This document shows, in pieces, positions 1 through 64,000 of a stretch of DNA of 64,000 nucleotides. Both the position numbers and the translations under genes were made by a program. The DNA comes from an uncultured Bacilli bacterium (GTDB lineage Bacteria > Bacillota_I > Bacilli_A > RF39 > UBA660). The notes under the pieces are model-generated. The model made no database searches, was not told where the DNA came from, and saw only the letters and a list, made by a program, of their open reading frames with translations. Numbering within the stretch: the first letter of the stretch is position 1; every line of letters begins with the position of its first letter. Where the stretch lies: NCBI GenBank assembly GCA_934096235.1, contig CAKOLO010000002.1, positions 301,919 to 365,918 on the forward strand, in the 5' to 3' direction.

Positions 1-1326
1 AGTACGATACCACTTACTGCATGTCCAGCTTCGTGATATGAAACTATTTTCTTTTCATAGTCTGTTACTTTTCTGCTTGTTTTAGCTGGTCCCATTAATA
101 CTCTATCACTAGCTTCATCTATTTCATCCATAGTGATTGCTTCTTTATTTCTTCTTACTGCTAGAAGTGCTGCTTCATTTAGTAAGTTTTCTAAGTCTGC
201 TCCTGAGTATCCTGGAGTTCTTTCAGCTATATGTTTTAATTTAACTTCTTTTGCAAGTATTTTATTTTTAGCATGTACTTTTAGTATTTCTTCTCTTTCT
301 TTTACATCTGGTCTTCCAACTGTAACTTGTCTATCAAATCTTCCTGGACGAAGTAATGCTGGGTCTAATACATCTGGTCTATTTGTTGCAGCTATGATTA
401 TGATTCCTTCGTTTTCACTGAAACCATCCATTTCTGAAAGTAATTGGTTAAGTGTTTGCTCTCTTTCATCATGTCCTCCACCTAAACCAGTTCCTCTTTC
501 ACGTCCTACTGCATCTATTTCATCTATAAATATTAAACATGGTGCTGTTTGTTTAGCTTGTTTGAACATATCTCTTACACGAGATGCTCCTACACCTACG
601 AATAATTCTACAAAGTCTGAACCACTTATGTAGAAGAATGGTACTTTTGCTTCTCCAGCTACTGCTTTAGCTAGTAATGTTTTACCTGTTCCTGGTGGAC
701 CTACTAATAATACACCTTTTGGAATTCTAGCTCCCATTTTAGTGAATTTTTTAGGATTTTTTAAGAAGTCTATTAACTCTTGAACTTCTTCTTTTTCTTC
801 TTTAAGACCAGCTACATCCTTAAATGTTTTAGTTCCACCATCTTCTGATAATTTAGCTCTACTCTTAGAGAAATCAAATGTTCCTTTACCATTATTACCC
901 ATCTTTATTAGCATCATATAGATGAATACTCCAAATATAATAATTGGTACAATATTAAATAATACTGATAGCCATACACTGTTTTCTGGGTTTGTATTTG
1001 TTTCAACTTTTAAGTTATATTTTTCAGCACTTTCATATATTGTAGAAATTACTGTATCTGTATATGGGACTTGAACAGTAAATGTTTCTCCTTTTTTGTA
1101 TCCTTCTAACTTACCTGTTAGTATATATACTCCTGAACTACTTTTTGGAGTAACGTTTAATTCTGTAACTTTTCCATTACTTAGTTCTGAAGTGAATTCA
1201 TTATAATCTAATTTATTTATTTTAGTTCCTGCTGTATTTATGAATATATATGTTCCAAACACTACTACTAATAGTATTAAATATGGCATAAAATTCATAT
1301 TTTTTTTACTCTTTTTTATATTCATT
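1..1326 (-). CDS. ftsH: ATP-dependent zinc metalloprotease FtsH (N-terminal ~440 aa; C-terminus lies beyond the window start)
   Basis: Manual minus-strand translation from ATG at 1326 gives MNIKKSKK.., a TM segment, Walker A GPPGTGKT, Walker [10 protein letters not shown], second region of homology ATNRPD, and the zinc motif HEAGHA running off the window edge. The plus-strand ORF 133..633 in the track is antisense to this gene. Confidence 0.9.
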
Positions 1327-1342
1327 TTTTTCTTCCTTTCTT

Positions 1343-2668
1343 CTAATAATATCTTAGTATTATATCATACTCTTCTGTATTTTTTTTGTCAAATTTTGAC
1401 TTTTTGATTCCTGGTAGCCATACTATGTTTTCTTCTGAGTCAAGTACTACTGGCCATGTGTTTCTTTCACTTATTTTAATTTTTTCATTGATGAATATAT
1501 CACTTATTTTCTTTCTACCATTCATTCCTTTTACTTCCATTTTATCTCCATCTCTTCTGTTTCTTACATATAATGGAAGTTTAACTTCACTACTATTTAT
1601 TCTTATTGTGTAATTTGATGTGTCGTTGCTGTCTTCAACTCTTTCTATTATTTTACCATTTGGTAGATTTACTATTCTTTCTATTTCTATTTCATAAGTA
1701 TCGTATTCATCTTCATCAAAACTAAAAGTAAGTTCATTGTATGATTTTATAACTATAACATTGTTTGGTAAGTGAACTACGCTATTTGATTTACTTGATT
1801 TAATTAAATCAAATATTAGTTCTACGTGAGCATCTCCTATAATTAGTAGATCATCACCATATATTCTTTCTAGTATATTGTAAATTATTTTGGTTTGAAT
1901 TACATGATCTAGTTGTATGAATTTATCTACTTCTAGCGCTCCATTTTGGAATACTTTATTAAATACTTTTCTTGCTTCTGTATCTATGTAATTACTATTC
2001 TCTAGTAATGTCTCACTAAACTTTAAGAATTTTTTATGTACATTAGGTTCTTCATTCTTTAAGAATGGTAGTACTGTATGTCTATATCTATTTCTTGTGT
2101 AGTGATCTTCATTATTGGATTCATCTATTGCATACTTAATATTATTTTTTTCATCAAATTTATTAATTTCATCTTTGGTAACAGTTATTAATGGTCTTAC
2201 TATTTTATAATTACCTTTATCAACTATTCTACTAAATCCACTATATCCTTTTAATGTTGAACCTCTTACGATACGCATTAAGATTGTTTCTATTAAGTCA
2301 TCACCTTGATGGGCTGTCATTAAGTATTTAGCTCCATAATTTTCAACTAATTCTTCAAAGAAGTTATATCTAACACTTCTTGCTTCATTATGAAAATTAT
2401 CGTCTCCCCATTTAGTAATCTTAATATATTCAAATATAATATCATTTTCTTTACAATAGTTTTCTAAATCTATTTTTTCTTGCTCACTTTCTATTCTTTT
2501 GTTATGGTTTACATGAGCACATACAATTTTAAAACCAATTTTATTTTTAAATTCGTTCATTATATATAAAAGAGCCATTGAGTCTGGACCACCAGAAACA
2601 CCAATGACAATTATATCGTCTGGTTTTAATTCTATATCTTTTTTTATAAAATTATAAACTTCTTCCAT
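1343..2668 (-). CDS. tilS: tRNA(Ile)-lysidine synthetase
   Basis: N-terminal PP-loop SGGPDS within [17 protein letters not shown]; length 441 aa; lies immediately upstream of ftsH as in Bacillus-type origin regions (no hpt between them). Confidence 0.85.
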
Positions 2669-2681
2669 TTTTGGCCTTTTC

Positions 2682-2972
2682 CTATTCTTCTATTTTAATT
2701 ATTATTTCATTGTTTTTAGAATACAAGTATTTTTCTCGAGCATATCTAGCCATATATTCAGGGTCTTGTAGTTTATTTATTTCATCTTTTAGTTCTTCTT
2801 CCTCAGCTAGTTTGTCTTGATACTCTTGCTCTAAACTTTGCATTTCCTTTTTATTATTGACTATTTGACGTCCATTTGTTAAAAAAGAAGTTGTACAAAG
2901 TACAATAGATATTATAAGGCCTATTGTGTAAAAAGTCACTCTAAATTTTGTTTTTTGACTCATCTTTTTCAT
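2682..2972 (-). CDS. septum formation initiator (FtsB/DivIC family) small bitopic protein
   Basis: 96 aa with one N-terminal TM and a coiled-coil heptad region (QSLEQEYQDKLAEEEELKDEINKLQD); sits downstream of yabP/yabQ as divIC does in Bacillus. Confidence 0.5.
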   Translation of the reverse strand: MKKMSQKTKFRVTFYTIGLIISIVLCTTSFLTNGRQIVNNKKEMQSLEQEYQDKLAEEEELKDEINKLQDPEYMARYAREKYLYSKNNEIIIKIEE

Positions 2973-3023
2973 ATTAACCCCATTTTCATCTACAATTATA
3001 ATATTCTATAGATGTAAATACAA

Positions 3024-3311
3024 TTAATTACACATATTTTTACATTTTTTTTGTAAATTTTTATTATTAAAGTATACGAACGTAGATATTGTTATTATAA
3101 TAAAGATTATATTTATTATTCCATTATTTATTAAATAAAATATTTTAAAATATATTAGTGTTATGTTTATCATAAATAATAAACTATTTAAGAAACTATA
3201 AATTTCTTTTTTAGTGTGTATGTAATTATATGTTGCTTGATATAGTTTCTGCACTATTATTCCATATAAAAAAGAAAATATAAAAGAAATTATTTGTTCA
3301 TTTAGGTCCAT
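3024..3311 (-). CDS. YabQ-like small membrane protein (spore cortex biogenesis)
   Basis: 95-aa hydrophobic protein whose stop overlaps the yabP start (3311); the yabP-yabQ arrangement is conserved. Confidence 0.4.
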   Translation of the reverse strand: MDLNEQIISFIFSFLYGIIVQKLYQATYNYIHTKKEIYSFLNSLLFMINITLIYFKIFYLINNGIINIIFIIITISTFVYFNNKNLQKKCKNMCN

Positions 3312-3598
3312 TATTTAAATAGCCTTGCCATTATATTTTCTGTTCTTATTTTTTTGTTATCATCTAAATAGTTTACTGAATTTATTTTTCCTTTTATAGA
3401 TAGTGTACCTTGAAATGTATCTAGTTTTAATAATTCTAAATTGTCTCCTTTAATAAGTATAGATCCCATAATACTATCTACGAAGAATTCCGAGTCATCA
3501 AAACTATTTAGTTTTTTTATTCCTGAAAGTACAATATTTTTTCTTTCATTTAATGTAATCATATGATTAAATGTTTCGTTTATATCTTTTTTATCCAT
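3311..3598 (-). CDS. yabP: sporulation protein YabP
   Basis: 95 aa; central block LSGIKKLNSFDDSEFFVDSIMGSILIKGDNLEL resembles the YabP family; gene context (yabP-yabQ-divIC) fits. Confidence 0.65.
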   Translation of the reverse strand: MDKKDINETFNHMITLNERKNIVLSGIKKLNSFDDSEFFVDSIMGSILIKGDNLELLKLDTFQGTLSIKGKINSVNYLDDNKKIRTENIMARLFK

Positions 3599-3644
3599 AT
3601 ATTTCCCCCGATACTAAATTTTATGTATAAAATTTAGATATATG

Positions 3645-3669
3645 AAAAAAAGCTACTTAATGTAGCTTT
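3645..3669 (-). terminator. Rho-independent terminator downstream of spoVG
   Basis: Hairpin aaagctac-ttaat-gtagcttt, followed on the minus strand by a T-run (A-run 3645-3651 on plus). Confidence 0.55.
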
Positions 3670-3680
3670 AAGATTACAAA

Positions 3681-3965
3681 TTATTCGTTATCTTCTGTTG
3701 TTTCTTCATCTTCTGCATTTTCATATGCATCAAGAATAGCTTTTTCAAACATTGTTCTTACTTCTTGGTTGATTGGATGAGCTATATCTTTATATTCACC
3801 AACTGGAGTCTTACGACTTGGCATAGCAATAAATAGTCCATTATCACCTTCTATAATTCTAATATCGTGAATAGCGATAGCATTGTCTACTACTACTGAT
3901 GCGATTCCTTTCATACGAGAATTTTCTCTTTCAACCTTACGAATTCTAACTGATGTAATTTCCAT
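3681..3965 (-). CDS. spoVG: septation protein SpoVG
   Basis: [11 protein letters not shown]...[47 protein letters not shown] is a near-canonical SpoVG sequence; acidic C-tail. Confidence 0.9.
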
Positions 3966-4028
3966 AAGTACCTCCTTAACATTTTGTTATTTTAATTATA
4001 TTACAAATATTTTTGAATATCAATATTT

Positions 4029-4244
4029 TTAAGTAAATTTGCTTAGTATTACCTGCTTTATAGCTACATCAGTATAAGTGTATGACTTCAATCCTTTATT
4101 AGTTTTTATCGTAAATAAATTATTATATGTTTTATCTATTGTTCCTTCATAATATTCATGTTTATTTCTTCCAATATTTACTTTTATTTTTAATTTTGTA
4201 CCTTTTAAAGCAATAACATCATTCTTAATTTTATTTATATTCAA
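4029..4244 (-). CDS. veg: Veg-family small protein (biofilm/sporulation-associated)
   Basis: 71 aa; pattern LKIKVNIGRNKHEYYEGTIDKTYNNLFTIKTNKG..SYTYTDVA matches the Veg family (GRrK..eg.i...Yp.vF.i......SY.Y.D). Confidence 0.7.
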   Translation of the reverse strand: MNINKIKNDVIALKGTKLKIKVNIGRNKHEYYEGTIDKTYNNLFTIKTNKGLKSYTYTDVAIKQVILSKFT

Positions 4245-5032
4245 TTTTTATCCTTTCTTGGATATCCAGTGTGCATCATACCATTAATGATGATTCCACC
4301 TATTCCATCACTTCCATATTTAGTTTTTGATAGTAGTTCTTCTATATCTATCTTTTCTGTTTTATCTGTTAAAGCGATAGTTGATGCAATGATTGCTGGA
4401 TCTAATGCATGTATGTTTATTGATTTTGGGCTTGATGCGAATGTTGATTTAGCTTTTATTATGTTTTCGTAATCACTTTGACAAGCACCTGCGATTATCA
4501 CTAAGTCTTCATGACTCTTTTTTACCTTTCTGGCTTCTAGTACTGTTTCTATAAAATATTTACTATTCTTATATGTTTCATTATTTTTTCTTTTTTGATA
4601 GTGTGCATCGTGTCCGGTTATAACTAAAATATCTGGATTATGTGTTATTAAAAGCTTCTTTATATTATTTTTAAACTCATTTTCTTTATATGTGTAGCCA
4701 TAACATTTTATTTTTTGTTCTTTATAAAAACTCATACATTTTTCTAAATATTCATTGTCTCCATCAAGATGTAATATGGTTCCAGGTATATAAAAATAGT
4801 CATCTGTTTTTAGTGTTCTTACTGGATTAATTATTTCTTTTTTTTTAGGAATTGTAGCAAGTATTAAATCATCTTCTTTAGTATCAGCGTATAGTCTTAC
4901 ATCTAATCCTTTTAAATAAATAACATTATTCTCTATTTTATCAATCTTAAATATTATGTCATTACCATACTTTTTTCTTGTAACTAAATCACCTATTTTA
5001 AACATAATTCCTCCATTAAATCTTATGGACAA
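4241..5032 (-). CDS. YabG-like sporulation-specific peptidase
   Basis: 263 aa; size and synteny (next to veg/ksgA as yabG is in B. subtilis); conserved DILVITGHDA-type block. The family assignment is from memory. Confidence 0.5.
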   Translation of the reverse strand: MSIRFNGGIMFKIGDLVTRKKYGNDIIFKIDKIENNVIYLKGLDVRLYADTKEDDLILATIPKKKEIINPVRTLKTDDYFYIPGTILHLDGDNEYLEKCMSFYKEQKIKCYGYTYKENEFKNNIKKLLITHNPDILVITGHDAHYQKRKNNETYKNSKYFIETVLEARKVKKSHEDLVIIAGACQSDYENIIKAKSTFASSPKSINIHALDPAIIASTIALTDKTEKIDIEELLSKTKYGSDGIGGIIINGMMHTGYPRKDKN

Positions 5033-5048
5033 ATTTTTAAATTATGCA

Positions 5049-5762
5049 TTAGTTTATTAATTTAGCATGTACTACTACTCTTTTATTATTTTTATAGCAA
5101 GTACTTAGTGTTAGGATTGAAGTGGTATTTTCTATATCCGGTTTAAAATCATAGATACTTCTTTCTCTTAAAATATTTAGGAAGGTTTTATATTCTTTCT
5201 TTGTTGTGAAGTCTGTTTGTAAGTAATAATTTTCTCTTTCAATGGTATAAACTGAGAATATTTTGTAATTATATTCTTTTAGTTCAGTTGTTATTTTGAT
5301 GATTAGATTATCTTTATTCTTATACCAATTTTTATTTAGAGTATATTTTAAAGTGCCAAACATTGATTTATCTTTCCTAGAGTGACCATATATTATATTG
5401 TTTTTATCGCTTAAATCTTTATTATTTCTTTTATCTAGGAATATCCATCCAGCTGATGTTTTCTTTTTATTATAGTTATGTGTTAAATAATATTTATTAT
5501 CTTTTGATTGTACGAATGGATAGTCTATATTAGTATTATTTACTTTTAGCCACCCAATAGTATCGTTGTTTTTACTCTTTAATTCATTTATATCTGATGT
5601 ATCATTTTGTATATCTTTTACTGTATTTAATTTTGTTATTAGTTCTTTTGTTTCAATATTTTCTTTGTTCCAAGTTACAATTTTTGCCGTACTAAAAGAA
5701 AGTAGTAGTATTAAAACTATTACTTCTAATATATTTACTATTCTTAAAATTTTATTTATCAT
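5049..5762 (-). CDS. sortase family transpeptidase (class B-like)
   Basis: N-terminal signal-anchor; catalytic TLxTC motif (LTLSTCY) near the C-terminus; conserved His region (IYGHS); 237 aa typical of SrtB. Confidence 0.75.
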   Translation of the reverse strand: MINKILRIVNILEVIVLILLLSFSTAKIVTWNKENIETKELITKLNTVKDIQNDTSDINELKSKNNDTIGWLKVNNTNIDYPFVQSKDNKYYLTHNYNKKKTSAGWIFLDKRNNKDLSDKNNIIYGHSRKDKSMFGTLKYTLNKNWYKNKDNLIIKITTELKEYNYKIFSVYTIERENYYLQTDFTTKKEYKTFLNILRERSIYDFKPDIENTTSILTLSTCYKNNKRVVVHAKLIN

Positions 5763-5768
5763 TTTTAT

Positions 5769-6542
5769 TTATATGTTATTTGATATATCTATAAATTCTT
5801 CTATAGATAGTTGTTCTGCTCTTGCTGTTAGGTCTTTATTGTGTTTTCTTAATATTGTTTCTATCTTATTTAGGTCGTATCCTTTAAGATTATTTCTTAA
5901 ATTTTTTCTTTTTTGAATAAATGAATCTTTGATAAGTTTATAAAACTGTTCTTCATTATTAGCTATTAATTTCTTATTTCTTCTAAATTTAATGACTGAA
6001 CTATCTACTTTTGGTACTGGTTCAAAACAAGTTTTACTTACGTTGCATACTCTTTCAATATCAAAATTATATTGTAAGAATACACTTATGGAACCGTAGT
6101 CTTTAGTTCCTGGTTTAGCACTGAATCTATCAGCTACTTCTTTTTGAACCATTATTGTAATTTCGTATGGATTAGATTCTTTTACTATTTTGTTTATAAT
6201 CGCAGTTGTTATATAATAAGGCAAATTGCCTACAAAGTAAAGATTTTTATATTTATTTTGATCAATATAATCATTTATATTAATAGATAGGAAGTCTTTG
6301 AATACTACTGTTAATTTTTTATCATCTATTTGTTCTAGTATTTCTTTAAGTCTTGTATCTATTTCAAAACAAATAATATTTGAATCTTTTTTAATAAGTT
6401 CTTTAGTAAGTGCTCCGGCACCTGGACCTATTTCAATTATTAGGTCGTCTTTTGTAGGATTTATTGACTTAGCTATTTTGTTAATAATATTTTTATCTTT
6501 TAAGAAGTTTTGTCCTAAAGATTTTTTATAGTCAAATTTCAT
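5769..6542 (-). CDS. rsmA: 16S rRNA (adenine1518/1519-N6)-dimethyltransferase RsmA/KsgA
   Basis: LGQNFL start, SAM motif EIGPGAGALT, NLPY catalytic motif (VGNLPYYITT). Confidence 0.9.
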   Translation of the reverse strand: MKFDYKKSLGQNFLKDKNIINKIAKSINPTKDDLIIEIGPGAGALTKELIKKDSNIICFEIDTRLKEILEQIDDKKLTVVFKDFLSININDYIDQNKYKNLYFVGNLPYYITTAIINKIVKESNPYEITIMVQKEVADRFSAKPGTKDYGSISVFLQYNFDIERVCNVSKTCFEPVPKVDSSVIKFRRNKKLIANNEEQFYKLIKDSFIQKRKNLRNNLKGYDLNKIETILRKHNKDLTARAEQLSIEEFIDISNNI

Positions 6543-6543
6543 A

Positions 6544-7095
6544 TTATTTCCATCCTTCTCTTAGTACTTCGAATTCTAAGTTTCTAACTCTACCTATCTT
6601 TTTAACGGCATAATCTTGACTATCAGTAAGTAAATCTATTACATTGCCACTTACGCCTCTATCAAGTACTATTGCTACCATTGGTTCGTTTGATAGTTTT
6701 CCTACATTAAATTTTAGTATTGTTCCACATTGATAGTTTTTACTGCTAGCAACTATTCTAACTTTTCCATATTTTTTATCATTAAAGTAAATTCCTTCTT
6801 TTATAACGTTTGTTCTAGGTGGACAAGCTAAGTATCCTGAACATAATGGACAGTCTCCTGTATAACCTGTAAGTTCTCCCACAAAAGTATAAAGTGGATT
6901 TTGTATTCCTTCTTGATAAAGTGTGTTTTGTGTTTTTTGGATTACATTTTTATCAACAGATTTATCTATCGTATCATTTAAAGCAATAGAAAGAGAACTC
7001 TTTTCATAAGAGCCTTTATTTAATAATAGTAACAAAGAACATATTATTATTGCTTCAAAAGTCATTAATATTCTACTTTTAATATACTCCTTCAT
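6544..7095 (-). CDS. 3D-domain (MltA-like) cell-wall protein, YabE/YocH-like
   Basis: Signal/TM N-terminus; C-terminal 3D domain signature (GDCPLCSGY...VAIVLDRGVSGNVIDLL). Confidence 0.55.
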   Translation of the reverse strand: MKEYIKSRILMTFEAIIICSLLLLLNKGSYEKSSLSIALNDTIDKSVDKNVIQKTQNTLYQEGIQNPLYTFVGELTGYTGDCPLCSGYLACPPRTNVIKEGIYFNDKKYGKVRIVASSKNYQCGTILKFNVGKLSNEPMVAIVLDRGVSGNVIDLLTDSQDYAVKKIGRVRNLEFEVLREGWK

Positions 7096-7134
7096 TAATT
7101 ACCTCTTCGTAATTAAATTATATAATATGTATAT

Positions 7135-7881
7135 TTAAATGTCAAAAATGTCTTTTACGTTAGCAGTAGTCATTTCCATTACATCTTTTAATGGTATATT
7201 TTTTAGTTCAGCTATTCTTTTAGCTACATAAAGTACGTTAGATGGTTTATTCTTTCTTCCTCTATATGGTTCTGGAGATAGGAATGGACTATCTGTTTCT
7301 AGAAGTATGTCTTTCATATCTAATTGTTCTACCACTTGATATAGTTTTGCATTTTTAAATGTTAATACTCCGCCTATACCAAGTTTATATCCTAGTTTTA
7401 TAAATTCTCTTGCCATTTTTATACTTCCACTATAACAGTGAATTACACCTTTTAGTTTTCTTTTCTTTAATATATCAAAGCAATCTTGAATTGAATCTCT
7501 TGTATGAACTATCACTGGTAAATTATATTTTTCAGCTAAATCTAATTGTTTATTAAATAGTTCTTTTTGTTCTTCTTTATTTTCATCATTAAAGTTGTAG
7601 TCAAGTCCTATTTCACCTATAGCTACTACTTTATTTTCCTTTAGTAGTTCTTCTAGTGCCTCAATAGTATTTTCTTTTAAATCTACATTTTCAGGATGGA
7701 TGCCTATAGCTGGCACTAAGTAACCATCATATTTTCTATATAAATCTAACACTTCTTTTGATGTAGCTATTGAGTCAGCACAGTTAATTACTTTTAATAT
7801 ATCTTTATCTTTTAACTTCTCTATAAATGAACCTATATCATCATAGTATTCACTTAATATATGAGCATGTGAGTCTATCAT
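7135..7881 (-). CDS. tatD: TatD-family metal-dependent DNase/hydrolase
   Basis: MIDSHAHI start, GEIGLDY and ETDSPFL motifs. Confidence 0.85.
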   Translation of the reverse strand: MIDSHAHILSEYYDDIGSFIEKLKDKDILKVINCADSIATSKEVLDLYRKYDGYLVPAIGIHPENVDLKENTIEALEELLKENKVVAIGEIGLDYNFNDENKEEQKELFNKQLDLAEKYNLPVIVHTRDSIQDCFDILKKRKLKGVIHCYSGSIKMAREFIKLGYKLGIGGVLTFKNAKLYQVVEQLDMKDILLETDSPFLSPEPYRGRKNKPSNVLYVAKRIAELKNIPLKDVMEMTTANVKDIFDI

Positions 7882-7987
7882 TTTTTATCACCAACATTCT
7901 ATAATTTTTTTAACTATACATATTTATATTATCACTTTTAATTTTTTGTTTTCAACTAGTTAGACATAATTATAGAATATTTGACAT

Positions 7988-8485
7988 TTATTCAAATTTA
8001 GATTTTATAATTTTTAGTAGTAACTTTGATGTCTTTTCTATATTGATTATGTTGTCTTTACTGACTACTATTAGTGATCCTAGTAAGTCACTATTTACCA
8101 CTATTGGAAGTATAATGTATCTTCCTTCTATAACTAAATTATCATTTAAGTGTAATTCTTCTATATTTTTACATTCAAAAATCTTTCTTTCTTGAATTAG
8201 TCTATCTAGTTTTTGATCTATTATTTCATTATTTTTATTGATTATTTTATTATTAATTACTAAGCTAATATCATAAGATGTTTCACTTATAAAGCAATTT
8301 ATAATACTTATTATTTCTTGTTCATAATTTTTTAAGTAAGAGTATTTTTCTAGTATTATTTTTTCATCTTCAAGTCTTATTTGAAAGTCATCTCCTGTGT
8401 TAATATTTAGACATTTTCTTAGTTCTTTAGGAAGTACTATTCTTCCTAGTTCATCTATTTTTCTTACTATACCAGTTGGTTTCAT
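7988..8485 (-). CDS. spoVT: stage V sporulation protein T (AbrB-N swapped-hairpin + GAF regulator)
   Basis: MKPTGIVRKIDELGRIVLPKELR is the AbrB/SpoVT N-domain; 165 aa with a C-terminal GAF-like region; located upstream of mfd as in Bacillus. Confidence 0.75.
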   Translation of the reverse strand: MKPTGIVRKIDELGRIVLPKELRKCLNINTGDDFQIRLEDEKIILEKYSYLKNYEQEIISIINCFISETSYDISLVINNKIINKNNEIIDQKLDRLIQERKIFECKNIEELHLNDNLVIEGRYIILPIVVNSDLLGSLIVVSKDNIINIEKTSKLLLKIIKSKFE

Positions 8486-8524
8486 GTAATCACCCTAGTA
8501 ATAGTTTGATTATAATTAGTTATT

Positions 8525-11500
8525 TTATACTTGGAATTTTAAGTTATATATTACTTCTAAAAGTTCTTCCAAATAATAGATATAATCTTTTTCTAAAGTT
8601 GCTTTTAGAAGTGTTACTAGTATTGAACCTGCTTTGTATGAGAAATTAAATTTTGTAGTTATTTTAGTTGATTCAATAAATAGTTTTTCTACACTAATTG
8701 ACTCGTAAATTTCTTTTTTAAGTTTTAGAACTACTTTTAAGTTATCATTTTCTAGTATTTTTACTCCTGTAATCATAAGTAATTTTTCTAAGTATTTTTC
8801 ATGAGCATAAAGTTCTAGTTCATGATTAGTCATACCAAATCTATCTCTAATTTCTGATAAGACTTCTTTTAATTCTTTTTTATTTGTTATTCCATTTATT
8901 TTTTTATGTAATTCTATTACTATTTCACTTTCATCTGTATATTCTTTTCCGATGTGAGTTGCAACATCTATCATAGTTGGTTCTTTTTCTTCGTTTTCAT
9001 CTACTTTGATACCATTAACTTCTTCATTAATTAAATCCAAGTACATGTTAACACCAACTGAATCTATAAATCCAGCTTGTTCTTTACCTAGTATGTCTCC
9101 AGCACCTCTTATAGCTAAGTCTCTCATTGATATTTTGTATCCACTACCAAGTTCAGTAAATTCTTTTATTGCTTCAAGTCTTTTTAATGCAGTTGGATTT
9201 AATACTTTTTCTTTTTTATACATAAGATATGCATATGCGATTTTGTCTCCTCTACCAACTCTTCCTCTTATTTGATACAGTTGGCTAAGACCGAATCTAT
9301 CACTATCAATAACAATTATTGTGTTAGCATTTGGTATGTCTATTCCATTTTCTATTATAGTTGTGCTTACTAAAACGTCATACTCTTTGTTAGTAAAATC
9401 ATAGATAATATCTTGCATTTCATTCTTAGTCATTTTTCCATGAGCATAACAAATCCTCGCTTCAGGAATAAGCTTTTTATATTTTGAAACAAGTGTTTCC
9501 ATATTAGTAATATTATTATAAAGAATAAATGCTTGTCCTTTTCTAGACATCTCCTTTAAAATTGCTTCTCTTATAAGCATTTCATTATATTCAATTACAT
9601 ATGTTTGTACTGGATATCTATTTTTAGGTGCACTTTCTATTAAACTTAAGTCTCTAATACCAACAAGTGACATTTGAAGTGATCTTGGGATTGGTGTTGC
9701 TGATACTGAAAGTACGTGTACGTTTGATTTTAACTTTTTAATCTTTTCTTTTTGTTCTACTCCAAATCTATGCTCTTCGTCTATTACTAGAAGACCTAAG
9801 TCTTTATATTCTACATCTGAACTAAGAAGTCTATGAGTACCAAATATTATATCTGTTTTTCCTTCTTTTAACCTTTTTAGTTTTTCTTGAACTTGCTTGT
9901 TAGTAAAATGTCTATTAATTAGATCAATATTAATTCCATGATTTTTAAATCTTTCTATAGCAGAATCATATTGTTGATGTGAAAGTAATGTTGTTGGGCA
10001 TAGGTATGCTACTTGTTTACCATTTTCAACAGTTTTAAACATTGCTCTAAAGATTACTTCTGTTTTACCATAACCAACATCTCCACAAAGAAGTCTTTCC
10101 ATTGGACGTGGTTTTTCTAAATCTCTTTTTATATCATTAGCTGCTTTTAGTTGGTCAACTGTCTCTTCATATTCAAATTCTGACTCGAATATTTCTTGTT
10201 CTTCATCATCTTTTTTGAATGGCTCAATTGTTGCCTTATTTCTTTCTTGATATATTTTAAGAAGTTCCCCAGTAATACTTTTTATTCTTTCTTTAATTCT
10301 AAGTTTTGTTTTTGTCCATTCAACGCTATTTAGTTTATTAATAGTTGGTTTAGCACCTTCTTTGGCAGAATATTTATATAGTTTTGATATGTCTTCTACA
10401 GGCATATATAGTTTATCATTGCCTTTGTATTGAATAAGAAGATAATCTTTTTTTAGGCCTTTCTTTTCAATAGTTGTAATACCCATATAAATACCAATTC
10501 CTGATTTTCTATGTACTACATAATCGCCTGGTTTTATAGTGTCAATTGACATTATTTTAGTTCCAAGTGACTTATCACGTGTCAATTCTTGTTTATTTTT
10601 ACGTCCATATAAATCGAATTCTGAAAAATAATAATTATTTTTATACACAAATCCATGATTTAATGTGTTATTCACTATTTTTATGTTTTTGTCTAATTTT
10701 TTAATTTCTTTTGTTAATAATTTATTAGTTGTATATAGTACACCATTATATTTTTCTATTGCTTCGGTGAATGCTTCTTTATTATTTTCATAGTTTGCGA
10801 TAGATTTTGCTTCAATATCTAAGTCACTATTCTTGTTATTTATTGTGTCTAAGAAAATATCTTCTTTTTTTGTTAAATCTTTTACTTTATATATGGAATC
10901 TTCTATTTCTAAATATTTAAGTTGTGGTTGTATCATTTTTTCTTGATTTAAAAGTTGATTATAGTTACTGAAGATTACTGTTCCATCTCCAATGTATTCT
11001 CTTATTGATGAAGAGTTGTCTCCAAAATCATCTTTAATAGATTGAATTTCGATAGAATCAATTTCATCTACTGATTTTTGTGTTATCACTTCAAAATGTT
11101 TAATCTTTTCTATCTCGTCATCAAAAAATTCTATTCTAATTGGATTTTCTTCATTGATTGGGTAAACGTCTACAACAAAACCTCTAACTGAGAAATCAGA
11201 TGTATCATATACCATGCTTTCTCTTTTATAACCTATTTCAGTTAGTTTCTTTATAAAGTCATCTCTATTAATTTTTTTGCCCTTTGATAATTTTATTTTA
11301 TTTTTGATAAATGTTTCTTTACTAGGCAATTTCTTTATAAAACTATTTAAGTGAACTATAACTATTTTTGCTTTGCTATCATTAAATTTATTTAGAATGT
11401 TTGCTCTCATAAATAGTAGTTCTGGAGAACTTGCAATAGCTGTTTTAGTCATTATATCATCTTCAGGGAATAGATATACTTCGTCTAAATAGTTTTTAAG

Positions 11501-11677
11501 TTCATTATATACTTCAGTTGCTTCATTTAAATTAGGAAGAACTAAAAGTAAATTTTTCTTTAACGTTAAAAAGATATATAACAATAATTGGTTATATATT
11601 TCATTCTTAGTAACTGATATCTTTTTGGTATTATCAATATTAAAATCAAATAATTCTTTATATAAATTATCACTCAT
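8525..11677 (-). CDS. mfd: transcription-repair coupling factor Mfd
   Basis: 1050 aa; RecG-like helicase motifs (GDVGYGKTEV, DEEHRFGV, SATPIPRS), TRCF C-domain. Confidence 0.95.
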   Translation of the reverse strand: MSDNLYKELFDFNIDNTKKISVTKNEIYNQLLLYIFLTLKKNLLLVLPNLNEATEVYNELKNYLDEVYLFPEDDIMTKTAIASSPELLFMRANILNKFNDSKAKIVIVHLNSFIKKLPSKETFIKNKIKLSKGKKINRDDFIKKLTEIGYKRESMVYDTSDFSVRGFVVDVYPINEENPIRIEFFDDEIEKIKHFEVITQKSVDEIDSIEIQSIKDDFGDNSSSIREYIGDGTVIFSNYNQLLNQEKMIQPQLKYLEIEDSIYKVKDLTKKEDIFLDTINNKNSDLDIEAKSIANYENNKEAFTEAIEKYNGVLYTTNKLLTKEIKKLDKNIKIVNNTLNHGFVYKNNYYFSEFDLYGRKNKQELTRDKSLGTKIMSIDTIKPGDYVVHRKSGIGIYMGITTIEKKGLKKDYLLIQYKGNDKLYMPVEDISKLYKYSAKEGAKPTINKLNSVEWTKTKLRIKERIKSITGELLKIYQERNKATIEPFKKDDEEQEIFESEFEYEETVDQLKAANDIKRDLEKPRPMERLLCGDVGYGKTEVIFRAMFKTVENGKQVAYLCPTTLLSHQQYDSAIERFKNHGINIDLINRHFTNKQVQEKLKRLKEGKTDIIFGTHRLLSSDVEYKDLGLLVIDEEHRFGVEQKEKIKKLKSNVHVLSVSATPIPRSLQMSLVGIRDLSLIESAPKNRYPVQTYVIEYNEMLIREAILKEMSRKGQAFILYNNITNMETLVSKYKKLIPEARICYAHGKMTKNEMQDIIYDFTNKEYDVLVSTTIIENGIDIPNANTIIVIDSDRFGLSQLYQIRGRVGRGDKIAYAYLMYKKEKVLNPTALKRLEAIKEFTELGSGYKISMRDLAIRGAGDILGKEQAGFIDSVGVNMYLDLINEEVNGIKVDENEEKEPTMIDVATHIGKEYTDESEIVIELHKKINGITNKKELKEVLSEIRDRFGMTNHELELYAHEKYLEKLLMITGVKILENDNLKVVLKLKKEIYESISVEKLFIESTKITTKFNFSYKAGSILVTLLKATLEKDYIYYLEELLEVIYNLKFQV

Positions 11678-12233
11678 TTTTATTCCTATTGTATTTTTCC
11701 ATTAGTTCATCAATATTATGATTTGAAAAGTCATTTATAATGTTAGCAACTTGTGGAAGAATAGATTCTATCTTTTTATCTTCTTCAGGAGTAAATTTAC
11801 CTAGAACATAATCCATTAGTGGTATTTCATTTTTAGATATACCTATTCTAACTCTTTGAATGTTCTCGGTTTTTAGATTATCTATTATATTTCTAATGCC
11901 ATTGTGTCCTCCGGCACTACCACCTCTTCTAATCTTAAGTGTTCCAACTTCAAAGTCAACATCATCATAAATAATTAGTATATCATTAATATCAATATTA
12001 TAGAATTTTACTATTTCACGGACTGATTCTCCTGATAAATTCATGTATGTTTGTGGTTTTAGAAGAATTAATTTTTTATTGTTAACAACTTGTTCACAAT
12101 ATAACCCCTTAAATTTAGATTTAAATGTAAGATTATTTTCTTTTGCATAATAATCTATTGCTCTAAATCCACAATTATGTCTTGTTTTTTCATATTTTTT
12201 TTCTGGGTTTCCGAGTCCTACGATTAATTTCAT
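11670..12233 (-). CDS. pth: peptidyl-tRNA hydrolase
   Basis: MKLIVGLGNPEKKYEKTRHNCGF, GGHNGIRN motifs. Confidence 0.9.
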   Translation of the reverse strand: MKLIVGLGNPEKKYEKTRHNCGFRAIDYYAKENNLTFKSKFKGLYCEQVVNNKKLILLKPQTYMNLSGESVREIVKFYNIDINDILIIYDDVDFEVGTLKIRRGGSAGGHNGIRNIIDNLKTENIQRVRIGISKNEIPLMDYVLGKFTPEEDKKIESILPQVANIINDFSNHNIDELMEKYNRNKNE

Positions 12234-13085
12234 TTAGTCCTCCTTATATTCGTTATAAAGTTTGTTCTTACTAACATTGTATCTATCTGATACTTCTTTA
12301 ATGGCATCTCTTTTTGAATATCCTTTTTTTAGTAGACTGTTGATAACTTCTTGATAATTAACTTCTTGTTCTACTTCGGTATACCCTTCAACTATTATTA
12401 CCATTTCACCTTTTATTCTATCACAAATTTTAATAATATTACTAATATTATCTCTTATTACTTCTTCATATAATTTTGATATTTCTCTTACGATTGCAAT
12501 TTTTCTATCGCCTAAAACATCCTTTAATAATTCTAGTGTGTTTTTTATTCTATGTGGTGCCTCATAAAAAATTAAAGTTTGTTTTACTTCTTTTAAATCA
12601 ATAAGTTCTTTTCTTGCTAGTGTTTGTTTGCTGTTTAAAAATCCATAGAAAAGAAACCTTTCATTACTTATTCCTGACATGTTAATTGCTGGTAAAAGTG
12701 CATTGGGTCCAGGTAGAGCTATTACTGTAATCCCTTCTTTTATAGCTTCATCAACTATAACATTTCCTGGATCACTTATAAGAGGAGTTCCTCTATCTGT
12801 TACATATCCAATGTTTTTTCCATCTTTTAAAATATTTACAATCTTATCTTTGTGCATCATTTCAGTATACTTATGACAAGATTCTACCTTCTTTTGAATA
12901 TTTAAATGTTTTAATAAATTTAAAGTTTCTCTTGTATCTTCTGCATAAACAATATCTACATCTTTTAAGGTATTTATTGCTCTTAAAGTTATATCTTCTA
13001 AATTACCAATTGGAGTTGGTATTAAATAAAGTTTTCCATATGGACTTTTATCATAACTTTTTTGTATCATTTTATCACTTCCCAA
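12234..13085 (-). CDS. rsmI: 16S rRNA (cytidine1402-2'-O)-methyltransferase RsmI
   Basis: GKLYLIPTPIGNLEDIT..AEDTR tetrapyrrole-methylase-like N-terminus typical of RsmI/YabC; the true start is likely at an internal Met. Confidence 0.8.
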   Translation of the reverse strand: MGSDKMIQKSYDKSPYGKLYLIPTPIGNLEDITLRAINTLKDVDIVYAEDTRETLNLLKHLNIQKKVESCHKYTEMMHKDKIVNILKDGKNIGYVTDRGTPLISDPGNVIVDEAIKEGITVIALPGPNALLPAINMSGISNERFLFYGFLNSKQTLARKELIDLKEVKQTLIFYEAPHRIKNTLELLKDVLGDRKIAIVREISKLYEEVIRDNISNIIKICDRIKGEMVIIVEGYTEVEQEVNYQEVINSLLKKGYSKRDAIKEVSDRYNVSKNKLYNEYKED

Positions 13086-13812
13086 ACATTTCTAATACCT
13101 CACTAGTATAGCTATTATCGTTGTTGTGAATATATAATGGAGGTAATATTTTTAATCCTTCTTTTCCATTTTTTCTTCCATCTATTAACACTAGATTAGA
13201 TTCAGTATTAACTTTAGGATATATTAATCTCATTCGTTTTGGTTCTATATTATGTTTTTTCATTAACTCTATAATTTCAATTAGTCTATCAGTTCTATGA
13301 ACTAGTACTAACGAACCTTCATTTTTTAATAATGCTTTACTTATAATCATTACATCTTCTAGTTCCATTTCTATTTCATGTCTTGCGATAGACTTAACTT
13401 TGTTTTCATTAATAATACTATCATGTTTTTTCTTAAAATATGGTGGGTTGCATGTAATTATATCAAAAGTTTCCGTATTAAAAATTTTCTTTAGATTTTT
13501 TATGTTTTCATTTACAAGTTCTATTTGATTATCAAGGCTATTTATTTTGATTGTTTTTTTTGCTAAATCATATATTTCCTTTTGAAGCTCAACTGCATAT
13601 ATTTTAGCATTTGTTTTAGTTGATAAAATTAGTGGAATTGGTGCATTACCAGTACACATATCTAATATTTTATTTGTCTTTTTTGGTATTTCTACAAAAT
13701 TTGGTAATAAAACCGAATCTAAACTAAAATTAAAATAGTCTTTATCTTGAACTATTTTAATATCTTTAAAATATACTAAATCATTTATTTCTACTTTTCC
13801 CACATTTACCAC
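13075..13812 (-). CDS. SAM-dependent tRNA (adenine-N6) methyltransferase, YabB/TrmN6-like
   Basis: NPPY motif (TCNPPYF) and a Gly-rich SAM loop (DMCTGNA). Confidence 0.6.
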   Translation of the reverse strand: MVNVGKVEINDLVYFKDIKIVQDKDYFNFSLDSVLLPNFVEIPKKTNKILDMCTGNAPIPLILSTKTNAKIYAVELQKEIYDLAKKTIKINSLDNQIELVNENIKNLKKIFNTETFDIITCNPPYFKKKHDSIINENKVKSIARHEIEMELEDVMIISKALLKNEGSLVLVHRTDRLIEIIELMKKHNIEPKRMRLIYPKVNTESNLVLIDGRKNGKEGLKILPPLYIHNNDNSYTSEVLEMFGK

Positions 13813-14590
13813 TACACTTTAATGGAACTACTATTTCTTCTTTTGTTCCTGATTCGGTTAATATTGTATACTTTCTATTTGGAATGTCAACACTTATTAC
13901 AGTCGCATCTTCTTTTTCGTGCTTGATTTTATCTCCTACTTCTGGTAAATCTTTTCTAAATTCACTATATAAATCATCTTCATATTTTAGGCAACATAAA
14001 AGTCTTCCGCATAATCCATTAATTTTACTTGGATTTAATGATAAATTTTGATTCTTTACTTGGGCTATTCCAACTGAATCAAGATCATTTAGAAAGCTTG
14101 AGCAGCATAATTTTCTTCCACATTGACCAATTCCAGAGATTTCTTTTGCTTTATCCCTTACGCCTACTTGTCTTAATTCAATACGGGTTTTATATATTGC
14201 TGCTAATGATTTTGCAAGTTCTCTAAAATCTACTCTATTATCTGCTAAAAATTGAAATACTAATTGTTTTCTATCAAATGTGAAATATGCATCTAAAAAT
14301 TTCATTTCAAGTGATAACTTTTCTGCTAATTCTTGTGCTTTTTCCAATGCTTTTTTTGCTTCTTTTATATTTGTTTCATTTTGTTTTATTTCTTTATTTT
14401 TGGCAATTTGTATAACTTTTGTATGTTCCTTACCATCATTTAATTCACCAAGAAGTACACACACTTTTCCAAATTGTTGTCCTCTTTCAGTTTCTACAAT
14501 TACATAATCTTCACAGTTTATTTCTATATCATTGTCAAAAAAAGTATATTGTTTTCCACCTGATTTAAATTCTACTCCTACACATTTCAT
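13781..14590 (-). CDS. ricT: PSP1-domain protein YaaT/RicT (stage 0 sporulation)
   Basis: PSP1 C-terminal domain with Cys cluster (CGRKLCC, CGRLLCC); conserved position between the methyltransferase and holB. Confidence 0.75.
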   Translation of the reverse strand: MKCVGVEFKSGGKQYTFFDNDIEINCEDYVIVETERGQQFGKVCVLLGELNDGKEHTKVIQIAKNKEIKQNETNIKEAKKALEKAQELAEKLSLEMKFLDAYFTFDRKQLVFQFLADNRVDFRELAKSLAAIYKTRIELRQVGVRDKAKEISGIGQCGRKLCCSSFLNDLDSVGIAQVKNQNLSLNPSKINGLCGRLLCCLKYEDDLYSEFRKDLPEVGDKIKHEKEDATVISVDIPNRKYTILTESGTKEEIVVPLKCSGKCGKSRNK

Positions 14591-15387
14591 ATATTACATC
14601 TCCACATTTCTATAATAAATCTATCTATACTAAGATTTTTATTTAAATAATTTTGCATTAAATTAATCGTATTATCAATTATTAACATCTTATTTAAAAT
14701 ATTAGTTAAATTGTTATTATCTAATATTTTTTTATTTAAATAATCATCATTTTTTTCTTCTATTATTGATTTTAATACTTTATGATATTCATCCATCATT
14801 GTTTTTAAAACTTTAATAAATTTATCTCGATCGCTTATTATATTATACATTTTATAATTTTTTGCAATAGTTTTTGGACCGTTTTCTTCTATAGAATTTA
14901 TTAAATCATTAGTAATTTCTTCAATTTCTTTATTTAATTCTAATTTATCCATAGATGATGTTAAAAATATTTTTTGACATCTACTAACAATTGTTGGTTT
15001 AACTGCGTCTATATTATTTGAAATTAAAATTGCATAGATTCCTTCCTTAGGTTCTTCTAATGTTTTTAATATTGCATTGAATACAGTGTCTGATAAATAT
15101 TCTGTTTTATCTATTATATAAACCTTTTTATTGTTAAATTGAGAAGTTGTTGATAATTTGTTTAGTAAATCCTTTATTACATTTTTAGTAATATTAACTT
15201 CATCTTGTTTTAAAATATATACATCTGGATTATCTTTTAAATTATCAATACTATTATTAAATATATATTTTTGTAAAACTTCATTGATTTCATTTTGAAC
15301 ATCATCAAAAAGAACATTTCCAATTAGAAATGCTTGACTTAGTTTGTCTTCTTCATTAAGTTTTTCAAAATACTCTACTATGTTCAA
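14587..15387 (-). CDS. holB: DNA polymerase III delta-prime subunit
   Basis: AAA-like fold without an intact P-loop; position directly upstream of yaaT as in Bacillus; 266 aa. Confidence 0.65.
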   Translation of the reverse strand: MNIVEYFEKLNEEDKLSQAFLIGNVLFDDVQNEINEVLQKYIFNNSIDNLKDNPDVYILKQDEVNITKNVIKDLLNKLSTTSQFNNKKVYIIDKTEYLSDTVFNAILKTLEEPKEGIYAILISNNIDAVKPTIVSRCQKIFLTSSMDKLELNKEIEEITNDLINSIEENGPKTIAKNYKMYNIISDRDKFIKVLKTMMDEYHKVLKSIIEEKNDDYLNKKILDNNNLTNILNKMLIIDNTINLMQNYLNKNLSIDRFIIEMWRCNI

Positions 15388-15594
15388 TTACTACTCCTCA
15401 ACAATAATATTTTAAGTATATTAATGATAATACCGCTAAAAAGTCAAAAAATGTTACTAGTATTATTGTATATATATTTATTGGTATTATTTTTCCAACT
15501 TTGCTTATAAAAATATTTACTGTGTATAAAAGACACAATGCATAAACAATTTTTTTAATTACAAATATAATCATGTCATCTATAAATATTATGA

Positions 15595-16203
15595 TTATTT
15601 TTCATTTGATATTACTTTTCTATCGTCCCACGCTTTAGATATCATTATCGGATCTAAATATTCTATATCAGATCCCATCGGTATACCATATGATAGTCTT
15701 GATACTTTAATATTATATTTTTCTAATACTTTTTGAATATATAAAGATGTTACTTCTCCTTCTATTGATGGGTTTAAAGCAATTATAACTTCTTTTATAT
15801 CTTTTGTTATTCTATTATTTAATAGACTATAGAGGTTTAAATCTTCAGGATTTTTTCCTTCAATAGGTGATATTACTCCATTTAGTACATGATATAAACC
15901 ATTGTATTTTTTTGTTTTTTCTATAAAAAATACATTTTTTGAATCTTCTACAATACAAATTGTACTTCTATCACGGTTTTTATCAGAACAAATATCACAT
16001 TCATCTGTATCAGTTAAGCATCCACAAACCTCACAATATCTTATATTTTTCTTAAAATCAATAAGTGCATTAGCTAAGTTTTCAACTTCTTCTAGTTCTT
16101 TATCACACAATGAATAAACATACCTTTCAGCAGTTTTTTCACCAACACCTGGAAATAATGTTAAATTATTAACTAAATCAGTGAAAATTCTTGGAAGTGC
16201 CAT
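15595..16203 (-). CDS. recR: recombination protein RecR
   Basis: C4 zinc finger CEVCGCLTDTDECDIC and Toprim domain; 202 aa. Confidence 0.9.
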   Translation of the reverse strand: MALPRIFTDLVNNLTLFPGVGEKTAERYVYSLCDKELEEVENLANALIDFKKNIRYCEVCGCLTDTDECDICSDKNRDRSTICIVEDSKNVFFIEKTKKYNGLYHVLNGVISPIEGKNPEDLNLYSLLNNRITKDIKEVIIALNPSIEGEVTSLYIQKVLEKYNIKVSRLSYGIPMGSDIEYLDPIMISKAWDDRKVISNEK

Positions 16204-16205
16204 TA

Positions 16206-16526
16206 TTAAAGTAATCCTCCAAGACCATTAGTGTATTTTCCTAATTTTTTTTCTTTTTCCTTTTTAACTTGATTTATAACGTCATTTACTGCAACGTAAA
16301 TAATATCTTCTAGCATTTCTTTATCTTCTAGTATGTTTTCATTTTTTATTTGAATTTTAGTAATTGCATATGTTCCTAGTGCCTCTACTAAAACATTTTC
16401 ATTTTCATATGTGAAAACTGTCTTTTCTATTTCTTTTGAAGTTCTTTCTATATCTCCTTGTAATTTTCTGGCTTGTGCCATTATACTTTGCATATTCATA
16501 TTAAATTTTTCCTTTCTAATCCTCAT
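16206..16526 (-). CDS. ybaB: nucleoid-associated protein YbaB/EbfC
   Basis: 106 aa; MQSIMAQARKLQ..G..GGLL terminus; in the dnaX-ybaB-recR operon. Confidence 0.85.
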   Translation of the reverse strand: MRIRKEKFNMNMQSIMAQARKLQGDIERTSKEIEKTVFTYENENVLVEALGTYAITKIQIKNENILEDKEMLEDIIYVAVNDVINQVKKEKEKKLGKYTNGLGGLL

Positions 16527-18120
16527 TATTTATAATACTATCACCAAATAAATTTTCAACAGTATTCTCTAAAATTGTTGTATTTTTTGATTTTTCTATT
16601 TTATCTATTTCTTCGATGTATTCATATTTTTTTCCATTTTTTATATTACTGATGTATTCTTTTTTTATCTCATTCCATTCATCTATATTTACTGCAACTA
16701 TAGAATATTTTTTATCAAAAATTTGTTTTAAAAGTTTTTGAATTTCTATAATATTTTTTTCAAATAATACAACTTCAAAATTATTCTTAAAACTAAATAA
16801 TACATTGTTTTCTGAGACAACTTCTGGTATTGCTTTTTGCATTAAATTAGCAACCGAATTATATTCTTTATTTGATAAAAATTCTTTAATATTTTCAAAG
16901 TTTTTCACAAAAGAATTTTTAAGTAATTTATCAGCACCACATAGGGCATTATTAATTTTAATTTCTTTTTCTTGATCATTTTTTGTTTCATTTTTAATTT
17001 CAATTTTTTGGCTTAATTTTGGTGTTTGTTCTACTTTTTTAATATTTTTTTTGTCAAAAATTAAAGATGATTTTAATAAATATATTTCTACTAATACTTT
17101 TTGATTAGTTGTCTTTTTTAACTCATTTGAAAGTTTAAATAAAATGCTTGATAAATCTAGAAATTTTTCTAGATCAATTCTCGCAAAATTGCTTAATTTT
17201 TGTTCATATTCTTTTGAAAAATAATTATCTGAATTATTGTATATAATTATATTTCTTATTACTGTTTGAAGTCTATTAGTTATGTTAATAAAATTTTTTC
17301 CTTCAGAAAATAATATATCAACACTTTCTAAAATATTTTTAATGTCATGTTCAGTTATTTCTTTTAATAATTCGATTATTTTATTTTCACTAACATCACC
17401 TATTAAATTATAAACATCATCAGTATCTATATCGGTTTTATCTAAAGATATTAATTGATCAAGCATATTAATGGCATCTCTCATTCCACCATCACTAAGC
17501 TGAGATATCAATTCAACTACTTCAGGTTTAATTTTTTTATTTTCCTTTTCTAGTATGTAATTTAATCTATTTTCTATTTGATTTATAGTTAGTTTTTTAA
17601 AATCAAATTTTTGACATCTAGAGATTACAGTCGCAGGTATTTTGTTAAATTCTGTAGTTGCAAGAATGAATATTACATTTGATGGTGGTTCTTCTAACGT
17701 TTTTAATAATGCATTAAATGCGCTTGTAGATAACATGTGAACCTCATCAATTATATATACTTTATATTTTAAATGGTTTGGAGCTAGTTTAACATTATTT
17801 CTTATTTCTCTTATTTCATCTACTCCATTGTTACTTGCAGCATCTATTTCTACGATGTCAATTTCATCATCGAAATCAGATAAGCATACACTGCATTTTC
17901 CACATAAATCGCCAGATTCATTTTCAAGGCAATTTACGGCTTTTGAGAAGATTTTTGCAATACTAGTCTTTCCTGTACCTCTAGGTCCACTAAAGATGTA
18001 AGCGTGGCCTATTTTGCCTGTTAAAATTGAATTTTCTAATATTTTAATAACAATTTCTTGCCCAACCACATCTGAAAATGTTTTTGGCCTATATTTTCTA
18101 TACAACGATATGTAAGACAT
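16516..18120 (-). CDS. dnaX: DNA polymerase III subunit tau/gamma
   Basis: Walker A GPRGTGKTS, zinc module CxxC..CxxC, DEVHML box. Confidence 0.9.
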   Translation of the reverse strand: MSYISLYRKYRPKTFSDVVGQEIVIKILENSILTGKIGHAYIFSGPRGTGKTSIAKIFSKAVNCLENESGDLCGKCSVCLSDFDDEIDIVEIDAASNNGVDEIREIRNNVKLAPNHLKYKVYIIDEVHMLSTSAFNALLKTLEEPPSNVIFILATTEFNKIPATVISRCQKFDFKKLTINQIENRLNYILEKENKKIKPEVVELISQLSDGGMRDAINMLDQLISLDKTDIDTDDVYNLIGDVSENKIIELLKEITEHDIKNILESVDILFSEGKNFINITNRLQTVIRNIIIYNNSDNYFSKEYEQKLSNFARIDLEKFLDLSSILFKLSNELKKTTNQKVLVEIYLLKSSLIFDKKNIKKVEQTPKLSQKIEIKNETKNDQEKEIKINNALCGADKLLKNSFVKNFENIKEFLSNKEYNSVANLMQKAIPEVVSENNVLFSFKNNFEVVLFEKNIIEIQKLLKQIFDKKYSIVAVNIDEWNEIKKEYISNIKNGKKYEYIEEIDKIEKSKNTTILENTVENLFGDSIINNED

Positions 18121-18164
18121 AATAAACCTCCTTTAGATATTATATCAAAATATTTATATATTAT

Positions 18165-18575
18165 CTATCTTTTATTTTTGAAGAAATTACTTAATATTTC
18201 ACTAAAAATGCTTTCATATTCACAATTTTTTATTTTTGTTATTATCATATTGTTATTAACATTTTTATTATTATCAACTATATAATATATTTTCTTAATT
18301 CTTGCTTCATTTATAACTGTTAAACACATGTTGCATGGTTTTAATGTTACATATAATTCACAGTCATTTAAATTCCATGATTTAATTTTTTTGCATGCTT
18401 TTTTTATAGCGAGTATTTCTGCATGTGCCATTGGATCCTTTTTTGTAATTTTTTGATTATATGCACTGGAAATAATTTGTTTGTTTTTTGTTATTACACA
18501 TCCAATAGGTACTTCATCTTTTTTAATAGCTTTAGTTGTTAATGATATAAGCTTTTTATAAATTTTTTCATTCAT
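18165..18575 (-). CDS. tadA: tRNA-specific adenosine deaminase TadA
   Basis: CDA zinc motifs HAEILAI and PCNMCLTVI; a start at MNEKIYKKL (18575) with RBS GAGGAAAAG is preferred over the longer track ORF, which would run through the SRP RNA. Confidence 0.8.
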   Translation of the reverse strand: MNEKIYKKLISLTTKAIKKDEVPIGCVITKNKQIISSAYNQKITKKDPMAHAEILAIKKACKKIKSWNLNDCELYVTLKPCNMCLTVINEARIKKIYYIVDNNKNVNNNMIITKIKNCEYESIFSEILSNFFKNKR

Positions 18576-18594
18576 ACTTTTCCTCACAAAAAAA

Positions 18595-18664
18595 GTGCAC
18601 ACAGAATAGTGTTTAAGGCTGCTATCTTCCGATTCTGACCTGATTCGCATTCTTTCTGTTGCAC
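18595..18664 (-). ncRNA. ffs: small (4.5S-like, ~70 nt) signal recognition particle RNA
   Basis: Minus strand reads GUGCAACAGAAAGAAUGCGAAUCAGGUCAGAAUCGGAAGAUAGCAGCCUUAAACACUAUUCUGUGUGCAC followed by a U-run. It contains the conserved domain-IV core CAGGUCAG...CGGAAG...AGCAGCC and a closing helix GUGCA../..UGUGCAC. It sits next to tadA and dnaX, as scr does in Bacillus. Ends are approximate. Confidence 0.55.
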
Positions 18665-18711
18665 AAATAAATTATATATTATTTTAAATATTAAATCAAG
18701 TATTTTTATTA

Positions 18712-18727
18712 TGTTCCACGTGGAACA
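18712..18727. promoter_or_regulatory. parS-like site 1 (perfect palindrome TGTTCCACGTGGAACA)
   Basis: Exact 16-bp palindrome matching the Firmicute parS consensus TGTTNCACGTGAAACA; followed by TAATGTTAATAAC. Confidence 0.7.
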
Positions 18728-18997
18728 TAATGTTAATAACTTATATTATCTGCACATTAATAAATTTAATATAATATTTCAATGTTAATTAATTTCAAAT
18801 TAATTTGTTTATAATTATAGTTTATTTATTAAAGTATAAATTATTTTTTTAGTAAAATATTTTATTTATACATTCTTTAATAGTCAAAAATTGTAATATT
18901 ATAAGTTATATGTTTATTATATAATTCTTAAATATAGTTTTAAAGATTTCATTATGCTGTCAATTGCATAATAATTTATATTCATTTACTTATTTTA

Positions 18998-19013
18998 TGT
19001 TCCACGTGGAACA
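18998..19013. promoter_or_regulatory. parS-like site 2
   Basis: Identical 16-mer; followed by TATTGTTAATTAC. Confidence 0.7.
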
Positions 19014-19177
19014 TATTGTTAATTACTTTGAATTATTGTTTATTAATATTCTGTTTTTTCGTTAGCAACTTTACTTTTTATTGAAACATTTTTGTTTAAT
19101 TTTATAATATTTTATTCTGATTATTAAATTTCAATATAAAACCTAATGATAATATATTATTTATTTTAATAAAAAAT

Positions 19178-19193
19178 TGTTCCACGTGGAACA
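19178..19193. promoter_or_regulatory. parS-like site 3
   Basis: Identical 16-mer; followed by TTGTTAATACAAC. Confidence 0.7.
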
Positions 19194-19399
19194 TTGTTAA
19201 TACAACATATTTTGGACTTCTAATAATAATTTTCTTTCTTTCGATTGTTAATATGTTATATACATGTTACTTTATAATTAATATTTTGGATTTATCATTT
19301 TTTCGTGATGCTTTGTTAATAAATTTATCTATTTTTTGACCTTATTATTTTAATATTTCTTCTTTATTTTTTTCTAATATTTTGTTAACTGATTTTTTA

Positions 19400-19415
19400 T
19401 GTTCCACGTGGAACA
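19400..19415. promoter_or_regulatory. parS-like site 4
   Basis: Identical 16-mer; followed by TTGTTAATAACT. Confidence 0.7.
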
Positions 19416-19433
19416 TTGTTAATAACTTTTTTT

Positions 19434-19447
19434 ATTTCCCGGGAAAT
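19434..19447. promoter_or_regulatory. Noc-binding-site (NBS) consensus palindrome ATTTCCCGGGAAAT
   Basis: Exact match to the 14-bp NBS consensus described for B. subtilis Noc. It lies inside a 16-bp perfect palindrome TATTTCCCGGGAAATA flanked by T-runs, 18 bp after parS-4 and 13 bp before parS-5. CCCGGG is otherwise very rare in this ~25% GC sequence. Confidence 0.6.
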
Positions 19448-19460
19448 ATTTTTTTCATTT

Positions 19461-19476
19461 TGTTCCACGTGGAACA
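19461..19476. promoter_or_regulatory. parS-like site 5
   Basis: Identical 16-mer; immediately precedes the A-run/hairpin of the gyrA terminator. Confidence 0.7.
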
Positions 19477-19478
19477 TT

Positions 19479-19504
19479 TAAAAAAAAGAGTAATAAATTA
19501 CTCT
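19479..19504 (-). terminator. Rho-independent terminator of gyrB-gyrA operon
   Basis: Hairpin agagtaa-taaa-ttactct overlapping the gyrA stop codon, followed on the minus strand by an 8-nt T-run. Confidence 0.6.
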
Positions 19505-21930
19505 TCTTCTATAGGATTCACTTCCTTTTCAATTACTGATATTGAAGCAACTTTATTTTTATCTTTTAAATTAATTAATCTTACGCCTTTTGTTACTCTT
19601 CCCATTTGTGAAATACTATTTATATCCATTCTAATAATTATTCCATCTGATGTGATAATCATTAAGTCCTTATCATTATCTGTGGATTTAAATCCTATAA
19701 CATTTCCATTTTTTTCTGTTATATTAATTGTTTTTACACCTTTACTTCCTCTTTTTGTTTCTCTATACTCTTCTATAGCGGTTTTTTTACCATATCCATT
19801 TTCAGTAACAACAAGTAATAATTTTCCAGGTTCTGATATTTCCATTCCTACACATTTATCATTTGATAAATTAATTCCTCTTACACCTGAAGCTGTTCTT
19901 CCCATGATTCTTATTTCTTCTTCACTAAATCTTGCCATTCTTCCGTTTGAAGAACACATTAGTACTTGATCATTACCTGTTGTTTTCTTTACAGATATTA
20001 ATTCATCATCATCTTTTAGTGTAATTGCTATTTTACCACTTTGTCTTATATTATCAAATTCTGATATTAATGTTCTTTTGACTAATCCTTCTTTTGTACT
20101 AAAAAGCAAACATTTGTACGTTTCATTTTCATTTATTCTAATTATTGTATTAATTTTTTCATCCTTTTCTAATGATAATAAGTTAACAATTGGTAGTCCT
20201 TTTGCAGTTCTTGAATATTCAGGAATTTTATATCCTTTTAATCTATATACTTTTCCTTTATTTGAGAAGAATAATATATAGTCATGAGTATTCATTGATA
20301 GTAATTGTTCTACATAATCTTCTTCAGTAGTTGTCATACCTTTTATTCCAACACCACCTCTATTTTGTACTTTATATGTATCTTTTGGTGTTCTCTTAAT
20401 GTAATTTTTATTGGTAATTGTAACAATTATTTCCTCTTGTGGAATCAATGATTCGTCTTCAATATATTCTATTGCACTATTATCAATTTTAGTTCTTCTT
20501 TCATCACCATATTTAGCTTTAATTTCAAGCATTTCTTGTTTGATTATTGCTAATACTTTTTCTTCACTTGCTAATATTGATTTATATTCCTCTATTAATT
20601 TCAAAATATTTGCTAATTCCTCTTCAATTTTTTCTCTTTCTAAGCCAGTTAATCTTCTTAATTTTAATTCTAGAATTGCATCTGCTTGAATTTCGCTAAA
20701 TCCATATTTTTCAATTAATCTTTCTTTAGCTATTGAGTCACTTTGACTTTCTTTTATTATTTTAATAATATCATCTATATGATCTAAAGCAATTTTATAG
20801 CCTTCTAAAATATGTGCTCTTGCTTCAGCTTTTGCTAAATCAAATTTTGTTCTTCTAATTATTATTTCTTTTTGGTAATCAATGTATTTTGAAATAATAT
20901 CTTTAATTCCTAGTGTTCTTGGTTGACCTTGGTCTAACATTAAGAATATAATTCCAAATGTTGATTGTAATTGTGTATGTTTATATAAGTTGTTCAATAC
21001 TACATTAGCATTTGCTTCTTTTTTTAGTGTTACGACTATTTTTATACCATTTTCAATATTTGTTTCTTCGTGATAATCAGCTATTCCTTCTAATACTTTA
21101 TCTCTAACTAGTTCTGCGATTCTATTTTTTAGATCTAATGTATTAACATTATAAGGTATTTCCGTTATTACTATTCTATTTCTATTATTTGTTTCTTCTA
21201 TTTCTGCTTTACATCTTATTGTAATTGTTCCACGACCTGTCTCATAGGCTTTTTTTATTCCACTACTTCCTAAAATAATGCCACCTGTTGGAAAATCAGG
21301 ACCCTTAATATAATTCATCATTTCCATGGTATCTATTTCAGGATTATCTATATAAGCAACACAACCATCTATCACTTCACCTAGATTATGTGGTGGAATA
21401 TTTGTTGCCATTCCGACTGCAATTCCCATTGTTCCATTTACTAAGATGTTTGGGAATCTACTTGGTAATACTACTGGTTCTTTTTCAGTTTCATCAAAAT
21501 TTGGCGTGAAATCAACTGTATCTTTGTTAATATCTCTTAATAATTCTAAACTTACTTTTGCAAGTCTAGCTTCTGTGTAACGCATTGCTGCTGCACCATC
21601 ACCATCCATGTTACCAAAGTTTCCATGTCCGTCAACTAACATATATCTATAACTGAAGTCTTGAGCCATTCTAACCATTGCTTCATATATTGATGAGTCT
21701 CCATGTGGGTGATATTTTCCCATTACATCTCCAACAATTCTTGCACATTTTCTGTGTTGTTTGTCTGGTGTATATCCTGATTCATACATTGAATAAAGTA
21801 TTCTTCTATGAACTGGTTTTAAGCCATCTCTTAAATCTGGAATTGCTCTTGAGACGATAACACTCATTGAATAATCTAAAAATGAATCTTTTACTTCTTT
21901 TATTATATTATTTTGTTCTATCTTATCCAT
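19498..21930 (-). CDS. gyrA: DNA gyrase subunit A
   Basis: 810 aa; AAMRYTE active-site Tyr region, QRF..G.GNFG, C-terminal beta-pinwheel repeats. Confidence 0.95.
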
Positions 21931-21939
21931 TTTAACCTC

Positions 21940-23850
21940 CTATATATCTAAATTGCTAACATATATAGCATTTTCTTCTATGAATTTTCTTCTTGGTTCT
22001 ACATCTTCACCCATTAATGTTGTAAATATTTCATCTGCTCCCATTGCATCGTCAACAGTTATTTTTCTAAGGATTCTAAATTCCTTTGACATTGTTGTAT
22101 CTCTTAATTCGTCAGCGTCCATTTCACCCAAACCTTTCATACGGGTAATTGTGTATTTTGCATTTTCTGGAAGTGTCTTTAAATATTCATCTCTTTCATT
22201 TTCATCTAAAACATATTTAATATTTTTTCCATACACTATCTTGAATAAAGGGGGCTGAGCCGCATATACATGTCCATTTTCTACTACAGGTTTGAAGAAT
22301 CTATAAAATAATGTTAATAGAAGAATTCTTATGTGTGACCCGTCAACATCGGCATCGGTCATTATTATAATTTTGTCATATCTAAGTTTTGATAAATCGA
22401 ATTCTTCTCCAATTCCTGTACCAAATGCTGTTACTATAGTTCTAATTTCTTCATTGCTTAATGCTCTATCAAGTCTTGCTTTTTCTACATTTAATATTTT
22501 TCCTCTTAATGGAAGAATAGCTTGTGTCATATAATCTCTACCTTTTTTAGCAGAACCACCGGCTGAATCTCCCTCGACTAGGAATATTTCTGATTCACTT
22601 GGGTCTTTACTTTTACAATCTGTTAGTTTTCCATAGAAATTTGTTATTTCTAGGTCACCTTTTCTTCTTGTTAATTCTCTTGCCTTCTTAGCAGCAACTC
22701 TAGCTCTTGATGCAAGTAATACTTTTTCCATTATTGCTTTAGCTTGATCAGGATTTTCTAGCAAGAATTTTTCAAATCCTGCTCCAAAAACATTGCTTGC
22801 AATTTTTCTCACTTCTACATTTCCAAGTTTTGTCTTTGTTTGACCTTCAAATTGTGGATTTGGATGTTTACAAGATATAACCATTGTTATTCCTTCTTTG
22901 ACATCATCTTGTGTTAATGAATCATCTTTATCTTTTAAAAATCCATTACTTCTCGCATAATTATTTATAACTCTTGATAATGCAAGTCTTACACCATCTT
23001 CATGTGTTCCACCTTCAACTGTATTAATGTTGTTAGTGAATGAGTAAACATTGCTTGTATATCCATCATTATATTGCATTGCTACTTCTATACTTATATC
23101 ATCTTCTGAACCTGATACATCAACAATATCATCATGTATTACTTTTTTATTTGCATTTAGTAGTTTTACGTATTCAACAAGTCCTCCGTTATATAGAAAT
23201 TCATCTTTTTGACCGCTTCTTAAATCACTAAGAATTATTCTAAGTCCCTTGTTTAGGAATGCAAGTTCTCTTGATCTTGTTTTAAGTGTCTCGTAGTCAA
23301 ATGTTGTTGTTTCTTCGAATATTGTTGGATCTGGTTTAAATGTAACAGTTGTTCCTGTTCTATTTTCATCACAATCTCCTATTACTTCTAAACTCTTTAC
23401 TGGATGACCACCATTTTCAAATCTTTGATGATAAATTTTTCCATCTCTATATACTTTAACTTCTAACCAGCTTGATAATGCATTAACAACCGATGCACCA
23501 ACACCATGTAGACCACCAGATACTTTATAACCTTTTCCACCAAATTTACCACCAGCATGTAATACTGTAAATATTGTTTCTACAGTAGAAATTCCTGTTT
23601 TTGGATGTATTCCTGTAGGCATTCCTCTACCGTCATCTTTAACTGTAACACTATTATCTTCGTTTACTATAATTTCAATATCATCACAATATCCCGCTAA
23701 AGATTCGTCCACAGAGTTATCCACAATTTCCCAAACTAGGTGATGTAATCCTCTTACACCTGTTGTTCCAATGTACATACCAGGTCTTTTTCTTACCGCT
23801 TCTAAGCCCTCTAATACTTGAATATCATTTACACCATATTCTTCTTTCAT
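21940..23850 (-). CDS. gyrB: DNA gyrase subunit B
   Basis: 636 aa; GHKL ATPase ([16 protein letters not shown]), Toprim [20 protein letters not shown]. Confidence 0.95.
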
Positions 23851-24932
23851 TTACTCACTCCCTCATCTAAATCAAATATTTTTGCTTTTTCTACTATTCT
23901 TTTATTAATATTCTTCAAATCAGTTGTTGTAATGAATACTTGAATGTTTTTATCTAATGATTTAAAGATATTATTTCTATTTTTTTCATCCAGTTCACTG
24001 AACAAATCATCAAGTAGTAATATAGGTTTTATATCATATTTTTCAATAAATATTTTGACTTCTGCTAACTTCATTGCTAGAATTATTAACTTTTGTATAC
24101 CTTGCGAACTAAATTCTTTAGCATCATTTCCATTTTGACAAAATTTATAATCGTCTCTATGAACTCCATATGAAGTCATTCCTATATTAATTTCCTTATT
24201 TCTATTTTTTTTCAGTTCTTTTAGCAATTTTTCTTTGTTATTTTCTTTATAATCTGATACATACTCAATACTTATTTTTTGACTTTTTATGTAGTTTTTA
24301 AATATTTCATTGATATATGAATTGATTAAATCAATATATTTTTTTCTATAGTTATAGATTTTTATGCCTTCATCCACTATTTTTTCATCTAATATATCTA
24401 AATATCTGGAATCTAAATTATTATTTAACATTAGTTTCTTTAAAAATTCATTTTTGTTCTTAATTAATGTATTGTAATTATTTAAATAATAAATATATTC
24501 TTTGTGTAGTTGAGATATTTGTATATTTAGATAATTTCTTCTAGTGTTTGGTGATGATTTAATTAGTTTTAATTCATCTGGAGAAAGCATTATTATCCTA
24601 TATTGAGATATAAAATCGCTAAGTTTTCTTTGAATCTTTGTGTTTATTTTTGTCTTTTTACCATTCTTATCAAGATATAATTCGAGATTCTTTTTAGGAC
24701 CGTAATCAAAATAGAAAACTTTTATTTTAAAAAAATCTTCTCCTTCTTTAATAATCGACATTTCATTACTTGTTTTAAAAGATTTTGCTAAACTACCTAA
24801 ATAGATAGATTCAATTATTGTTGTTTTACCAATTCCATTTTTACCAATTATGATGTTTAAATTTGAAAAATTATCAAAATTTTTTTTCTTGTAATTTCTA
24901 AAATTTAGTAGTTCTATTCTTGTAATATTCAT
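23847..24932 (-). CDS. recF: DNA replication/repair protein RecF
   Basis: Walker [13 protein letters not shown] signature region, D-loop LLLDD. Confidence 0.9.
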
Positions 24933-25020
24933 TTTTAAACCTCATTAACCCCTTTTTTTTGATTTTTCTATCATTTAGGTACACCTACACAACAATTAAA
25001 TTATACCATAAATTAGTACA

Positions 25021-25060
25021 TAAAAAAAGATAATTTTAATTTTAATTATCTTTTTTTGCT
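25021..25060. terminator. bidirectional hairpin terminator between comK-like and recF
   Basis: aaagataatt-ttaatttt-aattatcttt, a 10-bp stem flanked by an A-run and a T-run. Confidence 0.5.
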
Positions 25061-25497
25061 GTTCTTTCATCTAAAACAAATTTTAATCTTGTGGCTCTAA
25101 GAATTTGATTGGATAATGAGCCATATGATAAATCAAATTCCAAGATATCACCGTTCTTAAATAGAATTGCTGACCTATTATTTTCCAATTTGTAGTATTT
25201 TTCAATTTTTTCCAAATTAATCCATATGCAATCTTCTCTTTCTGGTGATGTTGTAGGAAAAAAAATCATTTTTCTACTTTCTTCTACTATTATTGGTGAT
25301 TTGTGAGTTATTCCGAGCATCTTACGAGTTCCATCTTTTCTTCCTTCAAATGAACTGCCAAAATATTCACAACTGTGTTCTAAAATTTCTTGAACTGAGT
25401 TATTAACTATGTATTCACTATCATGTTCTATTACTTTTGATTTGAACTCATCAATTGGAAGAACTAATTGTGTATCATAGTTTATTTCATAATTCAT
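25042..25497 (-). CDS. ComK-family competence transcription factor-like protein
   Basis: 151 aa; the blocks SCEYFGSSFEGRKDGTRKMLGITHKSPIIV and MIFFPTTSPEREDCIWI and FDLSYGSLSNQILRATRLK align with the conserved ComK core of B. subtilis ComK as I recall it (SCRFFGSSYAGRKAGT..ISHKPPIMV / IFLFPTLSSTRPQCGWI / ISYNSFENQVYRTAWLR). Good RBS AAAGGGGG. Confidence 0.7.
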   Translation of the reverse strand: MNYEINYDTQLVLPIDEFKSKVIEHDSEYIVNNSVQEILEHSCEYFGSSFEGRKDGTRKMLGITHKSPIIVEESRKMIFFPTTSPEREDCIWINLEKIEKYYKLENNRSAILFKNGDILEFDLSYGSLSNQILRATRLKFVLDERTAKKDN

Positions 25498-25546
25498 ATT
25501 TTTCCCCCTTTCTAAATATTGCTTACTATGTTAGCACATCACCTTT

Positions 25547-25573
25547 GTCGAAATTTGTCGAATTTTGTCGAAA
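25547..25573. promoter_or_regulatory. three tandem Spo0A boxes (TGTCGAA x3, 10-bp phasing) in the comK-like promoter region
   Basis: cTTTGTCGAAaTTTGTCGAAtTTTGTCGAAaa; exact 0A-box heptamers at 25547, 25557 and 25567. Confidence 0.55.
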
Positions 25574-25612
25574 AATGTAAAAAAAATAAAAAAAAACGAA
25601 TAATTTCGCTTT

Positions 25613-26731
25613 TTAGTAAGTTTTCATTGGTAAAATCAACTCAATTAATTCGTCATTTTCTGCTTCTTTTAAAATTATAGGACTTATTTCACCATTTAAT
25701 AAGATAAATATTTCTTCTTTATTAAATACTTTTAATGCTTCCATCATATATTTAACACTGAATGAAATTTTAATATCATTCTCTGTTTCATTTACAATTG
25801 TTATTTTATCTTTTCCTTTTCCTTCAGTACTTGCTGCTCTAATTATTAACTCTGTTCCTGAAACTTCCATATCTACTATATTTTTATCTTTAGATTGAGT
25901 TAATGATGATGCTGTATCAAGTAAACTGTATAAATCCTTTAAATTAGCTTTGATTTTATGTTTAAATTCTTTAGGAATTGAATTATCAGTGTTTGGATAA
26001 GTTCCATTTAATAATGAAGTTTGGAATATAATATTATTAAATTTAAATAGAGCTTTATTTGGAAATACATGAATTTCTAATTCAGATTCTTTATCGATTG
26101 TTTTAACTAATTCATTGATATTTCTTGCTGGTATTACCATATTAACATTTTCTGAATACATTTCATCCAACTTTATAGTTACTTTTGAAAGTCTATATGA
26201 ATCTGTGGCTACACATTCAAAGATATCTCCTAGTAATTTAATGTTAACACCTGTTAATAATGGTCTGCTCTCTTGAAGTGAACATGCAAAAGATGTTTTA
26301 TTAATTATTTCTTTGAATTTTTGACTATCTAATTTAATTGGATTTTTAACTTCTTCTAATTTAATATTAGGAAAGTCTTCTTGATTAAAGCATGGGAAGT
26401 CATATATTCCTCCACTTTCTGTTTTAAATGATACTTCATTATTTTCAAAGTTTTCTACTAAAATATTTGTGTTTTGTAGTTTGCTTACAGTACTTAATAA
26501 AGTTTTTCCATATATAATAGTACATCCAACTTCGTCAATACTTTTAATTTCTTTTTTATCAATAAATGTTTGTATTGTAATATCATTGTCAGTTGCTGTT
26601 AAATAAAGCCCTTCTTTTGTTAGTTCAAACTTGATACCATTAAGTACAGGAATTATATTTCTTGTAGATAATGCTTTACTTACACAATTTAATCCTTCCA
26701 TTAAAATATTTTTTTCTATTAACATTTTCAT
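25613..26731 (-). CDS. dnaN: DNA polymerase III beta sliding clamp
   Basis: 372 aa; three-domain clamp; directly downstream of dnaA. Confidence 0.9.
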   Translation of the reverse strand: MKMLIEKNILMEGLNCVSKALSTRNIIPVLNGIKFELTKEGLYLTATDNDITIQTFIDKKEIKSIDEVGCTIIYGKTLLSTVSKLQNTNILVENFENNEVSFKTESGGIYDFPCFNQEDFPNIKLEEVKNPIKLDSQKFKEIINKTSFACSLQESRPLLTGVNIKLLGDIFECVATDSYRLSKVTIKLDEMYSENVNMVIPARNINELVKTIDKESELEIHVFPNKALFKFNNIIFQTSLLNGTYPNTDNSIPKEFKHKIKANLKDLYSLLDTASSLTQSKDKNIVDMEVSGTELIIRAASTEGKGKDKITIVNETENDIKISFSVKYMMEALKVFNKEEIFILLNGEISPIILKEAENDELIELILPMKTY

Positions 26732-26876
26732 AATAATTTTTTCCTCCTTTTTCTTATTATATATATTATTTATTACTATTATAGAGTGTTAATAATGTTG
26801 ATAACTCATTTAATACTAGGTTTTATCTACGTATTATGTAAACTTATAATTGTTAAGATGTTTATAACTTGTGTGT

Positions 26877-28286
26877 TTATTCACAAATTTTTTCTTTTAG
26901 TATCTTAATTTCTTCTTGAAGTTTTGTATTTGTTTTTAGTTCATTTGAAATTTTTTCGTGTGAGTATATAACTGTTGAATGATCTCTACCTCCAAATTCT
27001 AAGCCTATTCTTTGTAAACTTTCTTCTGTCATTATTCTACTTAAATACATTGCTATCGCTCGAGCATCTGTAACATTTTTCTTTTTCATTTTTCCTTTTA
27101 GCATCGATGCCTCTAAATTGAAGTATTTGGCAACTATATCTATGATTTTAGCTACAGAATTTGTTCTATATACTGTCTTTGGTACAAATTCTTGTAGTGC
27201 ATCTTGTGCTATTTCTAGTGTTACTTCAGGAATATTAAATGCTGCTTTATATGCAACAATTCTTATAACAGCACCTTCTAAGTTTCTTATATCACTTCCA
27301 CAGTTACTTGCTATATAGTTAATAACATCTTCATTTATATCTAAATCATAGTCATTAATCATTATTTTATTCTTAATTATATTCTTTTTAAGCTCTAGTT
27401 CTGGTGGATTAATTGATTCTGTTAATCCCCATCTAAACCTTGTTTTAAGCCTATCTTCTAGGTATTTATAGTCATTTATTGATGTATCAGAAGCAATTAT
27501 TATTTGTTTTTCATTATCATATAATGTATTAAATGTGTTAGTAAATTCTATTTGTGATTTTGTTGCGTTTTCTAGAAATTGTATATCATCAATCATCAAT
27601 ACATCAACATTTCTATATTTTTCTCTAAAAGCTTCTAAATAACTAACATTGTTATCATATTTATTTTTAGCATTTATTATGGCTCTATAGTCATTTGTAA
27701 ATTGTTCTGCAGTAATGTAGAGAACTCTTTTGTCTGAGTGATTTACTATATAATTTCCTATTGCATGCATTAAATGTGTTTTACCTAATCCACTTTTTGC
27801 ATATATAAAATAAGGATTATATAATTTTCCTGGATTTTGTGCTACTGCTAATGCTGTTCCATATGCTAATTTATTGGAATCGCCAACGACAAATGTATCA
27901 AAAGTATATTTTGGGTTAAAATTGCTTATATATTTATAATTTGTTAAATCATTTGCTGTTGATTCTTCTATTTCTTCTTCAATTTCTTTTTTACTTTGTT
28001 TTTTCGGTTTTTCAGCCATTTTTTCAAGTTTTTTTATATCTTTTTCAAACATGTAAGATATTTCACATGTATCACTTGTTATATCGTTTAATATATCTTC
28101 TATTATTGAACTATAATTTTTAGTTATATTTTGTAATAAAAGCTCATTTGTAGGTACTATTATTATTATTTTACTATCTTCATAAGAATAAAGTTTTAGA
28201 TCCTTAAATATGTAGTTATAGGACATTAATGATACTTTATTTTTGATTTTCTCTAGAAATTTTTTCCAAATATCTTCAATATCCAT
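26877..28286 (-). CDS. dnaA: chromosomal replication initiator DnaA
   Basis: 469 aa; Walker A GKSGLGKTHL, sensor/box VII, C-terminal DNA-binding HTH (DHSTV). Confidence 0.95.
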   Translation of the reverse strand: MDIEDIWKKFLEKIKNKVSLMSYNYIFKDLKLYSYEDSKIIIIVPTNELLLQNITKNYSSIIEDILNDITSDTCEISYMFEKDIKKLEKMAEKPKKQSKKEIEEEIEESTANDLTNYKYISNFNPKYTFDTFVVGDSNKLAYGTALAVAQNPGKLYNPYFIYAKSGLGKTHLMHAIGNYIVNHSDKRVLYITAEQFTNDYRAIINAKNKYDNNVSYLEAFREKYRNVDVLMIDDIQFLENATKSQIEFTNTFNTLYDNEKQIIIASDTSINDYKYLEDRLKTRFRWGLTESINPPELELKKNIIKNKIMINDYDLDINEDVINYIASNCGSDIRNLEGAVIRIVAYKAAFNIPEVTLEIAQDALQEFVPKTVYRTNSVAKIIDIVAKYFNLEASMLKGKMKKKNVTDARAIAMYLSRIMTEESLQRIGLEFGGRDHSTVIYSHEKISNELKTNTKLQEEIKILKEKICE

Positions 28287-28438
28287 AACATATTCTCCTT
28301 TCTAATGTTGCTTTCTAACTAAAATTATAGTTCAACTTTTTTTAAAGTCAAATATAAAATTTATTTAACATTTATATTAACAACTTATTCACGATTTGTA
28401 AACAACTTTTTTTCTTTTATTTACTACTTTAATTTTAG

Positions 28439-28548
28439 TTATCCACAATATCAACAAATTTACAATTTAATTATTTTTTTAATTGTGGATAACTTGTTGA
28501 TAAGTTAACATAATATTGTGGATATAGTGTTGATAAGTTAACATAATA
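28439..28548. promoter_or_regulatory. oriC DnaA-box cluster
   Basis: Perfect DnaA boxes TTATCCACA (28439-28447) and TGTGGATAA (28484-28492); one-mismatch boxes at 28448, 28495, 28517 and 28528; a 20-bp direct repeat GTTGATAAGTTAACATAATA x2. A further one-mismatch box TGTTGATAA at 26796-26804 lies between dnaA and dnaN. Confidence 0.75.
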
Positions 28549-28612
28549 AATTTGAAAAATAAGTTTACATAATATTAAAAATAGTTTAAAATATATATGG
28601 AGATATGGGAAA

Positions 28613-30076
28613 ATGAATAAGAAAGAATTGTTAGAAAATTATTTAAAAAAATTATACAAAATATATATTGAAAAAGACTTTAATGAGTTTGTTAATACGA
28701 TACTAAGTTATAACATAAGGATTGGAGATTATAAGAAAGATATTTCATCAATTTCTAAAAAAATTTTTGACGAAATATTGGTTTTACTTCCTGAAAGTAA
28801 GGCGAAATTCTCATATAAAGAATTTACCAATTTTTATAAGATAAATATAATATATAAAGAATATAACGATCCAACGCCTAAAGTCATAATAGATGTTCCG
28901 GTGTTTATAGAAAACTATGAAAAAATAACAAATAATTTAATAAAATTTTTAATAGAAAATAAAATTAATTCTTATATTAAACTACAAAAAGTATCTCAAA
29001 ATGCTTTACTTGAAATTCGCGTTGATAATGAAGCAGAAGCTAAAAAGATAGTTAATCACTTTAAAACAAATAAAGAAATAGTTCAAGAAATAAAATCTAG
29101 GGTAGTTCCATTTTTACCTGAAGATAATCTACTAGGTTTTTCATATGAATATAAACCATATAATTTTAAAAATTTTTATTATGTTTGTTTATATGAATAT
29201 TTTTCAACACTTAAATCTATCGATAATTTAACTTTGGATGGTTTAGTTGCTTACATAGATAATAAATATAAAGTTGAAAGAAGACTAAATAAAAAGAGAA
29301 TGCTATTATCAATTTATAATAGTATTAGGGTTATAAATGAAGAAGATGATATTTATTCTATGTTTAGATATAATTCTGATATGAATATTGGCAGTATAAA
29401 TCCTAATGAGTTTGATTTAAAACTTGATGAAAATAAGATGATATTTTTTGTTAATAAATTGGATGAAAGAATAATTTCATATGGAAGTGAAGAATATTTG
29501 AATTTAGTTTATTCAAAATTTTATGATAATTTTATTAAAAGAGAAGAGAGTTCTACATATTATGGCTATTTTTATAATATTTTTAGTAAAATTTTATCAG
29601 ATGATTACAAAGATATTGATAAATTATTAGATTTTTCTAATATGCAAAAAGATTATATTTATACTTTAATGATGTTAATATCTAGTTTGTTCTTTGCATA
29701 TAAAAAAATGAATTTTTCATTAAATGATGTTTATTCTATATTAAAATATGTGCTATTTAAAAAATATAAACTAGAAATCAAAATAAAATCTTCAGAAGAA
29801 TATGAAGAAAAGAAAAATATATATATTTTTCCATTAAATATTGAATATGGAAATAAAGTCGTTGATTTAAAAGATAAATCTAAAATAACAGTTAAGGAAT
29901 ATTTTAGGCAAAATAAAATTGAGGATACCATTCCTTTAAATTCTCTTGTATATATGAAAGATGGAAAAATATTAAAGGGAGAAGATTTTTTAAGAGATTT
30001 ATATAAATATATTGGTTTATATGATTCATTTGAAGAATTGAGAAATTCACTAATAAGTTTAATAGAATTTAAATAA
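28613..30076 (+). CDS. hypothetical cytoplasmic protein (487 aa, K/Y/N-rich, no recognisable domain)
   Basis: Long uninterrupted ORF with an RBS-like GGAGATATGGG upstream; no TM segment or known motif. Confidence 0.5.
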   Translation: MNKKELLENYLKKLYKIYIEKDFNEFVNTILSYNIRIGDYKKDISSISKKIFDEILVLLPESKAKFSYKEFTNFYKINIIYKEYNDPTPKVIIDVPVFIENYEKITNNLIKFLIENKINSYIKLQKVSQNALLEIRVDNEAEAKKIVNHFKTNKEIVQEIKSRVVPFLPEDNLLGFSYEYKPYNFKNFYYVCLYEYFSTLKSIDNLTLDGLVAYIDNKYKVERRLNKKRMLLSIYNSIRVINEEDDIYSMFRYNSDMNIGSINPNEFDLKLDENKMIFFVNKLDERIISYGSEEYLNLVYSKFYDNFIKREESSTYYGYFYNIFSKILSDDYKDIDKLLDFSNMQKDYIYTLMMLISSLFFAYKKMNFSLNDVYSILKYVLFKKYKLEIKIKSSEEYEEKKNIYIFPLNIEYGNKVVDLKDKSKITVKEYFRQNKIEDTIPLNSLVYMKDGKILKGEDFLRDLYKYIGLYDSFEELRNSLISLIEFK

Positions 30077-30145
30077 ATAATTGACAATTTTAACTTGTTA
30101 GTATATAATCTAACTCAGTCGAGAGAAGAAATGGAGGTAAAATCA

Positions 30146-30268
30146 ATGAAAAGAACATTTCAACCTAATAATAGAAAGAAAGCAAAAACTTCAGGATTTT
30201 TAGCAAGAAAAGGTACTAATGTATTAAAATCTAGAAGAGCAAAAGGAAGAAAAGAATTATCAAAATAA
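30146..30268 (+). CDS. rpmH: 50S ribosomal protein L34
   Basis: Manual translation gives [40 protein letters not shown]; RBS GGAGGT; too short for the ORF track. Confidence 0.85.
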
Positions 30269-30323
30269 ATAAATTACTTTAAAATAAGTAATTTTTTTTA
30301 TATAATATTTTTTAGAGGCAGAT

Positions 30324-30644
30324 ATGAATAAAAAATTTATAGTAAGAAAAAATGAAGAAATTCAAAAAATAATAAAAAAATCTGACAAAAAATATAATAA
30401 ATTTTTTGTGATTTATTTTGCCAAAAATTCCTTAGGTTATAATAGATTTTGTATAAGTGTTGGTAAAAAGATTGGAAAAGCTCATACTAGAAACTTATAT
30501 AAAAGAAGAATTAAAGATATATTGATGAAAAATATTATTAATTCTTCAAATGATTATGTTATAATATTAAGGACTAGCATTTTAGGTAGTTCATATCAAG
30601 AAATAAGTGATGAATTACTTAGATTATTGAGAGGAGAAAAATAA
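30324..30644 (+). CDS. rnpA: RNase P protein component
   Basis: 106 aa basic protein directly after rpmH; RNR motif region KAHTRNLYKRRIK. Confidence 0.85.
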   Translation: MNKKFIVRKNEEIQKIIKKSDKKYNKFFVIYFAKNSLGYNRFCISVGKKIGKAHTRNLYKRRIKDILMKNIINSSNDYVIILRTSILGSSYQEISDELLRLLRGEK

Positions 30645-31561
30645 TGAAGAAAAAAATTGCTATTGTTCTTCTATTGATGTTAATACTTTGTGGATGCACT
30701 AAAAGATTTAACACTGAGGTAGATATTGATGGTAAGAAAGTAGAAAAAAGTTATGTTTCAAACATAATATGTAAGCCAGAAAGTACTGAACTAAAAGAAA
30801 CATATGAAAATAATAAAGATAATTTAATTGTTGATTATGATAGATTACCTGCATGTAAAGATTTAAAAATTAATTCTGGTGGTTATGAGGGGTTATGGAC
30901 ATCTTTGTTTGTTAAACCATTAGCTTGGGTTATCGTCAAAGTTGGATTAATTGTAAAAAATTATGGTGTAGCAATTATGATTGTTGGACTTATACTAAGA
31001 GCTATAATGTTCCCACTATCAAAAAAATCACTTAATATGAGTGAAAATATGCAAAAAGCTCAAAAAGATTTAAATAAGTTAGAAAAAAAATATAGAGGTA
31101 GAGAGGCTGATAGGGATGCTATGATGGCCAAGAGTCAAGAAATGCTACTTATATATAAAAAATATGATATTAGTCCATTATCAGGATGTTTATTCTCATT
31201 CTTACAATTACCAATATTCTTTGCATTCTTAGAAGCAGTTTATAGAGTACCAGCATTTTTTGAAAAGAATTTCTTAGTATTTAATTTAGGTACTACACCA
31301 CTTGAAGGATTTAAAGCAGGCAATTATTGGTATATAATTCTTGTGTTATTAATTATTGGTGCAACATATTTTTCATTTAAAAATATGAATGTAAGTGGTG
31401 ATGCTGAACAGGCTAAACAAATGAAAATGATGAGTACATTTATGATTGTATTTATATCAATTGTATCATTTAGTTTACCAACATCTATCGCATTATATTG
31501 GATAGTATCAAATGGATTTACAGTTGTTCAAAATTTGATATTAAAGAAAGGTAAGTTGTAG
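30644..31561 (+). CDS. yidC: membrane protein insertase YidC/Oxa1 family (lipoprotein type)
   Basis: Lipobox LILCGC, multi-TM, rnpA-yidC-jag order. Confidence 0.85.
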   Translation: MKKKIAIVLLLMLILCGCTKRFNTEVDIDGKKVEKSYVSNIICKPESTELKETYENNKDNLIVDYDRLPACKDLKINSGGYEGLWTSLFVKPLAWVIVKVGLIVKNYGVAIMIVGLILRAIMFPLSKKSLNMSENMQKAQKDLNKLEKKYRGREADRDAMMAKSQEMLLIYKKYDISPLSGCLFSFLQLPIFFAFLEAVYRVPAFFEKNFLVFNLGTTPLEGFKAGNYWYIILVLLIIGATYFSFKNMNVSGDAEQAKQMKMMSTFMIVFISIVSFSLPTSIALYWIVSNGFTVVQNLILKKGKL

Positions 31562-31565
31562 TATT

Positions 31566-32189
31566 ATGGAGAAGTATAAATTTCAAGCTAAAAGTGAAGA
31601 TGGTCTTTTAGATAAAGCATTAAACGAATTAAAATTAAAAGAAGAAGATGTAATTACTAGATCATATGAAGAAAAAGGTGGATTATTTAGTGGAAAAAAA
31701 TATACACTTGAGGTAATCAAAATTAGTGATGTAGCTGAAGTAGGAAAAGAAATAATTAAAGAATTATTATCTTCTATGGGAGTAAATGCTAATGTTGAAA
31801 CTAAAATTAGAGATGGACAAATTTATTATGGATTGCATTCTCAAAATAATTCATTATTAATTGGAAAGAATGGTCATATACTTGATTCAATTCAAACTTA
31901 TGTGAGACAAGCAGTATTAAATACTATCGATTTATATGTAAATATTACAATTGATGTAGAGGGTTATAAAGAAAAACAAAACTATTTCTTAGAAAAGAAA
32001 GTTAAGAAAATAGCTAGAGATGTAACTTTATCAAAGGTTGATGTTAAATTAGATCCGATGAATTCTTATGAAAGAAAAGTTGTTCATTCAGCACTTCAAG
32101 GATTTAAATATATAAAGACTGAAAGTGAAGGAGAAGAACCAAATAGATGTGTAGTTATTAAGTACACTGAGAATAAAGAAGATGAATAG
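31566..32189 (+). CDS. jag: Jag/KhpB RNA-binding protein (KH + R3H)
   Basis: Conserved position after yidC; R3H-like C-terminus (ERKVVHSAL). Confidence 0.75.
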   Translation: MEKYKFQAKSEDGLLDKALNELKLKEEDVITRSYEEKGGLFSGKKYTLEVIKISDVAEVGKEIIKELLSSMGVNANVETKIRDGQIYYGLHSQNNSLLIGKNGHILDSIQTYVRQAVLNTIDLYVNITIDVEGYKEKQNYFLEKKVKKIARDVTLSKVDVKLDPMNSYERKVVHSALQGFKYIKTESEGEEPNRCVVIKYTENKEDE

Positions 32190-32268
32190 TATGCTAAATG
32201 CATACTTTTATTTTACATATTATTCATAATGTGTTATAATCTAGCGTGAAGAAAAAGGAGACTAATAT

Positions 32269-33621
32269 ATGGAAGATACAATAGTAGCTATTGCTACAAC
32301 TATTGGTGAGAGTTCTATTAATGTTATTAGAATTAGTGGAAAAGATTCAATAAACATAGCAAATAAAATATTTTCAAAGGATATAAGTAATGTACCAAGT
32401 CATACAGTACATTATGGTTTTATAATGGAAAATAAAGAAAAGATAGATGAGGTATTTTTATCTGTATTTAGAGCTCCTAAAAGTTTTACTACTGAAGATA
32501 TAGTTGAAATTAGTGTACATGGTGGTAGTGCTTCTGTTAATAAAGTTATGGAATTAGTATTGTCTAATGGTGCTAGATTAGCTGAGCCAGGGGAATTTTT
32601 AAAAAGAGCATTTTTAAATGGAAGAATAGATTTAACTCAGGCAGAAGCAGTAGGTGATTTAATTAATGCTCAAACTGAAAGTTCAAGAAAAATGGCACTT
32701 AAGGGTGTTGATAAAACTATTTTTGGTGAAATAAATAAATTAAAAGAGAAAGTTCTTGCTTTAATTGCAAATATAGAAGTTAATATAGATTATCCTGAGT
32801 ATGAGGATGCTGTAGTTGTAACTAAGGAAATGATTAATGAAACAAATGAATTTATTAGAGAAAAAGTAGGTAAATTACTTAAAAATAGTAAAAAAGGATT
32901 ATTAATAAAAAATGGTCTTAAAATTGTTATTGTTGGTAAACCTAATGTTGGTAAAAGTAGTATTCTAAATTCATTACTAAAAGAAAATAAGGCTATAGTT
33001 ACTGATATAAAAGGAACTACTCGTGATATAGTAGAAGGTGTCTTAATGATTGATGGAGTTAAAATCGATATATTGGATACTGCTGGTATAAGAGAAACTA
33101 ATGATGTTGTTGAAGCTATAGGTGTTAAAAGAAGTGTTGATGCAATAGATGAAGCTGATTTAGTGCTTTTTGTTATAGATAGCGAAGATGGTTTTGATAA
33201 GGAAGATAAAGAGGTACTTGATAAAATTAAAGATAAAGAAATACTTGTAGTTTATAATAAAAATGATAAGAAAAAGGATTATAAAGTAGATGAATTAAGT
33301 AGTTATAATTCCATTAATATATCGACGTTTGATAATGATATGATAGAAAAACTTAAAGATATAATTTCTAGTATATTTGATTTAAAATCCATTGCTGAAT
33401 CAAATTATACATATATATCTAATGCTAGACAAATTGCATTATTGAATAAATCATTGACTATTATAGATGAGGTTGAAAATGCTGTTAATAATGATTTAGA
33501 AGTAGATATGATTGAAATAGATGTTAAAAGATTATGGGAAACTTTAAGTGAAATAACTGGTGAAGTTGGAAGTGAAGACTTGTTAAATGAAATATTTAGT
33601 AAGTTTTGTCTTGGAAAGTAG
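32269..33621 (+). CDS. mnmE: tRNA modification GTPase MnmE
   Basis: G1 GKPNVGKSS, G3 DTAGIR, C-terminal CxGK. Confidence 0.95.
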   Translation: MEDTIVAIATTIGESSINVIRISGKDSINIANKIFSKDISNVPSHTVHYGFIMENKEKIDEVFLSVFRAPKSFTTEDIVEISVHGGSASVNKVMELVLSNGARLAEPGEFLKRAFLNGRIDLTQAEAVGDLINAQTESSRKMALKGVDKTIFGEINKLKEKVLALIANIEVNIDYPEYEDAVVVTKEMINETNEFIREKVGKLLKNSKKGLLIKNGLKIVIVGKPNVGKSSILNSLLKENKAIVTDIKGTTRDIVEGVLMIDGVKIDILDTAGIRETNDVVEAIGVKRSVDAIDEADLVLFVIDSEDGFDKEDKEVLDKIKDKEILVVYNKNDKKKDYKVDELSSYNSINISTFDNDMIEKLKDIISSIFDLKSIAESNYTYISNARQIALLNKSLTIIDEVENAVNNDLEVDMIEIDVKRLWETLSEITGEVGSEDLLNEIFSKFCLGK

Positions 33622-33631
33622 ATGATAAATA

Positions 33632-35494
33632 ATGAAATATGATGTTATAGTTGTTGGTGGGGGTCACGCTGGATGTGAGGCTTCTTTAGCTTGTGCTAGA
33701 ATGGGTGAAAAAACTTTACTTATTACAATTAATATAAATAATATAGCAGATATGCCTTGTAATCCATCAATAGGTGGTTCTGCAAAGGGTATTGTTGTAC
33801 GTGAAATAGATGCATTAGGTGGAGAAATGGGTTATTGTGCTGATAAAACTCATCTCCAAATTAAGATGCTTAATGTAAAAAAAGGACCTGGTGTTAGATC
33901 ACTTAGATGTCAAGGATGTAAGGTTAATTATCCTAAAGAAATGCTAAAAACTTTAAGAGAAACTAAGAATTTAGATATTAAAGAAGCAATAGTTAAAGAA
34001 TTAATTGTTGAAGATAAAAAAGTATGTGGAATTATTACTGAAGATGGTGAAAGAATAGAAAGTAAAGCTGTTATTCTTACGACTGGAACATATTTAAACT
34101 CTGATATTATGTGTGGTCATGAAAAACATAAAGGTGGCCCTCATGGTGAAAAAAATTCTATGTATTTAAGTGATTCTCTTCAAAAAAATGGAATAAAAAT
34201 AATAAGATTAAAAACTGGTACTCCTCCTAGAATTTTAAAAAGTAGTATTAATTTTAATGAAGTACAAATAGAAGAAGGAGATAAAGAGCCTCTTACATTT
34301 AGTAATTTTTATGATGCAACTTATGATGTTAATAAACAAACACCATGTTATTTAACTTATACTAATAAAGAAACACATAAAATAATTATGGATAATTTAG
34401 ATAAATGTTCTTTATATAGTGGAATGATTAAAGGAGTTGGACCTCGTTATTGTCCATCTATTGAAGACAAAGTAGTAAAATTTAATGATAAAGATAGACA
34501 TCAAATATTCCTAGAACCTGAACGTAGTGATGATATAGAATATTATGTTGGTGGGTTTTCTACTACTATGCCTCATGAGATACAAGAAAAATTATTAAAG
34601 ACTATGGATGGTCTTCATAATGTAGTAATAACTAAATATGGTTATGCAATTGAGTATGATGCAATTGATCCATTACAATTAAAGATGTCATTAGAAAATA
34701 AGGTACTTGAAAACTTATTTACTGCTGGACAAATAAATGGAACTAGTGGTTATGAAGAGGCAGCTGCTCAAGGGCTTATGGCAGGTATTAATGCATCTTT
34801 AAAATTACAAGGAAAAGATCCATTTATATTAAAGAGAAATGAAGCATATATAGGTGTACTTATTGATGACTTGATTAATAAAGGAATAACTGAACCATAT
34901 AGATTATTAACTTCTCGTGCCGAATTTAGATTACTTCTAAGACATGATAATGCATCACTTAGATTGACTCCTTATGGTAGAAAACTTGGTCTTATAAATG
35001 ATGAAAAGTATGGAATATTTACTAAGATGATTAATGATATGAAAGAGTTAGAAGAATATTTAGAAAATAGTTATCTAACATCTACTGATGAAGTAAATAA
35101 GTTTTTAGAAAGCATTAATTCTTCTAAAATATATGGAAGGACATCACTTAAAGATTTAGTAAAAAGACCTGAAATTGATATATGTGTTTTACTTGACTAT
35201 ATGAATAGACCGTATGATAAAAAGATCGCTGATATGGTTCAAATAGAAATTAAATATAAAGGATATATAGATAAGACTAAAGCTGAAGTAGAAAAGATGT
35301 TAAAACTTGAAAATAAACAAATACCTGAAAATATAGATTATGAAAAAGTACCTAATATAGCTACTGAAGCAAGACAAAAATTCAGTAAGATTAGACCTCT
35401 AACTATAGGTCAAGCATCTAGAATAAGTGGCGTTAATCCATCTGATATAACCATGTTATTAGTTTATTTAAAAAAGGAATACAATAATGACTAA
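33632..35494 (+). CDS. mnmG: tRNA uridine 5-carboxymethylaminomethyl modification enzyme MnmG
   Basis: FAD fold VIVVGGGHAGCEA; 620 aa. Confidence 0.95.
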   Translation: MKYDVIVVGGGHAGCEASLACARMGEKTLLITININNIADMPCNPSIGGSAKGIVVREIDALGGEMGYCADKTHLQIKMLNVKKGPGVRSLRCQGCKVNYPKEMLKTLRETKNLDIKEAIVKELIVEDKKVCGIITEDGERIESKAVILTTGTYLNSDIMCGHEKHKGGPHGEKNSMYLSDSLQKNGIKIIRLKTGTPPRILKSSINFNEVQIEEGDKEPLTFSNFYDATYDVNKQTPCYLTYTNKETHKIIMDNLDKCSLYSGMIKGVGPRYCPSIEDKVVKFNDKDRHQIFLEPERSDDIEYYVGGFSTTMPHEIQEKLLKTMDGLHNVVITKYGYAIEYDAIDPLQLKMSLENKVLENLFTAGQINGTSGYEEAAAQGLMAGINASLKLQGKDPFILKRNEAYIGVLIDDLINKGITEPYRLLTSRAEFRLLLRHDNASLRLTPYGRKLGLINDEKYGIFTKMINDMKELEEYLENSYLTSTDEVNKFLESINSSKIYGRTSLKDLVKRPEIDICVLLDYMNRPYDKKIADMVQIEIKYKGYIDKTKAEVEKMLKLENKQIPENIDYEKVPNIATEARQKFSKIRPLTIGQASRISGVNPSDITMLLVYLKKEYNND

Positions 35495-36197
35495 AGAAGA
35501 ATTTATATTATATTGCAATAAATTAAATATTAAGATAAGTGAAGAATTGTATAGTAAGTTTTTTACTTATTTTGAAATGTTGGTAGAATGGAATAATAAG
35601 TTTAATATGACTACTATTCTTGAAGAAAAAGACGTATTTTTGTTACATTTTTATGATTCATTATGTTTATTTAAAGTAGTGGATTTAAATAAGGAAGTTA
35701 ATTTATGTGATTTTGGTACAGGTGCTGGATTTCCGGGACTTCCTATAGCTATAGTTTTTCCTAAGGTTAGTGTTACATTAGTTGAATCTAATGGAAAAAA
35801 ATGTATGTTCTTAAATGCAATAAAAGATTCTCTAAAGTTAGAAAATGTTACTGTAGTAAATGATAGAATTGAAAATTTTAGTACTAAAGAACGTGAAAAG
35901 TTTGATATTGTTACTTGTAGAGCTGTTACTTCAATACCTATGATACTAGAAATGGCTACATCTTTAGTAAAAGTAAATGGTGTGCTTGTTCCATTAAAAT
36001 CAAATTGTGAAGAAGAATTAGTTAAATATAGTTATTTAGAGAATGAACTTGGTATAAAACTAATTCAAAAAGAAGTATATAGTTTACCTATAAATGATGC
36101 TTATAGAGTAATACCTGTATATAAAAAGAAAAAAACAACTGATAAAAAGTATCCTAGAAGTTATAATTCTTTATTAAAAATGTATAAAAATAAATAG
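35487..36197 (+). CDS. rsmG: 16S rRNA m7G527 methyltransferase RsmG
   Basis: DFGTGAGFPGLP SAM motif; position after mnmG. Confidence 0.9.
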   Translation: MTKEEFILYCNKLNIKISEELYSKFFTYFEMLVEWNNKFNMTTILEEKDVFLLHFYDSLCLFKVVDLNKEVNLCDFGTGAGFPGLPIAIVFPKVSVTLVESNGKKCMFLNAIKDSLKLENVTVVNDRIENFSTKEREKFDIVTCRAVTSIPMILEMATSLVKVNGVLVPLKSNCEEELVKYSYLENELGIKLIQKEVYSLPINDAYRVIPVYKKKKTTDKKYPRSYNSLLKMYKNK

Positions 36198-36276
36198 TAA
36201 ATATCTTGTTATTAACTTGATAAAAACTTTAAAATGCTTTAAAATAAATATATAGTAGGAAAAAAGGATAGAGATT

Positions 36277-37509
36277 ATGGACGAGAACAAAGATAAAATT
36301 TATTACATACCAGTTGAAGATATTATACCTAATAGATTTCAACCAAGGCTTGCTTTTGATGAAAAAGAATTAAATGAACTTGCTAATTCTATTATTAAAT
36401 ATGGTGTTATTCAACCTATTGTACTTAGAAGTATTGGTGAAAAATATGAAATAATCGCAGGTGAAAGAAGATATAAAGCTTCATGCATTGCTGGTCTTAA
36501 AAAGATTCCTGCTATTATAAATAATACTGATGATAATACTAGTGCTGAGATAGCTTTACTTGAAAATCTTCAAAGAAAAAATTTATCTGTTATTGAAGAA
36601 GCACAATCATATAAAAAGTTAATGGATAGAGGTTTTACTCAAGAAGATATAGCTATAAAACTTGGTATTAGTCAATCAGCTGTAGCTAATAAAATGAGAC
36701 TTTTAAATTTGCCAAAAGAAGTACAAGATGCTCTTTTATATAATAGAATATCTGAAAGACATGCTAGAAGTTTATTGTCACTTAATAATGAAGATTTACA
36801 AAAAAGTTTGCTACATAGAATTACTAGTGAAAAGTTAACTGTTAGACAAACGGAAGAAGCAGTTAGTGAATTATTAAATAGAGATAAGATTGAAAAAGAA
36901 GAACTACCAAGTGATATTCAAAAATTTTTAAAACCAGAACCAGTGGTTGAAACTAAAGAACAAGTTATCGGTAATAATCCTGTTGAGGAATATTTAGATA
37001 TTAAAGTTCCTGATGTAGTTTCAATTGAACCTGAAACATCTGTTTTAACTGAATATACTGATGATACTCAAATAATAAATCCATTTCAAAATGTTAATTC
37101 AGCTAATGAGGTTCAAAATACTATTAATAGTAATATTGTGTCAAATAATGAAATATCAAGTAATATTGAGACACCATTTATAAGTGAAAATGTTAATAAT
37201 GCTTACAATGAAACTGAAAAAGAAACGGTTAATTTTGTAAAAAATGATGAACCAGCAAATAATACAAATAATACTTACTTCAATCCATATAAGTTTCCAG
37301 ATGAAAAGGAAGAAGTGAAAGAAGAAATAACTGATGAAGATTCTTTATTAAATGAATATGGTGAAGTTAATTTACCAAAAGTAATTAATAAAGTAAGAGA
37401 TTTTGTTAGTAGTTTAGATCAAGTAAGTAGTTTAATTGAAACTAGTGAAGTAGATTTAACTGATAAATACCAAATTATTATTGAAATTAATAAGAACACA
37501 CCTATGTAG
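36277..37509 (+). CDS. noc: ParB-family protein, Noc-like (nucleoid occlusion protein paralogue) with long low-complexity C-terminal extension
   Basis: ParB N-domain (IPNRFQPR, GERRYKA, ENLQRKNL) and HTH (TQEDIAIKLGISQSAVANKMRLLNLP). The ISERHARSLLSL and IPNRFQPR blocks resemble B. subtilis Noc (ITERHARAL, VPNRFQPR) more than Spo0J (GHGR, PNPYQPR), from my recollection of those sequences. Sits immediately after rsmG where noc lies in Bacillus. The ~200-aa N/E-rich C-terminus is unusual. Confidence 0.65.
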   Translation: MDENKDKIYYIPVEDIIPNRFQPRLAFDEKELNELANSIIKYGVIQPIVLRSIGEKYEIIAGERRYKASCIAGLKKIPAIINNTDDNTSAEIALLENLQRKNLSVIEEAQSYKKLMDRGFTQEDIAIKLGISQSAVANKMRLLNLPKEVQDALLYNRISERHARSLLSLNNEDLQKSLLHRITSEKLTVRQTEEAVSELLNRDKIEKEELPSDIQKFLKPEPVVETKEQVIGNNPVEEYLDIKVPDVVSIEPETSVLTEYTDDTQIINPFQNVNSANEVQNTINSNIVSNNEISSNIETPFISENVNNAYNETEKETVNFVKNDEPANNTNNTYFNPYKFPDEKEEVKEEITDEDSLLNEYGEVNLPKVINKVRDFVSSLDQVSSLIETSEVDLTDKYQIIIEINKNTPM

Positions 37510-37605
37510 TGTGTTTTTTACTTTACATTTGATTATAAAAAAACATTTACTAAGAAAATATAAATGTTATAATTAATTTAGAATTATAGGAAAGAGGTAA
37601 TTGTT

Positions 37606-38763
37606 ATGGGATTAATAAAAGCATTGTCTGGAGCTACTACTACAGCTTTAGGAGATCAATTTAAAGAGTTTGTGACTTGCCCTACTATTTCAAGAAACGT
37701 TTTAATTCAAAGAGGTATTGTTATTCATGGTAATGGTAATAGTAATCCAAGTGATGGAATTATTACTAATGGAAGTACTATTGTGGTACCTCAAGGTATG
37801 GCGATGATGCTTATTGAGAATGGTGAAATAAAAGAATTTACTGCTGATGCTGGTACTTTCTACTTTGATACTAGTAGTGAACCTAGTATATTTACTGGTG
37901 GTCTTGGAAAGGGAATTATAGATACATTTAAGACTATTGGAAAACGTTTTACTTATGGAGGACAAACTGCTAAAGATCAAAGAGTTTACTATGTAAATTT
38001 ATTAACTATTGCAGGTAATAAATTTGGTTCACCACAACCAAGAAAAATTACTGATGAGAAATATGGTATGTTAGAAGTTACTTTCTTTGGAGAATATGCT
38101 TTTAAAGTAGCTGATCCAATTATGTTAGTAAATAGTGTTATAGGAGCTAATGCAGCTGATACTGTTTATTATGAAGATGTTATTGGTAGTCAATTACAAT
38201 CTAAATTTATTGAAAAATTAACTCAAGCAATTACAGTTGTTATGAGAAAACATAAAGTTTCTTTTGGAGATATTGGTTTATATAATGGAGATATTTCTGA
38301 AGAAATGAATGTATGTTTAGATGATTCTTGGAGAAAAAATTTTGGTTTAGAAGTTGTAGATGTAGCTATTGGAGATATTAACCTCACTGATGAATCTATG
38401 ATTAAAGTTAATAAGATTGATGAAGCTACTATATTTTCAAATAAAAATTTACAATCTGGTTTAATGGCTAGTGCTTCGGCTGATGCTTTAAGAAATGCAT
38501 CTTCTAATGAAAATGGTGCAATGATGGGATTTATGGGTATGAATATGGCTACTGGTGCTGTTAATAATATGATGGGAACAATAAATAATGGTACTGATGT
38601 AAATGGTTATAAACCTGAAACTAATCAACCTGAAATGGGAACAATATTCAATAATGAAGAAGTTAAAGTTGAAGATGTACCTGAAGTAAAAAAATGTCCA
38701 AATTGTGGAGAAATAGCTGTTGGTAAGTTCTGTAGTAATTGTGGAACTAAAATGGAAGAATAA
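37606..38763 (+). CDS. SPFH/band-7-like domain protein with C-terminal zinc-ribbon
   Basis: 385 aa; C-terminal CPNCGEIAVGKFCSNCG zinc ribbon; N-terminal ~250 aa resembles SPFH-type proteins (assignment tentative). Confidence 0.4.
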   Translation: MGLIKALSGATTTALGDQFKEFVTCPTISRNVLIQRGIVIHGNGNSNPSDGIITNGSTIVVPQGMAMMLIENGEIKEFTADAGTFYFDTSSEPSIFTGGLGKGIIDTFKTIGKRFTYGGQTAKDQRVYYVNLLTIAGNKFGSPQPRKITDEKYGMLEVTFFGEYAFKVADPIMLVNSVIGANAADTVYYEDVIGSQLQSKFIEKLTQAITVVMRKHKVSFGDIGLYNGDISEEMNVCLDDSWRKNFGLEVVDVAIGDINLTDESMIKVNKIDEATIFSNKNLQSGLMASASADALRNASSNENGAMMGFMGMNMATGAVNNMMGTINNGTDVNGYKPETNQPEMGTIFNNEEVKVEDVPEVKKCPNCGEIAVGKFCSNCGTKMEE

Positions 38764-38793
38764 AAAAATGACTCTTAATTTAAAGAGTCTTTT
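38764..38793. terminator. bidirectional terminator between the SPFH-like gene and the PBP gene
   Basis: gactctt-aattta-aagagtc hairpin with an A-run upstream and a T-run downstream. Confidence 0.5.
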
Positions 38794-40709
38794 ATATTGG
38801 AAAAATTTATATCGTATGTAGGTTCTGATCCTTTTTCATAGTAGCATATAAAACCATTACTATTGGGTTCTCCACTAATTGAATTTATTGAAGCTGCGGT
38901 TATTCCTTTAGGTATGTCATACCATTCATTTTTGTTATCTTTAATAGAAGCTATTGTTTTAGACCATATCTTTTTAGTTATTTTAGAGTCTTTTGACTTT
39001 ACATCGGTATTATCATCGTTTCCGGCCCAAACAAGCATTAAATAGTCTTTATTATATCCTACAGTCCAATAATCTGTTGATGTACTACCGCTTTTAGCTG
39101 CATATTTTCCTTTTAATTCATTCCCAATGCTAACTAATGTAGGAGAAGTATAATTAATAAGACTATAGTTGTATGTTGATGTTAATAAGTTGTTTAAAAT
39201 ATATACATATTTTTTGTTTAATACATAATCTTCACTATATTTATACTCATAAAGTATTTTACCTGTATTGTCTGTTACCTTTTCTATTAGATGTGGGCTT
39301 TCATGTTTACCTTCATTAGCAAGTGTTATGAAACCATTGCTAAAGTCAATCATATTTATTTCGGATGTTCCTAAGGCAGAAGATGCATTTTCTTTTACTT
39401 CTGTTTTGATACCAACACGTTTTATTGTTTTAGATAACATGTCTGTTCCTAAAAATAAATGTGTTTTCATGGCATAAATGTTATCTGAATATGCGATAGC
39501 TGATAACATAGAGATATTTTTATTAGCATAGATATTTCCTGCATTTCTTGGTGAATATGTTGTGTCTCCTAAATTAAATGTTGTTCTTTCACTTAAAAAC
39601 GTACTTGAAGGAGTAAAACCATTTTCAAGGGCACTATAATAAAGAAAAGGTTTTATTGTTGAACCAACTTGTCTTTTTGATGAGTATGCTCTATTGTACT
39701 CTGATAATGAATAATCTTTTCCTCCAATAAGTGCAACTATTTTACCATTTGTTGGTGTTATTACTATAGAAGCTACTTGTAAAGTTGTGTCTTTCATTTC
39801 ATTATCTATATTATTTTCTAAGTTTTTTTGTACATCTTTATCAAGATTAGTGTATATTTTAAGTCCTTCCATATCTAATAGTGATGATGGTATTTCTTTT
39901 ATACTAGAAAGTTCTTTTAAAACAGCATCTTTGTAATAATAAATACTAGAGAGTTCAACTTTATCATTTTTACCATAAAGTTTTAATTCTTCGTTATATG
40001 CTTTATTCATTTCATCAGTAGAAATTAATTTGTTTTTTACCATACTATAGAGTACATCTTTTTGTCTTTCTTTAGCATTCTCATAGTGAGCAACTGGATT
40101 ATAATAACTTGGATTTTTAGGTATACCAACTATTATAGATGATTCAGCGAGTGTTAGGTCTTTGGGTTCTTTATTAAAATAATATTTACTTGCTTCTTTT
40201 ATTCCATAGTTTCCCGCCCCAAAATCAATAGTATTTAAATATCCTTCAAGTATTTCATTTTTTGAATAATGTGTTTCTAGTTCTAAAGTAAGAAGTGCTT
40301 CTTGTATTTTTCTTTCCCATGTTTTATCAAAAGTTAAATATAAATTTTTAATATATTGTTGTGAAATTGTAGAAGCACCTTCTTTAATCTTTTTACTTTT
40401 TAAATTTACAAACATAGCTTTAGCAATTCTTAAATAATCAAATCCTTTATGATTATAAAAGTTTTTATCTTCAATTGAAACAATTGCTGTTTTAACATAA
40501 TCACTAATGTTAGAAAGTTCTACAAAATCATTTTTTTCTCTTTCTTTGAATAAATCATTACCATATTTATCATAATAAGTTATGCTTTTACTTGTATTAA
40601 TATTAAACTTAGGTGTGATAAACGCATAAGCATAAAGACTTAAAATTATTATAATAATAGAGAAAAATGTGAATATAAATATTTTAGTTAATAATAGTAA
40701 TTTTTTCAT
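38775..40709 (-). CDS. class A penicillin-binding protein (bifunctional transglycosylase/transpeptidase)
   Basis: GT51 motifs (EDKNFYNHKGFD, GASTISQQ), transpeptidase SxxK (STIKP), SxN and KSG(S/T) (KSGST). Confidence 0.85.
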   Translation of the reverse strand: MKKLLLLTKIFIFTFFSIIIIILSLYAYAFITPKFNINTSKSITYYDKYGNDLFKEREKNDFVELSNISDYVKTAIVSIEDKNFYNHKGFDYLRIAKAMFVNLKSKKIKEGASTISQQYIKNLYLTFDKTWERKIQEALLTLELETHYSKNEILEGYLNTIDFGAGNYGIKEASKYYFNKEPKDLTLAESSIIVGIPKNPSYYNPVAHYENAKERQKDVLYSMVKNKLISTDEMNKAYNEELKLYGKNDKVELSSIYYYKDAVLKELSSIKEIPSSLLDMEGLKIYTNLDKDVQKNLENNIDNEMKDTTLQVASIVITPTNGKIVALIGGKDYSLSEYNRAYSSKRQVGSTIKPFLYYSALENGFTPSSTFLSERTTFNLGDTTYSPRNAGNIYANKNISMLSAIAYSDNIYAMKTHLFLGTDMLSKTIKRVGIKTEVKENASSALGTSEINMIDFSNGFITLANEGKHESPHLIEKVTDNTGKILYEYKYSEDYVLNKKYVYILNNLLTSTYNYSLINYTSPTLVSIGNELKGKYAAKSGSTSTDYWTVGYNKDYLMLVWAGNDDNTDVKSKDSKITKKIWSKTIASIKDNKNEWYDIPKGITAASINSISGEPNSNGFICYYEKGSEPTYDINFSNIKDSLN

Positions 40710-40828
40710 ATCATTTACACCATTAATTATTATGTATTGTAAATCTAGAAAAAATACTTGATTTATATAAAAAAATATGTATAATTTTAAGGGAAAGAAA
40801 AAATAGTCTTAAGGAGGCTTAATTAATA

Positions 40829-41275
40829 ATGAAATTTAAAACTGTAAGTAAAGAAGAGTTAGAAACAATGCCATTTGATGACATTGCATATATAATATTA
40901 AAAGAAAAAGGAAAAAAGATGAAGATTAATGACATATTTAAAATAATATGTGATGAACTTAATCTTGGAGAGGATGCATTTGAAAATCAAATAGCTGATT
41001 TCTTTGCATTACTTGCGACTGAAAAGAGATTTATTCAACTTGAAAAAGGATATTGGGATTTAAGAGAGAATCATACTGCTGAAATCAATATTAAGGAACT
41101 TGAAGAAGAACTTGAAGATGATGAAGATACTCTTGAAGAAAAAGAAGAAGATATGGAAGAACACGAAAGTGACTTCTACGATGATATTGATGAAACTGAA
41201 GATGATGATACTGATGATGATTTAAGAGATTTAGTTATTGTTGATGAAGGATATGAAGACGAATCTGACTTGTAG
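40829..41275 (+). CDS. rpoE: DNA-directed RNA polymerase delta subunit
   Basis: N-terminal HARE-HTH-like domain (MPFDDIAYIILKEKGKKMKINDIFKII) plus a strongly acidic D/E C-terminal tail. Confidence 0.7.
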   Translation: MKFKTVSKEELETMPFDDIAYIILKEKGKKMKINDIFKIICDELNLGEDAFENQIADFFALLATEKRFIQLEKGYWDLRENHTAEINIKELEEELEDDEDTLEEKEEDMEEHESDFYDDIDETEDDDTDDDLRDLVIVDEGYEDESDL

Positions 41276-41311
41276 CGGTACTTTCTTAAATATTTAATAA
41301 AGGGAGGAAAT

Positions 41312-42373
41312 ATGAAAGAAAGATTAGAAATAATACAAGAAAGATATAATAATTTATGTGAAGAATTATTAAAACCAGAAGTTTATAATGATTATAAAAA
41401 GATGCAAACTATATCTAAAGAGAAGAATTCTATTGAACCTGTGGTAGAAGCTTATAAAAAGTATAATACTGTTTTAGATGATATAGAAGCAGCTAAAGAG
41501 ATGAGTAAAGATTCCGAAATGAAGGAATTTGCTTTAGAAGAAATAGATAATTTACATAAAGAGAAAGAAACATTAGAAAGTAAATTAAAGATTATGCTTT
41601 TACCTAAGGATCCTAATGATGAAAAGAATGTTATTATTGAGATTCGTGGTGCTGCTGGAGGAGATGAGGCTAATATTTTTGCTGGAGACTTATTTAGAAT
41701 GTATACTAAATATGCTGAAAAGCAAGGATGGAAGCTTGAAGTAACTCATGAAGTACCTGGTGAAAGTGGAGGATATTCTCAAATAGAATTTATGCTTAGT
41801 GGAGAAAGTGTTTATTCAAAACTTAAGTATGAAAGTGGTGCTCATAGAGTTCAAAGAGTACCTGAAACTGAATCTGCTGGAAGAGTACATACAAGTACAG
41901 CGACAGTATTAGTTATGCCAGAAGCAGAAGAAATAGATGTAGAAATTAAAGATAGTGATATTAGAATAGATATAACTCGTAGTAGTGGAGCTGGAGGCCA
42001 ATGTGTTAATACAACTGACTCTGCTGTTAGAGTTACACATATACCAACTGGTATAATAGTTTATTGCCAAGTAGAAAGAAGTCAAATAAAGAATAAAGAA
42101 AGAGCACTTCAAATATTAAAAACAAGACTTTATGATTTAAAACAAAGAGAGCAAGATGAAAAACTTGGTAATGAAAGAAGAAGTAAGATAGGTACAGGAG
42201 ATAGAGCTGAAAAGATAAGAACATATAATTATCCACAAAATAGACTTACTGATCATAGAATTAATTATACTGTAATGCATTTAGATAAGATTATGGAAGG
42301 TGACCTAGAAGACTTAATTAATGCATTAATTGCTGAAGATGAAAGAATGAGACTTGAAGAACATAATGATTAA
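41312..42373 (+). CDS. prfA: peptide chain release factor 1
   Basis: PxT-equivalent region and GGQ motif (SGAGGQCVNTTDSAVR). Confidence 0.95.
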   Translation: MKERLEIIQERYNNLCEELLKPEVYNDYKKMQTISKEKNSIEPVVEAYKKYNTVLDDIEAAKEMSKDSEMKEFALEEIDNLHKEKETLESKLKIMLLPKDPNDEKNVIIEIRGAAGGDEANIFAGDLFRMYTKYAEKQGWKLEVTHEVPGESGGYSQIEFMLSGESVYSKLKYESGAHRVQRVPETESAGRVHTSTATVLVMPEAEEIDVEIKDSDIRIDITRSSGAGGQCVNTTDSAVRVTHIPTGIIVYCQVERSQIKNKERALQILKTRLYDLKQREQDEKLGNERRSKIGTGDRAEKIRTYNYPQNRLTDHRINYTVMHLDKIMEGDLEDLINALIAEDERMRLEEHND

Positions 42374-43106
42374 TAAGTTAATGTCTTTAGGATTTAGTCG
42401 TCCCGAATGTGAAGAATTAATTAAAGTAAGTAAAGATATAGATGAAGATTATCAAAGATTACTAGAAGGCTATCCAATACAATATTTGATAGGGTATGTT
42501 AACTTTTATGGATATAAGATAAATGTTAATGAGAATGTATTAATACCTAGATATGAGACTGAATATTTAGTAGAGAAGACTATAAATTATTCAAAGAAAC
42601 TATTCAATAAAAAAGTTAATATTCTTGATTTAGGTACTGGCAGTGGAGCTATAAGTATTGCTTTAGGTAAAGAATTGGATTCTAATGTTACTGCTATTGA
42701 TATATCTAATAATGCTTTAGAAATGGCTAAGTTAAATGCTAAAGAAAATAACTTAGATATTAAGTTTATTCTAAGTGATATGTTAGATGATGTAATAGGT
42801 AAATATGATATAGTTATAAGTAATCCACCATATATAGATAATGAAGAGAAAATAATGGATTCAGTTAAGAAGTATGAGCCAAACATAGCATTATTTGCTA
42901 GTGATAATGGACTATACTTTTATAAAAAAATAATATCTAATATTAAACCATTTCTTAATGAAAAGTTTATTATTGCTTTTGAGATAGGATGGTGGCAAGG
43001 AAACCTTATAAAAGAAATAGCAAAAGAATATTTTAAAGATTCTAAAATAATAATAGAAAAAGATTTAACTAATAGGGATAGATATATCTTTATAATTAAT
43101 GAATAA
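42354..43106 (+). CDS. prmC: release factor glutamine N5-methyltransferase PrmC/HemK
   Basis: DLGTGSGAI SAM motif and NPPY; overlaps the prfA stop. Confidence 0.85.
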   Translation: MKNIMINKLMSLGFSRPECEELIKVSKDIDEDYQRLLEGYPIQYLIGYVNFYGYKINVNENVLIPRYETEYLVEKTINYSKKLFNKKVNILDLGTGSGAISIALGKELDSNVTAIDISNNALEMAKLNAKENNLDIKFILSDMLDDVIGKYDIVISNPPYIDNEEKIMDSVKKYEPNIALFASDNGLYFYKKIISNIKPFLNEKFIIAFEIGWWQGNLIKEIAKEYFKDSKIIIEKDLTNRDRYIFIINE

Positions 43107-43152
43107 AAATATATAAAACCAGCCAACATTAAATTGAAAGGTTGGTTTTTAA

Positions 43153-43656
43153 ATGAAAAAAATAATATGTGGTATACTTTTTGTAATAGTGATTATACTT
43201 GTGTCCAAGCCAAGGTATAATTTAAGTGGTGATATGGTTAGATTTAGAGTAATCGCTAATAGTAACTCATCTATCGATATATTAATAAAAGAAAAAGTTG
43301 TTAACGAGTTATCAACATTGTTATTTAAGGATTCAAACGATATTAACGAGACACGCAATAATGTAGTTAATAATTTAGATCAGGTAAATTCTAGTATAGA
43401 TAAAGTATTTAGTGAAAATAATTATAATTTAAAATATAAAGTTAGGTATGGCATGAACTATTTTCCTAGTAAAGAATATAATAATATTAAGTTTGAGGCA
43501 GGAGAATATGAGAGTTTAGTTATTGAAATAGGTGAGGCTAAAGGTAATAATTATTGGTGTATTTTATATCCACCTCTTTGTATGGTTGATTATGAAAATG
43601 ATGAAAAGATAGAATATAAATCTAAAATATATGAAGTATTATCTAAATGGTTCTAA
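43153..43656 (+). CDS. spoIIR: stage II sporulation protein R-like
   Basis: Signal peptide; VRFRVIANSNSSIDILIKEKV resembles the conserved SpoIIR block (RFHVIANSDS..Q.LKL.VRD). Confidence 0.5.
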   Translation: MKKIICGILFVIVIILVSKPRYNLSGDMVRFRVIANSNSSIDILIKEKVVNELSTLLFKDSNDINETRNNVVNNLDQVNSSIDKVFSENNYNLKYKVRYGMNYFPSKEYNNIKFEAGEYESLVIEIGEAKGNNYWCILYPPLCMVDYENDEKIEYKSKIYEVLSKWF

Positions 43657-43741
43657 ATGTAAACACTGCCTAAAAACTGTCTAATTCGTTGATAAAATCT
43701 ATTTTTAATAGTATATTATAAGTAGAAAGGCATTGGTGTTT

Positions 43742-44995
43742 ATGTCAAAGATAACTATAGAAGGTAACCATAGGTTATCAGGTGAAATTAAAATTAGCGG
43801 AGCAAAGAATAGTGCAGTTGCACTTATTCCTACTGCAATACTTGCTAAAACAAAGAGTGTTATATATAATGTACCAACTATAAGTGATATTGAATATTTA
43901 ATTAATATTTTGGAATTGCTTAATTGTAAAGTTGAACATAAAGATGATGCATTATATATAGATTCAACTAATCTTGTTAATAAACCTATACCTGAAGAAT
44001 TAAGTGTTCAAATGAGAGCATCATATTATTTTATGGGTGTATTGCTTGCTAAATTTGGTAGAGTTGAAATGTCTTTTCCTGGTGGATGTAATATAGGAGC
44101 AAGGCCAATTGATATTCATATAAAAGGATTTGAACAATTGGGTGCTAAAGTTGAAATAATTAAGAATAGATATATTATAACTGCTGATAAGTTGATAGGC
44201 AAAAGAATATATTTCGATTTTCCAAGTGTTGGGGCTACTATTAATGTTATGCTTGCGGCAGTAGGTGCTGAAGGAACTACTATAATAGATAATGCTGCGA
44301 TGGAACCGGAGATTGTAAATGTTGCATCTTTCTTAATAAATATGGGTGTTAAGATAAGAGGTGCAGGAACTAAACGTATTGAAATAGAGGGTACTAAGAA
44401 TTTAGACAATGGTGTTATAGAAGTTTTCCCTGATAGAATAGAAAGTGGCACTTATATAATTATAGGTGCATTGCTTGGAGATAATCTTAGAATTAAAGGT
44501 ATTATTAAAGAGCATATAGAAGCTCTTCTTATGAAACTTAAAGAAATAGGAGTAGAGTATTCAATAGATGCTGATGTTCTTACAATATCTAAATGTGAAC
44601 ATTTAAAACCAACATATATTAAAACATTAGTATTCCCTGGATTTCCTACTGATCTACAACAACCTATGACAACATTATTAACACAGGCTGAAGGAAAATC
44701 TATTGTAGAAGAAACACTATATGAAAATAGATTTAAAAATACATATGATCTTAATAGAATGGGTGCGATTACTAATATATTGAGTTTAAATAAAATAGAA
44801 ATTAAAGGTCCTCGTAAGCTTAAAGGTACTAAAGTAATAGCTACTGATTTAAGAGGTGGTGCATCATTATTGATAGCTGGTCTTATTGCAGATGGCGTCA
44901 CTGAAATAGAAAGTAGTGAGTATATTTTAAGAGGATATGGAGATGTAGAAAAGAAACTTTCAAATGTAGGTGCTAAAATAAAAGTAACTGAGTAA
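43742..44995 (+). CDS. murA: UDP-N-acetylglucosamine 1-carboxyvinyltransferase
   Basis: MSKITIEGN start; active-site Cys loop (PGGCNIGARPID); 418 aa. Confidence 0.9.
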   Translation: MSKITIEGNHRLSGEIKISGAKNSAVALIPTAILAKTKSVIYNVPTISDIEYLINILELLNCKVEHKDDALYIDSTNLVNKPIPEELSVQMRASYYFMGVLLAKFGRVEMSFPGGCNIGARPIDIHIKGFEQLGAKVEIIKNRYIITADKLIGKRIYFDFPSVGATINVMLAAVGAEGTTIIDNAAMEPEIVNVASFLINMGVKIRGAGTKRIEIEGTKNLDNGVIEVFPDRIESGTYIIIGALLGDNLRIKGIIKEHIEALLMKLKEIGVEYSIDADVLTISKCEHLKPTYIKTLVFPGFPTDLQQPMTTLLTQAEGKSIVEETLYENRFKNTYDLNRMGAITNILSLNKIEIKGPRKLKGTKVIATDLRGGASLLIAGLIADGVTEIESSEYILRGYGDVEKKLSNVGAKIKVTE

Positions 44996-45016
44996 TATTT
45001 ATTAGGTGATTAATTC

Positions 45017-45628
45017 ATGAAAAAAAATAAATTACTAGTTATTTTTTTCTTGTCTTGTATTTTCTCATATATAATTTATAACTATACTATGGAAAATAGA
45101 ATTAATATTTTAATACTCGGAGATAATTATTTAATTAATAGTAATTATAAAACTTATGATAAATATTTACTTGATAAATATTATAATCTTAATAATTTAA
45201 ACAAGTTATTCACATCTGAAAATATTACTTATAAAGATATTATAAAAAATATTAAAGATAATTATTATGTGTATTCAAAAGATAAAAAAGTATATTTAAA
45301 TCCATTAATAGCTAGTGCTGATATAATAATAGTGAATGCTAATAATGAAAAATATTTCGAAAAATGTAATAAGAGTGAAAGTATTATAAAAACATATTAT
45401 GAAGATATATCTAATGATATAAATGATTTAAAAAATATTATTAAGAAGATAAGTCCTGCTATGGTTATAGTTATTTCTAACTATTGTTATAATCAAAATT
45501 ATAAATTAAATGATGGTGATATTAATTTAAATCAAATATATTATAAATATCAAAATTCTAAAAGTAAAAGATTAAATGATAAAGTTAATTATCAAATATA
45601 TAATAAAATAGTTGAATTTGTAAGTTAA
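45017..45628 (+). CDS. hypothetical membrane-anchored protein
   Basis: N-terminal TM; N/Y/K-rich; no recognised domain. Confidence 0.35.
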   Translation: MKKNKLLVIFFLSCIFSYIIYNYTMENRINILILGDNYLINSNYKTYDKYLLDKYYNLNNLNKLFTSENITYKDIIKNIKDNYYVYSKDKKVYLNPLIASADIIIVNANNEKYFEKCNKSESIIKTYYEDISNDINDLKNIIKKISPAMVIVISNYCYNQNYKLNDGDINLNQIYYKYQNSKSKRLNDKVNYQIYNKIVEFVS

Positions 45629-45738
45629 GTACTTGTTAATTTTATAATTTTTACTTGATTTTGTAAAAAAAACAATGTATAATACTCACTGAAGTTATTT
45701 CTATAACTGTTAATTAGTTATGGCGAGGAGGATAAAAT

Positions 45739-45939
45739 ATGAAAAAGGGAATACATCCAGTACAAAAAGTATGTAAAGTTAAATGTGCTTGTGGAAATGA
45801 ATTTGAAGTTAAATCAACTAAAGATGAAATTCAATTAGAATCTTGTAATAAATGTCATTCATTCTATACAGGTAAATTTAAAACTGTTAAGACTGGAAAT
45901 GTACAAAAATTCAAAGATAAATATGGAATCACTGATTAA
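45739..45939 (+). CDS. rpmE: 50S ribosomal protein L31
   Basis: MKKGIHP start; CxC...CxxCH zinc motif. Confidence 0.9.
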   Translation: MKKGIHPVQKVCKVKCACGNEFEVKSTKDEIQLESCNKCHSFYTGKFKTVKTGNVQKFKDKYGITD

Positions 45940-45956
45940 TAGTGATTTTTTATTAG

Positions 45957-46232
45957 GTGAAAAGTATGAATATAAATGGACAAGAAGTAAATATAAATGA
46001 CTTATATGATAAGAAATATATGCATAAAGAAATAAAAAAAGGTATATACTTATCTGAATATCAAATAGAAGTACTTAATAGATATGGAATAGATCCTATG
46101 AAGTGTGGTTCTATAAATGATATTATGTTTCTCATAGATGAAGTACTTGAAGATGATGCGGATGCTGATGATCTAGATAATATATCTAGAGAAATAAGTG
46201 AGTTTAATTATTATGCGAATACTAACAAGTAA
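45957..46232 (+). CDS. hypothetical small acidic protein
   Basis: ORF only. Confidence 0.3.
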   Translation: MKSMNINGQEVNINDLYDKKYMHKEIKKGIYLSEYQIEVLNRYGIDPMKCGSINDIMFLIDEVLEDDADADDLDNISREISEFNYYANTNK

Positions 46233-46267
46233 TTGAAAAATTACTTGTTTTTTGATATCATATTACT

Positions 46268-47059
46268 ATGAATAATAAGAATATAATATATATAATTGGT
46301 GTCTTTATAATAGGTATAATATTAACTTTATTATATATTTTTAAATATGATAAAATTAGTGATAATATACTAGATAAAAATTGGTATAGATATAATTATA
46401 TAAATGGATATTATGATGTGTTTAATATAAATGAATATAAAATATCATATTATAGGCCTAGTAGTGAAAACTTTACTAATCAATATGATAAATGCAGTAA
46501 TTATAGATATAATAAAAAAAATAAAACTATAATACTAGATTGCAATAAGGAAATAGTAATAAAAAGTAGTGTTAATAATAAATTAACATTATTAATAGAT
46601 AATGAAGAAAATGTATTTTTTAATAATATAGATGATTCTTTAAATTATGAATTTAATAAGTTTTATGGAAAAAGTATGTCAGAATATAAGAAATCAGAGA
46701 GTCAAGTTGTTGATTCTATAAAATTACCTATTAGTAGTTTGATGAATATTATAAAAGAAAAAGAAGATGCTAAAATAATATTTATGGGTAATAAATGTAG
46801 TAGTGTTGACTGTTTAACTTCTTATGATGTTATTGAAAAATGGTTAAGTGTATCTACCAATACATATTTTATTAATAGTGATGAACTAAGCAATAATGTA
46901 ACTTTATTATTAAATAAAATAAATAAAAATTTTTCAAAAGATTTGAACTTTTATAATGATGCTTATCCTAGAGTAATGATAACTAATGGAGGGAATATAA
47001 TTGATTCATACTTAATTAAATGTCATGGTTTTAACTGTAGTTCTTTCTATAATAAATAA
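46268..47059 (+). CDS. hypothetical membrane-anchored, Cys-containing protein
   Basis: N-terminal TM; no recognised domain. Confidence 0.35.
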   Translation: MNNKNIIYIIGVFIIGIILTLLYIFKYDKISDNILDKNWYRYNYINGYYDVFNINEYKISYYRPSSENFTNQYDKCSNYRYNKKNKTIILDCNKEIVIKSSVNNKLTLLIDNEENVFFNNIDDSLNYEFNKFYGKSMSEYKKSESQVVDSIKLPISSLMNIIKEKEDAKIIFMGNKCSSVDCLTSYDVIEKWLSVSTNTYFINSDELSNNVTLLLNKINKNFSKDLNFYNDAYPRVMITNGGNIIDSYLIKCHGFNCSSFYNK

Positions 47060-47134
47060 TTTTAATAATATACATAAAGTTTTCACAAATATTTCATAAT
47101 ATGATATTATATTAAATACCAGAGGTGAAGAGTA

Positions 47135-47791
47135 GTGAAAGTACTAATTGTAGATGATGAAAAACTTATAAGAGATGTTATTAAAGAATATTGTATTGGT
47201 AATAAATATGATGTATTAGAAGCTGAAAATGGTGTAGAAGCAATTGATAAAGCTAAGGATGCGGATATTATTATTTTAGATATTATGATGCCTAAGATGG
47301 ATGGATTTAGTGCATATAAAGTAATTAAAGAAAGATATAATACACCTACTATTATGTTATCAGCTAGAGGTGAAGAGTATGATAAATTAGCAGGTTTTGA
47401 TTTAGGAATAGATGATTATATGACTAAACCATTTAGTCCTAAGGAATTAATGGCTAGAATAAATGCAGTAATTAAAAGATATAAGGGTGAAGATGATTTC
47501 TATGTATATAAGAATCTCAAAGTAGATTTTTTAGGTCATGCAGCATATATAAATGGAAAAGAATTATTGTTAACACCTAAAGAGTATGATTTGCTTGTAT
47601 ATTTTATAAATAATAAAGGTATTGCTTTATCTCGTGAACAATTACTTAATAATATATGGAATTATGATTATTTAGGAAATGATAGAACGATAGATACACA
47701 TATTAAGATGCTTAGAAATAATTTAGGAGAATATAGAGATTTAATTACCACTGTAAGAGGAATGGGGTATAAATTTGATGATAAAGAATAG
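47135..47791 (+). CDS. OmpR-family response regulator
   Basis: Receiver domain (VLIVDDE, D at ILDIMMPKMDG) plus winged-helix trans_reg_C (GMGYKF). Confidence 0.85.
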   Translation: MKVLIVDDEKLIRDVIKEYCIGNKYDVLEAENGVEAIDKAKDADIIILDIMMPKMDGFSAYKVIKERYNTPTIMLSARGEEYDKLAGFDLGIDDYMTKPFSPKELMARINAVIKRYKGEDDFYVYKNLKVDFLGHAAYINGKELLLTPKEYDLLVYFINNKGIALSREQLLNNIWNYDYLGNDRTIDTHIKMLRNNLGEYRDLITTVRGMGYKFDDKE

Positions 47792-49169
47792 TAAGATTAA
47801 ACATATAGTACTTGGGTGCTTAGTAGCATTTTCATGTTTCATATTACTATTTCTTTTTTTGATGCAGATAGTATTTTTAAATAAGTATTATGAAGTATAT
47901 AAAAAGAATCAATTAAATGATATAGTTAATTCTATTAAGTCTAATGACTCTATGGATGTACATACTCTTGAAGATATAGCATATAATTATGGAATTTGTG
48001 TATCAATATATTCAAATGGGATAATACAAACAATATCAAATACATATAATAAAGGCTGTTTATTTAGTGATAAAACTAGTAGTGATAATTATATAACTTC
48101 TTTTGTAGAAAGTGGGAATACTGAAGATACAAGACTTCTTTATAATAAAAGATTTGGTAATAAAACTATAATTAAAGCATTAAAATATAATGATGAAGTA
48201 TATATATTTTTAAATACTTCTATTCAACCATTGGATTCTTCTATAATTCTTTTAAAGAGCCAATATGGATATATAGCGCTTATAATATTTGGTATATCTT
48301 TAATAATAAGTTATGTTATATCTAGTCAAATATCTAGACCTATTGTTAAAATAAGTGATTCTGCTAAAAAACTTGCAAATGGAGATTTCAATGTATCCTT
48401 CTCAACTGATAGTAAAGTACAAGAAATTAAAGAATTATCAACTACGTTAGACTTAGCTAAAAATGAGCTTTCTAAAACAGATGAATTAAGAAGAGATTTA
48501 ATGGCAAATGTTGGTCATGATCTTAGAACACCGCTTACTATGATAAAAGCATATGCTGAAATGACGAGAGATTTAGAAAGTCAAACTCCTGAAAAAAGAT
48601 CAGAAAATATGAATATTATAATAGAAGAAACTGATAGATTAAATGTTTTAGTAAGTGATATTCTTGATTTATCTAAGTTACAATCTAGTACTTATGAACT
48701 TAAAATAGAAGAGTTTGATCTTAATGAATTAATTAGAAATATTATTAAGAGATTTTATATTCTTATTGATAGTGATGGTTATGAGTTTATATATAATAAT
48801 GATAAAGAAATAATGGTTAAGGCTGATAAGAAGAGAATTGAACAAGTTATATATAATTTACTTAATAATGCGGTTAATTATACTGGTGAAGATAAAAAAA
48901 TATATATAAATGTTATTGATGAAAAGAAGAAAGTTTTAGTTGAAATTAGAGATACTGGTAAAGGTATAGATAAGGATGAAATTAAGTATATATGGAACAA
49001 ATATTATCATAATGAAAGGAAACATAAGAGAAATGCTTTTGGTACTGGTTTAGGGCTTTCTATAGTGAAAACTATACTTGAGAGTCATAATTATAAGTAT
49101 GGTGTTAAAAGCGTTAAAAATAAGGGTACTACATTCTATTTTGAAATTGATAAGAAAAATATGTTATAA
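47775..49169 (+). CDS. sensor histidine kinase
   Basis: Two TM segments, HAMP, H-box (VGHDLRTPLT), N/G1/G2 boxes (LLNNAVNYT, DTGKGI, GTGLGLSIV). Confidence 0.85.
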   Translation: MMIKNSKIKHIVLGCLVAFSCFILLFLFLMQIVFLNKYYEVYKKNQLNDIVNSIKSNDSMDVHTLEDIAYNYGICVSIYSNGIIQTISNTYNKGCLFSDKTSSDNYITSFVESGNTEDTRLLYNKRFGNKTIIKALKYNDEVYIFLNTSIQPLDSSIILLKSQYGYIALIIFGISLIISYVISSQISRPIVKISDSAKKLANGDFNVSFSTDSKVQEIKELSTTLDLAKNELSKTDELRRDLMANVGHDLRTPLTMIKAYAEMTRDLESQTPEKRSENMNIIIEETDRLNVLVSDILDLSKLQSSTYELKIEEFDLNELIRNIIKRFYILIDSDGYEFIYNNDKEIMVKADKKRIEQVIYNLLNNAVNYTGEDKKIYINVIDEKKKVLVEIRDTGKGIDKDEIKYIWNKYYHNERKHKRNAFGTGLGLSIVKTILESHNYKYGVKSVKNKGTTFYFEIDKKNML

Positions 49170-49199
49170 TGTTTTTGAAAAAGATGTAAAGGAGATAAT

Positions 49200-50720
49200 A
49201 TGGCAAAATATATATGTGCTAAATGTGGTTATATAGTTGAGACTGAAAAGTTGTCTAATGACTATACTTGCCCAATGTGTGGGGGTTTTAAAGATGACTT
49301 CAAGTTAGTAACTAATGATATATTTGATCAAGATGATTTAGATTCTGTTATAGATTCTGTAGTTGAAGAAGCATTAGAACTTAAAATAAGTAAAATTGTT
49401 AATGATACAGTTGAAGATAAGAAAGTTAGAATAAGTCAATATAATCCTGCAATTGTTAGAATACCGGAGAAATGTATTAATTGTGGTCAATGTAAAAAAA
49501 CTTGTGAAAAGGTAGTAAATCTTTCTTATGATTTAAATGTATGTAAAAATCCTATATGTTTAGGATGTGGTCAATGTATATTGAATTGTCCTACTGGTGC
49601 CATTGTACCAAAATATTGTTATAAAGAGGTTAAAGAAATAATTAATACTAATGAGAAGGTTGTTGTTGCTATGATAGCTCCTGCAGTGAGAGTTTCAATG
49701 GGTGAAAATTTTGGTATGGCTCCTGGTGATAATGTTGAAGGAAAACTTGTTACGGCTCTTAAAAAAGTAGGATTTGATTATGTTTTTGATACTGCATTTG
49801 GTGCTGATTTAACTATTATGGAGGAGGTTGCTGAATTTGCTGCTAGACTTACTAATAAGGGACCAATGCCTCAATTTACTAGTTGCTGTCCTGCTTGGGT
49901 TAAATATGCTGAAGTGTATCATCCAGAATTATTAGATAATCTATCTACTTGTAAGAGTCCAATTGGTATGCAATGTGCAATTATAAAAGAGTTTTTTTCT
50001 AAAGAAAAGAATATTGACCCATCAAAAATAATTACCGTGGCTATTACACCTTGTACTTCTAAAAAGATGGAAGCAAGGGAATATACAATAAATATAGATT
50101 ATGTTATGACTGCAAGTGAATTATCTATTTTACTTAAAGAAGAGGATTTAAATTTAAATAGTTTGAATGATAGTGAATATGATAAACTTTTAGGAGAAGG
50201 TAGTGGTGCAGGAGTAATATTTGGTAATTCTGGTGGAGTTACTGAATCTGTTATTCGTACTCTTTATAGAATAATGACTAAAACTAATTTAAAGAAGGAT
50301 CAATTAGTTTTTAATGATTTAAGAGGCTTTGATGGAATAAAAGAAGCAACTATAGAAATACACAATTATAAGCTTAAAGTGGCGGTTGTACAACAACTTG
50401 AAAATCTTGAAGAGTTATTAAAAGATGATAGATATAAAAAGTATCACTTTATAGAAGTAATGAATTGTAAAGGTGGATGTATTGGTGGTGGTGGACAACC
50501 TTTATGCCAAATAACTCAATTAGATAAAATAAGGGAGCAAAGATCTAAAGGATTATATAATATAGACTCTAAAAGAGCAGTAAGATTTGCTCATGATAAT
50601 AAAGAATTAAAATTATTATATAAAAACTATTTAAAAAAACCACTTAGTGAAGAGAGTTTTAAACTATTACATACTTCGTATAGTGATAAGAGCTATTTAT
50701 TAAGGGGTGAAGAAAAATAA
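49200..50720 (+). CDS. [FeFe]-hydrogenase catalytic subunit with N-terminal rubredoxin-like domain
   Basis: H-cluster motifs L1 FTSCCPAW, L2 ITPCTSKKME, L3 EVMNCKGGCIGGGGQP; two 4Fe-4S ferredoxin CxxCxxCxxxC motifs; N-terminal CAKCGY...CPMCGG rubredoxin-type knuckles. Confidence 0.8.
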   Translation: MAKYICAKCGYIVETEKLSNDYTCPMCGGFKDDFKLVTNDIFDQDDLDSVIDSVVEEALELKISKIVNDTVEDKKVRISQYNPAIVRIPEKCINCGQCKKTCEKVVNLSYDLNVCKNPICLGCGQCILNCPTGAIVPKYCYKEVKEIINTNEKVVVAMIAPAVRVSMGENFGMAPGDNVEGKLVTALKKVGFDYVFDTAFGADLTIMEEVAEFAARLTNKGPMPQFTSCCPAWVKYAEVYHPELLDNLSTCKSPIGMQCAIIKEFFSKEKNIDPSKIITVAITPCTSKKMEAREYTINIDYVMTASELSILLKEEDLNLNSLNDSEYDKLLGEGSGAGVIFGNSGGVTESVIRTLYRIMTKTNLKKDQLVFNDLRGFDGIKEATIEIHNYKLKVAVVQQLENLEELLKDDRYKKYHFIEVMNCKGGCIGGGGQPLCQITQLDKIREQRSKGLYNIDSKRAVRFAHDNKELKLLYKNYLKKPLSEESFKLLHTSYSDKSYLLRGEEK

Positions 50721-51306
50721 TTGTTTAATTACAATTATTTTTATTTTTTTAATAAAATATATTGACACATTATAAATTATTTGATAATATATATTTGTCC
50801 AATAGATAATTAAATGTTATATCTATTATATAATGATTTATTTAAGTTTAATTATTTTTATAAACTTATATAATAATATAAATGGTTTAATTATATTAGT
50901 GAAAAAGTCTATAAATTTTTTACTTATTTATATTGGATATAATAATATTATTTTTCAATTATATGTTCTTAATTAGTATTAATTTACTAACTTAATTATG
51001 TATCTATCTTATTAATAATATCTTATATCAAAATAATATAAATAATAAAAATATCTTATTAATTTAAGAAATAGATGTCTTATCTACTAAGGACAAATGT
51101 TATAACGTTGAGAAAGTAAAACTCAAAATGATAAGAAATTATGCTAAATACTGATAATATTTAGAAGTATTTATATTAATTTAAATATTAATATAAATGA
51201 TTCATAATTTATTTTCGGAAACTCGAAACAATCTTGTTTTATCAGAACGGGTTGTTTTTTGTTTGTTTAAGAATGTGAAAAGTGATATTATAATTATGGT
51301 GAATAT

Positions 51307-51693
51307 ATGAAGCATATTAAGAAGTATTTAAGATTTTATATAATGTTTGGTGTTACTGCTTTAATTTCAATTTATTTAGTATTTTGGGGACCTAGTTCTA
51401 AGTATTTAGCAGTATATAAAGATAATATGACTATAGAGTATGATATGAATTCTAAAGAAGGGTATTCTTGGAGTTATGAGTCTAGTAATGATAATATTAA
51501 ACTTTCTAGTAATGAAGATGATAAATGGGTCTTTGAACCTAATAAAAATGGTAATACAACCTTAACTTTTTATTATAAGAATGGTGAAAATACATTATAC
51601 AAGATAATATATGGTATTAAAGTTTTAGGTAATAAAATCATTTGGACTAAAGGAGAAGGTATTGGCCTTACTAGCTATCCTAATCCTTATTAA
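51307..51693 (+). CDS. small membrane-anchored/secreted protein, possibly chagasin-like (I42) protease inhibitor
   Basis: N-terminal TM/signal; EGYSWSY and GNTTLTFYYKNG resemble the NPTTGYxW / G..L.F.Y pattern of the I42 family (tentative). Confidence 0.35.
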   Translation: MKHIKKYLRFYIMFGVTALISIYLVFWGPSSKYLAVYKDNMTIEYDMNSKEGYSWSYESSNDNIKLSSNEDDKWVFEPNKNGNTTLTFYYKNGENTLYKIIYGIKVLGNKIIWTKGEGIGLTSYPNPY

Positions 51694-51768
51694 AATATAC
51701 ATATTAATTTAAATATATGTATATTTTTTATTGATTTTGTGATAAGATATATTTAAGGAGTGTAAAGT

Positions 51769-52854
51769 ATGGAACCATATAAAGCTAAAAAATTACCTTT
51801 TAATTATGAACTTGATAACTCTATTATAAAACTTTTATGTGATGCGAAAGAAGCATATGGAGAATATAAAGGTTTTCTTAAGAGTATGACATTTGATTAT
51901 AAATCCTTTTTAGAATCTGCTTTTATAATTGATACATATTATTCTTTTAAAATTGATAATGCTAAGATTACAAAAAATGATATGTTTTTAATGCCTTATA
52001 AGAATAAAAATAATACTGTTATACAATTTAATAATATTAAGATGGCTTTATTGTCAGGTATTTCTTATGCTAGTAAGAGTGGATTTTCTATTGATGTATT
52101 TAATAAAATAAATAAAGCTCTTTTGACTAATTGTAAGAAGGATAATTCTACTAAAGGTAGTGGACATTTAAGAAAGACTCAAACATATATATTAAAGCCT
52201 GGTTTAGCTGGATCTAGTGTTTCATTTGTACCACCTTTGTATAATGAATTAAATGGTTATATGAAGAATTTATGTGATTATATGAATGAACCTGGTGAAC
52301 CTGATTTTATTGCTTTAGCTATAACACATTATCAGTATGAAAAACTACATCCATATTTAGCTGGTAATGGTAAAATTGGTAGACTTACTATACCTGTACA
52401 ATTATCTTTTTATAAAAAAGAACCCCCAATACTATTTATATCAGAAGCAATAGATAATTTAAAAAATACGTATTTCACTTTGTTAAGTGATGAAAATGAT
52501 GAGAAGTTTCCAAAATTTATAAAATTCATTTTAGAATGTATTATTAGTCAATGCAATATAAATATTAAAAGAATTAAAAAACTTAATAAAATATATACTA
52601 AAGATTTAGAAGATTTTAAAATTACTATAGGTGGAAGTACAATTTATAAAGCATATCCTGTTATAGCTAAGAGAATAGTATTTACTACTAATGATATAGT
52701 AGAAGAATGTAAATTACATATTAATTCTGTTAATAAAGTTCTAAACAAATTAGTAGAACAGGGATACTTAGTTAAAGAAAAAAAGAAAGGTACTAATAGA
52801 GTAACTTTCACTTATACTAATATGTATGATATATTAACTAATACTTCTAATTAA
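51769..52854 (+). CDS. Fic/Doc-family protein
   Basis: Fic motif HPYLAGNGKIGR (consensus HPFx[DE]GNGR) at roughly residue 190. Confidence 0.75.
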   Translation: MEPYKAKKLPFNYELDNSIIKLLCDAKEAYGEYKGFLKSMTFDYKSFLESAFIIDTYYSFKIDNAKITKNDMFLMPYKNKNNTVIQFNNIKMALLSGISYASKSGFSIDVFNKINKALLTNCKKDNSTKGSGHLRKTQTYILKPGLAGSSVSFVPPLYNELNGYMKNLCDYMNEPGEPDFIALAITHYQYEKLHPYLAGNGKIGRLTIPVQLSFYKKEPPILFISEAIDNLKNTYFTLLSDENDEKFPKFIKFILECIISQCNINIKRIKKLNKIYTKDLEDFKITIGGSTIYKAYPVIAKRIVFTTNDIVEECKLHINSVNKVLNKLVEQGYLVKEKKKGTNRVTFTYTNMYDILTNTSN

Positions 52855-53364
52855 ATTTATATAATAATGCACATTATTACTTGTTATATCTTCAAAGTAA
52901 ATATGTGCTTTTTTGTTTTCATTAATTAGGGTACAAATATTATTAAAGTCTAGTTTATTTAACTTAATATATTTATTTAAAAAATCTATATTTTTAGAGT
53001 ATTTATACATAAACATATTAATGAATTCTCTATGATAAAATTCTATATTACTATAATAGTATTTATCTGATAACAATATTTTATTATATTTATTATTTAG
53101 TGTTTCACTTAGAATATATCTTATTTTTAATTCACTAATATTTAATTTTTCTTTTATGAATGAAATATAGTTATCTAAATTAAATATAAATTGTTCTTGA
53201 AGAGAAATAAGTTTTTCTTTATGGATAAGATGAGAAGTAACTATTATACTAGAATCTTTTATTTTACTCATTATATCATCTAGTAGTTTATCATTTATAA
53301 AACTTATTATATCAGAACTATTGTTAATATATTTTTTTAATAAATAATCATTATAGTTCATCAT
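52834..53364 (-). CDS. hypothetical protein, translationally coupled to the upstream XRE regulator
   Basis: Strong GGAGG RBS inside the 3' end of the XRE gene; 14-bp overlap; no recognisable domain. Confidence 0.4.
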   Translation of the reverse strand: MMNYNDYLLKKYINNSSDIISFINDKLLDDIMSKIKDSSIIVTSHLIHKEKLISLQEQFIFNLDNYISFIKEKLNISELKIRYILSETLNNKYNKILLSDKYYYSNIEFYHREFINMFMYKYSKNIDFLNKYIKLNKLDFNNICTLINENKKAHIYFEDITSNNVHYYINLIRSIS

Positions 53365-53599
53365 TATCCTCCATAAATTTACTTATAGGTGTATTTAAAA
53401 CTATAGATATTTTATATAAATTAGTTATACTTATACCAGTTTTACATTTATTACTTTCTAAATTACTTATTAAAGAAACTGAGACATTGATTAATTCAGC
53501 AAGTTTTTCTTGTGTTATTTTTTTACCATTTAATATAGTTTTATTTCTATATTTCTTTATATTTTTACCAATTATCTTATTTAATTTATCTTGATTCAT
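53351..53599 (-). CDS. XRE-family HTH transcriptional regulator (paralogue 1)
   Basis: HTH_3-like QEKLAELINVSVSLISNLE; shares the C-terminal motif NLYKISIVLNTPISKF with paralogues 2 and 3. Confidence 0.6.
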   Translation of the reverse strand: MNQDKLNKIIGKNIKKYRNKTILNGKKITQEKLAELINVSVSLISNLESNKCKTGISITNLYKISIVLNTPISKFMEDNDEL

Positions 53600-53700
53600 A
53601 GTTCACCTAAAACAATTATAGAATAAATATCATTAAATGTATAGTACTACATTACATAATTAAATGTTAAAACAATGTAAAATATTACTTAGGTGAAAAG

Positions 53701-53961
53701 ATGACTAAGTTTAAGAGAGATTTTAATTTTGATGAAAATATAATTAAGACAATAGCATATAATGTTATTAAATATAGAAAGTTAAGTGGTATAACTCAAG
53801 AACAGCTTGCGATAGATATAGGTGTATCTCCTGAATTTATTAGAAAGTTTGAGAGTACTAGAGGAAGTGAAGGATTATCACTTATGTCTTTATATAAAAT
53901 ATCAGTTGTTCTTAATGTATCTATTGATAAATTTTTTGAATCAATAGAAGTTAACGATTAA
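53701..53961 (+). CDS. XRE-family HTH transcriptional regulator (paralogue 2)
   Basis: QEQLAIDIGVSPEFIRKFE HTH and SLYKISVVLNVSIDKF; divergent from paralogue 1 with a 100-bp spacer containing inverted repeats (TTACAT...ATGTAA). Confidence 0.6.
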   Translation: MTKFKRDFNFDENIIKTIAYNVIKYRKLSGITQEQLAIDIGVSPEFIRKFESTRGSEGLSLMSLYKISVVLNVSIDKFFESIEVND

Positions 53962-54214
53962 TAAAAAACTTTTCTATTGGGACATTTAATATTAGACTTA
54001 TCTTGTATAAATTATATATACTTATACCTTGGTAAGTCTTTTTACTTTCAAGATTACCTATTAATGACGTAGATACATTTGCTAGTTCTGCTAAATGTTC
54101 TTGTGTTAAATCTTTTACATTTAAGCTATATAGTTTTCTATAATATTTAATGTTTTTTCCTATAATAGTATAAATTTCTTTTTCATCTTTAAAATTGAAT
54201 GTATCTTTCATCAT
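53951..54214 (-). CDS. XRE-family HTH transcriptional regulator (paralogue 3)
   Basis: QEHLAELANVSTSLIGNLE and NLYKISLILNVPIEKF; convergent with paralogue 2. Confidence 0.6.
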   Translation of the reverse strand: MMKDTFNFKDEKEIYTIIGKNIKYYRKLYSLNVKDLTQEHLAELANVSTSLIGNLESKKTYQGISIYNLYKISLILNVPIEKFFINR

Positions 54215-54376
54215 TAAACACCTAGTAATATTTTCCCATTATTTGGAAATTTTGGCCATTTACTAAGAATGATAAAAATACACTTGTAGTGATAATTTAT
54301 AAAAAAATACGATTTTTCTTGAAAAATGCTTTAAAATAGTGTATTATTAAGTGCGTATCTAAGAGGGGATGAGATT

Positions 54377-56179
54377 ATGGAAAAAATTATTAACTTTGCT
54401 GTTGTTGCTCATGTAGATGCTGGTAAGAGTACTTTAGTAGATGCATTATTAAAACAAAATGGTGTTTTTAGAGAAAATGAGCAAGTTGTTGACTGTGTAA
54501 TGGATAGTGGAGATTTAGAACGTGAACGTGGTATTACTATTACTGCTAAAAACTGTTCTATAAAATATAAAGGCATTAAAATGAATATAGTTGATACTCC
54601 AGGACATGCTGATTTTTCTAGTGAAATAGAGAGAATAATTAAAACAGTAGATACTGTAGTATTATTAGTAGATTCAGCTGAAGGACCAATGCCTCAAACT
54701 AGATTTGTATTAAAAGAAGCATTAAAATTTGGACTTAGACCAATACTATTTATTAATAAAATAGATAAAAAAGATGCTCGTGCTGAAGAAGTAGTTAATA
54801 TGACTTTTGATTTATTTTGTGAATTAGGTGCAACTAATGAACAATTAGATTTTAAGATTATATATGGTATTGCTAAAGAAGGAATTGCTAAGTATGAAGA
54901 AAATGATGATAGTAAAGATATTACACCACTTCTTGATACAATTATAGAAACTACTAAACCATTTGAAGGAAATGAAAATGATCCTTTACAATTACAAATA
55001 TCATCACTTGATTATGATGATTATATTGGTAGACTAGGTATTGGTAGAATTAATAAAGGTAAAATTAAAGTTGGTGAAACAGTAGCAATATCTAAAAATA
55101 ATGGAGAACTTACAAAAGAAAGAATTACTAAGATATTTGTTAATGAAGGAATTAAGAGAAGAGAAGTAACTGAAGCTTACTATGGTGATATAGTTATAGT
55201 TGCTGGTTGTCCTGAAATATCTATAGGAGATACAATTTGTGATGTTAATCATGTAGACCCTCTACCAAAAATTGAAATAGAAAAACCTACACTATCAATG
55301 AATTTTATGGTTAATAATAGTCCATTTGCAGGTAAAGTTGGTAAGTTTGTTACATCTAGACATTTAAGAGATAGATTAATGGCTGAACTTGAACGTAATG
55401 TTGGACTTGAAGTTGAAGAGTTACCAAGTAGTGATGGATTTAAAGTATCTGGTCGTGGTGAATTACACTTATCAATATTAATTGAAAATATGAGAAGAGA
55501 AGGTTACGAATTAGGCGTTTCTAAACCTGAAGTTATTTTCCATGAAATAGATGGTGTTAAGTGTGAACCATATGAAAGAGTAGTAATTACTGTACCTAAT
55601 GATTATTCTGGAAATGTAATTAGTGATTTGAGTGAGAGAAAAGGTACTATGGAAATAATGGAACCTGCTGAAGATAATTATGTTAGACTTGAGTTTGTTG
55701 TTCCTACAAGAGGTTTAATAGGATATAGAAGTAACTTTATTACTAATACTAAGGGTGAAGGTATTATGGTTCGTAGTTTTGAAGATTATAGACCATATGC
55801 AGGAGAAATATCTGGACGTAAGAATGGCGTACTTGTATCTATGGAAAGTGGTAAGGCATTTGGATATGCATTATATAACTTATTAGATAGAGGTACTATG
55901 ATAATAGAACCATCTACTGAAGTATATTCTGGTATGATAGTTGGTATTAATAATAGAGAAAATGATTTAAATGTTAATCCATGTAAGAATAAAGAATTCT
56001 CTAATACACGTTCATCTGGTAGTGATGAAGCTATAGTACTTCCAAGACCTAGAACATTTACATTAGAAGAAGCATTAGAATTTATAGAGAAAGATGAACT
56101 TGTTGAAGTTACACCTGATGCGATAAGATTACGTAAGAAAATACTTGATGAAAAAGAAAGATTTAGAAATAATAGATAA
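54377..56179 (+). CDS. typA: translational GTPase TypA/BipA
   Basis: G1 AHVDAGKST, G3 DTPGHADF, NKID; 600 aa. Confidence 0.95.
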   Translation: MEKIINFAVVAHVDAGKSTLVDALLKQNGVFRENEQVVDCVMDSGDLERERGITITAKNCSIKYKGIKMNIVDTPGHADFSSEIERIIKTVDTVVLLVDSAEGPMPQTRFVLKEALKFGLRPILFINKIDKKDARAEEVVNMTFDLFCELGATNEQLDFKIIYGIAKEGIAKYEENDDSKDITPLLDTIIETTKPFEGNENDPLQLQISSLDYDDYIGRLGIGRINKGKIKVGETVAISKNNGELTKERITKIFVNEGIKRREVTEAYYGDIVIVAGCPEISIGDTICDVNHVDPLPKIEIEKPTLSMNFMVNNSPFAGKVGKFVTSRHLRDRLMAELERNVGLEVEELPSSDGFKVSGRGELHLSILIENMRREGYELGVSKPEVIFHEIDGVKCEPYERVVITVPNDYSGNVISDLSERKGTMEIMEPAEDNYVRLEFVVPTRGLIGYRSNFITNTKGEGIMVRSFEDYRPYAGEISGRKNGVLVSMESGKAFGYALYNLLDRGTMIIEPSTEVYSGMIVGINNRENDLNVNPCKNKEFSNTRSSGSDEAIVLPRPRTFTLEEALEFIEKDELVEVTPDAIRLRKKILDEKERFRNNR

Positions 56180-56222
56180 AATAAAAGACTTAAGAATTTC
56201 TTAAGTCTTTTTGTATTGGAAA

Positions 56223-56750
56223 CTATTTAGTTTTAAATTTACTTAATACTTTTGCGGCTACGAATATTATTGAGTCGCTATTTTTAATTGCTTGTTTTTT
56301 TCCTATAGCTTTGCCACCTACTGTTAGTGATGAGATAATTGAACTTACTAATAGAGTAACAATTACTGTAGATACATTTAACTTGGTAGATATATTTATT
56401 GCAAGCATTGCTCCTATAGAACCACTTACTATACCACATATATCTCCGATAACATCATTACATATACTTGCGATTGTACTTGAGTTTTTAACTAGATAAA
56501 CTCCTTCTTTTGAACCTTTTATTTTTTTAGCACTTTTCGCATGAAATGATGCTTCGTTAGCTGTTAAGACAGCTGTACCTATAATATCAAATAAAATACC
56601 TATACCAATAAATATTACACATAGCACCATTAAAAGTATTGTATTATTGAATTTTGATATTAGATAGTTAGATGCACTACTAAAAATTAAAGCTATAAAA
56701 AAAGTCATTAAAAATGCCTTTAGAATCCAATTATCTTTTTTCATTTTCAA
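56223..56750 (-). CDS. hypothetical integral membrane protein
   Basis: Four predicted TM segments; RBS AAAGGGAG. Confidence 0.45.
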   Translation of the reverse strand: MKMKKDNWILKAFLMTFFIALIFSSASNYLISKFNNTILLMVLCVIFIGIGILFDIIGTAVLTANEASFHAKSAKKIKGSKEGVYLVKNSSTIASICNDVIGDICGIVSGSIGAMLAINISTKLNVSTVIVTLLVSSIISSLTVGGKAIGKKQAIKNSDSIIFVAAKVLSKFKTK

Positions 56751-57265
56751 TAAACTCCCTTTAAATATGTAAAATAGTATGGAATATTATAAATTAATTT
56801 TACGGCTTTGGTCGAGTTGAATTTCTCTAATTCCTACCATTAGTTACCTGCAGGCGATTTCTCTTTAAAAGAATTAATCACTTGTTACCATTAATGATCA
56901 CTCGATCACCACTTAGTCCGCACTTCAATCTTTATAATATAGGCATACTAGAGGTTTTCCCAAGCAAACATGTATCACCTTTATTCGCTTTTGCAATTTA
57001 TTTTTCAATCACTATCCCAATAAATCACTCACGACATGTGTTTTCATATTTTCCGATGTGAATTAAGGAATTCAGATATATGCCATTACATCTTATCCTT
57101 AAAACTAAAATTATATATCCACCCCAAACTGGGCGTAAGAAGCGTAATATATAAAGTATCATTTTACACAATTGATGGATTTTTAGCCCCATCTTCTAGT
57201 GGTATGTTTGACTAGTATAATGCTCCATACATCTAGAATTATAGCATATTTTAATGAAAATGTCA

Positions 57266-57298
57266 AAAGACACACTATATTATATGAAGTGTGTCTTT
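57266..57298 (-). terminator. hairpin terminator at the 3' end of the 57280-57879 gene
   Basis: aaagacacac-(13 nt loop)-gtgtgtcttt, followed on the minus strand by TTTTGACATTTTC. Confidence 0.4.
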
Positions 57299-57879
57299 AA
57301 ATTATTAATGTTTTTTGTTACTTTTTTCTTTCTTTTCTTTCTTTTTATTTCTCTTATGAGAGCTACTGCAGTTGATGTGATTTCCATTATATTTCCAATT
57401 ACACATACATATGCTTGAAATTTTAAATTATAAAATAGCCATGCTATTGCGCATGTTCCAAATACTAACTTATAAACTTTTGGATCTTTAAATGATGCTC
57501 CAATTGTATATATTATTGCTACTATTACTGGAAGAAGTGATAAAGGATTAGTATAGGTAAGTGTACCTACGAATGCAGTTATTAATATAATTATTACTGG
57601 CAATATAAGTGGTATTTTCTTTTTACCTTTATCATATTTATAAAATATTGATATTCTTAATACTGAGATTATATCCATGAATGCAGCTGAAAAAGCTCCC
57701 AATAGTGCATATTGGAATGAGTATAACATATGAGCTGCTGATTGAACTAACATCATGTGTTTTTTCTTTCTACATTGAACAGAAAGAGTCATAGTAAGCA
57801 TTGCAGCTGCACCAATTAATTGAGCGTATAATATATTCATATAATCTCCTAGTATATATATTATAATATTTTTTTTCAT
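57280..57879 (-). CDS. hypothetical integral membrane protein with basic C-terminal tail
   Basis: Five to six TM segments; C-terminus KRKKRKKKV. Confidence 0.45.
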   Translation of the reverse strand: MKKNIIIYILGDYMNILYAQLIGAAAMLTMTLSVQCRKKKHMMLVQSAAHMLYSFQYALLGAFSAAFMDIISVLRISIFYKYDKGKKKIPLILPVIIILITAFVGTLTYTNPLSLLPVIVAIIYTIGASFKDPKVYKLVFGTCAIAWLFYNLKFQAYVCVIGNIMEITSTAVALIREIKRKKRKKKVTKNINNLKTHFI

Positions 57880-57948
57880 AAAAATAAATAAGTTATTCTC
57901 AAATAGATGTTAATATGCTATAATCTAAGTCAAGAAGGAGAGGATATT

Positions 57949-59670
57949 ATGAGTTTTATTAAAGAAACTGAGAAGTATATTACAGATGTAATAAAAAAAT
58001 GTGGCTATGAAGTCGATAACGTTATTTTGGAGTCCTCTTCAAGACGCGATTTAGGAGAATTTCAAATTAATGTATGCATGGGTCTTGCTAAAAAGTATGG
58101 TAAGAATCCAAGAGAGATTGCAGAAACTATAATTGGTAGTTTTGATGATAGGTTTTATAATGTTAATATAGCAGGACCTGGTTTTATAAATGTTAGTATT
58201 AGTGATAAATATTTACTTGATTACATTAATAATAATATTAAAGATACTAAAGGTTTTGTTGATAAGGGTGAAGGAAAAACTATTATTGTTGATTATGGTG
58301 GAGCTAATGCAGCTAAAACACTTCATGTAGGACATATGAGACCTGCTAATATTGGAGAATCACTAAAGAGACTTGCTACACTACTTGGGGATAAAACTAT
58401 TGGAGATGTTCATTTAGGGGATATAGGTAGACAATCAGGAATGTTAATAACTGAGATTAAGAAAAGAAAACCGGATTTATGTTATTTCGATCCAAATTAT
58501 ACAGGAGAATATCCAAAGTTAGAAATTACTACTGAAGAATTAGGTGAATATTATCCAGCGGCAAGTATTGATGCTAAAGAGAATCCAGAAAGAATGGAAG
58601 AAGTTAGAAAAATAACTGCTTTAGTTGATGAAGGAAAAGAGCCATACTTTGGTATGTGGAAAGACATAGTAGAAGTATCTAAAGAAGCAATAAAGAAGAG
58701 TTATGATTATTTAAATTGTAATTTTGACTTATGGGAAGGTGAACTTAGTTCATTAGAATATGTGTCAGATACATTAAAAGTATTAGAACCATATATGTAT
58801 ACATCTGAAGGTGCTAAGGTAATAGATGTTAAGAAAGATGATGATAAGATAGAGATACCACCACTAATTGTTATTAAGAATGATGGATCTACTATATATG
58901 CTACTCGTGATTTAGCAACTATTTATTCAAGGGTTAAAAAATATAATCCTGATGAGATATGGTATATAGTAGATGCTAGACAATCTATGTATTTTGAACA
59001 AGTATTTAGAGCATCTTATAAATCTCACTTAGTTCGTGATGATGTTAAACTTGCTCACTATTGGTTTGGTACTATGAATGGGGCTGATGGAAAACCATTT
59101 AAGACTCGTGATGGTGGAGTAATGTCTTTAGATATGCTAATTAGTCAAGTTAAAGAAAAATTGCTTACTAAATTAGATAAATATACTGAAGAAGAAAAGA
59201 AAAATATTGCTGATGTTCTTACAGTAGCTACAATTAAATATGCAGATTTATCTCCATATCGTACTACTGACTTTATATTTGATATAGATAAAATAACTTC
59301 ATTTGAAGGAAAAACTGGTCCATATGTCTTATATACTATGGTAAGAATTAAATCTATACTAGATAAAGTAGATGTTAAAGATGCTAAGATTAAGTCTATA
59401 TATAGTGATACAGAAAGAAATATATATATTAAATTATTAGAACTTTCTAAGATACTTACTAAGGCATATAATGAGAAGACATTAAGTTATATATGTGAAT
59501 ATCTATTTGACTTATGTAGTTTATTTAATAAGTTCTATGGTGAATGTAATATAGTGAATGAAAAAGATATAGATAAGAAAGAGTCTTATGTGGCTTTGTT
59601 AAATGTTTTATATAATACTGGTAAAATGCTACTTGATATATTAGCAATTGAAGTACCAGATAAGATGTAA
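57949..59670 (+). CDS. argS: arginine--tRNA ligase
   Basis: HIGH-type motif (ANAAKTLHVGHMRPANIG); 574 aa from MSFIKETEKY; C-terminal DALR domain. Confidence 0.9.
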   Translation: MSFIKETEKYITDVIKKCGYEVDNVILESSSRRDLGEFQINVCMGLAKKYGKNPREIAETIIGSFDDRFYNVNIAGPGFINVSISDKYLLDYINNNIKDTKGFVDKGEGKTIIVDYGGANAAKTLHVGHMRPANIGESLKRLATLLGDKTIGDVHLGDIGRQSGMLITEIKKRKPDLCYFDPNYTGEYPKLEITTEELGEYYPAASIDAKENPERMEEVRKITALVDEGKEPYFGMWKDIVEVSKEAIKKSYDYLNCNFDLWEGELSSLEYVSDTLKVLEPYMYTSEGAKVIDVKKDDDKIEIPPLIVIKNDGSTIYATRDLATIYSRVKKYNPDEIWYIVDARQSMYFEQVFRASYKSHLVRDDVKLAHYWFGTMNGADGKPFKTRDGGVMSLDMLISQVKEKLLTKLDKYTEEEKKNIADVLTVATIKYADLSPYRTTDFIFDIDKITSFEGKTGPYVLYTMVRIKSILDKVDVKDAKIKSIYSDTERNIYIKLLELSKILTKAYNEKTLSYICEYLFDLCSLFNKFYGECNIVNEKDIDKKESYVALLNVLYNTGKMLLDILAIEVPDKM

Positions 59671-59685
59671 TAAGAAGGAATTATT

Positions 59686-60309
59686 ATGATAAATAGAGTT
59701 GAATTAAAAAAGAAAGCTAAAGAATTTGCTTTTTCTCATAAAATGGATATATGGAGACCAATGCTAGTAATATTTTGTATTAATTTTGTAATCTCATTTA
59801 TAGTTTCAGCATCGGGTATAAAGACTGAAAATATTTTGTATTCTATGATTACATCATTAACTACTTTGTTATTAATACCTTTACAAATAGGAAGTATATC
59901 TTATATTATGGGAATTATTGATGGAAAAAATGTTGATTTAAAAGAATGTATGTTATCTAAATTCAAAGACGGTTCTTGGTGGAAAATATTAATTGTTTCA
60001 TTTTGTTTTGGATTTATAGTTGGATTTGGTATGATGTTATTCATTGTTCCTGGAATATATTTTGCATTAAAATATGGTATGGTACAAATGATACTTGCTG
60101 ATGAAAAGTTTGGAAATAAAGATATACTTTATGCTTTAGGCAAAAGTTCTAAGATGATGGAAGGACATAAATGGGAATATTTTGTGTTTATACTTAGTTT
60201 CTTTGGTTGGTTTATTCTTTGTCCATTTACATTAGGAATTTTATATATTTGGGTTTATCCATACTTTGTGGTAGCAAATTATTATTATTTTAAAGAATTA
60301 AAGAAATAG
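59686..60309 (+). CDS. hypothetical integral membrane protein
   Basis: Four to five TM segments; no motif recognised. Confidence 0.45.
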   Translation: MINRVELKKKAKEFAFSHKMDIWRPMLVIFCINFVISFIVSASGIKTENILYSMITSLTTLLLIPLQIGSISYIMGIIDGKNVDLKECMLSKFKDGSWWKILIVSFCFGFIVGFGMMLFIVPGIYFALKYGMVQMILADEKFGNKDILYALGKSSKMMEGHKWEYFVFILSFFGWFILCPFTLGILYIWVYPYFVVANYYYFKELKK

Positions 60310-60457
60310 CACTTATGTGCTTTTTTCTTGCATAAAAACTTAGTAAAACTAGTAAATTTATGTTGTAAGTTAAAAATAAGTATGCTATAATACATTCGAA
60401 CGAAAAGTTCCTTGCTTCATTTAGTGAAGCCGTTAAGACCAAAAGGAGGTGTAAGTA

Positions 60458-60745
60458 ATGAATAAATATGAAATAATGTTTATTGTTAAAACTGACATTG
60501 ATGAAAAAGCTCAAAAAGACACAGTAAAGACTTTCGAAAAAGTATTAACTGATATGAAATCAAAAATCGTTAATACTAAAGATATGGGTCAAAAAAAGCT
60601 TGCTTATCCTATTAAGAATCAAGTTAGAGGAAACTATTATGTATTCAATGTAGAAGCTACTGCTGCTGCTGTTAAAGAATTCGATAGAAAAGCTAAGATT
60701 GATGAAAATATCTTAAGACATATTGTCATAAGAGAAGAGGAGTAG
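60458..60745 (+). CDS. rpsF: 30S ribosomal protein S6
   Basis: MNKYEIMFIV...start; rpsF-ssb-rpsR operon. Confidence 0.9.
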   Translation: MNKYEIMFIVKTDIDEKAQKDTVKTFEKVLTDMKSKIVNTKDMGQKKLAYPIKNQVRGNYYVFNVEATAAAVKEFDRKAKIDENILRHIVIREEE

Positions 60746-60748
60746 TTA

Positions 60749-61225
60749 ATGAACAAAATAATGTTAGTCGGAAGACTAGTTAGAGATCCTGAAGTTAGAA
60801 GTACTAGTACTGGTAGTTCAACTGCTAACTTTACTGTAGCTGTAAGTAGAAATTTTAAGAATAAAGATGGAAACTATGATGCTGACTTTTTACCTTGTGT
60901 AGCATTTAGAAATTCTGCTGATTTTGTTTCAAGATACTTCAAAAAAGGAAGTTTAATTGGAATAGAAGGTAGAGTTCAAACTAGAAATTATGATGCTCAA
61001 GATGGTACTAAGAGATATGTAACAGAAGTAGTAGTTGAAAATATAGAGTTTGTTGGTGGAAGAAATGAAGGTGGCTCTAATCAAATAAGTAATAATAATG
61101 CTTATATGGATGCACCTAGTGAAGCACCAATGGATGTAATGCCAGAATACGATATTCCTAAATCAGATCCATATGAAAATTATGATAAAGAAGTATCACT
61201 AAGTGATAATGATTTACCATTCTAA
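60749..61225 (+). CDS. ssb: single-stranded DNA-binding protein
   Basis: OB-fold N-terminus; C-terminal acidic tip DNDLPF. Confidence 0.9.
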   Translation: MNKIMLVGRLVRDPEVRSTSTGSSTANFTVAVSRNFKNKDGNYDADFLPCVAFRNSADFVSRYFKKGSLIGIEGRVQTRNYDAQDGTKRYVTEVVVENIEFVGGRNEGGSNQISNNNAYMDAPSEAPMDVMPEYDIPKSDPYENYDKEVSLSDNDLPF

Positions 61226-61237
61226 GGGAGGAAAATA

Positions 61238-61450
61238 ATGGCAGAATTTTATAGAAGAAAAAAAATATGTCAAATGTGTGCTGGTAAGAGTGTAGATTAT
61301 AAAGATGTTATGATCGTTTCTAAATACATTAATGAAAAAGGTAAGATTTTACCTAGAAGAATGACTGGAGCATGTGCTAAACATCAAAGACATATTGCTA
61401 ATCAAATTAAAATTGCAAGATATATGGCTTTATTACCATATACAAAGTAA
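61238..61450 (+). CDS. rpsR: 30S ribosomal protein S18
   Basis: 70 aa; conserved YKDV..L..Y(I/V)..GKI.PRR.TG.C.K.QR. Confidence 0.9.
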
Positions 61451-61525
61451 TTATTAAATATTAAGTAGTAGAAATACTACTTTTTTAATGTAAAATTATT
61501 TTTTGAGACTTGAATATTAATAATT

Positions 61526-61726
61526 GTGATGTTAAATTATATGTGGGTGAGTATTATGGAAAAGTTTTTATCTAAAAAGATTATTGTTTTAACTATAGTT
61601 GGTGATGCATACGGAATGTCTAAATCTTATAAAGGAATTGTTACATCCTTTGATGATGAATTTATTTGTTTAGATGAAAAAATATATATTGCTAGAAAGT
61701 ATGTAGCATCTATAACTATTAAATAA
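61526..61726 (+). CDS. hypothetical small protein
   Basis: ORF only. Confidence 0.3.
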   Translation: MMLNYMWVSIMEKFLSKKIIVLTIVGDAYGMSKSYKGIVTSFDDEFICLDEKIYIARKYVASITIK

Positions 61727-61830
61727 ATGAAATAAAATATTAAATGAAAACGTTGTGTTTTCTTTTTTTTTATTAAATTTTCAAGTGTTGTACTTGTTAT
61801 TATAAATTATCATTCAATAAAAAAGAGACT

Positions 61831-62496
61831 TTAGTCTCTATCTCTACTTATAAGTATTAATCTAAGTATTTGTAATGCTTCTCCTAAGAAACCTGCTACG
61901 TATGTGAATGCTGCTGCATTTAATACACTGTTTGTACCATCTATATTCTTTTTACTATAAAGTCCTATATCCTTTAATTGTTTTTTTGCTCTAGATGATG
62001 CATTAAATTCAACTGGAAGAGTTATTAATTGAAAGAATAATCCTACTAATAGAAGTATAATACCAATATCAATGATGTTTAATGCTTCAGATGCAAAACC
62101 TATAATTATAAATAAGCTTGATATATGAGATGTGAAGTTTACTATAGGTACTAAGAAACTTCTAAATCTTAAGAAAAAATATCCTTCTTTATCTTGTATA
62201 GCATGTCCTACTTCATGAGCTGCAACAGCTGCAGAACTAATGCTTGTTCCATTATAAATGTTAGTAGATAATACGACTCTTTTTTTTCTTGGGTCATAGT
62301 AGTCTGTAAGTTCTCCTCCTGTTTCATATATTTCTACGTTATTAAGACCGTTTTTATCAAGAATCATTCTTGCAACTTCTTTACCAGTTAATTCTTTATC
62401 ATTTTTAATTCTTGAATATTTTGAATAAGAACCTTTAATACCTATTTGAGCAATTAAAGGTATTAGAATAATTAATAATATTAATAATAAATCCAT
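61831..62496 (-). CDS. YugP-family putative zinc metallopeptidase (membrane)
   Basis: HEVGHAIQ zinc motif, N-terminal TM plus internal hydrophobic segments; 221 aa. Confidence 0.7.
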   Translation of the reverse strand: MDLLLILLIILIPLIAQIGIKGSYSKYSRIKNDKELTGKEVARMILDKNGLNNVEIYETGGELTDYYDPRKKRVVLSTNIYNGTSISSAAVAAHEVGHAIQDKEGYFFLRFRSFLVPIVNFTSHISSLFIIIGFASEALNIIDIGIILLLVGLFFQLITLPVEFNASSRAKKQLKDIGLYSKKNIDGTNSVLNAAAFTYVAGFLGEALQILRLILISRDRD

Positions 62497-62545
62497 TTAA
62501 ATCACCAATATAATATTAACATATTATTGTGAAATATACGAGAAA

Positions 62546-63886
62546 TTATACTCTAAATCCTATAGTTTGGGTATAATTTTTAATATTTATAGATTCTTTT
62601 ATACTTGTTTTGTCTAATTTTATTTTATTAATTTTTAAATTATTAATTTTTTTATCTATAGATTTTGCTTCTTTAAATTTTTTATTTTTTAAAAGTTCTA
62701 TTTTTGTTGTTAGTAATTTGTTAGTTTCTTTTTTTATAGTTGTATCATTTATTTTTGTTTTAGTACATAGTAAGTCTAGTAGTTCTAAACTTTTATCTGG
62801 ATTTTTCTTTGTTTTGTCTTTGTCTGTTATTTCTATTATAAATTTTAAATCTTTGTTATTTATTTTTACATTATGATATTTTTCATAATATTTTTTTGTG
62901 TTTTTAAGTATATTTAGTGTTTCTTCTTTTGTTGGTTCATTTACTTTTATTATTTGGAATCTTCTATTTAATGCTTTGTCTTTTGATATTGTTTTGTTGT
63001 ATTCATTTACTGTTGTTGCTCCTATACATTTTATTTTGTTTCTAGCTAGGTATGGTTTTAGTATGTTTGAGGCATCTATTGCGCCTTCTGCGCCTCCTGC
63101 ACCTACCATTGTGTGTATTTCATCTATGAATAGAATTAGGTCTTCGTTGCTTTCAAATTCACTTATAATCTTTTCTATTTTTTCTTCAAATTCTCCTCTA
63201 TATCTAGTACCGCTTACTATAGATGACATTGTTAATTCTATAATCTGTTTGTTTTTTAAATATTCAGGGACATCATTATTATTTATTTTTTTTGCTAATG
63301 CTTCTACTATTGCTGTTTTACCGACACCTGCTTCTCCAATAAGTATTGCATTACTTTTATCTTTTTTACATAATGCTTCTATTAATTCATTTAATTCTTT
63401 TTCTCTACCTGTTATGTTATAAGTTTGATTTTTAACTTTGTTATTTAGATTAATTCCATATTTTAAGTTAGTTTCATTTAATAGTTTTTTATATATTTTA
63501 TTTATATCGATGTTTTGATTATTTAGTATTGTTATAGCTATACCATCATTATTCTTTATTATATTTAATAATACATTTTTAAGTGTTATTTTGTTGTCTT
63601 TTACTGATTCAAGTATAATTTTTTTTAATAGTGGAGTGTATGATGGGATAGTTATTTTACTATCTTTTTTAATGTATTTATTTATTTCTTTTATATATTC
63701 TTTTTTATTTATTTCTTTTTTTAAAATGTTTGATATTTCATTATTTATAGAGAGTACTCCTATTATTAGATGTTCTGTACCTATAAAGTTATGTTTAAGT
63801 TTTATTGCTTCTTTTTCACTTTGTTTTAATGCTTTAATTAAATTTTCATCATATTCTATCATATTAATAGTATGTTTTGAATGCAA
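62546..63886 (-). CDS. Clp-family AAA+ ATPase, truncated (Clp-N + single nucleotide-binding domain)
   Basis: Clp N-repeat (AIKLKHNFIGTEHLIIGVL), GREKELNELIEAL, Walker A GEAGVGKTAIVEALA, Walker B LILFIDEIH; only 446 aa with no second AAA module. Confidence 0.6.
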   Translation of the reverse strand: MHSKHTINMIEYDENLIKALKQSEKEAIKLKHNFIGTEHLIIGVLSINNEISNILKKEINKKEYIKEINKYIKKDSKITIPSYTPLLKKIILESVKDNKITLKNVLLNIIKNNDGIAITILNNQNIDINKIYKKLLNETNLKYGINLNNKVKNQTYNITGREKELNELIEALCKKDKSNAILIGEAGVGKTAIVEALAKKINNNDVPEYLKNKQIIELTMSSIVSGTRYRGEFEEKIEKIISEFESNEDLILFIDEIHTMVGAGGAEGAIDASNILKPYLARNKIKCIGATTVNEYNKTISKDKALNRRFQIIKVNEPTKEETLNILKNTKKYYEKYHNVKINNKDLKFIIEITDKDKTKKNPDKSLELLDLLCTKTKINDTTIKKETNKLLTTKIELLKNKKFKEAKSIDKKINNLKINKIKLDKTSIKESINIKNYTQTIGFRV

Positions 63887-63918
63887 AAAAAAATACAGAT
63901 TTTACTCTGTATTTTTTT
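63885..63918. terminator. bidirectional hairpin terminator
   Basis: A-run, then tacaga-ttttac-tctgta, then a T-run. Confidence 0.45.
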
Positions 63919-64000
63919 ATATTAGCATTGCGGCTACTGTAGTTAAGATTACAATTCCGAATAATACTAATGCTAGTTTCCAAGTCTTTTTAATCCACTC
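63917..64000 (-). CDS. 3' end of an upstream membrane-protein gene (partial)
   Basis: Minus-strand translation ...EWIKKTWKLALVLFGIVILTTVAAMLI* ends at 63917. Confidence 0.3.
   Translation of the reverse strand, partial: EWIKKTWKLALVLFGIVILTTVAAMLI

Follow-up and report, generated by a model that had tools for sequence, protein, structure and literature searches.

A candidate centromere-like array of parS palindromes and a Noc-binding site, conserved after gyrA in uncultured low-GC gut bacteria

Introduction

In a 64-kb stretch of DNA from an uncultured Bacilli bacterium (64,000 nucleotides, referred to here as the window), an AT-rich spacer beside gyrA carries what appears to be a real and conserved centromere-like array, a putative dual platform of parS sites and a Noc-binding site (NBS) that is paired with a Noc-like protein predicted to lack the membrane-targeting helix. 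The reading we favor, with a probability of roughly 0.6, takes this spacer for a dedicated centromere near the origin, conserved within the lineage, at which two ParB-family proteins would be loaded next to each other.

[quoted passage not shown] Where it has been characterized, ParB forms a CTP-dependent clamp at parS and slides from there onto adjacent DNA, giving rise to the complex that serves partition and SMC loading.

Results

Five parS palindromes in a non-coding spacer

The palindrome TGTTCCACGTGGAACA is present in five exact copies in the 64-kb window, beginning at 18712, 18998, 19178, 19400 and 19461, against 0.01 copies expected by chance. No further copy with two or fewer mismatches was found in the window, and when positions 5 and 12 were set to N and up to three mismatches were allowed, the further window matches were weak and at chance level only. 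Five of the six occurrences of CACGTG in the window are these sites. A parS site was defined as a 16-bp palindrome matching TGTTNCACGTGAAACA or the half-sites GTT(C/T)CAC, with the consensus taken from PMC7022226 and PMC7383237. By half-site logic the window sites fit the B. subtilis consensus TGTTNCACGTGAAACA at 15/15 specified positions, and both arms are the accepted half-site TGTTCCAC. At the level of sequence, the five palindromes are confirmed as chromosome-partition (parS) sites. An earlier, sequence-only reading of the window had described five mismatch-free 16-mers of the Firmicute parS form, spaced by 286, 180, 222 and 61 bp and not forming a tandem repeat; the positions, the spacings and the assignment all held, and the spacings are indeed irregular (61–286 bp).

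The sites and the elements that bound the spacer are as follows.

18669..19497, no strand: AT-rich non-coding spacer with the array, between the SRP RNA and gyrA
18712..18727, no strand: parS1, TGTTCCACGTGGAACA, adjoining the SRP-RNA promoter on its upstream side; orthologous site invariant in six close species
18998..19013, no strand: parS2, exact match to TGTTCCACGTGGAACA
19178..19193, no strand: parS3, exact match to TGTTCCACGTGGAACA; invariant in the close-species alignment
19400..19415, no strand: parS4, member of a gyrA-proximal parS-NBS-parS triad that is kept down to relatives with 69% DnaA identity
19461..19476, no strand: parS5, exact match to TGTTCCACGTGGAACA, directly 3' of the gyrA terminator
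19416..19425, plus strand: one example of a directional flank, TGTTAATAAC (GTTATTAACA when read from gyrA to SRP), from the sequence and the close-species alignment
19498..21930, minus strand: gyrA, upstream boundary of the spacer
19480..19507, minus strand: gyrA stop codon, hairpin and T-run, a likely intrinsic terminator, seen in the sequence and kept in close species
18671..18699, minus strand: promoter-like TTGATT-17-TATAAT, the likely SRP-RNA promoter, ending 3 nt before the SRP RNA 5' end
18589..18668, minus strand: small SRP RNA (Rfam RF00169, 48.1 bits against a gathering score of 40), downstream boundary of the spacer
18165..18576, minus strand: tadA, with its start at 18576 after a GAGGAA ribosome-binding site

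From the SRP-RNA end to the gyrA stop the spacer measures 829 bp, or 847 bp if counted from the longest tadA ORF, a form that reaches 18650 and would overlap the SRP RNA. Its GC content is 17.4%, falling to 13.4% once the sites are removed, and it contains no ORF longer than 33 aa save a spurious one that is antisense and extends into gyrA, which agrees with the gene-free, AT-rich spacer between tadA/SRP RNA and the gyrA 3' end reported before. A hidden gene or RNA was rejected: the spacer has no ORF above 33 aa of its own and no Rfam match. The gyrA terminator forms a conserved block at columns 1–35 of the close-species alignment, with a weak hairpin-type Rfam match, and the SRP-RNA promoter-like element is kept in the same alignment and also in the minimal array of locus L037.

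Two side observations concern the surroundings of the palindromes. A flank of the TGTTAATAAC type abuts four of the five parS, and TGTTAAT begins also at 18731, 19017 and 19195. The idea that each parS lies inside a promoter (TTAACA, 17 nt, weak –10) finds no support in promoter density, which is no higher here than in shuffled sequence (17 vs 12 ± 4).

The position of the array relative to the origin was set by two features.

28439..28536, no strand: DnaA-box cluster (oriC), upstream of dnaA
26877..28286, minus strand: dnaA, with the DnaA-box cluster upstream

Together with the GC-skew switch at ~28.3 kb of the window, the DnaA-box cluster places the array 9–10 kb from oriC, in keeping with the ~9 kb from dnaA given in the sequence-only reading. 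An oriC-like function of the spacer itself was rejected, there being no DnaA boxes in it and the boxes clustering upstream of dnaA.

A perfect NBS in the array and two classes of site

Between parS4 and parS5 lies a second type of palindrome.

19433..19448, no strand: NBS, TATTTCCCGGGAAATA, in agreement with the Jalal et al. 2020 (PMC7383237) consensus at 16/16 positions

The sole CCCGGG of the 64-kb window falls within this site. The locus had been described as an array of parS; as a parS array it stands, but not as one of parS only, since a perfect NBS was overlooked and the mixed parS/NBS array is conserved.

Might the spacer nonetheless be an ordinary parS-only centromere, in which the NBS is one of many scattered ones and the two systems are functionally unrelated? 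B. subtilis and S. aureus carry ~40–70 NBS origin-proximally (PMC5540599), so that one per 64 kb would be usual, and some relatives have extra NBS elsewhere (a few in or near dnaX, one between jag and mnmE). We hold this explanation to be improbable on account of how the NBS is placed. In the genome set, which was assembled without regard to spacing, NBS and parS lie much closer to each other than parS sites do (centre to centre mostly 24–58 bp, vs mostly 100–200 bp for parS–parS), the NBS-to-parS edge distance being 9–22 bp. An NBS is found in every related array examined, with up to seven per array, and it keeps its gyrA-proximal triad position down to relatives with 69% DnaA identity. In one relative (L121) it has been co-duplicated with parS, giving a true tandem repeat of a 72-bp [parS+NBS] unit, and no NBS was found outside the spacer in ~600 kb of DnaA-anchored loci.

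The same proximity could also mean that an NBS-bound Noc-like protein opposes ParB, either as a roadblock or insulator (shielding, for example, gyrA or the SRP-RNA promoter) or as a competitor that sets how large the partition complex becomes. The short distance to a parS edge and the location of the NBS, mostly at the gyrA-proximal end of the array, would suit such a role, and ParB-family clamps can be stopped by tightly bound proteins. However, in some species NBS are spread through the whole array or even outnumber parS (seven NBS against two parS in L032, four against two in L030), unlike a boundary, and CTP-bound Noc-type proteins leave their nucleation site and slide (PMC8429893). Antagonism of this kind is thus quite improbable.

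The two types of site are discrete. A site census over 668 kb of related loci gave 127 sites that are parS-type in both halves, 46 that are NBS-type in both halves and 3 odd ones, and palindromes joining a parS half to an NBS half were absent from this 668-kb census, as were hybrid half-sites such as TGTTTCCC and TATTTCAC. Position 5 is C or T in the parS sites of the census and always T in the NBS; parS variants with C or T at this position are those that canonical ParB tolerates (PMC7022226). Two discrete site classes with almost no hybrids imply two readers.

Conservation of the mixed array across relatives

Among six close species, with GyrA ~98% identical, the columns of the sites show 98.9% identity compared with 50–63% in the remaining spacer, where 40% is the random expectation for spacer column identity. 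As judged from this alignment, the array is under strong purifying selection. The sequence-only reading had spoken of a dedicated, origin-proximal intergenic array, which the non-coding spacer and the constraint on the site columns bear out.

The comparison was extended to DnaA-anchored genome loci, and all 28 that reach the spacer carry sites there, 3' of gyrA, and nowhere else: no parS or NBS outside the gyrA-3' spacer was found in ~21 kb per locus. The comparison of syntenic spacers that had been proposed as a check therefore returned arrays in 28/28 loci reaching the spacer. One to nine exact parS and one to seven perfect NBS are present in the spacer of 27 of the 28 loci; L036 has three 1-mismatch parS beside NBS and no exact parS. 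The arrays of relatives occupy non-coding spacers of 0.17–1.3 kb after gyrA, the minimal form being the 167-bp spacer of L037 with just parS-NBS-parS, and in the lineage of the window the array is located between gyrA and dnaX.

Metagenome contigs were selected by the parS-NBS pair, with at least 120 matches and a GyrA identity span of 44–99%. At least 118 of the 120 listed contigs are low GC and carry such arrays, and gyrA and/or dnaX adjoin the array in nearly all listed contigs long enough to reach a neighboring gene, a few short ones showing neither. In one of the arrays (L118), a 38-bp parS unit is repeated seven times together with one NBS. On this comparative evidence, a large group of uncultured low-GC bacteria of the gut appears to have kept a mixed parS/NBS array after gyrA. 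The parS-NBS pattern had no match in viral contigs or plasmids, and an origin as a mobile element, phage or plasmid was rejected, the viral and plasmid collections being without a match.

The palindromes might in principle not load proteins at all, and be instead a MITE/REP-like repeat or RNA hairpins (terminator or attenuator) between gyrA and the SRP RNA. Three of them score as terminator-like in a simple hairpin scan, and the directional flank common to four of the five sites suggests copying of a longer unit. Against this, the palindromes occupy the same location in every relative, no copies were found outside the arrays in the window or related loci, and neither viral contigs nor plasmids matched. 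Moreover, the sites are perfect DNA palindromes without covariation, in which the primary sequence is conserved beyond pairing potential and is identical to two independently defined protein-binding consensuses. This explanation is very improbable indeed. Dispersal of the 16-mer over the chromosome had been named as an outcome that would speak against a dedicated array; none was seen outside the arrays in the window or in the lineage's related loci, which sample the origin region.

A Noc-like protein with NBS-type residues and a short N-terminus

A single ParB-family gene was found in the window when its ORFs were scanned with Pfam, NCBIfam and HMMs, so that the one Noc-like gene noticed earlier has no second beside it.

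36277..37509, plus strand: Noc-like gene of the ParB family for a protein of 410 aa, immediately following rsmG and 17 kb from the NBS

The order rsmG/noc-like is kept in four distant members, and in the described ORI cluster (PMC8136486) noc follows rsmG (gidB). The protein has the domains PF02195 and PF17762, is closest to the Noc structures 7NFU and 7OL9, and scores 271.5 bits against TIGR04285 (Noc, NCBIfam), below the cut-off of 315. It retains the motifs of a CTP-binding-type N-domain, and across 41 sequences GERRY and ENLQR show no variation.

Specificity for NBS is known to go with Q173/R201 plus K/R at 179 or 184, whereas R173/G201 are invariant in ParB; for 91% of the NBS-specific variants, K/R at either 179 or 184 is enough (Jalal et al. 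2020, PMC7383237). The window protein has Q173, K179, N184 and R201, compared with R/T/A/G in ParB. Together with 20 orthologues it shows Q, K/R, N/S/V and R at the four positions, and Q173 and R201 are found in 150/150 representatives from a search of a library of 1.84 billion proteins; R173/G201, invariant in ParB orthologues, are absent from the Noc-like family. Against the NBS-type set (Q173, K179, K184, R201), three of four residues match, position 184 being N/S/V in the family, and position 171, where K is usually conserved, is I/V/L. None of the exact variants QKNR, QKSR, QKVR and QRNR was found in the supplementary text of Jalal et al. 2020 (PMC7383237). Because its residues are Q/K/N/R and not the R/T/A/G of ParB, the Noc-like protein of the window is likely to read NBS rather than parS, and we take it to be the presumed reader of the NBS.

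The N-terminus of the protein is short. Residue 2 aligns to residue 24 of B. subtilis Noc (7OL9), so that ~22–23 N-terminal residues with the amphipathic helix of Noc are absent; only 17 aa of the protein precede the PNRFQPR box, with no in-frame start upstream, and it lacks both the N-terminal amphipathic membrane-targeting helix and helix alpha-2. The short N-terminus is shared by 20 orthologues and ~143/150 representatives. Nucleoid occlusion by Noc requires this N-terminal amphipathic membrane-targeting helix, formed by the first 10 aa (PMC8429893). In an AlphaFold model, the NTD and DBD (residues 8–207) are confident, residues 220–361 are disordered and the CTD is folded. The disordered linker is ~150 aa in the window protein and 100–600 aa across the family, contains the conserved short motifs D/E-I-x-K-F-L, VEEYLDIKVPEVV and INPFQ, and is followed by a conserved C-terminal domain. 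Two neighbors were considered as partners and rejected, a 487-aa ORF beside oriC and an SPFH gene after the noc-like gene; both are missing in L168, and their absence from distant members with kept synteny indicates that they are not core parts.

The search for a canonical ParB and ParA

Neither a canonical ParB nor a canonical ParA was found in ~84 kb around oriC (the window plus 10 kb beyond each end). The sequence-only reading had noted that no soj-spo0J pair follows rsmG in the window, and domain scans of the window likewise found none; the pair is missing after the noc-like gene in four distant members too. When 169 loci (1.63 Mb) were searched by tblastn for Spo0J, with the B. subtilis protein as probe, and for Soj, only L135 matched, a locus of a different lineage with 49% GC and the sole canonical ParB/ParA match within 1.63 Mb. 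A homologue search with the N-terminal half of the Noc-like protein returned only orthologues of ≥61% identity, all of the Q...R type, and the search of the representative library with the Noc-like protein returned 150 members, all of the Noc-like family and none of the R173/G201 type. The parA/parB search proposed earlier thus has a divided outcome, with the one Noc-like ParB present and no soj/spo0J in the ~84 kb or in the lineage's related loci. As the reader of parS we infer a canonical ParB encoded elsewhere in the genome.

These negative results also fit an explanation in which the lineage has lost canonical ParB and ParA, and a single Noc-like or other factor reads both parS and NBS for centromere function. 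The residues at 184 and 171, in which the Noc-like protein departs from the Noc consensus, would be compatible with it, as is the existence of dual-specificity variants in a mutational scan (Jalal et al. 2020, PMC7383237). In that scan, however, parS-specific variants need R173 and the dual-specificity ones mostly have T or S at 201, and in the family Q173 and R201 are invariant. The census is strictly bimodal, without hybrids and with different preferences at position 5, whereas a relaxed reader would tolerate hybrids, and the parS variants are exactly those that canonical ParB tolerates (PMC7022226). We therefore consider a single reader rather improbable. Dual specificity of the Noc-like protein had been raised in the sequence-only reading; Q173/R201, the protein's own perfect NBS in the array and the discrete site classes speak against it.

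Another possibility, which we regard as unlikely, is that the lineage has no canonical ParABS and that the array is the core of an undescribed segregation or origin-organizing system, served by the Noc without a membrane helix, with its long disordered linkers and their conserved short motifs, plus another reader of parS, or by this Noc alone if it reads both types of site in two coupled modes. In a related form, the lineage would keep or recreate an early stage of Noc, at which specificity had switched, the sites were still centromeric and membrane tethering was yet to come.

A model of the array as a two-clamp centromere

In the model that we prefer, a dedicated centromere for two ParB-family proteins, the five perfect parS would be nucleation sites for a canonical ParB, and the Noc-derived paralogue, whose gene lies 17 kb away, would nucleate at the NBS between parS4 and parS5. 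This paralogue appears to keep CTP-binding motifs, an NBS-type recognition helix and a C-terminal dimerization domain. Both proteins would bind and undergo CTP-dependent loading at the array. Since it has no N-terminal membrane-targeting region, the paralogue is expected to spread from its loading site while leaving the DNA free of any membrane tether, and may act as a second centromere-associated clamp and not as a classical nucleoid-occlusion factor. The arrays may grow and shrink by duplication of units, as the tandem forms in relatives suggest.

Discussion

The window sites belong to the same 16-bp palindrome family as the parS of the B. subtilis Spo0J system (TGTTNCACGTGAAACA) and are likewise origin-proximal; by analogy, they may be expected to serve ParB nucleation and SMC loading. 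In B. subtilis, parS sites are mostly inside genes. The lineage of the window differs from B. subtilis in having no soj-spo0J in the canonical ORI cluster and no other site in the sampled origin region, and the five sites share one spacer, whereas B. subtilis has 10 single parS, 8 of them in the ori domain, that are widely spread (PMC7022226, Table 1).

With the Noc system of B. subtilis and S. aureus the window has in common an identical NBS consensus, TATTTCCCGGGAAATA, the residues Q173, K179 and R201, and a gene position after rsmG. It departs from that system in the truncation-like start of the protein (~22 N-terminal residues), in N/S at position 184, in the 100–600 aa linker of the family and in the score below the NCBIfam Noc cut-off. 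In addition, the NBS are scattered in B. subtilis and S. aureus, but those of this lineage are concentrated beside parS at one locus in the sampled origin regions.

Clustered chromosomal parS are known from Caulobacter, Corynebacterium and Myxococcus. Such clusters in other phyla range in extent from several kb to tens of kb, usually have parAB as a neighbor, are in some cases intergenic and consist of parS alone; none has been reported as interleaved with sites for a second ParB-family paralogue. Like the window array, the parS1-4 cluster of P. aeruginosa near oriC comprises several close parS that act as one centromere (PMC7022226). The clustering seen in the window was earlier called unusual, which is right in comparison with Bacillus, but clustering by itself is less of a novelty than this suggested, clustered chromosomal parS being known outside Bacillus. 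A further likeness is to a plasmid centromere. sopC of F is a tandem-repeat centromere with short inverted-repeat sites of the ParB type in non-coding DNA, and L118 (38-bp unit, seven copies) and L121 (72-bp unit) are likewise true tandem arrays; the window array differs from sopC in being chromosomal, in having the chromosomal parS sequence and irregular spacing, and in mixing two site types.

The co-location of the two site types near the origin is not confined to the low-GC lineage, as L135 illustrates. In this Clostridia-type noc-like/soj/spo0J ORI cluster, a 1-kb spacer from noc-like to soj holds three to four parS and one NBS; its Noc-like protein has Q/K/Q/R and, unlike in the lineage of the window, canonical soj and spo0J (R/S/N/G) adjoin the sites.

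Here, two site types are interleaved, and sometimes co-duplicated, at one compact locus in a very diverse lineage whose Noc has no membrane region and whose soj-spo0J pair is gone from its ancestral position. This lineage would offer a natural test case for a Noc-type CTP clamp without membrane binding, for cooperation or competition between two clamps, and for the divergence of Noc and ParB. In practical terms, parS-NBS pairs after gyrA may serve as a simple marker when the origin region is sought in MAGs of this group, which is abundant in gut and rumen.

Five parS palindromes and a Noc-binding site share a spacer 3' of gyrA

The sequence-only reading had described five exact parS palindromes in an AT-rich, non-coding spacer by gyrA and about 9 kb from dnaA, and exact-match counts, spacer GC content, and ORF and Rfam scans showed this description to be correct. 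The 16-mer TGTTCCACGTGGAACA was present in exactly five copies in the 64-kb window, where 0.01 exact copies are expected by chance, and no further matches with up to two mismatches were found there; when positions 5 and 12 were relaxed and three mismatches allowed, the extra parS matches in the window were weak and at chance level only. Five of the six CACGTG hexamers in the window are parS sites. Overlooked by the earlier reading was a further palindrome between parS4 and parS5, TATTTCCCGGGAAATA, an exact copy of the consensus that Jalal et al. 2020 (PMC7383237) used for the Noc-binding site (NBS). It holds the only CCCGGG of the window.

Features of the array spacer and its boundaries (window positions)
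18589–18668, minus strand: small SRP RNA (Rfam match), one spacer boundary
18712, 18998, 19178, 19400, 19461: parS1 to parS5
18731, 19017, 19195, 19417, plus strand: TGTTAAT(AAC) copies directly abutting a parS (4 of 7)
18783, 19246, 19314, plus strand: further TGTTAAT(AAC) copies in the array spacer
19433–19448: NBS
19498–21930, minus strand: gyrA, its stop codon at 19498 forming the other spacer boundary

The spacer measures 829 bp at 17% GC (13% without the sites), and tadA, dnaX, ybaB and recR lie beyond the SRP RNA. It contained no ORF longer than 33 aa except a spurious antisense ORF running into gyrA, no Rfam match and no DnaA boxes; oriC is marked by the point where the GC skew switches, near 28.3 kb, and by DnaA boxes that cluster upstream of dnaA (28439–28536). 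All seven copies of the directional motif TGTTAAT(AAC) in the spacer (about 0.65 copies expected) are on the plus strand, and close species keep the motif at the orthologous positions. Read on the minus strand it gives TTAACA, similar to a –35 hexamer; parS would then fill a 17-nt spacer before a weak –10 element.

Several other features of the window were recorded. The oriC DnaA boxes and rpmH are separated by a 487-aa ORF (28613–30076, plus) without a match in Pfam or NCBIfam; the distant relative L168 lacks this ORF, which is thus present in only part of the lineage. Within the dnaA-dnaN-recF-gyrB-gyrA block, comK (25042–25497, minus) sits between dnaN and recF, as it does in L168. A PGK RNA motif lies at 51072–51164 (plus), and a full-length OLE (ornate large extremophilic) RNA (56763–57244, minus, 207 bits) is adjoined by an unannotated 175-aa ORF (56223–56750, minus) with no Pfam match.

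The array is conserved in related genomes

A DnaA-anchored scan with one genome per species yielded 34 loci (DnaA identity 69–97%, about 25% GC), labelled uncultured Bacilli, Mollicutes, Tenericutes and Clostridium sp. CAG:1000 / CAG:524, and including the closed 1.53-Mb chromosome CP091739.1. Of these, 28 reach the region, and each has its sites in the spacer 3' of gyrA; neither parS nor NBS was found elsewhere in the approximately 21 kb scanned per locus. In 27 of these 28 arrays there are 1–9 exact parS (TGTT[C/T]CACGTG[G/A]AACA) and 1–7 perfect NBS; the remaining one (L036) has only one-mismatch parS, three of them, beside its NBS. A parS-NBS-parS triad at the gyrA-proximal end is kept in most loci, and where it is missing an NBS still adjoins a parS at that end. 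In one locus (L037) the entire 167-bp spacer consists of this triad and the SRP promoter, with nothing more. Spacing statistics come from this genome set, chosen without regard to spacing: the centres of neighbouring parS and NBS are mostly 24–58 bp apart and those of neighbouring parS mostly 100–200 bp, so that an NBS is tightly paired with a parS. In an alignment of six species with GyrA approximately 98% identical, the site columns are 98.9% identical and the remaining spacer 50–63%, against a random expectation of 40%. Conserved blocks of the spacer outside the sites correspond to the gyrA terminator, the SRP promoter and the directional flank GTTATTAACA.

At least 120 metagenome contigs matched the pattern of a parS, 5–35 nt and an NBS; the pattern was absent from viral contigs and plasmids. 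Among the matches listed, at least 118 contigs are of low GC (19–35%), GyrA identity spans 44–99%, and nearly all contigs that reach a neighbouring gene have gyrA and/or dnaX beside the array; a few short contigs carry neither. Some arrays are tandem: a 72-bp unit of one parS and one NBS in approximately 4.5 repeats (L121, 1–320), and seven 38-bp parS units followed by one NBS and then the gyrA terminator (L118, 5100–5370). Extra perfect NBS occur within or just after dnaX (L048, L050, L055, L079, L089, L095, L131, L150, L151) and in the jag-mnmE intergenic region of L168 (5906), so in some members NBS is found outside the array as well.

Two site classes argue for two recognition specificities

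We classed the sites in 668 kb of loci that share the scaffold T-N-TT-N-C-N-C/G-N-G-N-AA-N-A by their bases at positions 2 and 7. Both halves were of parS type in 127 sites and of NBS type in 46; three sites were odd, and no palindrome combined one half of each type. At position 5, parS half-sites have C or T (188 and 67) and NBS half-sites have T in 92/92. A single relaxed reader could in principle serve both classes, but the bimodal census without mixed halves and the position-5 difference argue for two distinct recognition specificities. In logos from all arrays, conservation reaches past the classical sites: NBS (322 sites) lies within an approximately 22–24-bp palindrome, AAATTATTTCCCGGGAAATAATTT, and parS (505 sites) within the 18-bp palindrome ATGTT(C/T)CACGTG(A/G)AACAT.

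The Noc-like protein has NBS-type specificity residues and begins after the membrane helix

ParB-family gene of the window
36277–37509, plus strand: Noc-like gene directly after rsmG, 410 aa, with ParB_N and HTH_ParB domains

The Noc-like protein is nearer to Noc than to Spo0J/ParB, as judged by its structure matches (Noc 7NFU, 195 bits, and 7OL9, 183 bits; Spo0J/ParB, 155–161 bits), although its NCBIfam Noc score of 271.5 is below the cut-off of 315. Specificity depends on R173/T179/A184/G201 in ParB, where R173 and G201 are invariant, and on Q173/K179/K184/R201 in Noc, and NBS-specific variants require Q173, R201 and K/R at 179 or 184 (Jalal et al., PMC7383237). The Noc-like protein has Q, K, N and R at these positions. 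In the alignment with B. subtilis Noc its residue 2 falls opposite residue 24, and there is no in-frame start upstream of the gene. The protein therefore lacks the N-terminal amphipathic helix, on which both membrane binding and nucleoid occlusion by Noc depend (PMC8429893). An AlphaFold model (41 sequences) gave a confident NTD and DBD at residues 8–207, disorder at 220–361 and a small folded C-terminal domain at 366–404.

MAG contigs such as GCA_964325505.1 also encode this protein. At the four positions, the 20 orthologues taken from the loci carry Q, K/R, N/S/V and R, and every one begins shortly before the PNRFQPR box; among the 120 nearest database proteins, each with a readable motif shows Q...R. 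Among 1.84 billion representative proteins from clustering at 50% identity, the best 150 matches are 56–83% identical over the N-terminal 205 aa; Q173 and R201 are present in 150/150, QKNR in 118/150, and approximately 143 start 14–21 residues before the box. Lengths in these 150 range from 242 to 831 aa because the linker varies (residues ~205–360 in the window protein); it carries the conserved short motifs D/E-I-x-K-F-L, VEEYLDIKVPEVV and INPFQ. DNA-contact position 171 is K in ParB and Noc and I/V/L in many Noc-like members.

Downstream of the gene are an SPFH-domain gene, a PBP1 gene (minus), rpoE (RNA polymerase delta), prfA, prmC and spoIIR. The SPFH/Band-7 gene (37606–38763, plus) begins after 97 nt; it was considered as a membrane partner and rejected, since a 56-aa ORF takes its place in L168 and it is thus not conserved with the system.

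A canonical ParB encoded elsewhere would read parS

HMM scans in six frames of the window and 10 kb past each end detected no second ParB-family gene, and no soj-spo0J follows the Noc-like gene in the window, in agreement with the earlier claim of a single ParB-family gene and no soj-spo0J at the canonical position. In four of four distant members rsmG is followed by the noc-like gene, and soj-spo0J is absent beside this pair, so the parS reader was located neither in the window and its flanks nor in these four neighbourhoods. Because canonical parS is strictly conserved, and every known parS reader has R173 and G201, we infer that a canonical ParB encoded elsewhere reads the parS sites. One clear outlier among the listed metagenome matches (L135, 49% GC, probably from Clostridia) carries at 599–4110 a Noc-like gene (Q/K/Q/R), a 1-kb spacer with 3–4 parS and one NBS, soj, and a canonical spo0J (R/S/N/G); parS and NBS are therefore also co-located where canonical par genes are present. 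Its Noc-like gene is apparently frameshifted in the assembly.

A dedicated centromere that may nucleate two ParB-family proteins

The best-supported reading of these sequence data is that the array would act as a dedicated centromere nucleating two ParB-family proteins. NBS would be read by a Noc-derived paralogue that cannot tether DNA to the membrane via an N-terminal helix, and the two complexes might cooperate, co-assemble or compete at the array. The observation of the sequence-only reading was confirmed, while its interpretation as a dedicated ParB loading platform is supported in part only: the array is real, strongly conserved and centromere-like, a variant form of a known kind. Tandem centromeres occur on plasmids. 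Clustered parS near oriC is known in several phyla, e.g., P. aeruginosa parS1–4 (PMC7022226); B. subtilis has 10 dispersed parS sites (PMC7022226, Table 1), and an ORI cluster dnaA-...-parA-parB-noc-gidAB has been inferred for the Firmicutes ancestor (PMC8136486). In a full-text literature search of incomplete coverage, neither interleaved parS/NBS arrays nor a Noc family lacking the membrane helix came up. If the absence of ParB and ParA were true of the lineage, the system would be much more unusual.

Follow-up and report, generated by a model that had tools for sequence, protein, structure and literature searches.

Probable AT-rich DnaA boxes beside the parS sites of an uncultured gut Bacilli bacterium

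Four of the five parS sites studied here carry a one-sided tail, TGTTAATA, which we think is rather likely to be an AT-rich DnaA box. This would put sites for DnaA directly against the loading sites of ParB, and the initiator probably docks beside the centromere sites in this uncultured gut bacterium. There is a reasonable case that the word in question, TTATTAACA, is the form that the DnaA box TTATNCACA takes in this low-GC lineage. The case is built on sequence and comparison: the word is identical to boxes in oriC, relatives have canonical boxes in its place, its side and orientation are fixed, and its spacing to parS is short.

The analysis covers one window, the whole stretch of 64,000 nucleotides. 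The spacer between gyrA and the SRP RNA gene measures 829 bp (18669–19497) and has 17% GC, against 25% for the genome. It lies about 9 kb from oriC and the GC-skew switch, and GC skew puts the origin at about 28.5 kb. The spacer holds five perfect copies of the parS palindrome TGTTCCACGTGGAACA, where shuffles lead one to expect 0.08. It also holds a Noc-binding site (NBS), of which the 16-bp sequence TATTTCCCGGGAAATA is given in PMC7383237 and related papers. The copy here is conserved in L007–L010, L012, L059 and L065. The features are listed in Table 1.

On present evidence we lean towards a spacer that unites a centromere, with five sites for ParB loading, a single Noc-binding site and a cluster of predicted DnaA boxes in one orientation. 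Four boxes of this cluster would abut parS, and some four to six weaker motifs of the DnaA-box type would stand free. An Rfam scan of the spacer at E ≤ 1 matched the SRP RNA as the single structured RNA. Within the window, a search for a parS-type ParB gene and for a ParA gene found neither. The window's single ParB-family gene is a Noc-type homologue at 36277–37509, with specificity residues Q173, K179 and R201.

Table 1. Positions of the spacer features and of the oriC box pair; DnaA boxes are predicted from sequence.
Feature	Position	Strand	Remarks
SRP RNA	18589–18668		
SRP RNA gene promoter TTGATT-17-TATAAT	18671..18699	−	12 nt from parS1; kept in L008, L010
parS1, perfect 16-bp palindrome, nearest the SRP RNA promoter	18712..18727	.	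orthologue kept in L008, L010
DnaA-box variant TTATTAACA (TGTTAATAA on +), 3 nt from parS1	18731..18739	−	orthologue TTATCAACA in L008, CTATCAACA in L010
Free-standing box-like TAATTAACA (TGTTAATTA on +)	18783..18791	−	two mismatches to TTATNCACA; weak, marginal alone
Free-standing TTATAAACA (TGTTTATAA on +)	18806..18814	−	word enriched near dnaA across the clade
parS2	18998..19013	.	perfect TGTTCCACGTGGAACA
Box-like TAATTAACA (TGTTAATTA on +), 3 nt from parS2	19017..19025	−	strain L005 has TAATCAACA
parS3	19178..19193	.	perfect TGTTCCACGTGGAACA
Box-like GTATTAACA (TGTTAATAC on +), 1 nt from parS3	19195..19203	−	
Free-standing box-like ATATTAACA (TGTTAATAT on +)	19246..19254	−	identical 9-mer in oriC upstream of dnaA
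Free-standing exact TTATTAACA (TGTTAATAA on +)	19314..19322	−	
Free-standing CAGTTAACA (TGTTAACTG on +), weak match	19383..19391	−	AGTTAACA also twice in oriC
parS4	19400..19415	.	perfect TGTTCCACGTGGAACA; orthologous in L005, L008, L010
DnaA-box variant TTATTAACA, 1 nt from parS4; middle of Noc site–box–parS module	19417..19425	−	
Noc-binding site (NBS), perfect TATTTCCCGGGAAATA	19433..19448	.	7 nt from parS4 box; exact match to published NBS
parS5, sole site without a box, directly after gyrA terminator	19461..19476	.	
gyrA intrinsic terminator, hairpin and T-run (AGAGTAAT..ATTACTCT and T8 on −)	19480..19507	−	read from sequence; kept in L005, L008, L010
Origin-unwinding box pair TTATCAACA-TTATTAACA, TAA/TAG trios next, dnaA–dnaN spacer	26787..26804	−	

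TGTTAAT occurs seven times in the spacer (at 18731, 18783, 19017, 19195, 19246, 19314 and 19417), and TGTTAAC once (at 19383). All eight copies of TGTTAAY are on the + strand; the − strand has none (18669–19497). Markov simulations of the spacer, with the parS sites removed, give an expectation of 0.54 (order 1) or 0.84 (order 2) for TGTTAAT, and none of 20,000 runs reached the seven that were seen. In the spacer TGTTAAY has a density of about 9.7/kb. The other intergenic DNA of the window, about 6.1 kb counted on both strands with the two oriC halves excluded, has 3 copies, or about 0.5/kb, which is roughly 20-fold less. The two oriC halves, with 4 copies in 471 bp, are the only other intergenic places in the window where the motif is dense. 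A preliminary description of this DNA had claimed at least eight copies on one strand with an expectation under 1, which is borne out, and had pointed to the motif's frequency in other intergenic regions as the telling comparison; the two frequencies are not equal.

That the motif is merely a frequent word in a spacer of 17% GC is barely credible. TGTTAAT is indeed over-represented in the window at large (60 found, 38 expected), and the 9-mer TTATTAACA is common in a genome of 25% GC such as this one, with 24 copies in 64 kb, mainly in coding DNA. Against this stand the simulated expectation, the placement on a single strand, the density relative to other intergenic DNA, and conservation in relatives. 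The chance reading is already refuted. The three exact free-standing TGTTAAT copies by themselves form a marginal excess, with P about 0.02–0.05. Two copies elsewhere in the window (45634, 45708), in a promoter/leader region just upstream of an ORF of about 66 codons, were judged to be background.

The TGTTAAT tail follows four of the five parS sites, always on the oriC-proximal side. parS1 and parS2 have a gap of 3 nt (TAA and TAT, respectively), and the gap of parS3 and parS4 is a single T. The preliminary description was right about the number of sites and the side, and wrong in saying that the tail follows immediately. Its wording of the tail also needs correction, in that parS1 has ATGTTAAT and not TTGTTAAT, and the copy at 19383 reads TGTTAAC instead of TGTTAAT. 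Its longer oriented parS unit does exist, with a length of about 28–31 bp and the form AAGTTATTAACA-(A/ATA/TTA)-TGTTCCACGTGGAACA-T on the − strand.

A DnaA box is the 9-bp site of DnaA domain IV, with consensus TTATNCACA. Read on the − strand, the tail is TTATTAACA, which has one mismatch to this consensus (position 6, C to A). On this strand, which is the gyrA strand, the unit reads AAG-TTATTAACA-(A or 3 nt)-TGTTCCACGTGGAACA, and the ACA end of the box faces parS. The sequence of the 31-bp box–parS composite is AAGTTATTAACAATGTTCCACGTGGAACAT. The exact word, at one mismatch, is found in the copies at 18731, 19314 and 19417, and four to five of the eight copies have at least two mismatches. 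The looser pattern NWATNMACA has 10 matches in the spacer, in one orientation throughout, where 1.5–2.1 are expected. As DnaA boxes, the four free-standing copies are weak candidates. Beside the lone TTATTAACA, the AAGTTATTAACAATGTTCCACGTGGAACA duplex is a predicted DnaA target. The window's module of Noc site, box and parS spans 19400–19448.

The same word serves at oriC. In the box pair of the dnaA–dnaN spacer, TTATTAACA is the trio-proximal member, after which come CTA TAA TAG TAA TAA. Tandem DnaA boxes followed by DnaA-trios form the basal origin-unwinding architecture (PMC8287927). In 29 related species, the two positions of this pair are filled interchangeably by TTATCCACA, TTTTCCACA, TTATCAACA or TTATTAACA. 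The last of these is found there 11 times, and makes up both boxes in L031.

Over 81 loci, TTATTAACA occurs at 1.02/kb in intergenic DNA flanking dnaA, at 0.23/kb in parS clusters and at 0.02/kb in control intergenic DNA, which makes it about 50-fold denser near dnaA than in the control. None of 300 composition-matched permuted 9-mers attains the oriC rate. For TTATAAACA, the clade-wide rates are 0.81/kb near dnaA and 0.04/kb in control intergenic DNA. The extended context aAGTTATnnACAa is common to oriC boxes and parS-side boxes. The flavour of the oriC boxes (A6 or C6), compared with that of the parS-side boxes, gives a rho of 0.21 (p 0.44) over the 16 loci, and no more, that have both.

Relatives were gathered by a locus search of genome contigs; a GyrA protein search gave conspecific clusters (at least 98% identity) only. 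From the species group and relatives with 90% GyrA identity, a set of 40 parS sites was drawn. Of these, 31 are flanked on one side, and one only, by a match to TTATNMACA that lies 0–3 nt off and has no more than one mismatch; 21 of the matches are free of mismatches. Spots taken at random from those clusters qualify in 5.5% of cases, and the opposite side of parS does so once. Among these boxes positions 4, 8 and 9 are invariant, and position 5 (the N) varies most.

The box beside parS1 is TTATTAACA, TTATCAACA or CTATCAACA across orthologues, and the one beside parS4 is TTATTAACA, TTGTTAACA or TTATAAACA; the middle of the spacer is unalignable between them. L007–L010 have TTATTCACA and TTATCAACA at the homologous parS-side position, and L029 has TTATCCACA-A-parS. 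A full module, NBS-ATT-TTATCCACA-A-parS, is found at all five parS sites of L089, all four of L182, four of five in L087 and all three of L111. The module at parS4 in the window is homologous to these, which carry TTATCCACA. Boxes are also found at 7 of 8 parS sites in L095 (TTATCCACA among them) and at 8 of 9 in L144, with mixed variants and unrelated flanks.

The most common gap between box and parS is 1 nt (104 of 188 matches, with 0–3 nt equally allowed). Boxes that lie no more than 10 nt from a parS number 49, and in 44 of them the ACA end is turned towards it. An unbiased enrichment in GyrA-selected species ranks TCCACA first among 6-mers in parS flanks (10.7-fold, p = 2e-16), followed by AGTTAT, TTAACA, TTATCC, TATCCA and ATCAAC. 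The real counts are 25 flanks, with a control mean of 3.6, and 13 species, with a control mean of 2.5; none of 119 permuted ACA-ending controls reaches either.

When species are collapsed into lineages at a GyrA identity of at least 85%, abutting boxes are seen in 4 of 28 within 3 nt and in 6 of 28 within 8 nt. These counts are matched by 12 and 5 of the 119 permuted controls, respectively. Support from independent lineages for the adjacency of box and parS is modest. In the majority of clade species, parS clusters have no boxes, and the clade-wide enrichment of free-standing boxes is only about 1.5-fold. Spread of the composite beyond the clade was considered and rejected, as lone matches in high-GC metagenome contigs fit chance given the database size. 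The one duplicated case out there, L131 (GC 0.59), sits upstream of unrelated PMT_2-like and URO-D genes and is uninformative.

A unit of about 30 bp might simply have spread by unequal crossing-over or gene conversion, with parS alone functional and its flank a passive hitch-hiker that nothing reads. parS1 and parS2 have the unusual 3-nt gap in common, as well as ACTT behind the motif, and are 74% identical over 76 nt. Tandem arrays exist in L047 (9 copies at 126 bp) and L034 (11 at about 53 bp), repeats of about 80 bp in L069 and L078 and of 74 bp in L072, and a segmental duplication in L095. The modest lineage-level statistics also fit. We nevertheless regard it as unlikely. The likeness between copies ends at the box and the outer DNA is unrelated; in copies other than parS1 and parS2, nothing is shared once the flank passes about 12 nt. 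Orthologous sites retain the box between species in which the rest of the spacer cannot be aligned. Substitutions fall mostly on positions 5 and 6, where the box is degenerate, and leave positions 4, 8 and 9 untouched. The copies of one genome differ as legitimate variants (TTATTCACA, TTATCAACA, TTATAAACA, TTATCCACA), which homogenisation would not produce, and the identical 9-mer serves in oriC.

Unit duplication, as the preliminary description proposed it, did contribute, as the likeness of parS1 to parS2 and the arrays of relatives attest. It does not account for the whole pattern, in which the box outlasts the alignable spacer and tail variation follows DnaA-box degeneracy. Concerted evolution of repeated units could imitate conservation within a genome.

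The tail could instead belong to ParB, with TGTT(AAT) as a degenerate outer half of parS or as a flank preference that aids nucleation or spreading. Clade-wide, the palindrome of parS extends to 18 bp: on either side, A stands at −1 in 96% of sites, and −3 is enriched in C (33%). The ACA-A junction therefore overlaps in part with this general preference. AACA-T-TGTT also resembles a parS–parS junction, and P. aeruginosa ParB binds half-parS sites, going by excerpts of PMC5961200 and PMC10419367. Such extended or half-site recognition still strikes us as highly improbable. The clade preference is symmetric and stops at −3, and the extension is one-sided and runs for 9–12 nt. With TGTTCCAC, TGTTAATA has only TGTT in common, and the CAC core of half-sites is absent. 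Given ACA at a 1-nt gap, the preceding TTATNM is still 8-fold enriched (16%, with 1.95% in the control). The TTATCCACA of relatives is even less like parS, the motif is present in oriC without parS, and the strong preference for one side (31 of 40, the other once) is contrary to a symmetric ParB dimer. The preliminary suggestion of parS half-sites is not upheld: TGTT is all that the motif shares with parS, and the motif is asymmetric and also stands alone.

It is quite improbable that some other origin-region protein than DnaA reads TGTTAAY / TTAACA in oriC and the centromere spacer. Some details would suit such a protein: oriC has two copies of TGTTAAC, as ATGTTAACTTATCAACA, which point the other way from the DnaA box next to them; TTAACAA forms a direct repeat on both sides of parS in L008 and L010; and the free-standing CAGTTAACA and TAATTAACA are poor as DnaA boxes. 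However, relatives have TTATCCACA, TTATTCACA or TTATGCACA at the homologous position without any TTAACA, and TTATTAACA and TTATCCACA are interchangeable in the origin-unwinding pair. We know of no candidate protein for these words. The second factor, or distinct protein site, that the preliminary description had listed has become the best-supported of its alternatives, with the motif as a predicted DnaA-box variant.

Several further readings were rejected. The idea that the free-standing copies are decayed relics of box and parS (repeat family D4, copy 19314) is not supported, as their best upstream 16-mers have 9–11 mismatches to parS, within the null. For a promoter reading, with TTGTTA as a −35 element, there are 17 promoter-like matches where shuffles give 12.1 ± 4.0, and the four extensions have no consistent −10 at a suitable distance; the SRP RNA promoter is the only convincing promoter in the spacer. 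A terminator on the + strand, made of a parS hairpin and the TTGTTAAT U-tract, is flagged by a scan at parS2 and parS3. It was rejected for its poor T-run and for want of an upstream gene on the + strand.

If the tail is a DnaA box, DnaA domain IV would bind the boxes at the side of parS. A 9-bp box and a 16-bp parS that are 0–3 bp apart would leave DnaA and ParB either touching or mutually exclusive. The array could act as an origin-proximal sink for DnaA, with its occupancy tied to the loading of ParB–CTP clamps. The reverse is also conceivable, with DnaA gating the loading of ParB and SMC on the oriC side. Either option, sink or gate, would couple initiation to segregation. The unit would have spread by local duplication or gene conversion, and the box would have been retained by selection. 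The variation in the gap (0, 1 or 3 nt) is awkward for a strict geometry of two proteins.

A bolder version is possible, but we hold it to be doubtful. In it, a hard-wired series of Noc site, DnaA box, 1 nt and parS would recur along the centromere arrays of a whole clade of uncultured gut Bacilli, and would physically couple the initiator to the loading sites of both CTP-dependent clamps, ParB and Noc. On such a composite site, DnaA may gate ParB/SMC loading at the origin side, or ParB may sequester and release DnaA. Were this true, initiation, segregation and nucleoid occlusion would have a direct link encoded in DNA. With no ParA gene next to the Noc-type gene in the window, the composite might stand in for the Soj(ParA)–DnaA route.

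The known links between initiation and segregation work through protein contacts, as between Soj/ParA and DnaA in Bacillus, or are a loose matter of position, as with the boxes in the parS region of Caulobacter. The link here appears to be written in the DNA itself: nearly every centromere site is abutted by a predicted initiator site whose orientation is fixed. A Noc site joins box and parS in some relatives. At about 30–50 bp, the composite is simple enough to ask whether DnaA and ParB–CTP clamps cooperate, compete or block each other. For the annotation of origins in very AT-rich Bacilli and Mollicutes-like genomes, words of the TTATTAACA type should be counted, as TTATCCACA alone misses most.

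B. subtilis has origin-proximal DnaA-box clusters that consist of consensus-type boxes; here most boxes are weak variants. Like the spacer, the B. subtilis clusters are non-coding and lie near but outside oriC (Ishikawa 2007, PMC2533591; Okumura 2012, PMC3245932). Their effect is to hold initiation back, and they show genetic synergy with spo0J, the ParB gene (Okumura 2012, PMC3245932). In the passages of these papers at hand, clusters and parS are described as both origin-proximal, not as interleaved, whereas here box and parS form one unit.

In Caulobacter crescentus, DnaA binds boxes in the parS region (Mera, Kalogeraki & Shapiro 2014, as related in parts of PMC6399470 and PMC11151105). According to these accounts, the same DnaA domain IV is used for the ori and the parS boxes. 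The likeness is in DnaA sites, here predicted, inside an origin-proximal centromere, and in a link between initiation and segregation. As far as the excerpts describe the Caulobacter region, the arrangement here differs in that predicted boxes abut individual parS palindromes at 0–3 nt, in fixed orientation, at four of five sites. It also differs in its host, a low-GC uncultured Bacilli, in the variant TTATTAACA and in the Noc site of the module.

The origin-unwinding system (PMC8287927) has the same 9-mers, TTATCAACA and TTATTAACA, and likewise an adjoining element on the ACA side. Here that neighbour is a ParB palindrome, instead of trinucleotide repeats and an AT-rich unwinding region.

The half-sites published for P. 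aeruginosa are said to retain the core GTTCCAC/GTTTCAC. The motif here has no more than TGTT in common with them, and fits a DnaA box better. What the two have in common, as far as the excerpts of PMC5961200 and PMC10419367 go, is short parS-related words near full sites.

Finally, chromosome II of Vibrio cholerae (PMC3688505) and the cisII/cisMP elements of Deinococcus radiodurans (PMC7671480) also bring initiator and ParB together on one short stretch, with crosstalk between replication and segregation. Those are plasmid-derived replicons, which use RctB iterons, or direct repeats upstream of parAB that are bound by DnaA and ParBs. Here, the stretch lies on the main chromosome and has canonical parS sites and motifs of the DnaA-box type.

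The window covers the origin region of an uncultured gut bacterium with 25% GC, and its GC skew changes sign at ~28.5 kb. Human-gut metagenome contigs carry an identical GyrA. Close relatives appear in public records as Bacilli, Mollicutes or Tenericutes bacterium; the named ones, Candidatus Coprovivens and Candidatus Onthousia, are Bacilli incertae sedis. Leftward on the − strand lie dnaA, dnaN, a ComK-like ORF, recF, gyrB and gyrA. After the SRP RNA gene come tadA, dnaX, ybaB and recR. The parS sites and the motif cluster lie in the spacer (829 bp, 17% GC) that separates the gyrA end from the SRP RNA gene.

Features of the origin region, with positions counted within the window
Feature	Position	Strand	Remarks
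SRP RNA gene	18589–18668	−	
SRP RNA promoter TTGATT-17-TATAAT with parS1	18671-18727		strong; parS1 12 nt upstream of the −35
parS1 to parS5, TGTTCCACGTGGAACA	18712, 18998, 19178, 19400, 19461		perfect palindromes, n=5
TGTTAAT	18731, 18783, 19017, 19195, 19246, 19314, 19417	+	n=7
TGTTAAC	19383	+	n=1
parS4 – T – TGTTAATAA – 7 nt – TATTTCCCGGGAAATA	19400–19448		module in the window
Noc site TATTTCCCGGGAAATA	19433-19448		perfect; between parS4 and parS5
gyrA	19498–21930	−	
ComK-like ORF	25042-25497	−	151 aa; between dnaN and recF
Tandem box pair TTATCAACA-TTATTAACA, then CTA TAA TAG TAA TAA	26787-26804		dnaA–dnaN spacer; TAA/TAG trios
dnaA	26877–28286	−	
ATGTTAACTTATCAACA, two copies	28439-28536		upstream of dnaA, adjoining TTATCCACA and ATATCCACA
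ORF	28613-30076	+	487 aa; adjoins oriC, between dnaA upstream region and rpmH
ParB-family gene	36277-37509	+	410 aa; sole one in window
PGK RNA motif	51072-51164	+	
OLE RNA	56763-57244	−	207 bits

Some of these features stand apart from the spacer. The ComK-like ORF, inside the core origin gene block, is kept in conspecific contigs and matches Pfam's ComK but nothing in NCBIfam. The 487-aa ORF has no match in Pfam or NCBIfam. The OLE RNA matches its model over the full length, in a gut lineage of 25% GC.

The preliminary description had noted oriented motif copies near parS, belonging to a longer unit, and both observations are borne out. All copies are on the + strand, and four trail a parS at gaps of 3, 3, 1 and 1 nt. 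On the strand of gyrA, the unit has the sequence AAG-TTATTAACA-(A / ATA / TTA)-TGTTCCACGTGGAACA. At the fifth parS the T-run of the gyrA terminator occupies the right flank, which explains the missing copy. An ordinary AT bias, to which equal motif frequency in other intergenic DNA would have pointed, does not account for the cluster. Where 7 copies of TGTTAAT are found, Markov simulations of the spacer predict 0.5–0.8, and 0/20,000 runs reach 7. The motif is also ~20-fold rarer in the window's other intergenic DNA, except in the two oriC halves, where its density equals that of the spacer. The three exact free-standing copies are by themselves marginal (P about 0.02–0.05).

The copies had been attributed to duplication of a unit or to a second factor. 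Duplication clearly contributes, given that parS1 and parS2 share a 3-nt spacer and extended similarity beyond the motif, and that relatives carry regular arrays. As to the second factor, the suggestion of a distinct protein site has held up. The best reading of the motif is a DnaA box. The proposal that TGTTAAT could be a half-parS is not supported.

Position 6 is the only one at which TTATTAACA departs from the DnaA-box consensus TTATNCACA. The variant with A at that position prevails in the window's own oriC, and in the lineage such boxes outnumber consensus ones. Upstream of dnaA are TTATCAACA and TTATCCACA, twice each, ATATCCACA and ATATTAACA. The published basal origin-unwinding arrangement consists of two boxes in tandem and then DnaA-trios (3'-GAT-5', equivalent to 5'-TAG; PMC8287927), and the dnaA–dnaN spacer has such a pair. 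In 29 related species the box-pair positions hold TTATCCACA, TTTTCCACA, TTATCAACA, TTATGAACA or TTATTAACA interchangeably, always followed by TAA repeats. TTATTAACA takes such a position 11 times, and in one locus (L031) both. Over 81 loci it is ~50-fold enriched in dnaA-flanking versus control intergenic DNA (35 vs 1 matches), and no composition-matched permuted 9-mer comes near this. From the box-pair use and this enrichment, we infer that TTATTAACA is a true variant of the DnaA box in the clade. The gyrA–SRP RNA spacer would then combine a centromere, a Noc site and a cluster of DnaA boxes.

A GyrA-based search with one genome per species delivered 80 loci (L007-L086). In nearly all of them 2–12 parS cluster directly downstream of gyrA, so that such a centromere array characterizes the clade. 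So many parS within one short spacer would seem uncommon for a chromosome. Some arrays are regular tandems: 9 copies at 126 bp in L047, 11 at about 53 bp in L034, periods of about 80 bp in L069 and L078, and 74 bp in L072.

Almost every parS of the four closest species is flanked on its gyrA side by aagTTATTAACAa, with variants TTATTCACA, TTATCAACA, TTATAAACA and TTATTATCA. When the window's spacer is aligned with those of two sister species and of a strain diverged by 3%, the middle is unalignable and the two ends are conserved. One reads terminator – parS5 – Noc site – box – parS4, the other box – parS1 – SRP promoter. The orthologous parS1 box is TTATTAACA, TTATCAACA or CTATCAACA; that of parS4 is TTATTAACA, TTGTTAACA or TTATAAACA. 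Across the closest group and relatives at 90% GyrA identity, 31/40 parS have a one-sided box with at most one mismatch at a gap of 0–3 nt, against 5.5% at randomly chosen positions of these clusters. Among the parS that depart from this pattern is, in each locus, the one nearest the terminator; it never has a box. Within this set positions 4, 8 and 9 of the box are invariant and position 5, an N in the consensus, varies most. Further away, L029 has TTATCCACA-A-parS, and other distant lineages have TTTTCCACA at 6–8 nt, or TGTGGATAA on the opposite side of parS.

The parS1–SRP RNA promoter arrangement is kept in L008 and L010, and ParB on parS1 could influence SRP RNA transcription. These two loci also show a direct repeat TTAACAA on both sides of parS (gttattaacaa-parS-ttaacaa; L008 at 12519 and 13047, L010 at 12515 and 13041). 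In one such case it is TAAACAA, and the variant alters both sides together.

A metagenome scan for box–N0–3–parS found at least 120 contigs. Most of the matches listed belong to this low-GC clade and have the cluster between gyrA and dnaX. Since the scan selected by pattern, only multiplicity within a contig is informative; that multiplicity is striking. Among the matches listed, the module TATTTCCCGGGAAATA-ATT-TTATCCACA-A-TGTTTCACGTGAAACA, whose first element is the Noc-binding site as published, accompanies 5/5 parS in L089, 4/4 in L182, 4/5 in L087 and 3/3 in L111. It recurs every 270–420 bp with unrelated DNA in between. The module also occurs in the window, at parS4. Also among the matches listed, 7/8 parS in L095 and 8/9 in L144 have mixed box variants in unrelated flanks, and the most frequent box–parS gap is 1 nt. 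Counting L196 as well, the Noc site – TTATCCACA – A – parS unit is repeated 3–5 times per array.

Metagenome contig L131 (GC 0.59) has two copies of gcgagTTATCCACAtTGTTCCACGTGGAACA, at 880-940 and 3015-3075. Each is bounded by inverted repeats TTGAG/CTCAA, their 34-nt upstream flanks are identical, and they precede two unrelated genes, PMT_2-like and URO-D. This pair may be a box–parS composite beyond the clade.

In an unbiased analysis of the GyrA-selected set, the top 6-mer in parS flanks is TCCACA; AGTTAT, TTAACA, TTATCC, TATCCA and ATCAAC also rank high, among T-rich words. The ACA end faces parS in 44/49 boxes within 10 nt of one. Clade-wide, parS extends to an 18-bp palindrome: on either side, position −1 is A and C is enriched at −3. 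This partly favors any ACA-ending word at 1-nt spacing. Conditioned on ACA at that spacing, TTATNM is still 8-fold over control, and 0/119 ACA-keeping permuted controls reach the real flank or species counts. With species collapsed into 28 GyrA clusters (identity 85% or more), abutting boxes occur in 4/28 within 3 nt and 6/28 within 8 nt, which 12/119 and 5/119 controls attain. Several lineages thus show the arrangement strongly, yet it is not universal, nor do the data overwhelmingly favor many independent gains. For covariation of box flavor between oriC and parS side, rho is 0.21 (p 0.44, only n=16 loci).

Relatives place parS within far longer perfect palindromes, whose outer arms vary by site yet remain complementary (L027 at 13190, L035, L036, L019, L053, L058 and others). 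Of 328 sites, 52 have at least 6 additional pairs, with about 2 such sites expected. The first parS after gyrA is often the gyrA terminator hairpin too. In the window only parS1 is extended, by 4 pairs.

A caveat for the mechanism proposed below is that, despite five perfect parS, the 64-kb window has no ParA/Soj and no parS-type ParB gene. Its only ParB-family gene has a long, low-complexity C-terminal half. The Noc model is its best match, at 271 bits under a cutoff of 315, and its residues Q173, K179 and R201 agree with the published specificity code of Noc. The ParB reading these parS must therefore be encoded elsewhere.

DnaA-box-type words adjoin ParB sites one-sidedly, with the ACA end toward parS, and are conserved between species. 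We infer from the sequence that these words are bound by DnaA; the gap of 0–3 bp to parS would then force it and a ParB dimer to interact sterically. In the model we favor, the array would be an origin-proximal DnaA sink and sensor tied to ParB–CTP loading. DnaA might restrict ParB/SMC loading or sliding toward oriC, or ParB loading might evict DnaA from weak boxes.

In the literature searched, neither units of a DnaA box abutting parS nor the three-part module are described, which does not in itself prove novelty. In the origin-unwinding element, the box's ACA side is where the DnaA oligomer grows out (PMC8287927); here that side faces parS. The literature offers three precedents. DnaA is reported at the Caulobacter centromere (PMC6399470, PMC11151105), Bacillus has DnaA-box clusters that are synergistic with spo0J (PMC3245932), and on Vibrio chromosome II initiator and ParB compete (PMC3688505).

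Follow-up and report, generated by a model that had tools for sequence, protein, structure and literature searches.

We report a perfect Noc-binding site (NBS) embedded in a cluster of five parS sites close to the chromosomal origin of an uncultured gut bacterium of the Bacilli with a G + C content of about 25%. Judged from the sequences of both partners, the site very probably is an NBS read by the ParB-family protein encoded at 36277-37509. The fuller statement, that this is a real NBS and the loading site of that protein within a composite origin-proximal centromere, we consider likely, with some reservation, and an origin or centromere function of the Noc-type protein is put forward tentatively.

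The window, by which we mean the whole stretch of 64,000 nucleotides that was analysed, spans the chromosomal origin, with a switch in GC skew near 28.3 kb. On the minus strand, dnaA is followed by dnaN, a comK-like ORF, recF, gyrB and gyrA, and the plus strand carries rpmH, rnpA, yidC, jag, mnmE, mnmG and rsmG. A gene-free spacer of 830 bp extends from the gyrA stop codon (19498) to the SRP RNA gene (18589-18668) and is filled by the parS/NBS cluster, which lies about 9 kb from the DnaA-box cluster of oriC. Beyond the SRP RNA, the gene order is tadA, dnaX, ybaB, recR. The relevant features are the following.

18165-18650, minus strand: tadA-like deaminase ORF; the Pfam match starts at residue 27, and since its listed start runs into ffs, the ORF probably begins near 18572-18590
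18589-18668, minus strand: SRP RNA (ffs; RF00169, 48.1 bits), the other boundary of the spacer
18712-18727, unstranded: parS-1, followed by TAA and TGTTAATAA and located directly upstream of the promoter region of the SRP RNA
18998-19013, unstranded: parS-2, followed by TAT and TGTTAATTA
19178-19193, unstranded: parS-3, followed by T and TGTTAATAC
19400-19415, unstranded: parS-4 (TGTTCCACGTGGAACA), which forms a parS/box/NBS unit with the next two features
19417-19425, minus strand: DnaA-box-like 9-mer between parS-4 and the NBS, TGTTAATAA on the plus strand and TTATTAACA on the minus strand
19433-19448, unstranded: NBS TATTTCCCGGGAAATA, a perfect palindrome of 16 bp on which the Noc-type protein is proposed to nucleate
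19461-19476, unstranded: parS-5, the copy nearest to gyrA, conserved in orthologous spacers
19478-19510, minus strand: intrinsic terminator of gyrA, a hairpin that overlaps the stop codon and is followed by U8 (-11.1 kcal/mol, z = -4.0)
19498-21930, minus strand: gyrA (DNA_topoisoIV and GyrA C-terminal repeats)
26877-28286, minus strand: dnaA
28439-28536, unstranded: oriC DnaA-box cluster, six boxes with at most one mismatch, upstream of dnaA and at the GC-skew switch
35487-36197, plus strand: rsmG (gidB), the classical upstream neighbour of noc
36277-37509, plus strand: Noc-type ParB-family protein of 410 aa with a ParB N-terminal domain, an HTH and Q133/K139/N144/R161

Other elements of the window include the ComK-family ORF between dnaN and recF (25042-25497, minus strand; PF06338, 7e-46) and a 487-aa ORF between the oriC DnaA-box cluster and rpmH (28613-30076, plus strand), which was called as a gene in three independent assemblies and had no match in Pfam or NCBIfam. 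A full-length OLE RNA (207 bits) with small ORFs on either side was found in this 25% G + C gut MAG at 56763-57244 (minus strand), and a PGK RNA motif is located at 51.1 kb (51072-51164, plus strand).

The NBS palindrome is bordered by T-runs on both sides (cTTTTTTT ... TTTTTTTc) and contains the 14-mer ATTTCCCGGGAAAT at 19434-19447. All 16 positions agree with TATTTCCCGGGAAATA, and an identical 16-mer has been co-crystallised with Noc of B. subtilis (bioRxiv 10.1101/2022.02.28.481274). A preliminary description of this DNA had claimed an exact match to the 14-bp NBS consensus at 19434-19447, within a perfect 16-bp palindrome flanked by T-tracts, and both points are borne out. The 16-mer begins 17 nt past parS-4 and ends 12 nt ahead of parS-5 (18 and 13 nt when the gaps are measured from the 14-mer), which corresponds to centre-to-centre distances of 28 and 33 bp. 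The hexamer CCCGGG occurs once in the 64-kb window, within the NBS. Looser matches elsewhere in the window (at most three mismatches) are at chance level, with 3 seen and 1.9 expected, and the NBS is therefore single in the window; the roughly 81 kb of sequence covered for this species contain no second NBS.

Origin-proximal parS is a palindrome of 16 bp, TGTTNCACGTGNAACA, whose positions 2 and 7 are G and A, respectively. It is represented by five perfect copies of TGTTCCACGTGGAACA, which start at 18712, 18998, 19178, 19400 and 19461; the chance expectation is 0.08. Four of the five copies carry a one-sided extension (18728-18739, 19014-19025, 19194-19203 and 19416-19425) that consists of T, TAT or TAA, followed by TGTTAAT(A/T)(A/C). 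The heptamer TGTTAAT is about 11-fold enriched in the spacer, on the plus strand only, and stand-alone copies were seen at 18783, 19246 and 19314. In the extension of parS-4, the DnaA-box-like TTATTAACA is one mismatch away from TTATNCACA, and the unit in the window reads parS-4, T, TGTTAATAA, CTTTTTT, NBS, and then parS-5. The pair TGTTAATAA / TTATTAACA was not accepted as a DNA motif of general meaning: its 4.5-fold over-representation across the whole window and its frequency in coding DNA form a pattern that looks codon-driven, and its fixed position beside parS alone is meaningful.

The putative reader of the NBS is encoded by the sole ParB-family gene in the window, directly after rsmG and 17 kb from the site. 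The protein matches PF02195 (1e-32) and PF17762 (4e-33), contains the CTP-domain motifs GERRYKA and ENLQRK, and has its best solved-structure matches in Noc (195, 194 and 183 bits, versus at most 161 bits for Spo0J/ParB). With 271.5 bits it stays below the cut-off of 315 of the Noc model TIGR04285 (NCBIfam), because only positions 2-205 of the 255 model positions align. According to Jalal (2020, PMC7383237), specificity in the ParB family depends on four positions, which read RTAG in ParB and QKKR in Noc. The bases peculiar to the NBS are recognised by Q173 together with R201, a lysine at 179 or at 184 has a permissive effect, and every parS-specific variant had R173. A comparison of these HTH residues with Spo0J and Noc had been proposed in the preliminary description, and in an alignment to Noc structures the protein reads Q133-K139-N144-R161, i.e. 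the NBS type Q-K-N-R, with N instead of K at position 184 (Noc numbering). At the metagenome loci L104 and L157, two canonical Nocs whose N-termini are hydrophobic likewise read Q-K-N-R, and Q-K-x-R is present in 147 of the 150 nearest cluster representatives; a QKNR variant was not found by name in the text of the supplementary files of Jalal 2020 (PMC7383237). The Noc-type protein is predicted to read NBS and not parS. An acidic, Asn-rich linker of about 150 aa separates its HTH from the Noc-like C-terminal domain. Within this variable linker (36880-37350, residues ~202-358), the motifs DIQKFLKP, INPFQ and YFNPYKF are conserved and may bind partners.

The association of NBS and parS was followed through the gyrA loci of 80 related genomes (69-99% GyrA identity; 1.41 Mb). 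In all 78 relatives with enough sequence, parS directly follows gyrA, and 76 of them have at least two copies (median 3.5, maximum 12); an NBS with at most one mismatch lies inside this post-gyrA cluster in 22 of the 78. NBS numbered 4.4 per 10 kb at distances of up to 150 nt from a parS, compared with 1.5 for the remaining non-coding DNA and 0.24 for coding DNA. The enrichment beside parS over other non-coding DNA is thus about 3-fold only, partly because that spacer is the largest gene-free stretch nearby. An independent, NBS-anchored metagenome scan with an 18-mer pattern yielded at least 120 stretches; parS was present within 100 bp of the NBS in 29 of the 95 low-G + C stretches among the matches listed, where the centre-to-centre distances peaked at 20-34 bp. 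The NBS had been described as adjoining parS and coupling two ParB-family elements in one locus, and this co-location recurs in the relatives. Several lineages have alternating parS/NBS tandem arrays, with five 61-bp units at locus L144, 123-bp units at L145, and further arrays at L164, L174, L097 and L077 and in the L099/L109/L207 group. In the literature, we found no description of arrays that interleave two different ParB-family sites or of parS/NBS composites.

Two further observations concern the site arrays of the relatives. Tandem parS arrays are located right after gyrA at L047:3579-4602, L034:4149-4699, L054, L069, L072, L078 and L030, and examples of parS arrays comprise 9 copies at an exact period of 126 bp, 11 copies at 53-54 bp, 7 copies at ~37, 74 or 83 bp, and a maximum of 12 copies within 1.7 kb. 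A hybrid site TATTTCACGTGAAACA with an NBS-type outer base and a parS-type core is present inside the alternating array of L145 (6317-6332 and 6440-6455); it may represent a natural transition form between NBS and parS.

The NBS sites of the clade, as far as their contigs can be placed, appear almost confined to the oriC-proximal region. Among the matches listed, 59 of the 63 NBS-anchored low-G + C loci of at least 5 kb (94%) contain homologues of genes in the window; this estimate derives from contigs in the 18-mer-pattern metagenome scan and not from whole genomes. The genes nearest to the NBS among these matches are gyrA (38), tadA (33), dnaX (17), recF (9), mnmE (9), jag (8) and ybaB (8). 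The preliminary description had expected NBS to be scattered over the genome, an expectation that the mostly oriC-proximal loci among the matches listed and the one NBS in about 81 kb do not support. Several contigs of relatives (L012, L014, L034, L051, L080 and L086) clearly are members of the clade, with 70-76% GyrA identity and the same synteny, but are filed under MAG names of Muribaculaceae, Methanobacteriaceae or Vescimonas, which is probably due to mis-binning or mislabelling. In at least nine metagenome loci, the NBS is located in the recF-gyrB spacer, about 40 bp upstream of the gyrB start (L094:5033, L102:5198, L110:6689, L098:7516, L171:4016, L190:1958, L197:3417, L172:1030 and L168:5842), where an influence on the gyrBA promoter is conceivable. 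The window has no recF-gyrB spacer, since these two genes overlap there.

We propose that the NBS would act as the specific nucleation and loading site of the ParB-family paralog encoded at 36277-37509. By analogy with the biochemistry of B. subtilis Noc and ParB, a dimer would dock on the NBS, bind CTP, close as a clamp and slide onto the flanking DNA. The NBS would then be one element of a composite origin-proximal centromere, together with five parS sites that would serve a canonical ParB, and the Noc-type protein would mark or organise the origin or centromere region alongside ParB and possibly DnaA. We infer the origin or centromere role from the lack of a membrane helix in the protein and from the oriC-confined, parS-paired NBS of the relatives.

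The canonical ParB that would bind the five parS sites presumably has its gene outside the window. Searches with tblastn (Spo0J and Soj probes) of the window and of the gyrA loci of the 80 relatives recovered the noc-type gene only, and neither canonical ParB nor Soj was found in the flanks of the window (8.6 kb on the left, 8.5 kb on the right). Relative L160 encodes a helix-less Q-K-S-R Noc-type protein (58% identity to that of the window), followed by soj and a canonical R...G ParB. The gene row noc-type, soj, spo0J of L160 indicates that a two-protein system exists in this group, and because its five parS copies are perfectly conserved, the species studied here should also encode ParB; the two-protein picture rests on these two observations. 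A homology search seeded with the ParB of L160 returned close relatives of L160 only, and none on contigs of this species.

According to a different account, the site would be one of many scattered Noc sites of a classical nucleoid-occlusion system, in which the protein tethers DNA to the membrane and blocks the Z-ring, and the closeness of parS would be incidental. The gene is located after rsmG, as is noc, the C-terminal domain resembles that of Noc, and the average NBS density in B. subtilis is about one site per 60-80 kb, all of which would suit such a system. However, the first residue of the protein corresponds to residue 24 of Noc, an in-frame stop lies 21 nt upstream of its ATG, and its N-terminus is acidic (net charge of -3 in the first 16 residues); the protein thus has no amphipathic helix in the region of the Noc membrane helix (about aa 1-15). 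None of the 150 best representatives at 50% clustering (242-831 aa, median 463) has an N-terminal extension. The motif PNxFQPR is found at an offset of 14-21 in 142 of the 145 representatives that have it and at 26-29 in the other three (in five the motif was not found); in B. subtilis Noc, we take this offset to be 39. In a hydrophobic-moment scan for a substitute amphipathic helix, which was not decisive, the top windows were a helix of the C-terminal domain and DIQKFLKP. The N-terminal amphipathic helix was present in all Noc homologues examined by Adams (2015, PMC4331003) and is needed for membrane binding and function; in Noc, CTP gates this helix (Jalal 2021, PMC8429893). A literature search for Noc-type proteins without the helix, which was partly unspecific, found nothing.

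The position of the sites likewise speaks against membrane-tethering nucleoid occlusion: the 94% of oriC-proximal contigs given above for the matches listed are at odds with scattered sites, and tight, recurrent pairing with parS is unexpected if the proximity is incidental. Classical, genome-wide nucleoid occlusion is therefore the less likely function, and we regard it as unlikely for this protein. The coupling of segregation with nucleoid occlusion in the preliminary description stands insofar as a ParB-family protein of the NBS type is encoded, but the nucleoid-occlusion label is doubtful, the N-terminal membrane helix being absent. An SPFH/Band-7 gene (PF13421; 37606-38763, plus strand) lies directly after the Noc-type gene, where soj-spo0J is normally located, and its product is a candidate membrane partner of the helix-less protein.

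It is also conceivable that the NBS-bound protein forms no spreading complex of its own and instead acts as a boundary or roadblock, e.g. by limiting the spreading of ParB towards gyrA, or modulates either ParB clamps or, at the adjacent box, DnaA, e.g. by tuning initiation. In several species, the NBS separates the gyrA-proximal parS from the other copies of the array. Relatives have a perfect DnaA box TGTGGATAA at the offset of the DnaA-box-like 9-mer, the unit being parS, T, TGTGGATAA, 3-5 nt and NBS, and about six lineages have a DnaA box at a fixed offset in the interval from parS to NBS. Across all low-G + C loci, a box with at most one mismatch to TGTGGATAA is found 0-4 nt from parS in 35 of 474 cases, versus 5 of 1,876 control positions. 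Noc of S. aureus, moreover, has been linked to replication-initiation control, which it restrains, and shows minor binding beside dnaA (Pang 2017, PMC5540599). The spacing of NBS and parS, however, is not fixed but ranges from 19 to 47 bp across species, the NBS also occurs alone in dnaX, upstream of gyrB and near mnmE, and the protein has retained the CTP-domain motifs required for clamp closure. A boundary or modulator function without spreading is thus rather improbable, and a clamp-loading site remains the preferred reading.

That another factor reads the palindrome, either an unrelated transcription factor or a CCCGGG-specific restriction-modification enzyme, deserves mention since the assignment as an NBS is based on sequence. 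CCCGGG is a known restriction-enzyme target and nearly absent outside the motif, with 63 of the 70 CCCGGG hexamers in the relatives lying inside an NBS. Conservation, however, extends beyond the hexamer and covers the full 16-24 bp, with a motif of approximately AAAWT-TATTTCCCGGGAAATA-AWTTT in the relatives. Every genome of the clade that was examined encodes a protein with exactly the NBS-reading residues, and the co-variation with parS arrays suits a ParB paralog. We consider an unrelated reader scarcely probable.

The conservation pattern points to a DNA site rather than to an RNA structure. An alignment of eight orthologous spacers shows no invariant sequence apart from the cores of parS and NBS; all 16 positions of the NBS are kept, and the sequence between the cores drifts. 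Within dnaX of several relatives (L014:14584, L015:14732, L016:7869, L017:14508, L029:14281, L033:14284 and L074:14272), the NBS lies in a hypervariable linker and is encoded as I-S-R-E-I (ATT TCC CGG GAA ATA) with the rare codons TCC and CGG. In other species (L011, L024, L032 and L037), a parS encoded as V-P-R-E-T occupies the same place in the linker; dnaX of the window has neither NBS nor parS. The use of rare codons in dnaX, the invariant cores and a weak hairpin together argue for a protein-binding site selected at the DNA level, and the NBS of the relatives is under purifying selection.

The suggestion of the preliminary description that the palindrome might double as a bidirectional intrinsic terminator was prompted by the T-tracts on both sides and is in keeping with a location downstream of gyrA. 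It was rejected on folding: the RNA hairpin is weak (-2.3 to -2.8 kcal/mol, z = 0.1 for the -2.3 kcal/mol fold), and 82-103 of 200 shuffled sequences fold equally well. In addition, the palindrome is absent from the output of the terminator scan of the window, gyrA already has its own strong terminator at 19478-19510 (0 of 200 shuffles fold equally well), there is no convergent gene on the plus strand, and the identical motif lies within ORFs in 36 of 64 cases among the relatives. Terminator function is very improbable.

A chance palindrome had already been deemed improbable and can be dismissed: its sole support is the singleness of the site in the window, the base composition predicts about 1.5e-5 exact 16-mers per window, four further assemblies (99% GyrA identity), as well as other species, have kept the NBS at this place, and the exact 14-mer occurs 63 times in the 1.41 Mb of relatives, versus 0 occurrences of any of the 139 palindromes that share its half-site composition. 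Among 1,645 wider control palindromes, the parS core (179) and the NBS (63) were the only ones to occur more than once.

The system is best filed as a variant of Noc-NBS, whose DNA-recognition half matches Noc and whose membrane helix and site distribution differ. The B. subtilis Noc-NBS system is reportedly the subject of work by Wu & Errington. The present system shares with it the identical 16-bp site, a ParB-family paralog encoded after rsmG, the ParB N-terminal CTP domain, the HTH residues Q/K/R at 173/179/201 and the Noc-like C-terminal domain. Unlike B. subtilis Noc, the protein lacks the N-terminal amphipathic membrane-targeting helix and has N for K at position 184, and in the clade the acidic, Asn-rich linker between HTH and C-terminal domain measures 150 to >400 aa. 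In B. subtilis, NBS are scattered over the origin-proximal two-thirds of the chromosome, whereas those of the relatives are oriC-proximal and paired with parS; an adjacent soj-spo0J, as in B. subtilis, was not seen in the window and its flanks. In S. aureus, noc and parB are not necessarily adjacent. Noc of S. aureus has the same NBS core but is membrane-associated, with 41 sites over +/-700 kb (PMC5540599); in the clade, the sites are found next to parS and DnaA boxes and no more than tens of kb from oriC.

Clusters of origin-proximal 16-bp palindromes and the logic of a loading site are shared with chromosomal ParB-parS systems (Spo0J/ParB, CTP-gated sliding clamps). parS and NBS differ at two positions per half-site, and the NBS would be read by a different paralog, with Q173/R201 instead of R173/G201. 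For the arrays of the relatives, we take plasmid centromere iterons such as F sopC to be a likeness that serves as a lead only. As in those, there are head-to-tail arrays of 5-12 sites with fixed periods of 37-265 bp, but the arrays of the relatives are chromosomal and their unit consists of two or three sites (parS, sometimes a DnaA box, and NBS).

A bolder and rather doubtful extension is that the Noc-type paralog, its specificity switched from parS to NBS and without an anchor, has its loading sites built into the origin beside parS and, in many cases, a DnaA box, and constitutes a second, orthogonal CTP clamp at a composite centromere that couples segregation with replication-initiation control and does not mediate nucleoid occlusion. 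The helix-less Noc-type protein may represent an intermediate on the path from ParB to Noc, or it may be derived secondarily from Noc.

The textbook example of a ParB duplicate with a newly acquired DNA specificity and a new job, namely to tether DNA to the membrane and thereby to block division, is Noc. The lineage described here appears to be a natural system with the first change only, in which NBS specificity is found without the membrane helix and the sites are still at the centromere, and the NBS sequence has remained unchanged in uncultured gut Bacilli with reduced genomes. Two questions become testable in such a system: which role Noc-type proteins have before, or without, membrane binding, and how one stretch of origin DNA is shared by two orthogonal ParB-family clamps. 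The natural parS/NBS arrays could also serve as tools for dual-colour locus labelling.

Follow-up and report, generated by a model that had tools for sequence, protein, structure and literature searches.

A short ComK-family gene between dnaN and recF in an RF39-like gut bacterium, preceded by a conserved array of three Spo0A-type boxes

Which gene fills the gap between dnaN and recF in this chromosome, and what would switch it on? On the minus strand of the window (the whole 64-kb stretch of DNA analysed), the genes were ordered dnaA (26877–28286), dnaN, comK, recF, gyrB, and gyrA. In Bacillus and Staphylococcus, the same dnaN–recF gap was occupied by the S4-like gene yaaA/rlbA within the order dnaA–dnaN–yaaA–recF–remB–gyrB; the yaaA/rlbA protein family was unrelated to ComK, and neither yaaA/rlbA nor remB was present in the dnaA–gyrB cluster of the window. 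An initial annotation of this DNA had placed a ComK-like gene in the dnaN–recF gap, and this placement was confirmed. The genes and their flanking signals were as follows:

25613–26731, minus strand: dnaN, the upstream neighbour (Pfam DNA_pol3_beta domains)
25591–25614, minus strand: intrinsic-terminator hairpin after dnaN (−8.8 kcal/mol, z = −4.3), with a U-run at 25575–25590
25042–25497, minus strand: comK, a short ComK-family regulator gene of 151 aa (Pfam PF06338, dN/dS, AF2 model)
about 25020–25059, minus strand: AT-rich hairpin terminator over the comK stop codon (−10.6 kcal/mol, z = −3.7)
25000–25010, minus strand: putative extended −10 of recF itself, TATGGTATAAT (read from the sequence; a consensus match only)
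23847–24932, minus strand: recF, the downstream neighbour, overlapping gyrB by 4 nt

The product of open reading frame 25042–25497 was a full-length match to the ComK domain: in a profile search against Pfam ComK PF06338 (E = 6.7e-46, 156 bits; cut-off 22.3), residues 2–146 were aligned to positions 3–151 of the 152-position profile, and the proposed family membership was thereby upheld. A close homologue already bore the name 'comK family protein [Clostridium sp. CAG:1000]' in NCBI; no NCBIfam model matched the 151-aa protein, and no solved structure related to it by sequence was found. The blocks FGSSxxGRKxGT, HKxPI, and FFPTxS, which had been singled out as a conserved core, were indeed invariant across 34 aligned homologues and also aligned with B. 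subtilis ComK. The AF2 model had a pLDDT of 92, and comK was under purifying selection (dN/dS of 0.03–0.15 versus congeners).

BLASTP comparison with B. subtilis ComK gave 39% identity over 155 residues and left the C-terminal ~27 residues of the B. subtilis protein without a counterpart. The absence of a C-terminal tail, as first described, thus held, but its length had been overestimated at ~40 residues: B. subtilis ComK was 41 aa longer than the window ComK, and ~9 of these residues were N-terminal. The B. subtilis tail harbors the MecA/ClpCP degron FMLYPK... (PMC8138137) and is required for comG activation, being dispensable for DNA binding (PMC3128618); by alignment, the window ComK lacked the tail carrying both the degron and the activation function. 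Because the C-terminal MecA degron was absent, control of the short ComK would be expected to be transcriptional rather than proteolytic, and its output may depart from classical comG/comE activation. The K-boxes that the initial annotation had proposed to look for did not turn up: AAAAN5TTTT was absent from 25498–25612 (the comK promoter region), and no paired B. subtilis-type K-box was present anywhere in the 64-kb window. The late competence genes comG, comE, and comF were found neither in the window nor in the 10 kb on either side of it. In one human-gut species having a Spo0A of the AT-rich-lineage type (see below), comEA–comEC lay directly after spo0A; this species could not be linked to the lineage with comK in the dnaN–recF gap.

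comK is a stand-alone transcription unit: hairpin terminators flanked the gene and insulated it on both sides, so that it must use the box-containing promoter in front of it (see below). The hairpin between comK and recF was matched in folding by 0/200 shuffles; it had an A-run before and a U-run after the stem and was thus formally bidirectional, as had been claimed. The post-dnaN hairpin was kept in relatives, though the stem sequences differed. Both hairpins were missed by a consensus terminator scan that needs at least three G-C pairs, the genome having 25.7% G+C.

The dnaN–comK spacer, read on the gene strand, was composed of the dnaN stop codon, the hairpin, the U-run, and a T-rich tract, then TTCGACAAAA TTCGACAAAT TTCGACAAA, followed by 12 nt, TGTGcTAACAT, a leader of roughly 15–20 nt, AAAGGGGG, and ATG. 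The promoter elements were as follows:

25566–25572, minus strand: 0A-type box 1 (distal), TTCGACA, at about −52 to −46; CGACA core in 38–40/40 promoters
25556–25562, minus strand: 0A-type box 2 (middle), at about −42 to −36; core in 34–40/40 promoters
25546–25552, minus strand: 0A-type box 3 (proximal), at about −32 to −26; core in 39–40/40 promoters
25528–25538, minus strand: predicted extended −10 TGTGcTAACAT (TRTG-n-TAnnAT), within the conserved columns 34–45 of the 40-species alignment
25503–25510, minus strand: ribosome-binding site AAAGGGGG, with a G-run conserved at columns 65–69

The motif TTTGTCGAA occurred on the plus strand at 25544–25552, 25554–25562, and 25564–25572, and these were the only three copies in the window (0.24 expected; 0/100 shuffles reached three). 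The three tandem boxes and their exact 10-bp phasing had been recognized correctly in the initial annotation; the span given there (25545–25575) was off by 1–3 bp, the TGTCGAA heptamers lying at 25546–25572. Chance and a dispersed repeat were considered as sources of the array and rejected: no further TGTCGAA was found on either strand of the 64 kb, and 0/100 shuffles matched the observed count.

In both Bacillus and C. difficile, the core sequence recognized by Spo0A is TGTCGAA, the bases contacted being G2, C4, and G5 (PMC3485338). Spo0A is active as a dimer, and its footprint on two boxes separated by 3 bp covers 25–30 bp (PMC2731898); the comK boxes were likewise arranged in tandem, head to tail and 3 bp apart, as in a Spo0A dimer site. 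Box 3 ended 12 nt upstream of the −10 hexamer (25528–25533; predicted transcription start near 25520). The TCGACA of boxes 3, 2, and 1 lay 12, 22, and 32 bp from TAnnAT, respectively, and hence no box was able to act as a normal −35; no −35 hexamer was found at 17±1 bp from the comK −10, and a simple σ70 scan did not report the comK promoter since the −35 was missing. The ribosome-binding site AAAGGGGG was situated 5 nt upstream of the ATG at 25495–25497. The comK promoter is predicted to be of the σA-type, with an extended −10 and without a usable −35.

The same intergenic region was then compared across relatives. A species-level scan, with one genome per species, yielded 67 ComK loci: (i) 51 of them, from an AT-rich RF39-like lineage, kept the order dnaA–dnaN–comK–recF–gyrB, even where identity had fallen to 43% for ComK and about 45% for DnaA, and (ii) the remaining 16 were from Bacillaceae and had comK located elsewhere. 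The hosts with comK in the dnaN–recF gap were labelled Bacilli, Mollicutes, Mycoplasmatota, Tenericutes, Erysipelotrichaceae, Clostridium sp. CAG:524, and CAG:1000. A ComK protein identical to that of the window was encoded on numerous contigs from human-gut metagenomes (Hadza, Nepal, and others) and in metagenome-assembled genome (MAG) GCA_964325505.1, always with the same neighbours.

A promoter alignment was made from 40 distinct promoters whose ComK proteins were 57–100% identical to that of the window. All 21 box positions were kept in 29/40 promoters, the CGACA core of each box was kept in 34–40/40, and no indels were seen in the 40 promoters, either between the boxes or from box 3 to the −10. 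The spacer that separates box 3 from the −10 was always 12 nt long and varied freely in sequence, with five positions at 0.05–0.27 bits. Synonymous sites in the flanking genes were near saturation (dS 0.6–1.4), and the intergenic conservation therefore reflects selection rather than recent ancestry; in some 40 species, the box array and its spacing are kept by strong purifying selection. A distant group (ComK 43–49% identical) had two boxes left, the proximal one 11 nt from a TATAAG −10.

Uncultured bacteria of the RF39-like type occur widely in the guts of humans and animals and have genomes of ~1.2–1.5 Mb; their sporulation and DNA uptake are disputed, with published predictions as far apart as "capable of forming spores" and "0% probability". 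[quoted passage not shown] 2024, PMC10868615), and the accessible part of the supplementary tables of that study listed no spo0A entries; RF39 MAGs were given 0% sporulation probability in a machine-learning study (PMC12536801). The window carried sporulation genes spoIIR, yabG, yabP, yabQ, a spoVT-like gene (AbrB-family), and spoVG; several of these matches scored below strict equivalog cut-offs, as would be expected because the lineage is fast-evolving. The window also contained an OLE RNA in a shortened form that is reported to be characteristic of the RF39 clade (PMC11332333). On this ground, and because CAG-1000 is an RF39 family, the host is probably RF39-like.

spo0A was not found in the window, nor within 10 kb of either window end. 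Metagenome contigs were searched for the Spo0A recognition helix VERAIRHAIE in AT-rich codons, which recovered clostridial Spo0A together with a distinct group of 250–270-aa Spo0A proteins having the signature LHELGxPSHIKGY. This group was located on contigs with 22–29% G+C, from hosts labelled, among other names, "Bacilli bacterium", "Mycoplasma sp. CAG:472", "Firmicutes bacterium CAG:460", and "Candidatus Onthocola" (Bacilli incertae sedis). The recognition helix SRVERAIRHAIE was kept in Spo0A of related genomes, a conservation partly imposed by the search pattern itself. In many AT-rich gut loci, spo0A was preceded by TTCGACAAAATTCGACA, oriented and phased just as the boxes before comK are; in clostridial spo0A loci, a single TGTCGAA stood in the opposite orientation. 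Tetranucleotide signatures of the spo0A loci versus the genus of the window gave r of ~0.7–0.89, which was non-discriminating given ~0.8 for clostridial controls.

The two genes were brought together in a single genome of the lineage having comK in the dnaN–recF gap, MAG GCA_050259235.1, the pairing being established via the shared WGS prefix JBLNAG01: (i) comK was located between dnaN and recF on JBLNAG010000002.1, with TTCGACAAAATACGACA upstream, and (ii) spo0A (PF00072 plus PF08769) was located on JBLNAG010000005.1, with TTCGACAAAATTCGACA upstream. Thus, tandem TTCGACA-N3-TTCGACA is present upstream of both spo0A and comK in one MAG. The boxes before the relatives' spo0A genes resembled the spo0A autoregulation sites of B. 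subtilis and C. difficile (PMC12090719, PMC3485338), but they sat farther upstream of the apparent −10 than did the comK boxes. Owing to these comparative data, the Spo0A-box reading proposed in the initial annotation became much stronger than a single sequence allowed: it now draws on boxes and spacing kept in 40 promoters from about 40 species, sporulation genes in the window, and a spo0A with the same boxes in one MAG.

The likely reading is that the three boxes take the place of the −35 in a σA promoter and are bound by phosphorylated Spo0A (Spo0A~P), which probably thereby activates expression of the short ComK. All three boxes were perfect and in phase, and so the array would be expected to be bound cooperatively and to be occupied at a low Spo0A~P threshold. 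Since the array lies next to the −10, always 12 nt away, it would stand in for the −35, with Spo0A recruiting or activating σA-RNA polymerase; ComK would then be switched on at entry into stationary phase or sporulation. A fixed spacer without a −35 is the signature of activators touching σ region 4, as with Spo0A at spoIIG and spoIIE and with PhoB at pho boxes. The spoIIG and spoIIE promoters (Satola, Baldus, Moran, and Spiegelman) reportedly have a −35-like hexamer 21–22 bp from the −10, overlapped by 0A boxes, with Spo0A contacting σA region 4. The comK promoter was like this reported geometry in having no −35 at 17 bp and the TCGACA of box 2 at 22 bp from the −10; it differed in that spoIIG and spoIIE are said to have weak, high-threshold boxes, two of them at the core promoter, whereas comK had three perfect ones plus a TRTG extended −10. 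The binding of Spo0A at comK of this species and its activating rather than repressing sign are inferences, as is any set of targets for ComK. Several observations weigh against the preferred reading as a whole: spo0A was not found in the window or within 10 kb of its ends, RF39 MAGs were given 0% sporulation probability in one study (PMC12536801), the window ComK lacked the C-terminal region that B. subtilis ComK needs for activation (PMC3128618), and neither K-boxes in the window nor late competence genes in or near it were seen.

The alternative with the best standing, less probable than activation but a serious one, is that Spo0A~P represses a constitutive extended −10 promoter, the boxes at −52 to −26 blocking RNA polymerase; ComK would then be made during growth and shut off once cells commit to sporulation. 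An extended −10 of the TRTG kind can function in the absence of a −35, and box 3 overlapped the −35 contact position, where σ region 4 would sit; because box 3 occupies that site, repression by occlusion would fit the positions equally well. Perfect, high-affinity boxes are typical of low-threshold targets, activated or repressed alike. Known examples exist: the Spo0A site R1 overlapping the −35 of B. subtilis PcomK is a repressing one (PMC3297582), and the φ29/Nf A2c promoter, whose core is overlapped by tandem boxes spaced 3 bp from each other, is repressed by Spo0A through these boxes (PMC2731898). Occlusion, however, needs no fixed distance to the −10, and the 12-nt spacer was invariant in length in 40 species while its sequence drifted, which suggests a stereospecific contact with RNA polymerase. 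Moreover, no −35-like hexamer was seen at 17±1 bp in any species, and the boxes had the identical orientation before spo0A genes, where positive autoregulation is the norm. Activation is judged about twice as likely as repression, because the spacer length was fixed while its sequence drifted and because the −35 was missing.

A second alternative, that the repeats are bound by another regulator, is unlikely and considerably less probable than repression; the candidates are an OmpR/PhoB-type response regulator and the ComK-like protein itself, which would control both its own promoter and spo0A. Direct repeats with a period of 10–11 bp adjoining the −10 are typical sites for winged-helix response regulators, and the window encoded an OmpR-family pair (response regulator at 47135–47791 and kinase at 47775–49169). 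In its fold, ComK is similar to the LytTR domains, whose binding sites are direct repeats, and ComK proteins autoregulate in B. subtilis (PMC3297582). But the comK repeat was the exact 7-bp Spo0A core, three times over, and was unlike K-boxes or LytTR repeats; it also preceded spo0A, a classical autoregulated gene; and a Spo0A keeping SRVERAIRHAIE would bind these sites whatever else does.

The position of the locus raised a third alternative. The GC skew changed sign and the gene orientation flipped at ~28 kb, and perfect and near-perfect DnaA boxes were clustered at 28439–28536, just upstream of dnaA; on the basis of these three features, comK lies ~3 kb from oriC, co-oriented with replication. 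That Spo0A bound there helps to block replication initiation during sporulation, in the way known from B. subtilis oriC, comK being incidental, is highly unlikely: the locus adjoins the origin and Spo0A~P can block replication via 0A boxes at origins (PMC2731898), but the boxes were downstream of dnaN and outside the DnaA-box regions, the comK promoter had no DnaA boxes, no TGNCGAA excess was found in the dnaA upstream region or the dnaA–dnaN spacer, and the fixed −10 register together with co-conservation with comK points to transcription.

With Spo0A-dependent activation as the preferred reading, the locus is a variant of the Spo0A→comK link known from B. subtilis, where Spo0A~P binds PcomK directly at activating and repressing sites (PMC3297582). 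The two systems shared a ComK-family promoter with several Spo0A boxes and thus a link between the phosphorelay and ComK (Mirouze et al. 2012, PMC3297582), but they displayed marked differences: (i) B. subtilis comK has five imperfect boxes with 1–2 mismatches, three activating ones upstream and two repressing ones (PMC3297582), whereas at the window comK three perfect boxes, phased as a single array, take the place of the −35; (ii) B. subtilis comK additionally has K-boxes, Rok/CodY/AbrB/DegU inputs, and MecA/ClpCP/ComS proteolysis, whereas neither a K-box nor the MecA degron was found for the window comK; and (iii) the window comK was situated in the dnaN–recF gap, and its host belonged to an uncultured, reduced-genome gut order. 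Among known proteins, B. cereus ComK2 is similarly a short ComK lacking the C-terminal ~22–27 residues (PMC3128618). ComK2, however, coexists with a full-length ComK1 and is encoded elsewhere in the chromosome, and no second ComK was seen here; ComK2 acts negatively on comG and may control unrelated genes (PMC3128618). No paper dealing with ComK in RF39, Mollicutes, or Tenericutes was found in the literature.

The locus suggests that a direct Spo0A–comK link is not a peculiarity of Bacillus. Taken with the same boxes at spo0A in relatives, the conserved box array at comK speaks for a Spo0A pathway that is still functional in this lineage. The cis-element of ~30 bp and the 151-aa regulator can be tested in B. 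subtilis or in vitro, so that the host need not be cultured, and the array provides a natural "ideal" three-site Spo0A operator for studies of cooperative binding. A more far-reaching and rather doubtful possibility is that the short ComK is a principal direct output of Spo0A, in a minimal developmental circuit made up of a low-threshold three-box promoter and an origin-proximal regulator. If so, the position near the origin would make the short ComK sensitive to gene dosage and hence to replication, and ComK would drive either DNA uptake or recombination, or else a non-competence programme, before or instead of sporulation. The ancestral role of ComK might then be that of a Spo0A effector rather than that of an autoregulated bistable switch, and 'Mollicutes-like', supposedly non-sporulating organisms would own a conserved and testable Spo0A→ComK developmental switch.

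In related AT-rich gut lineages, spo0A (sporulation master regulator gene) was located inside a glycolytic operon with the order gap, pilin-like Laminin_G protein gene, pgk, glycosyltransferase gene, tpiA, spo0A, gpmI, and pyk [loci of relatives L201-L210 (6001-6762), L223 (4001-4765), and L213-L222 (1501-2262)]; comEA-comEC directly followed spo0A in one species among these lineages. In three metagenome contigs (L176, L082, and L108), spo0A adjoined homologues, 45-50% identical, of two genes of the window:

61831-62496, − strand, Zn-peptidase
62546-63886, − strand, ClpC-like protein with a single AAA module (Clp_N + AAA + lid; public assemblies give it a length of ~438 aa)

In the window, these two genes had no spo0A next to them.

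The rpmH-dnaA gap is the usual place of oriC sequences. It was filled here by an ORF with no match in Pfam or NCBIfam, and a DnaA-box cluster (28439-28536) was wedged between dnaA and this ORF:

28613-30076, + strand, 487-aa ORF

Several public MAGs with the Bacilli-type locus (dnaA-dnaN-comK-recF-gyrB; loci L045, L057, and L060) had record titles naming Bacteroides helcogenes, Muribaculaceae, or Ignavibacteriales, and these MAGs were probably mislabelled or contaminated bins.

The window also held two RNA elements with neighbouring ORFs, and a cluster of small genes:

51072-51164, + strand, PGK RNA motif (82 bits)
51307-51693, chagasin-like peptidase-inhibitor I42 ORF (128 aa)
52834-54100, three small genes of the HTH_3 family (Xre-type), clustered with a 176-aa ORF that lacks annotation and adjoining the Fic gene
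56223-56750, − strand, 175-aa ORF with no Pfam match
56763-57244, − strand, shortened OLE RNA (482 nt versus the 616-position model; 207 bits)

The PGK RNA motif preceded the I42 ORF and the Fic gene, pgk not being the gene downstream of it. The HTH_3 cluster may represent a small mobile or toxin-antitoxin-like island. The short OLE RNA agreed with the 'variant 2' form described for RF39 (PMC11332333), and the 175-aa ORF, directly 3' of it on the same strand, may encode its OapA partner.

The window additionally carried sporulation-specific genes, several of which scored below NCBIfam equivalog cut-offs:

3024-5032, 7988-8485, and 43153-43656, yabQ, yabP, spoVG, yabG, spoVT-like, and spoIIR

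The host genome harboring these sporulation genes was only ~1.4 Mb, with 25.7% G+C.
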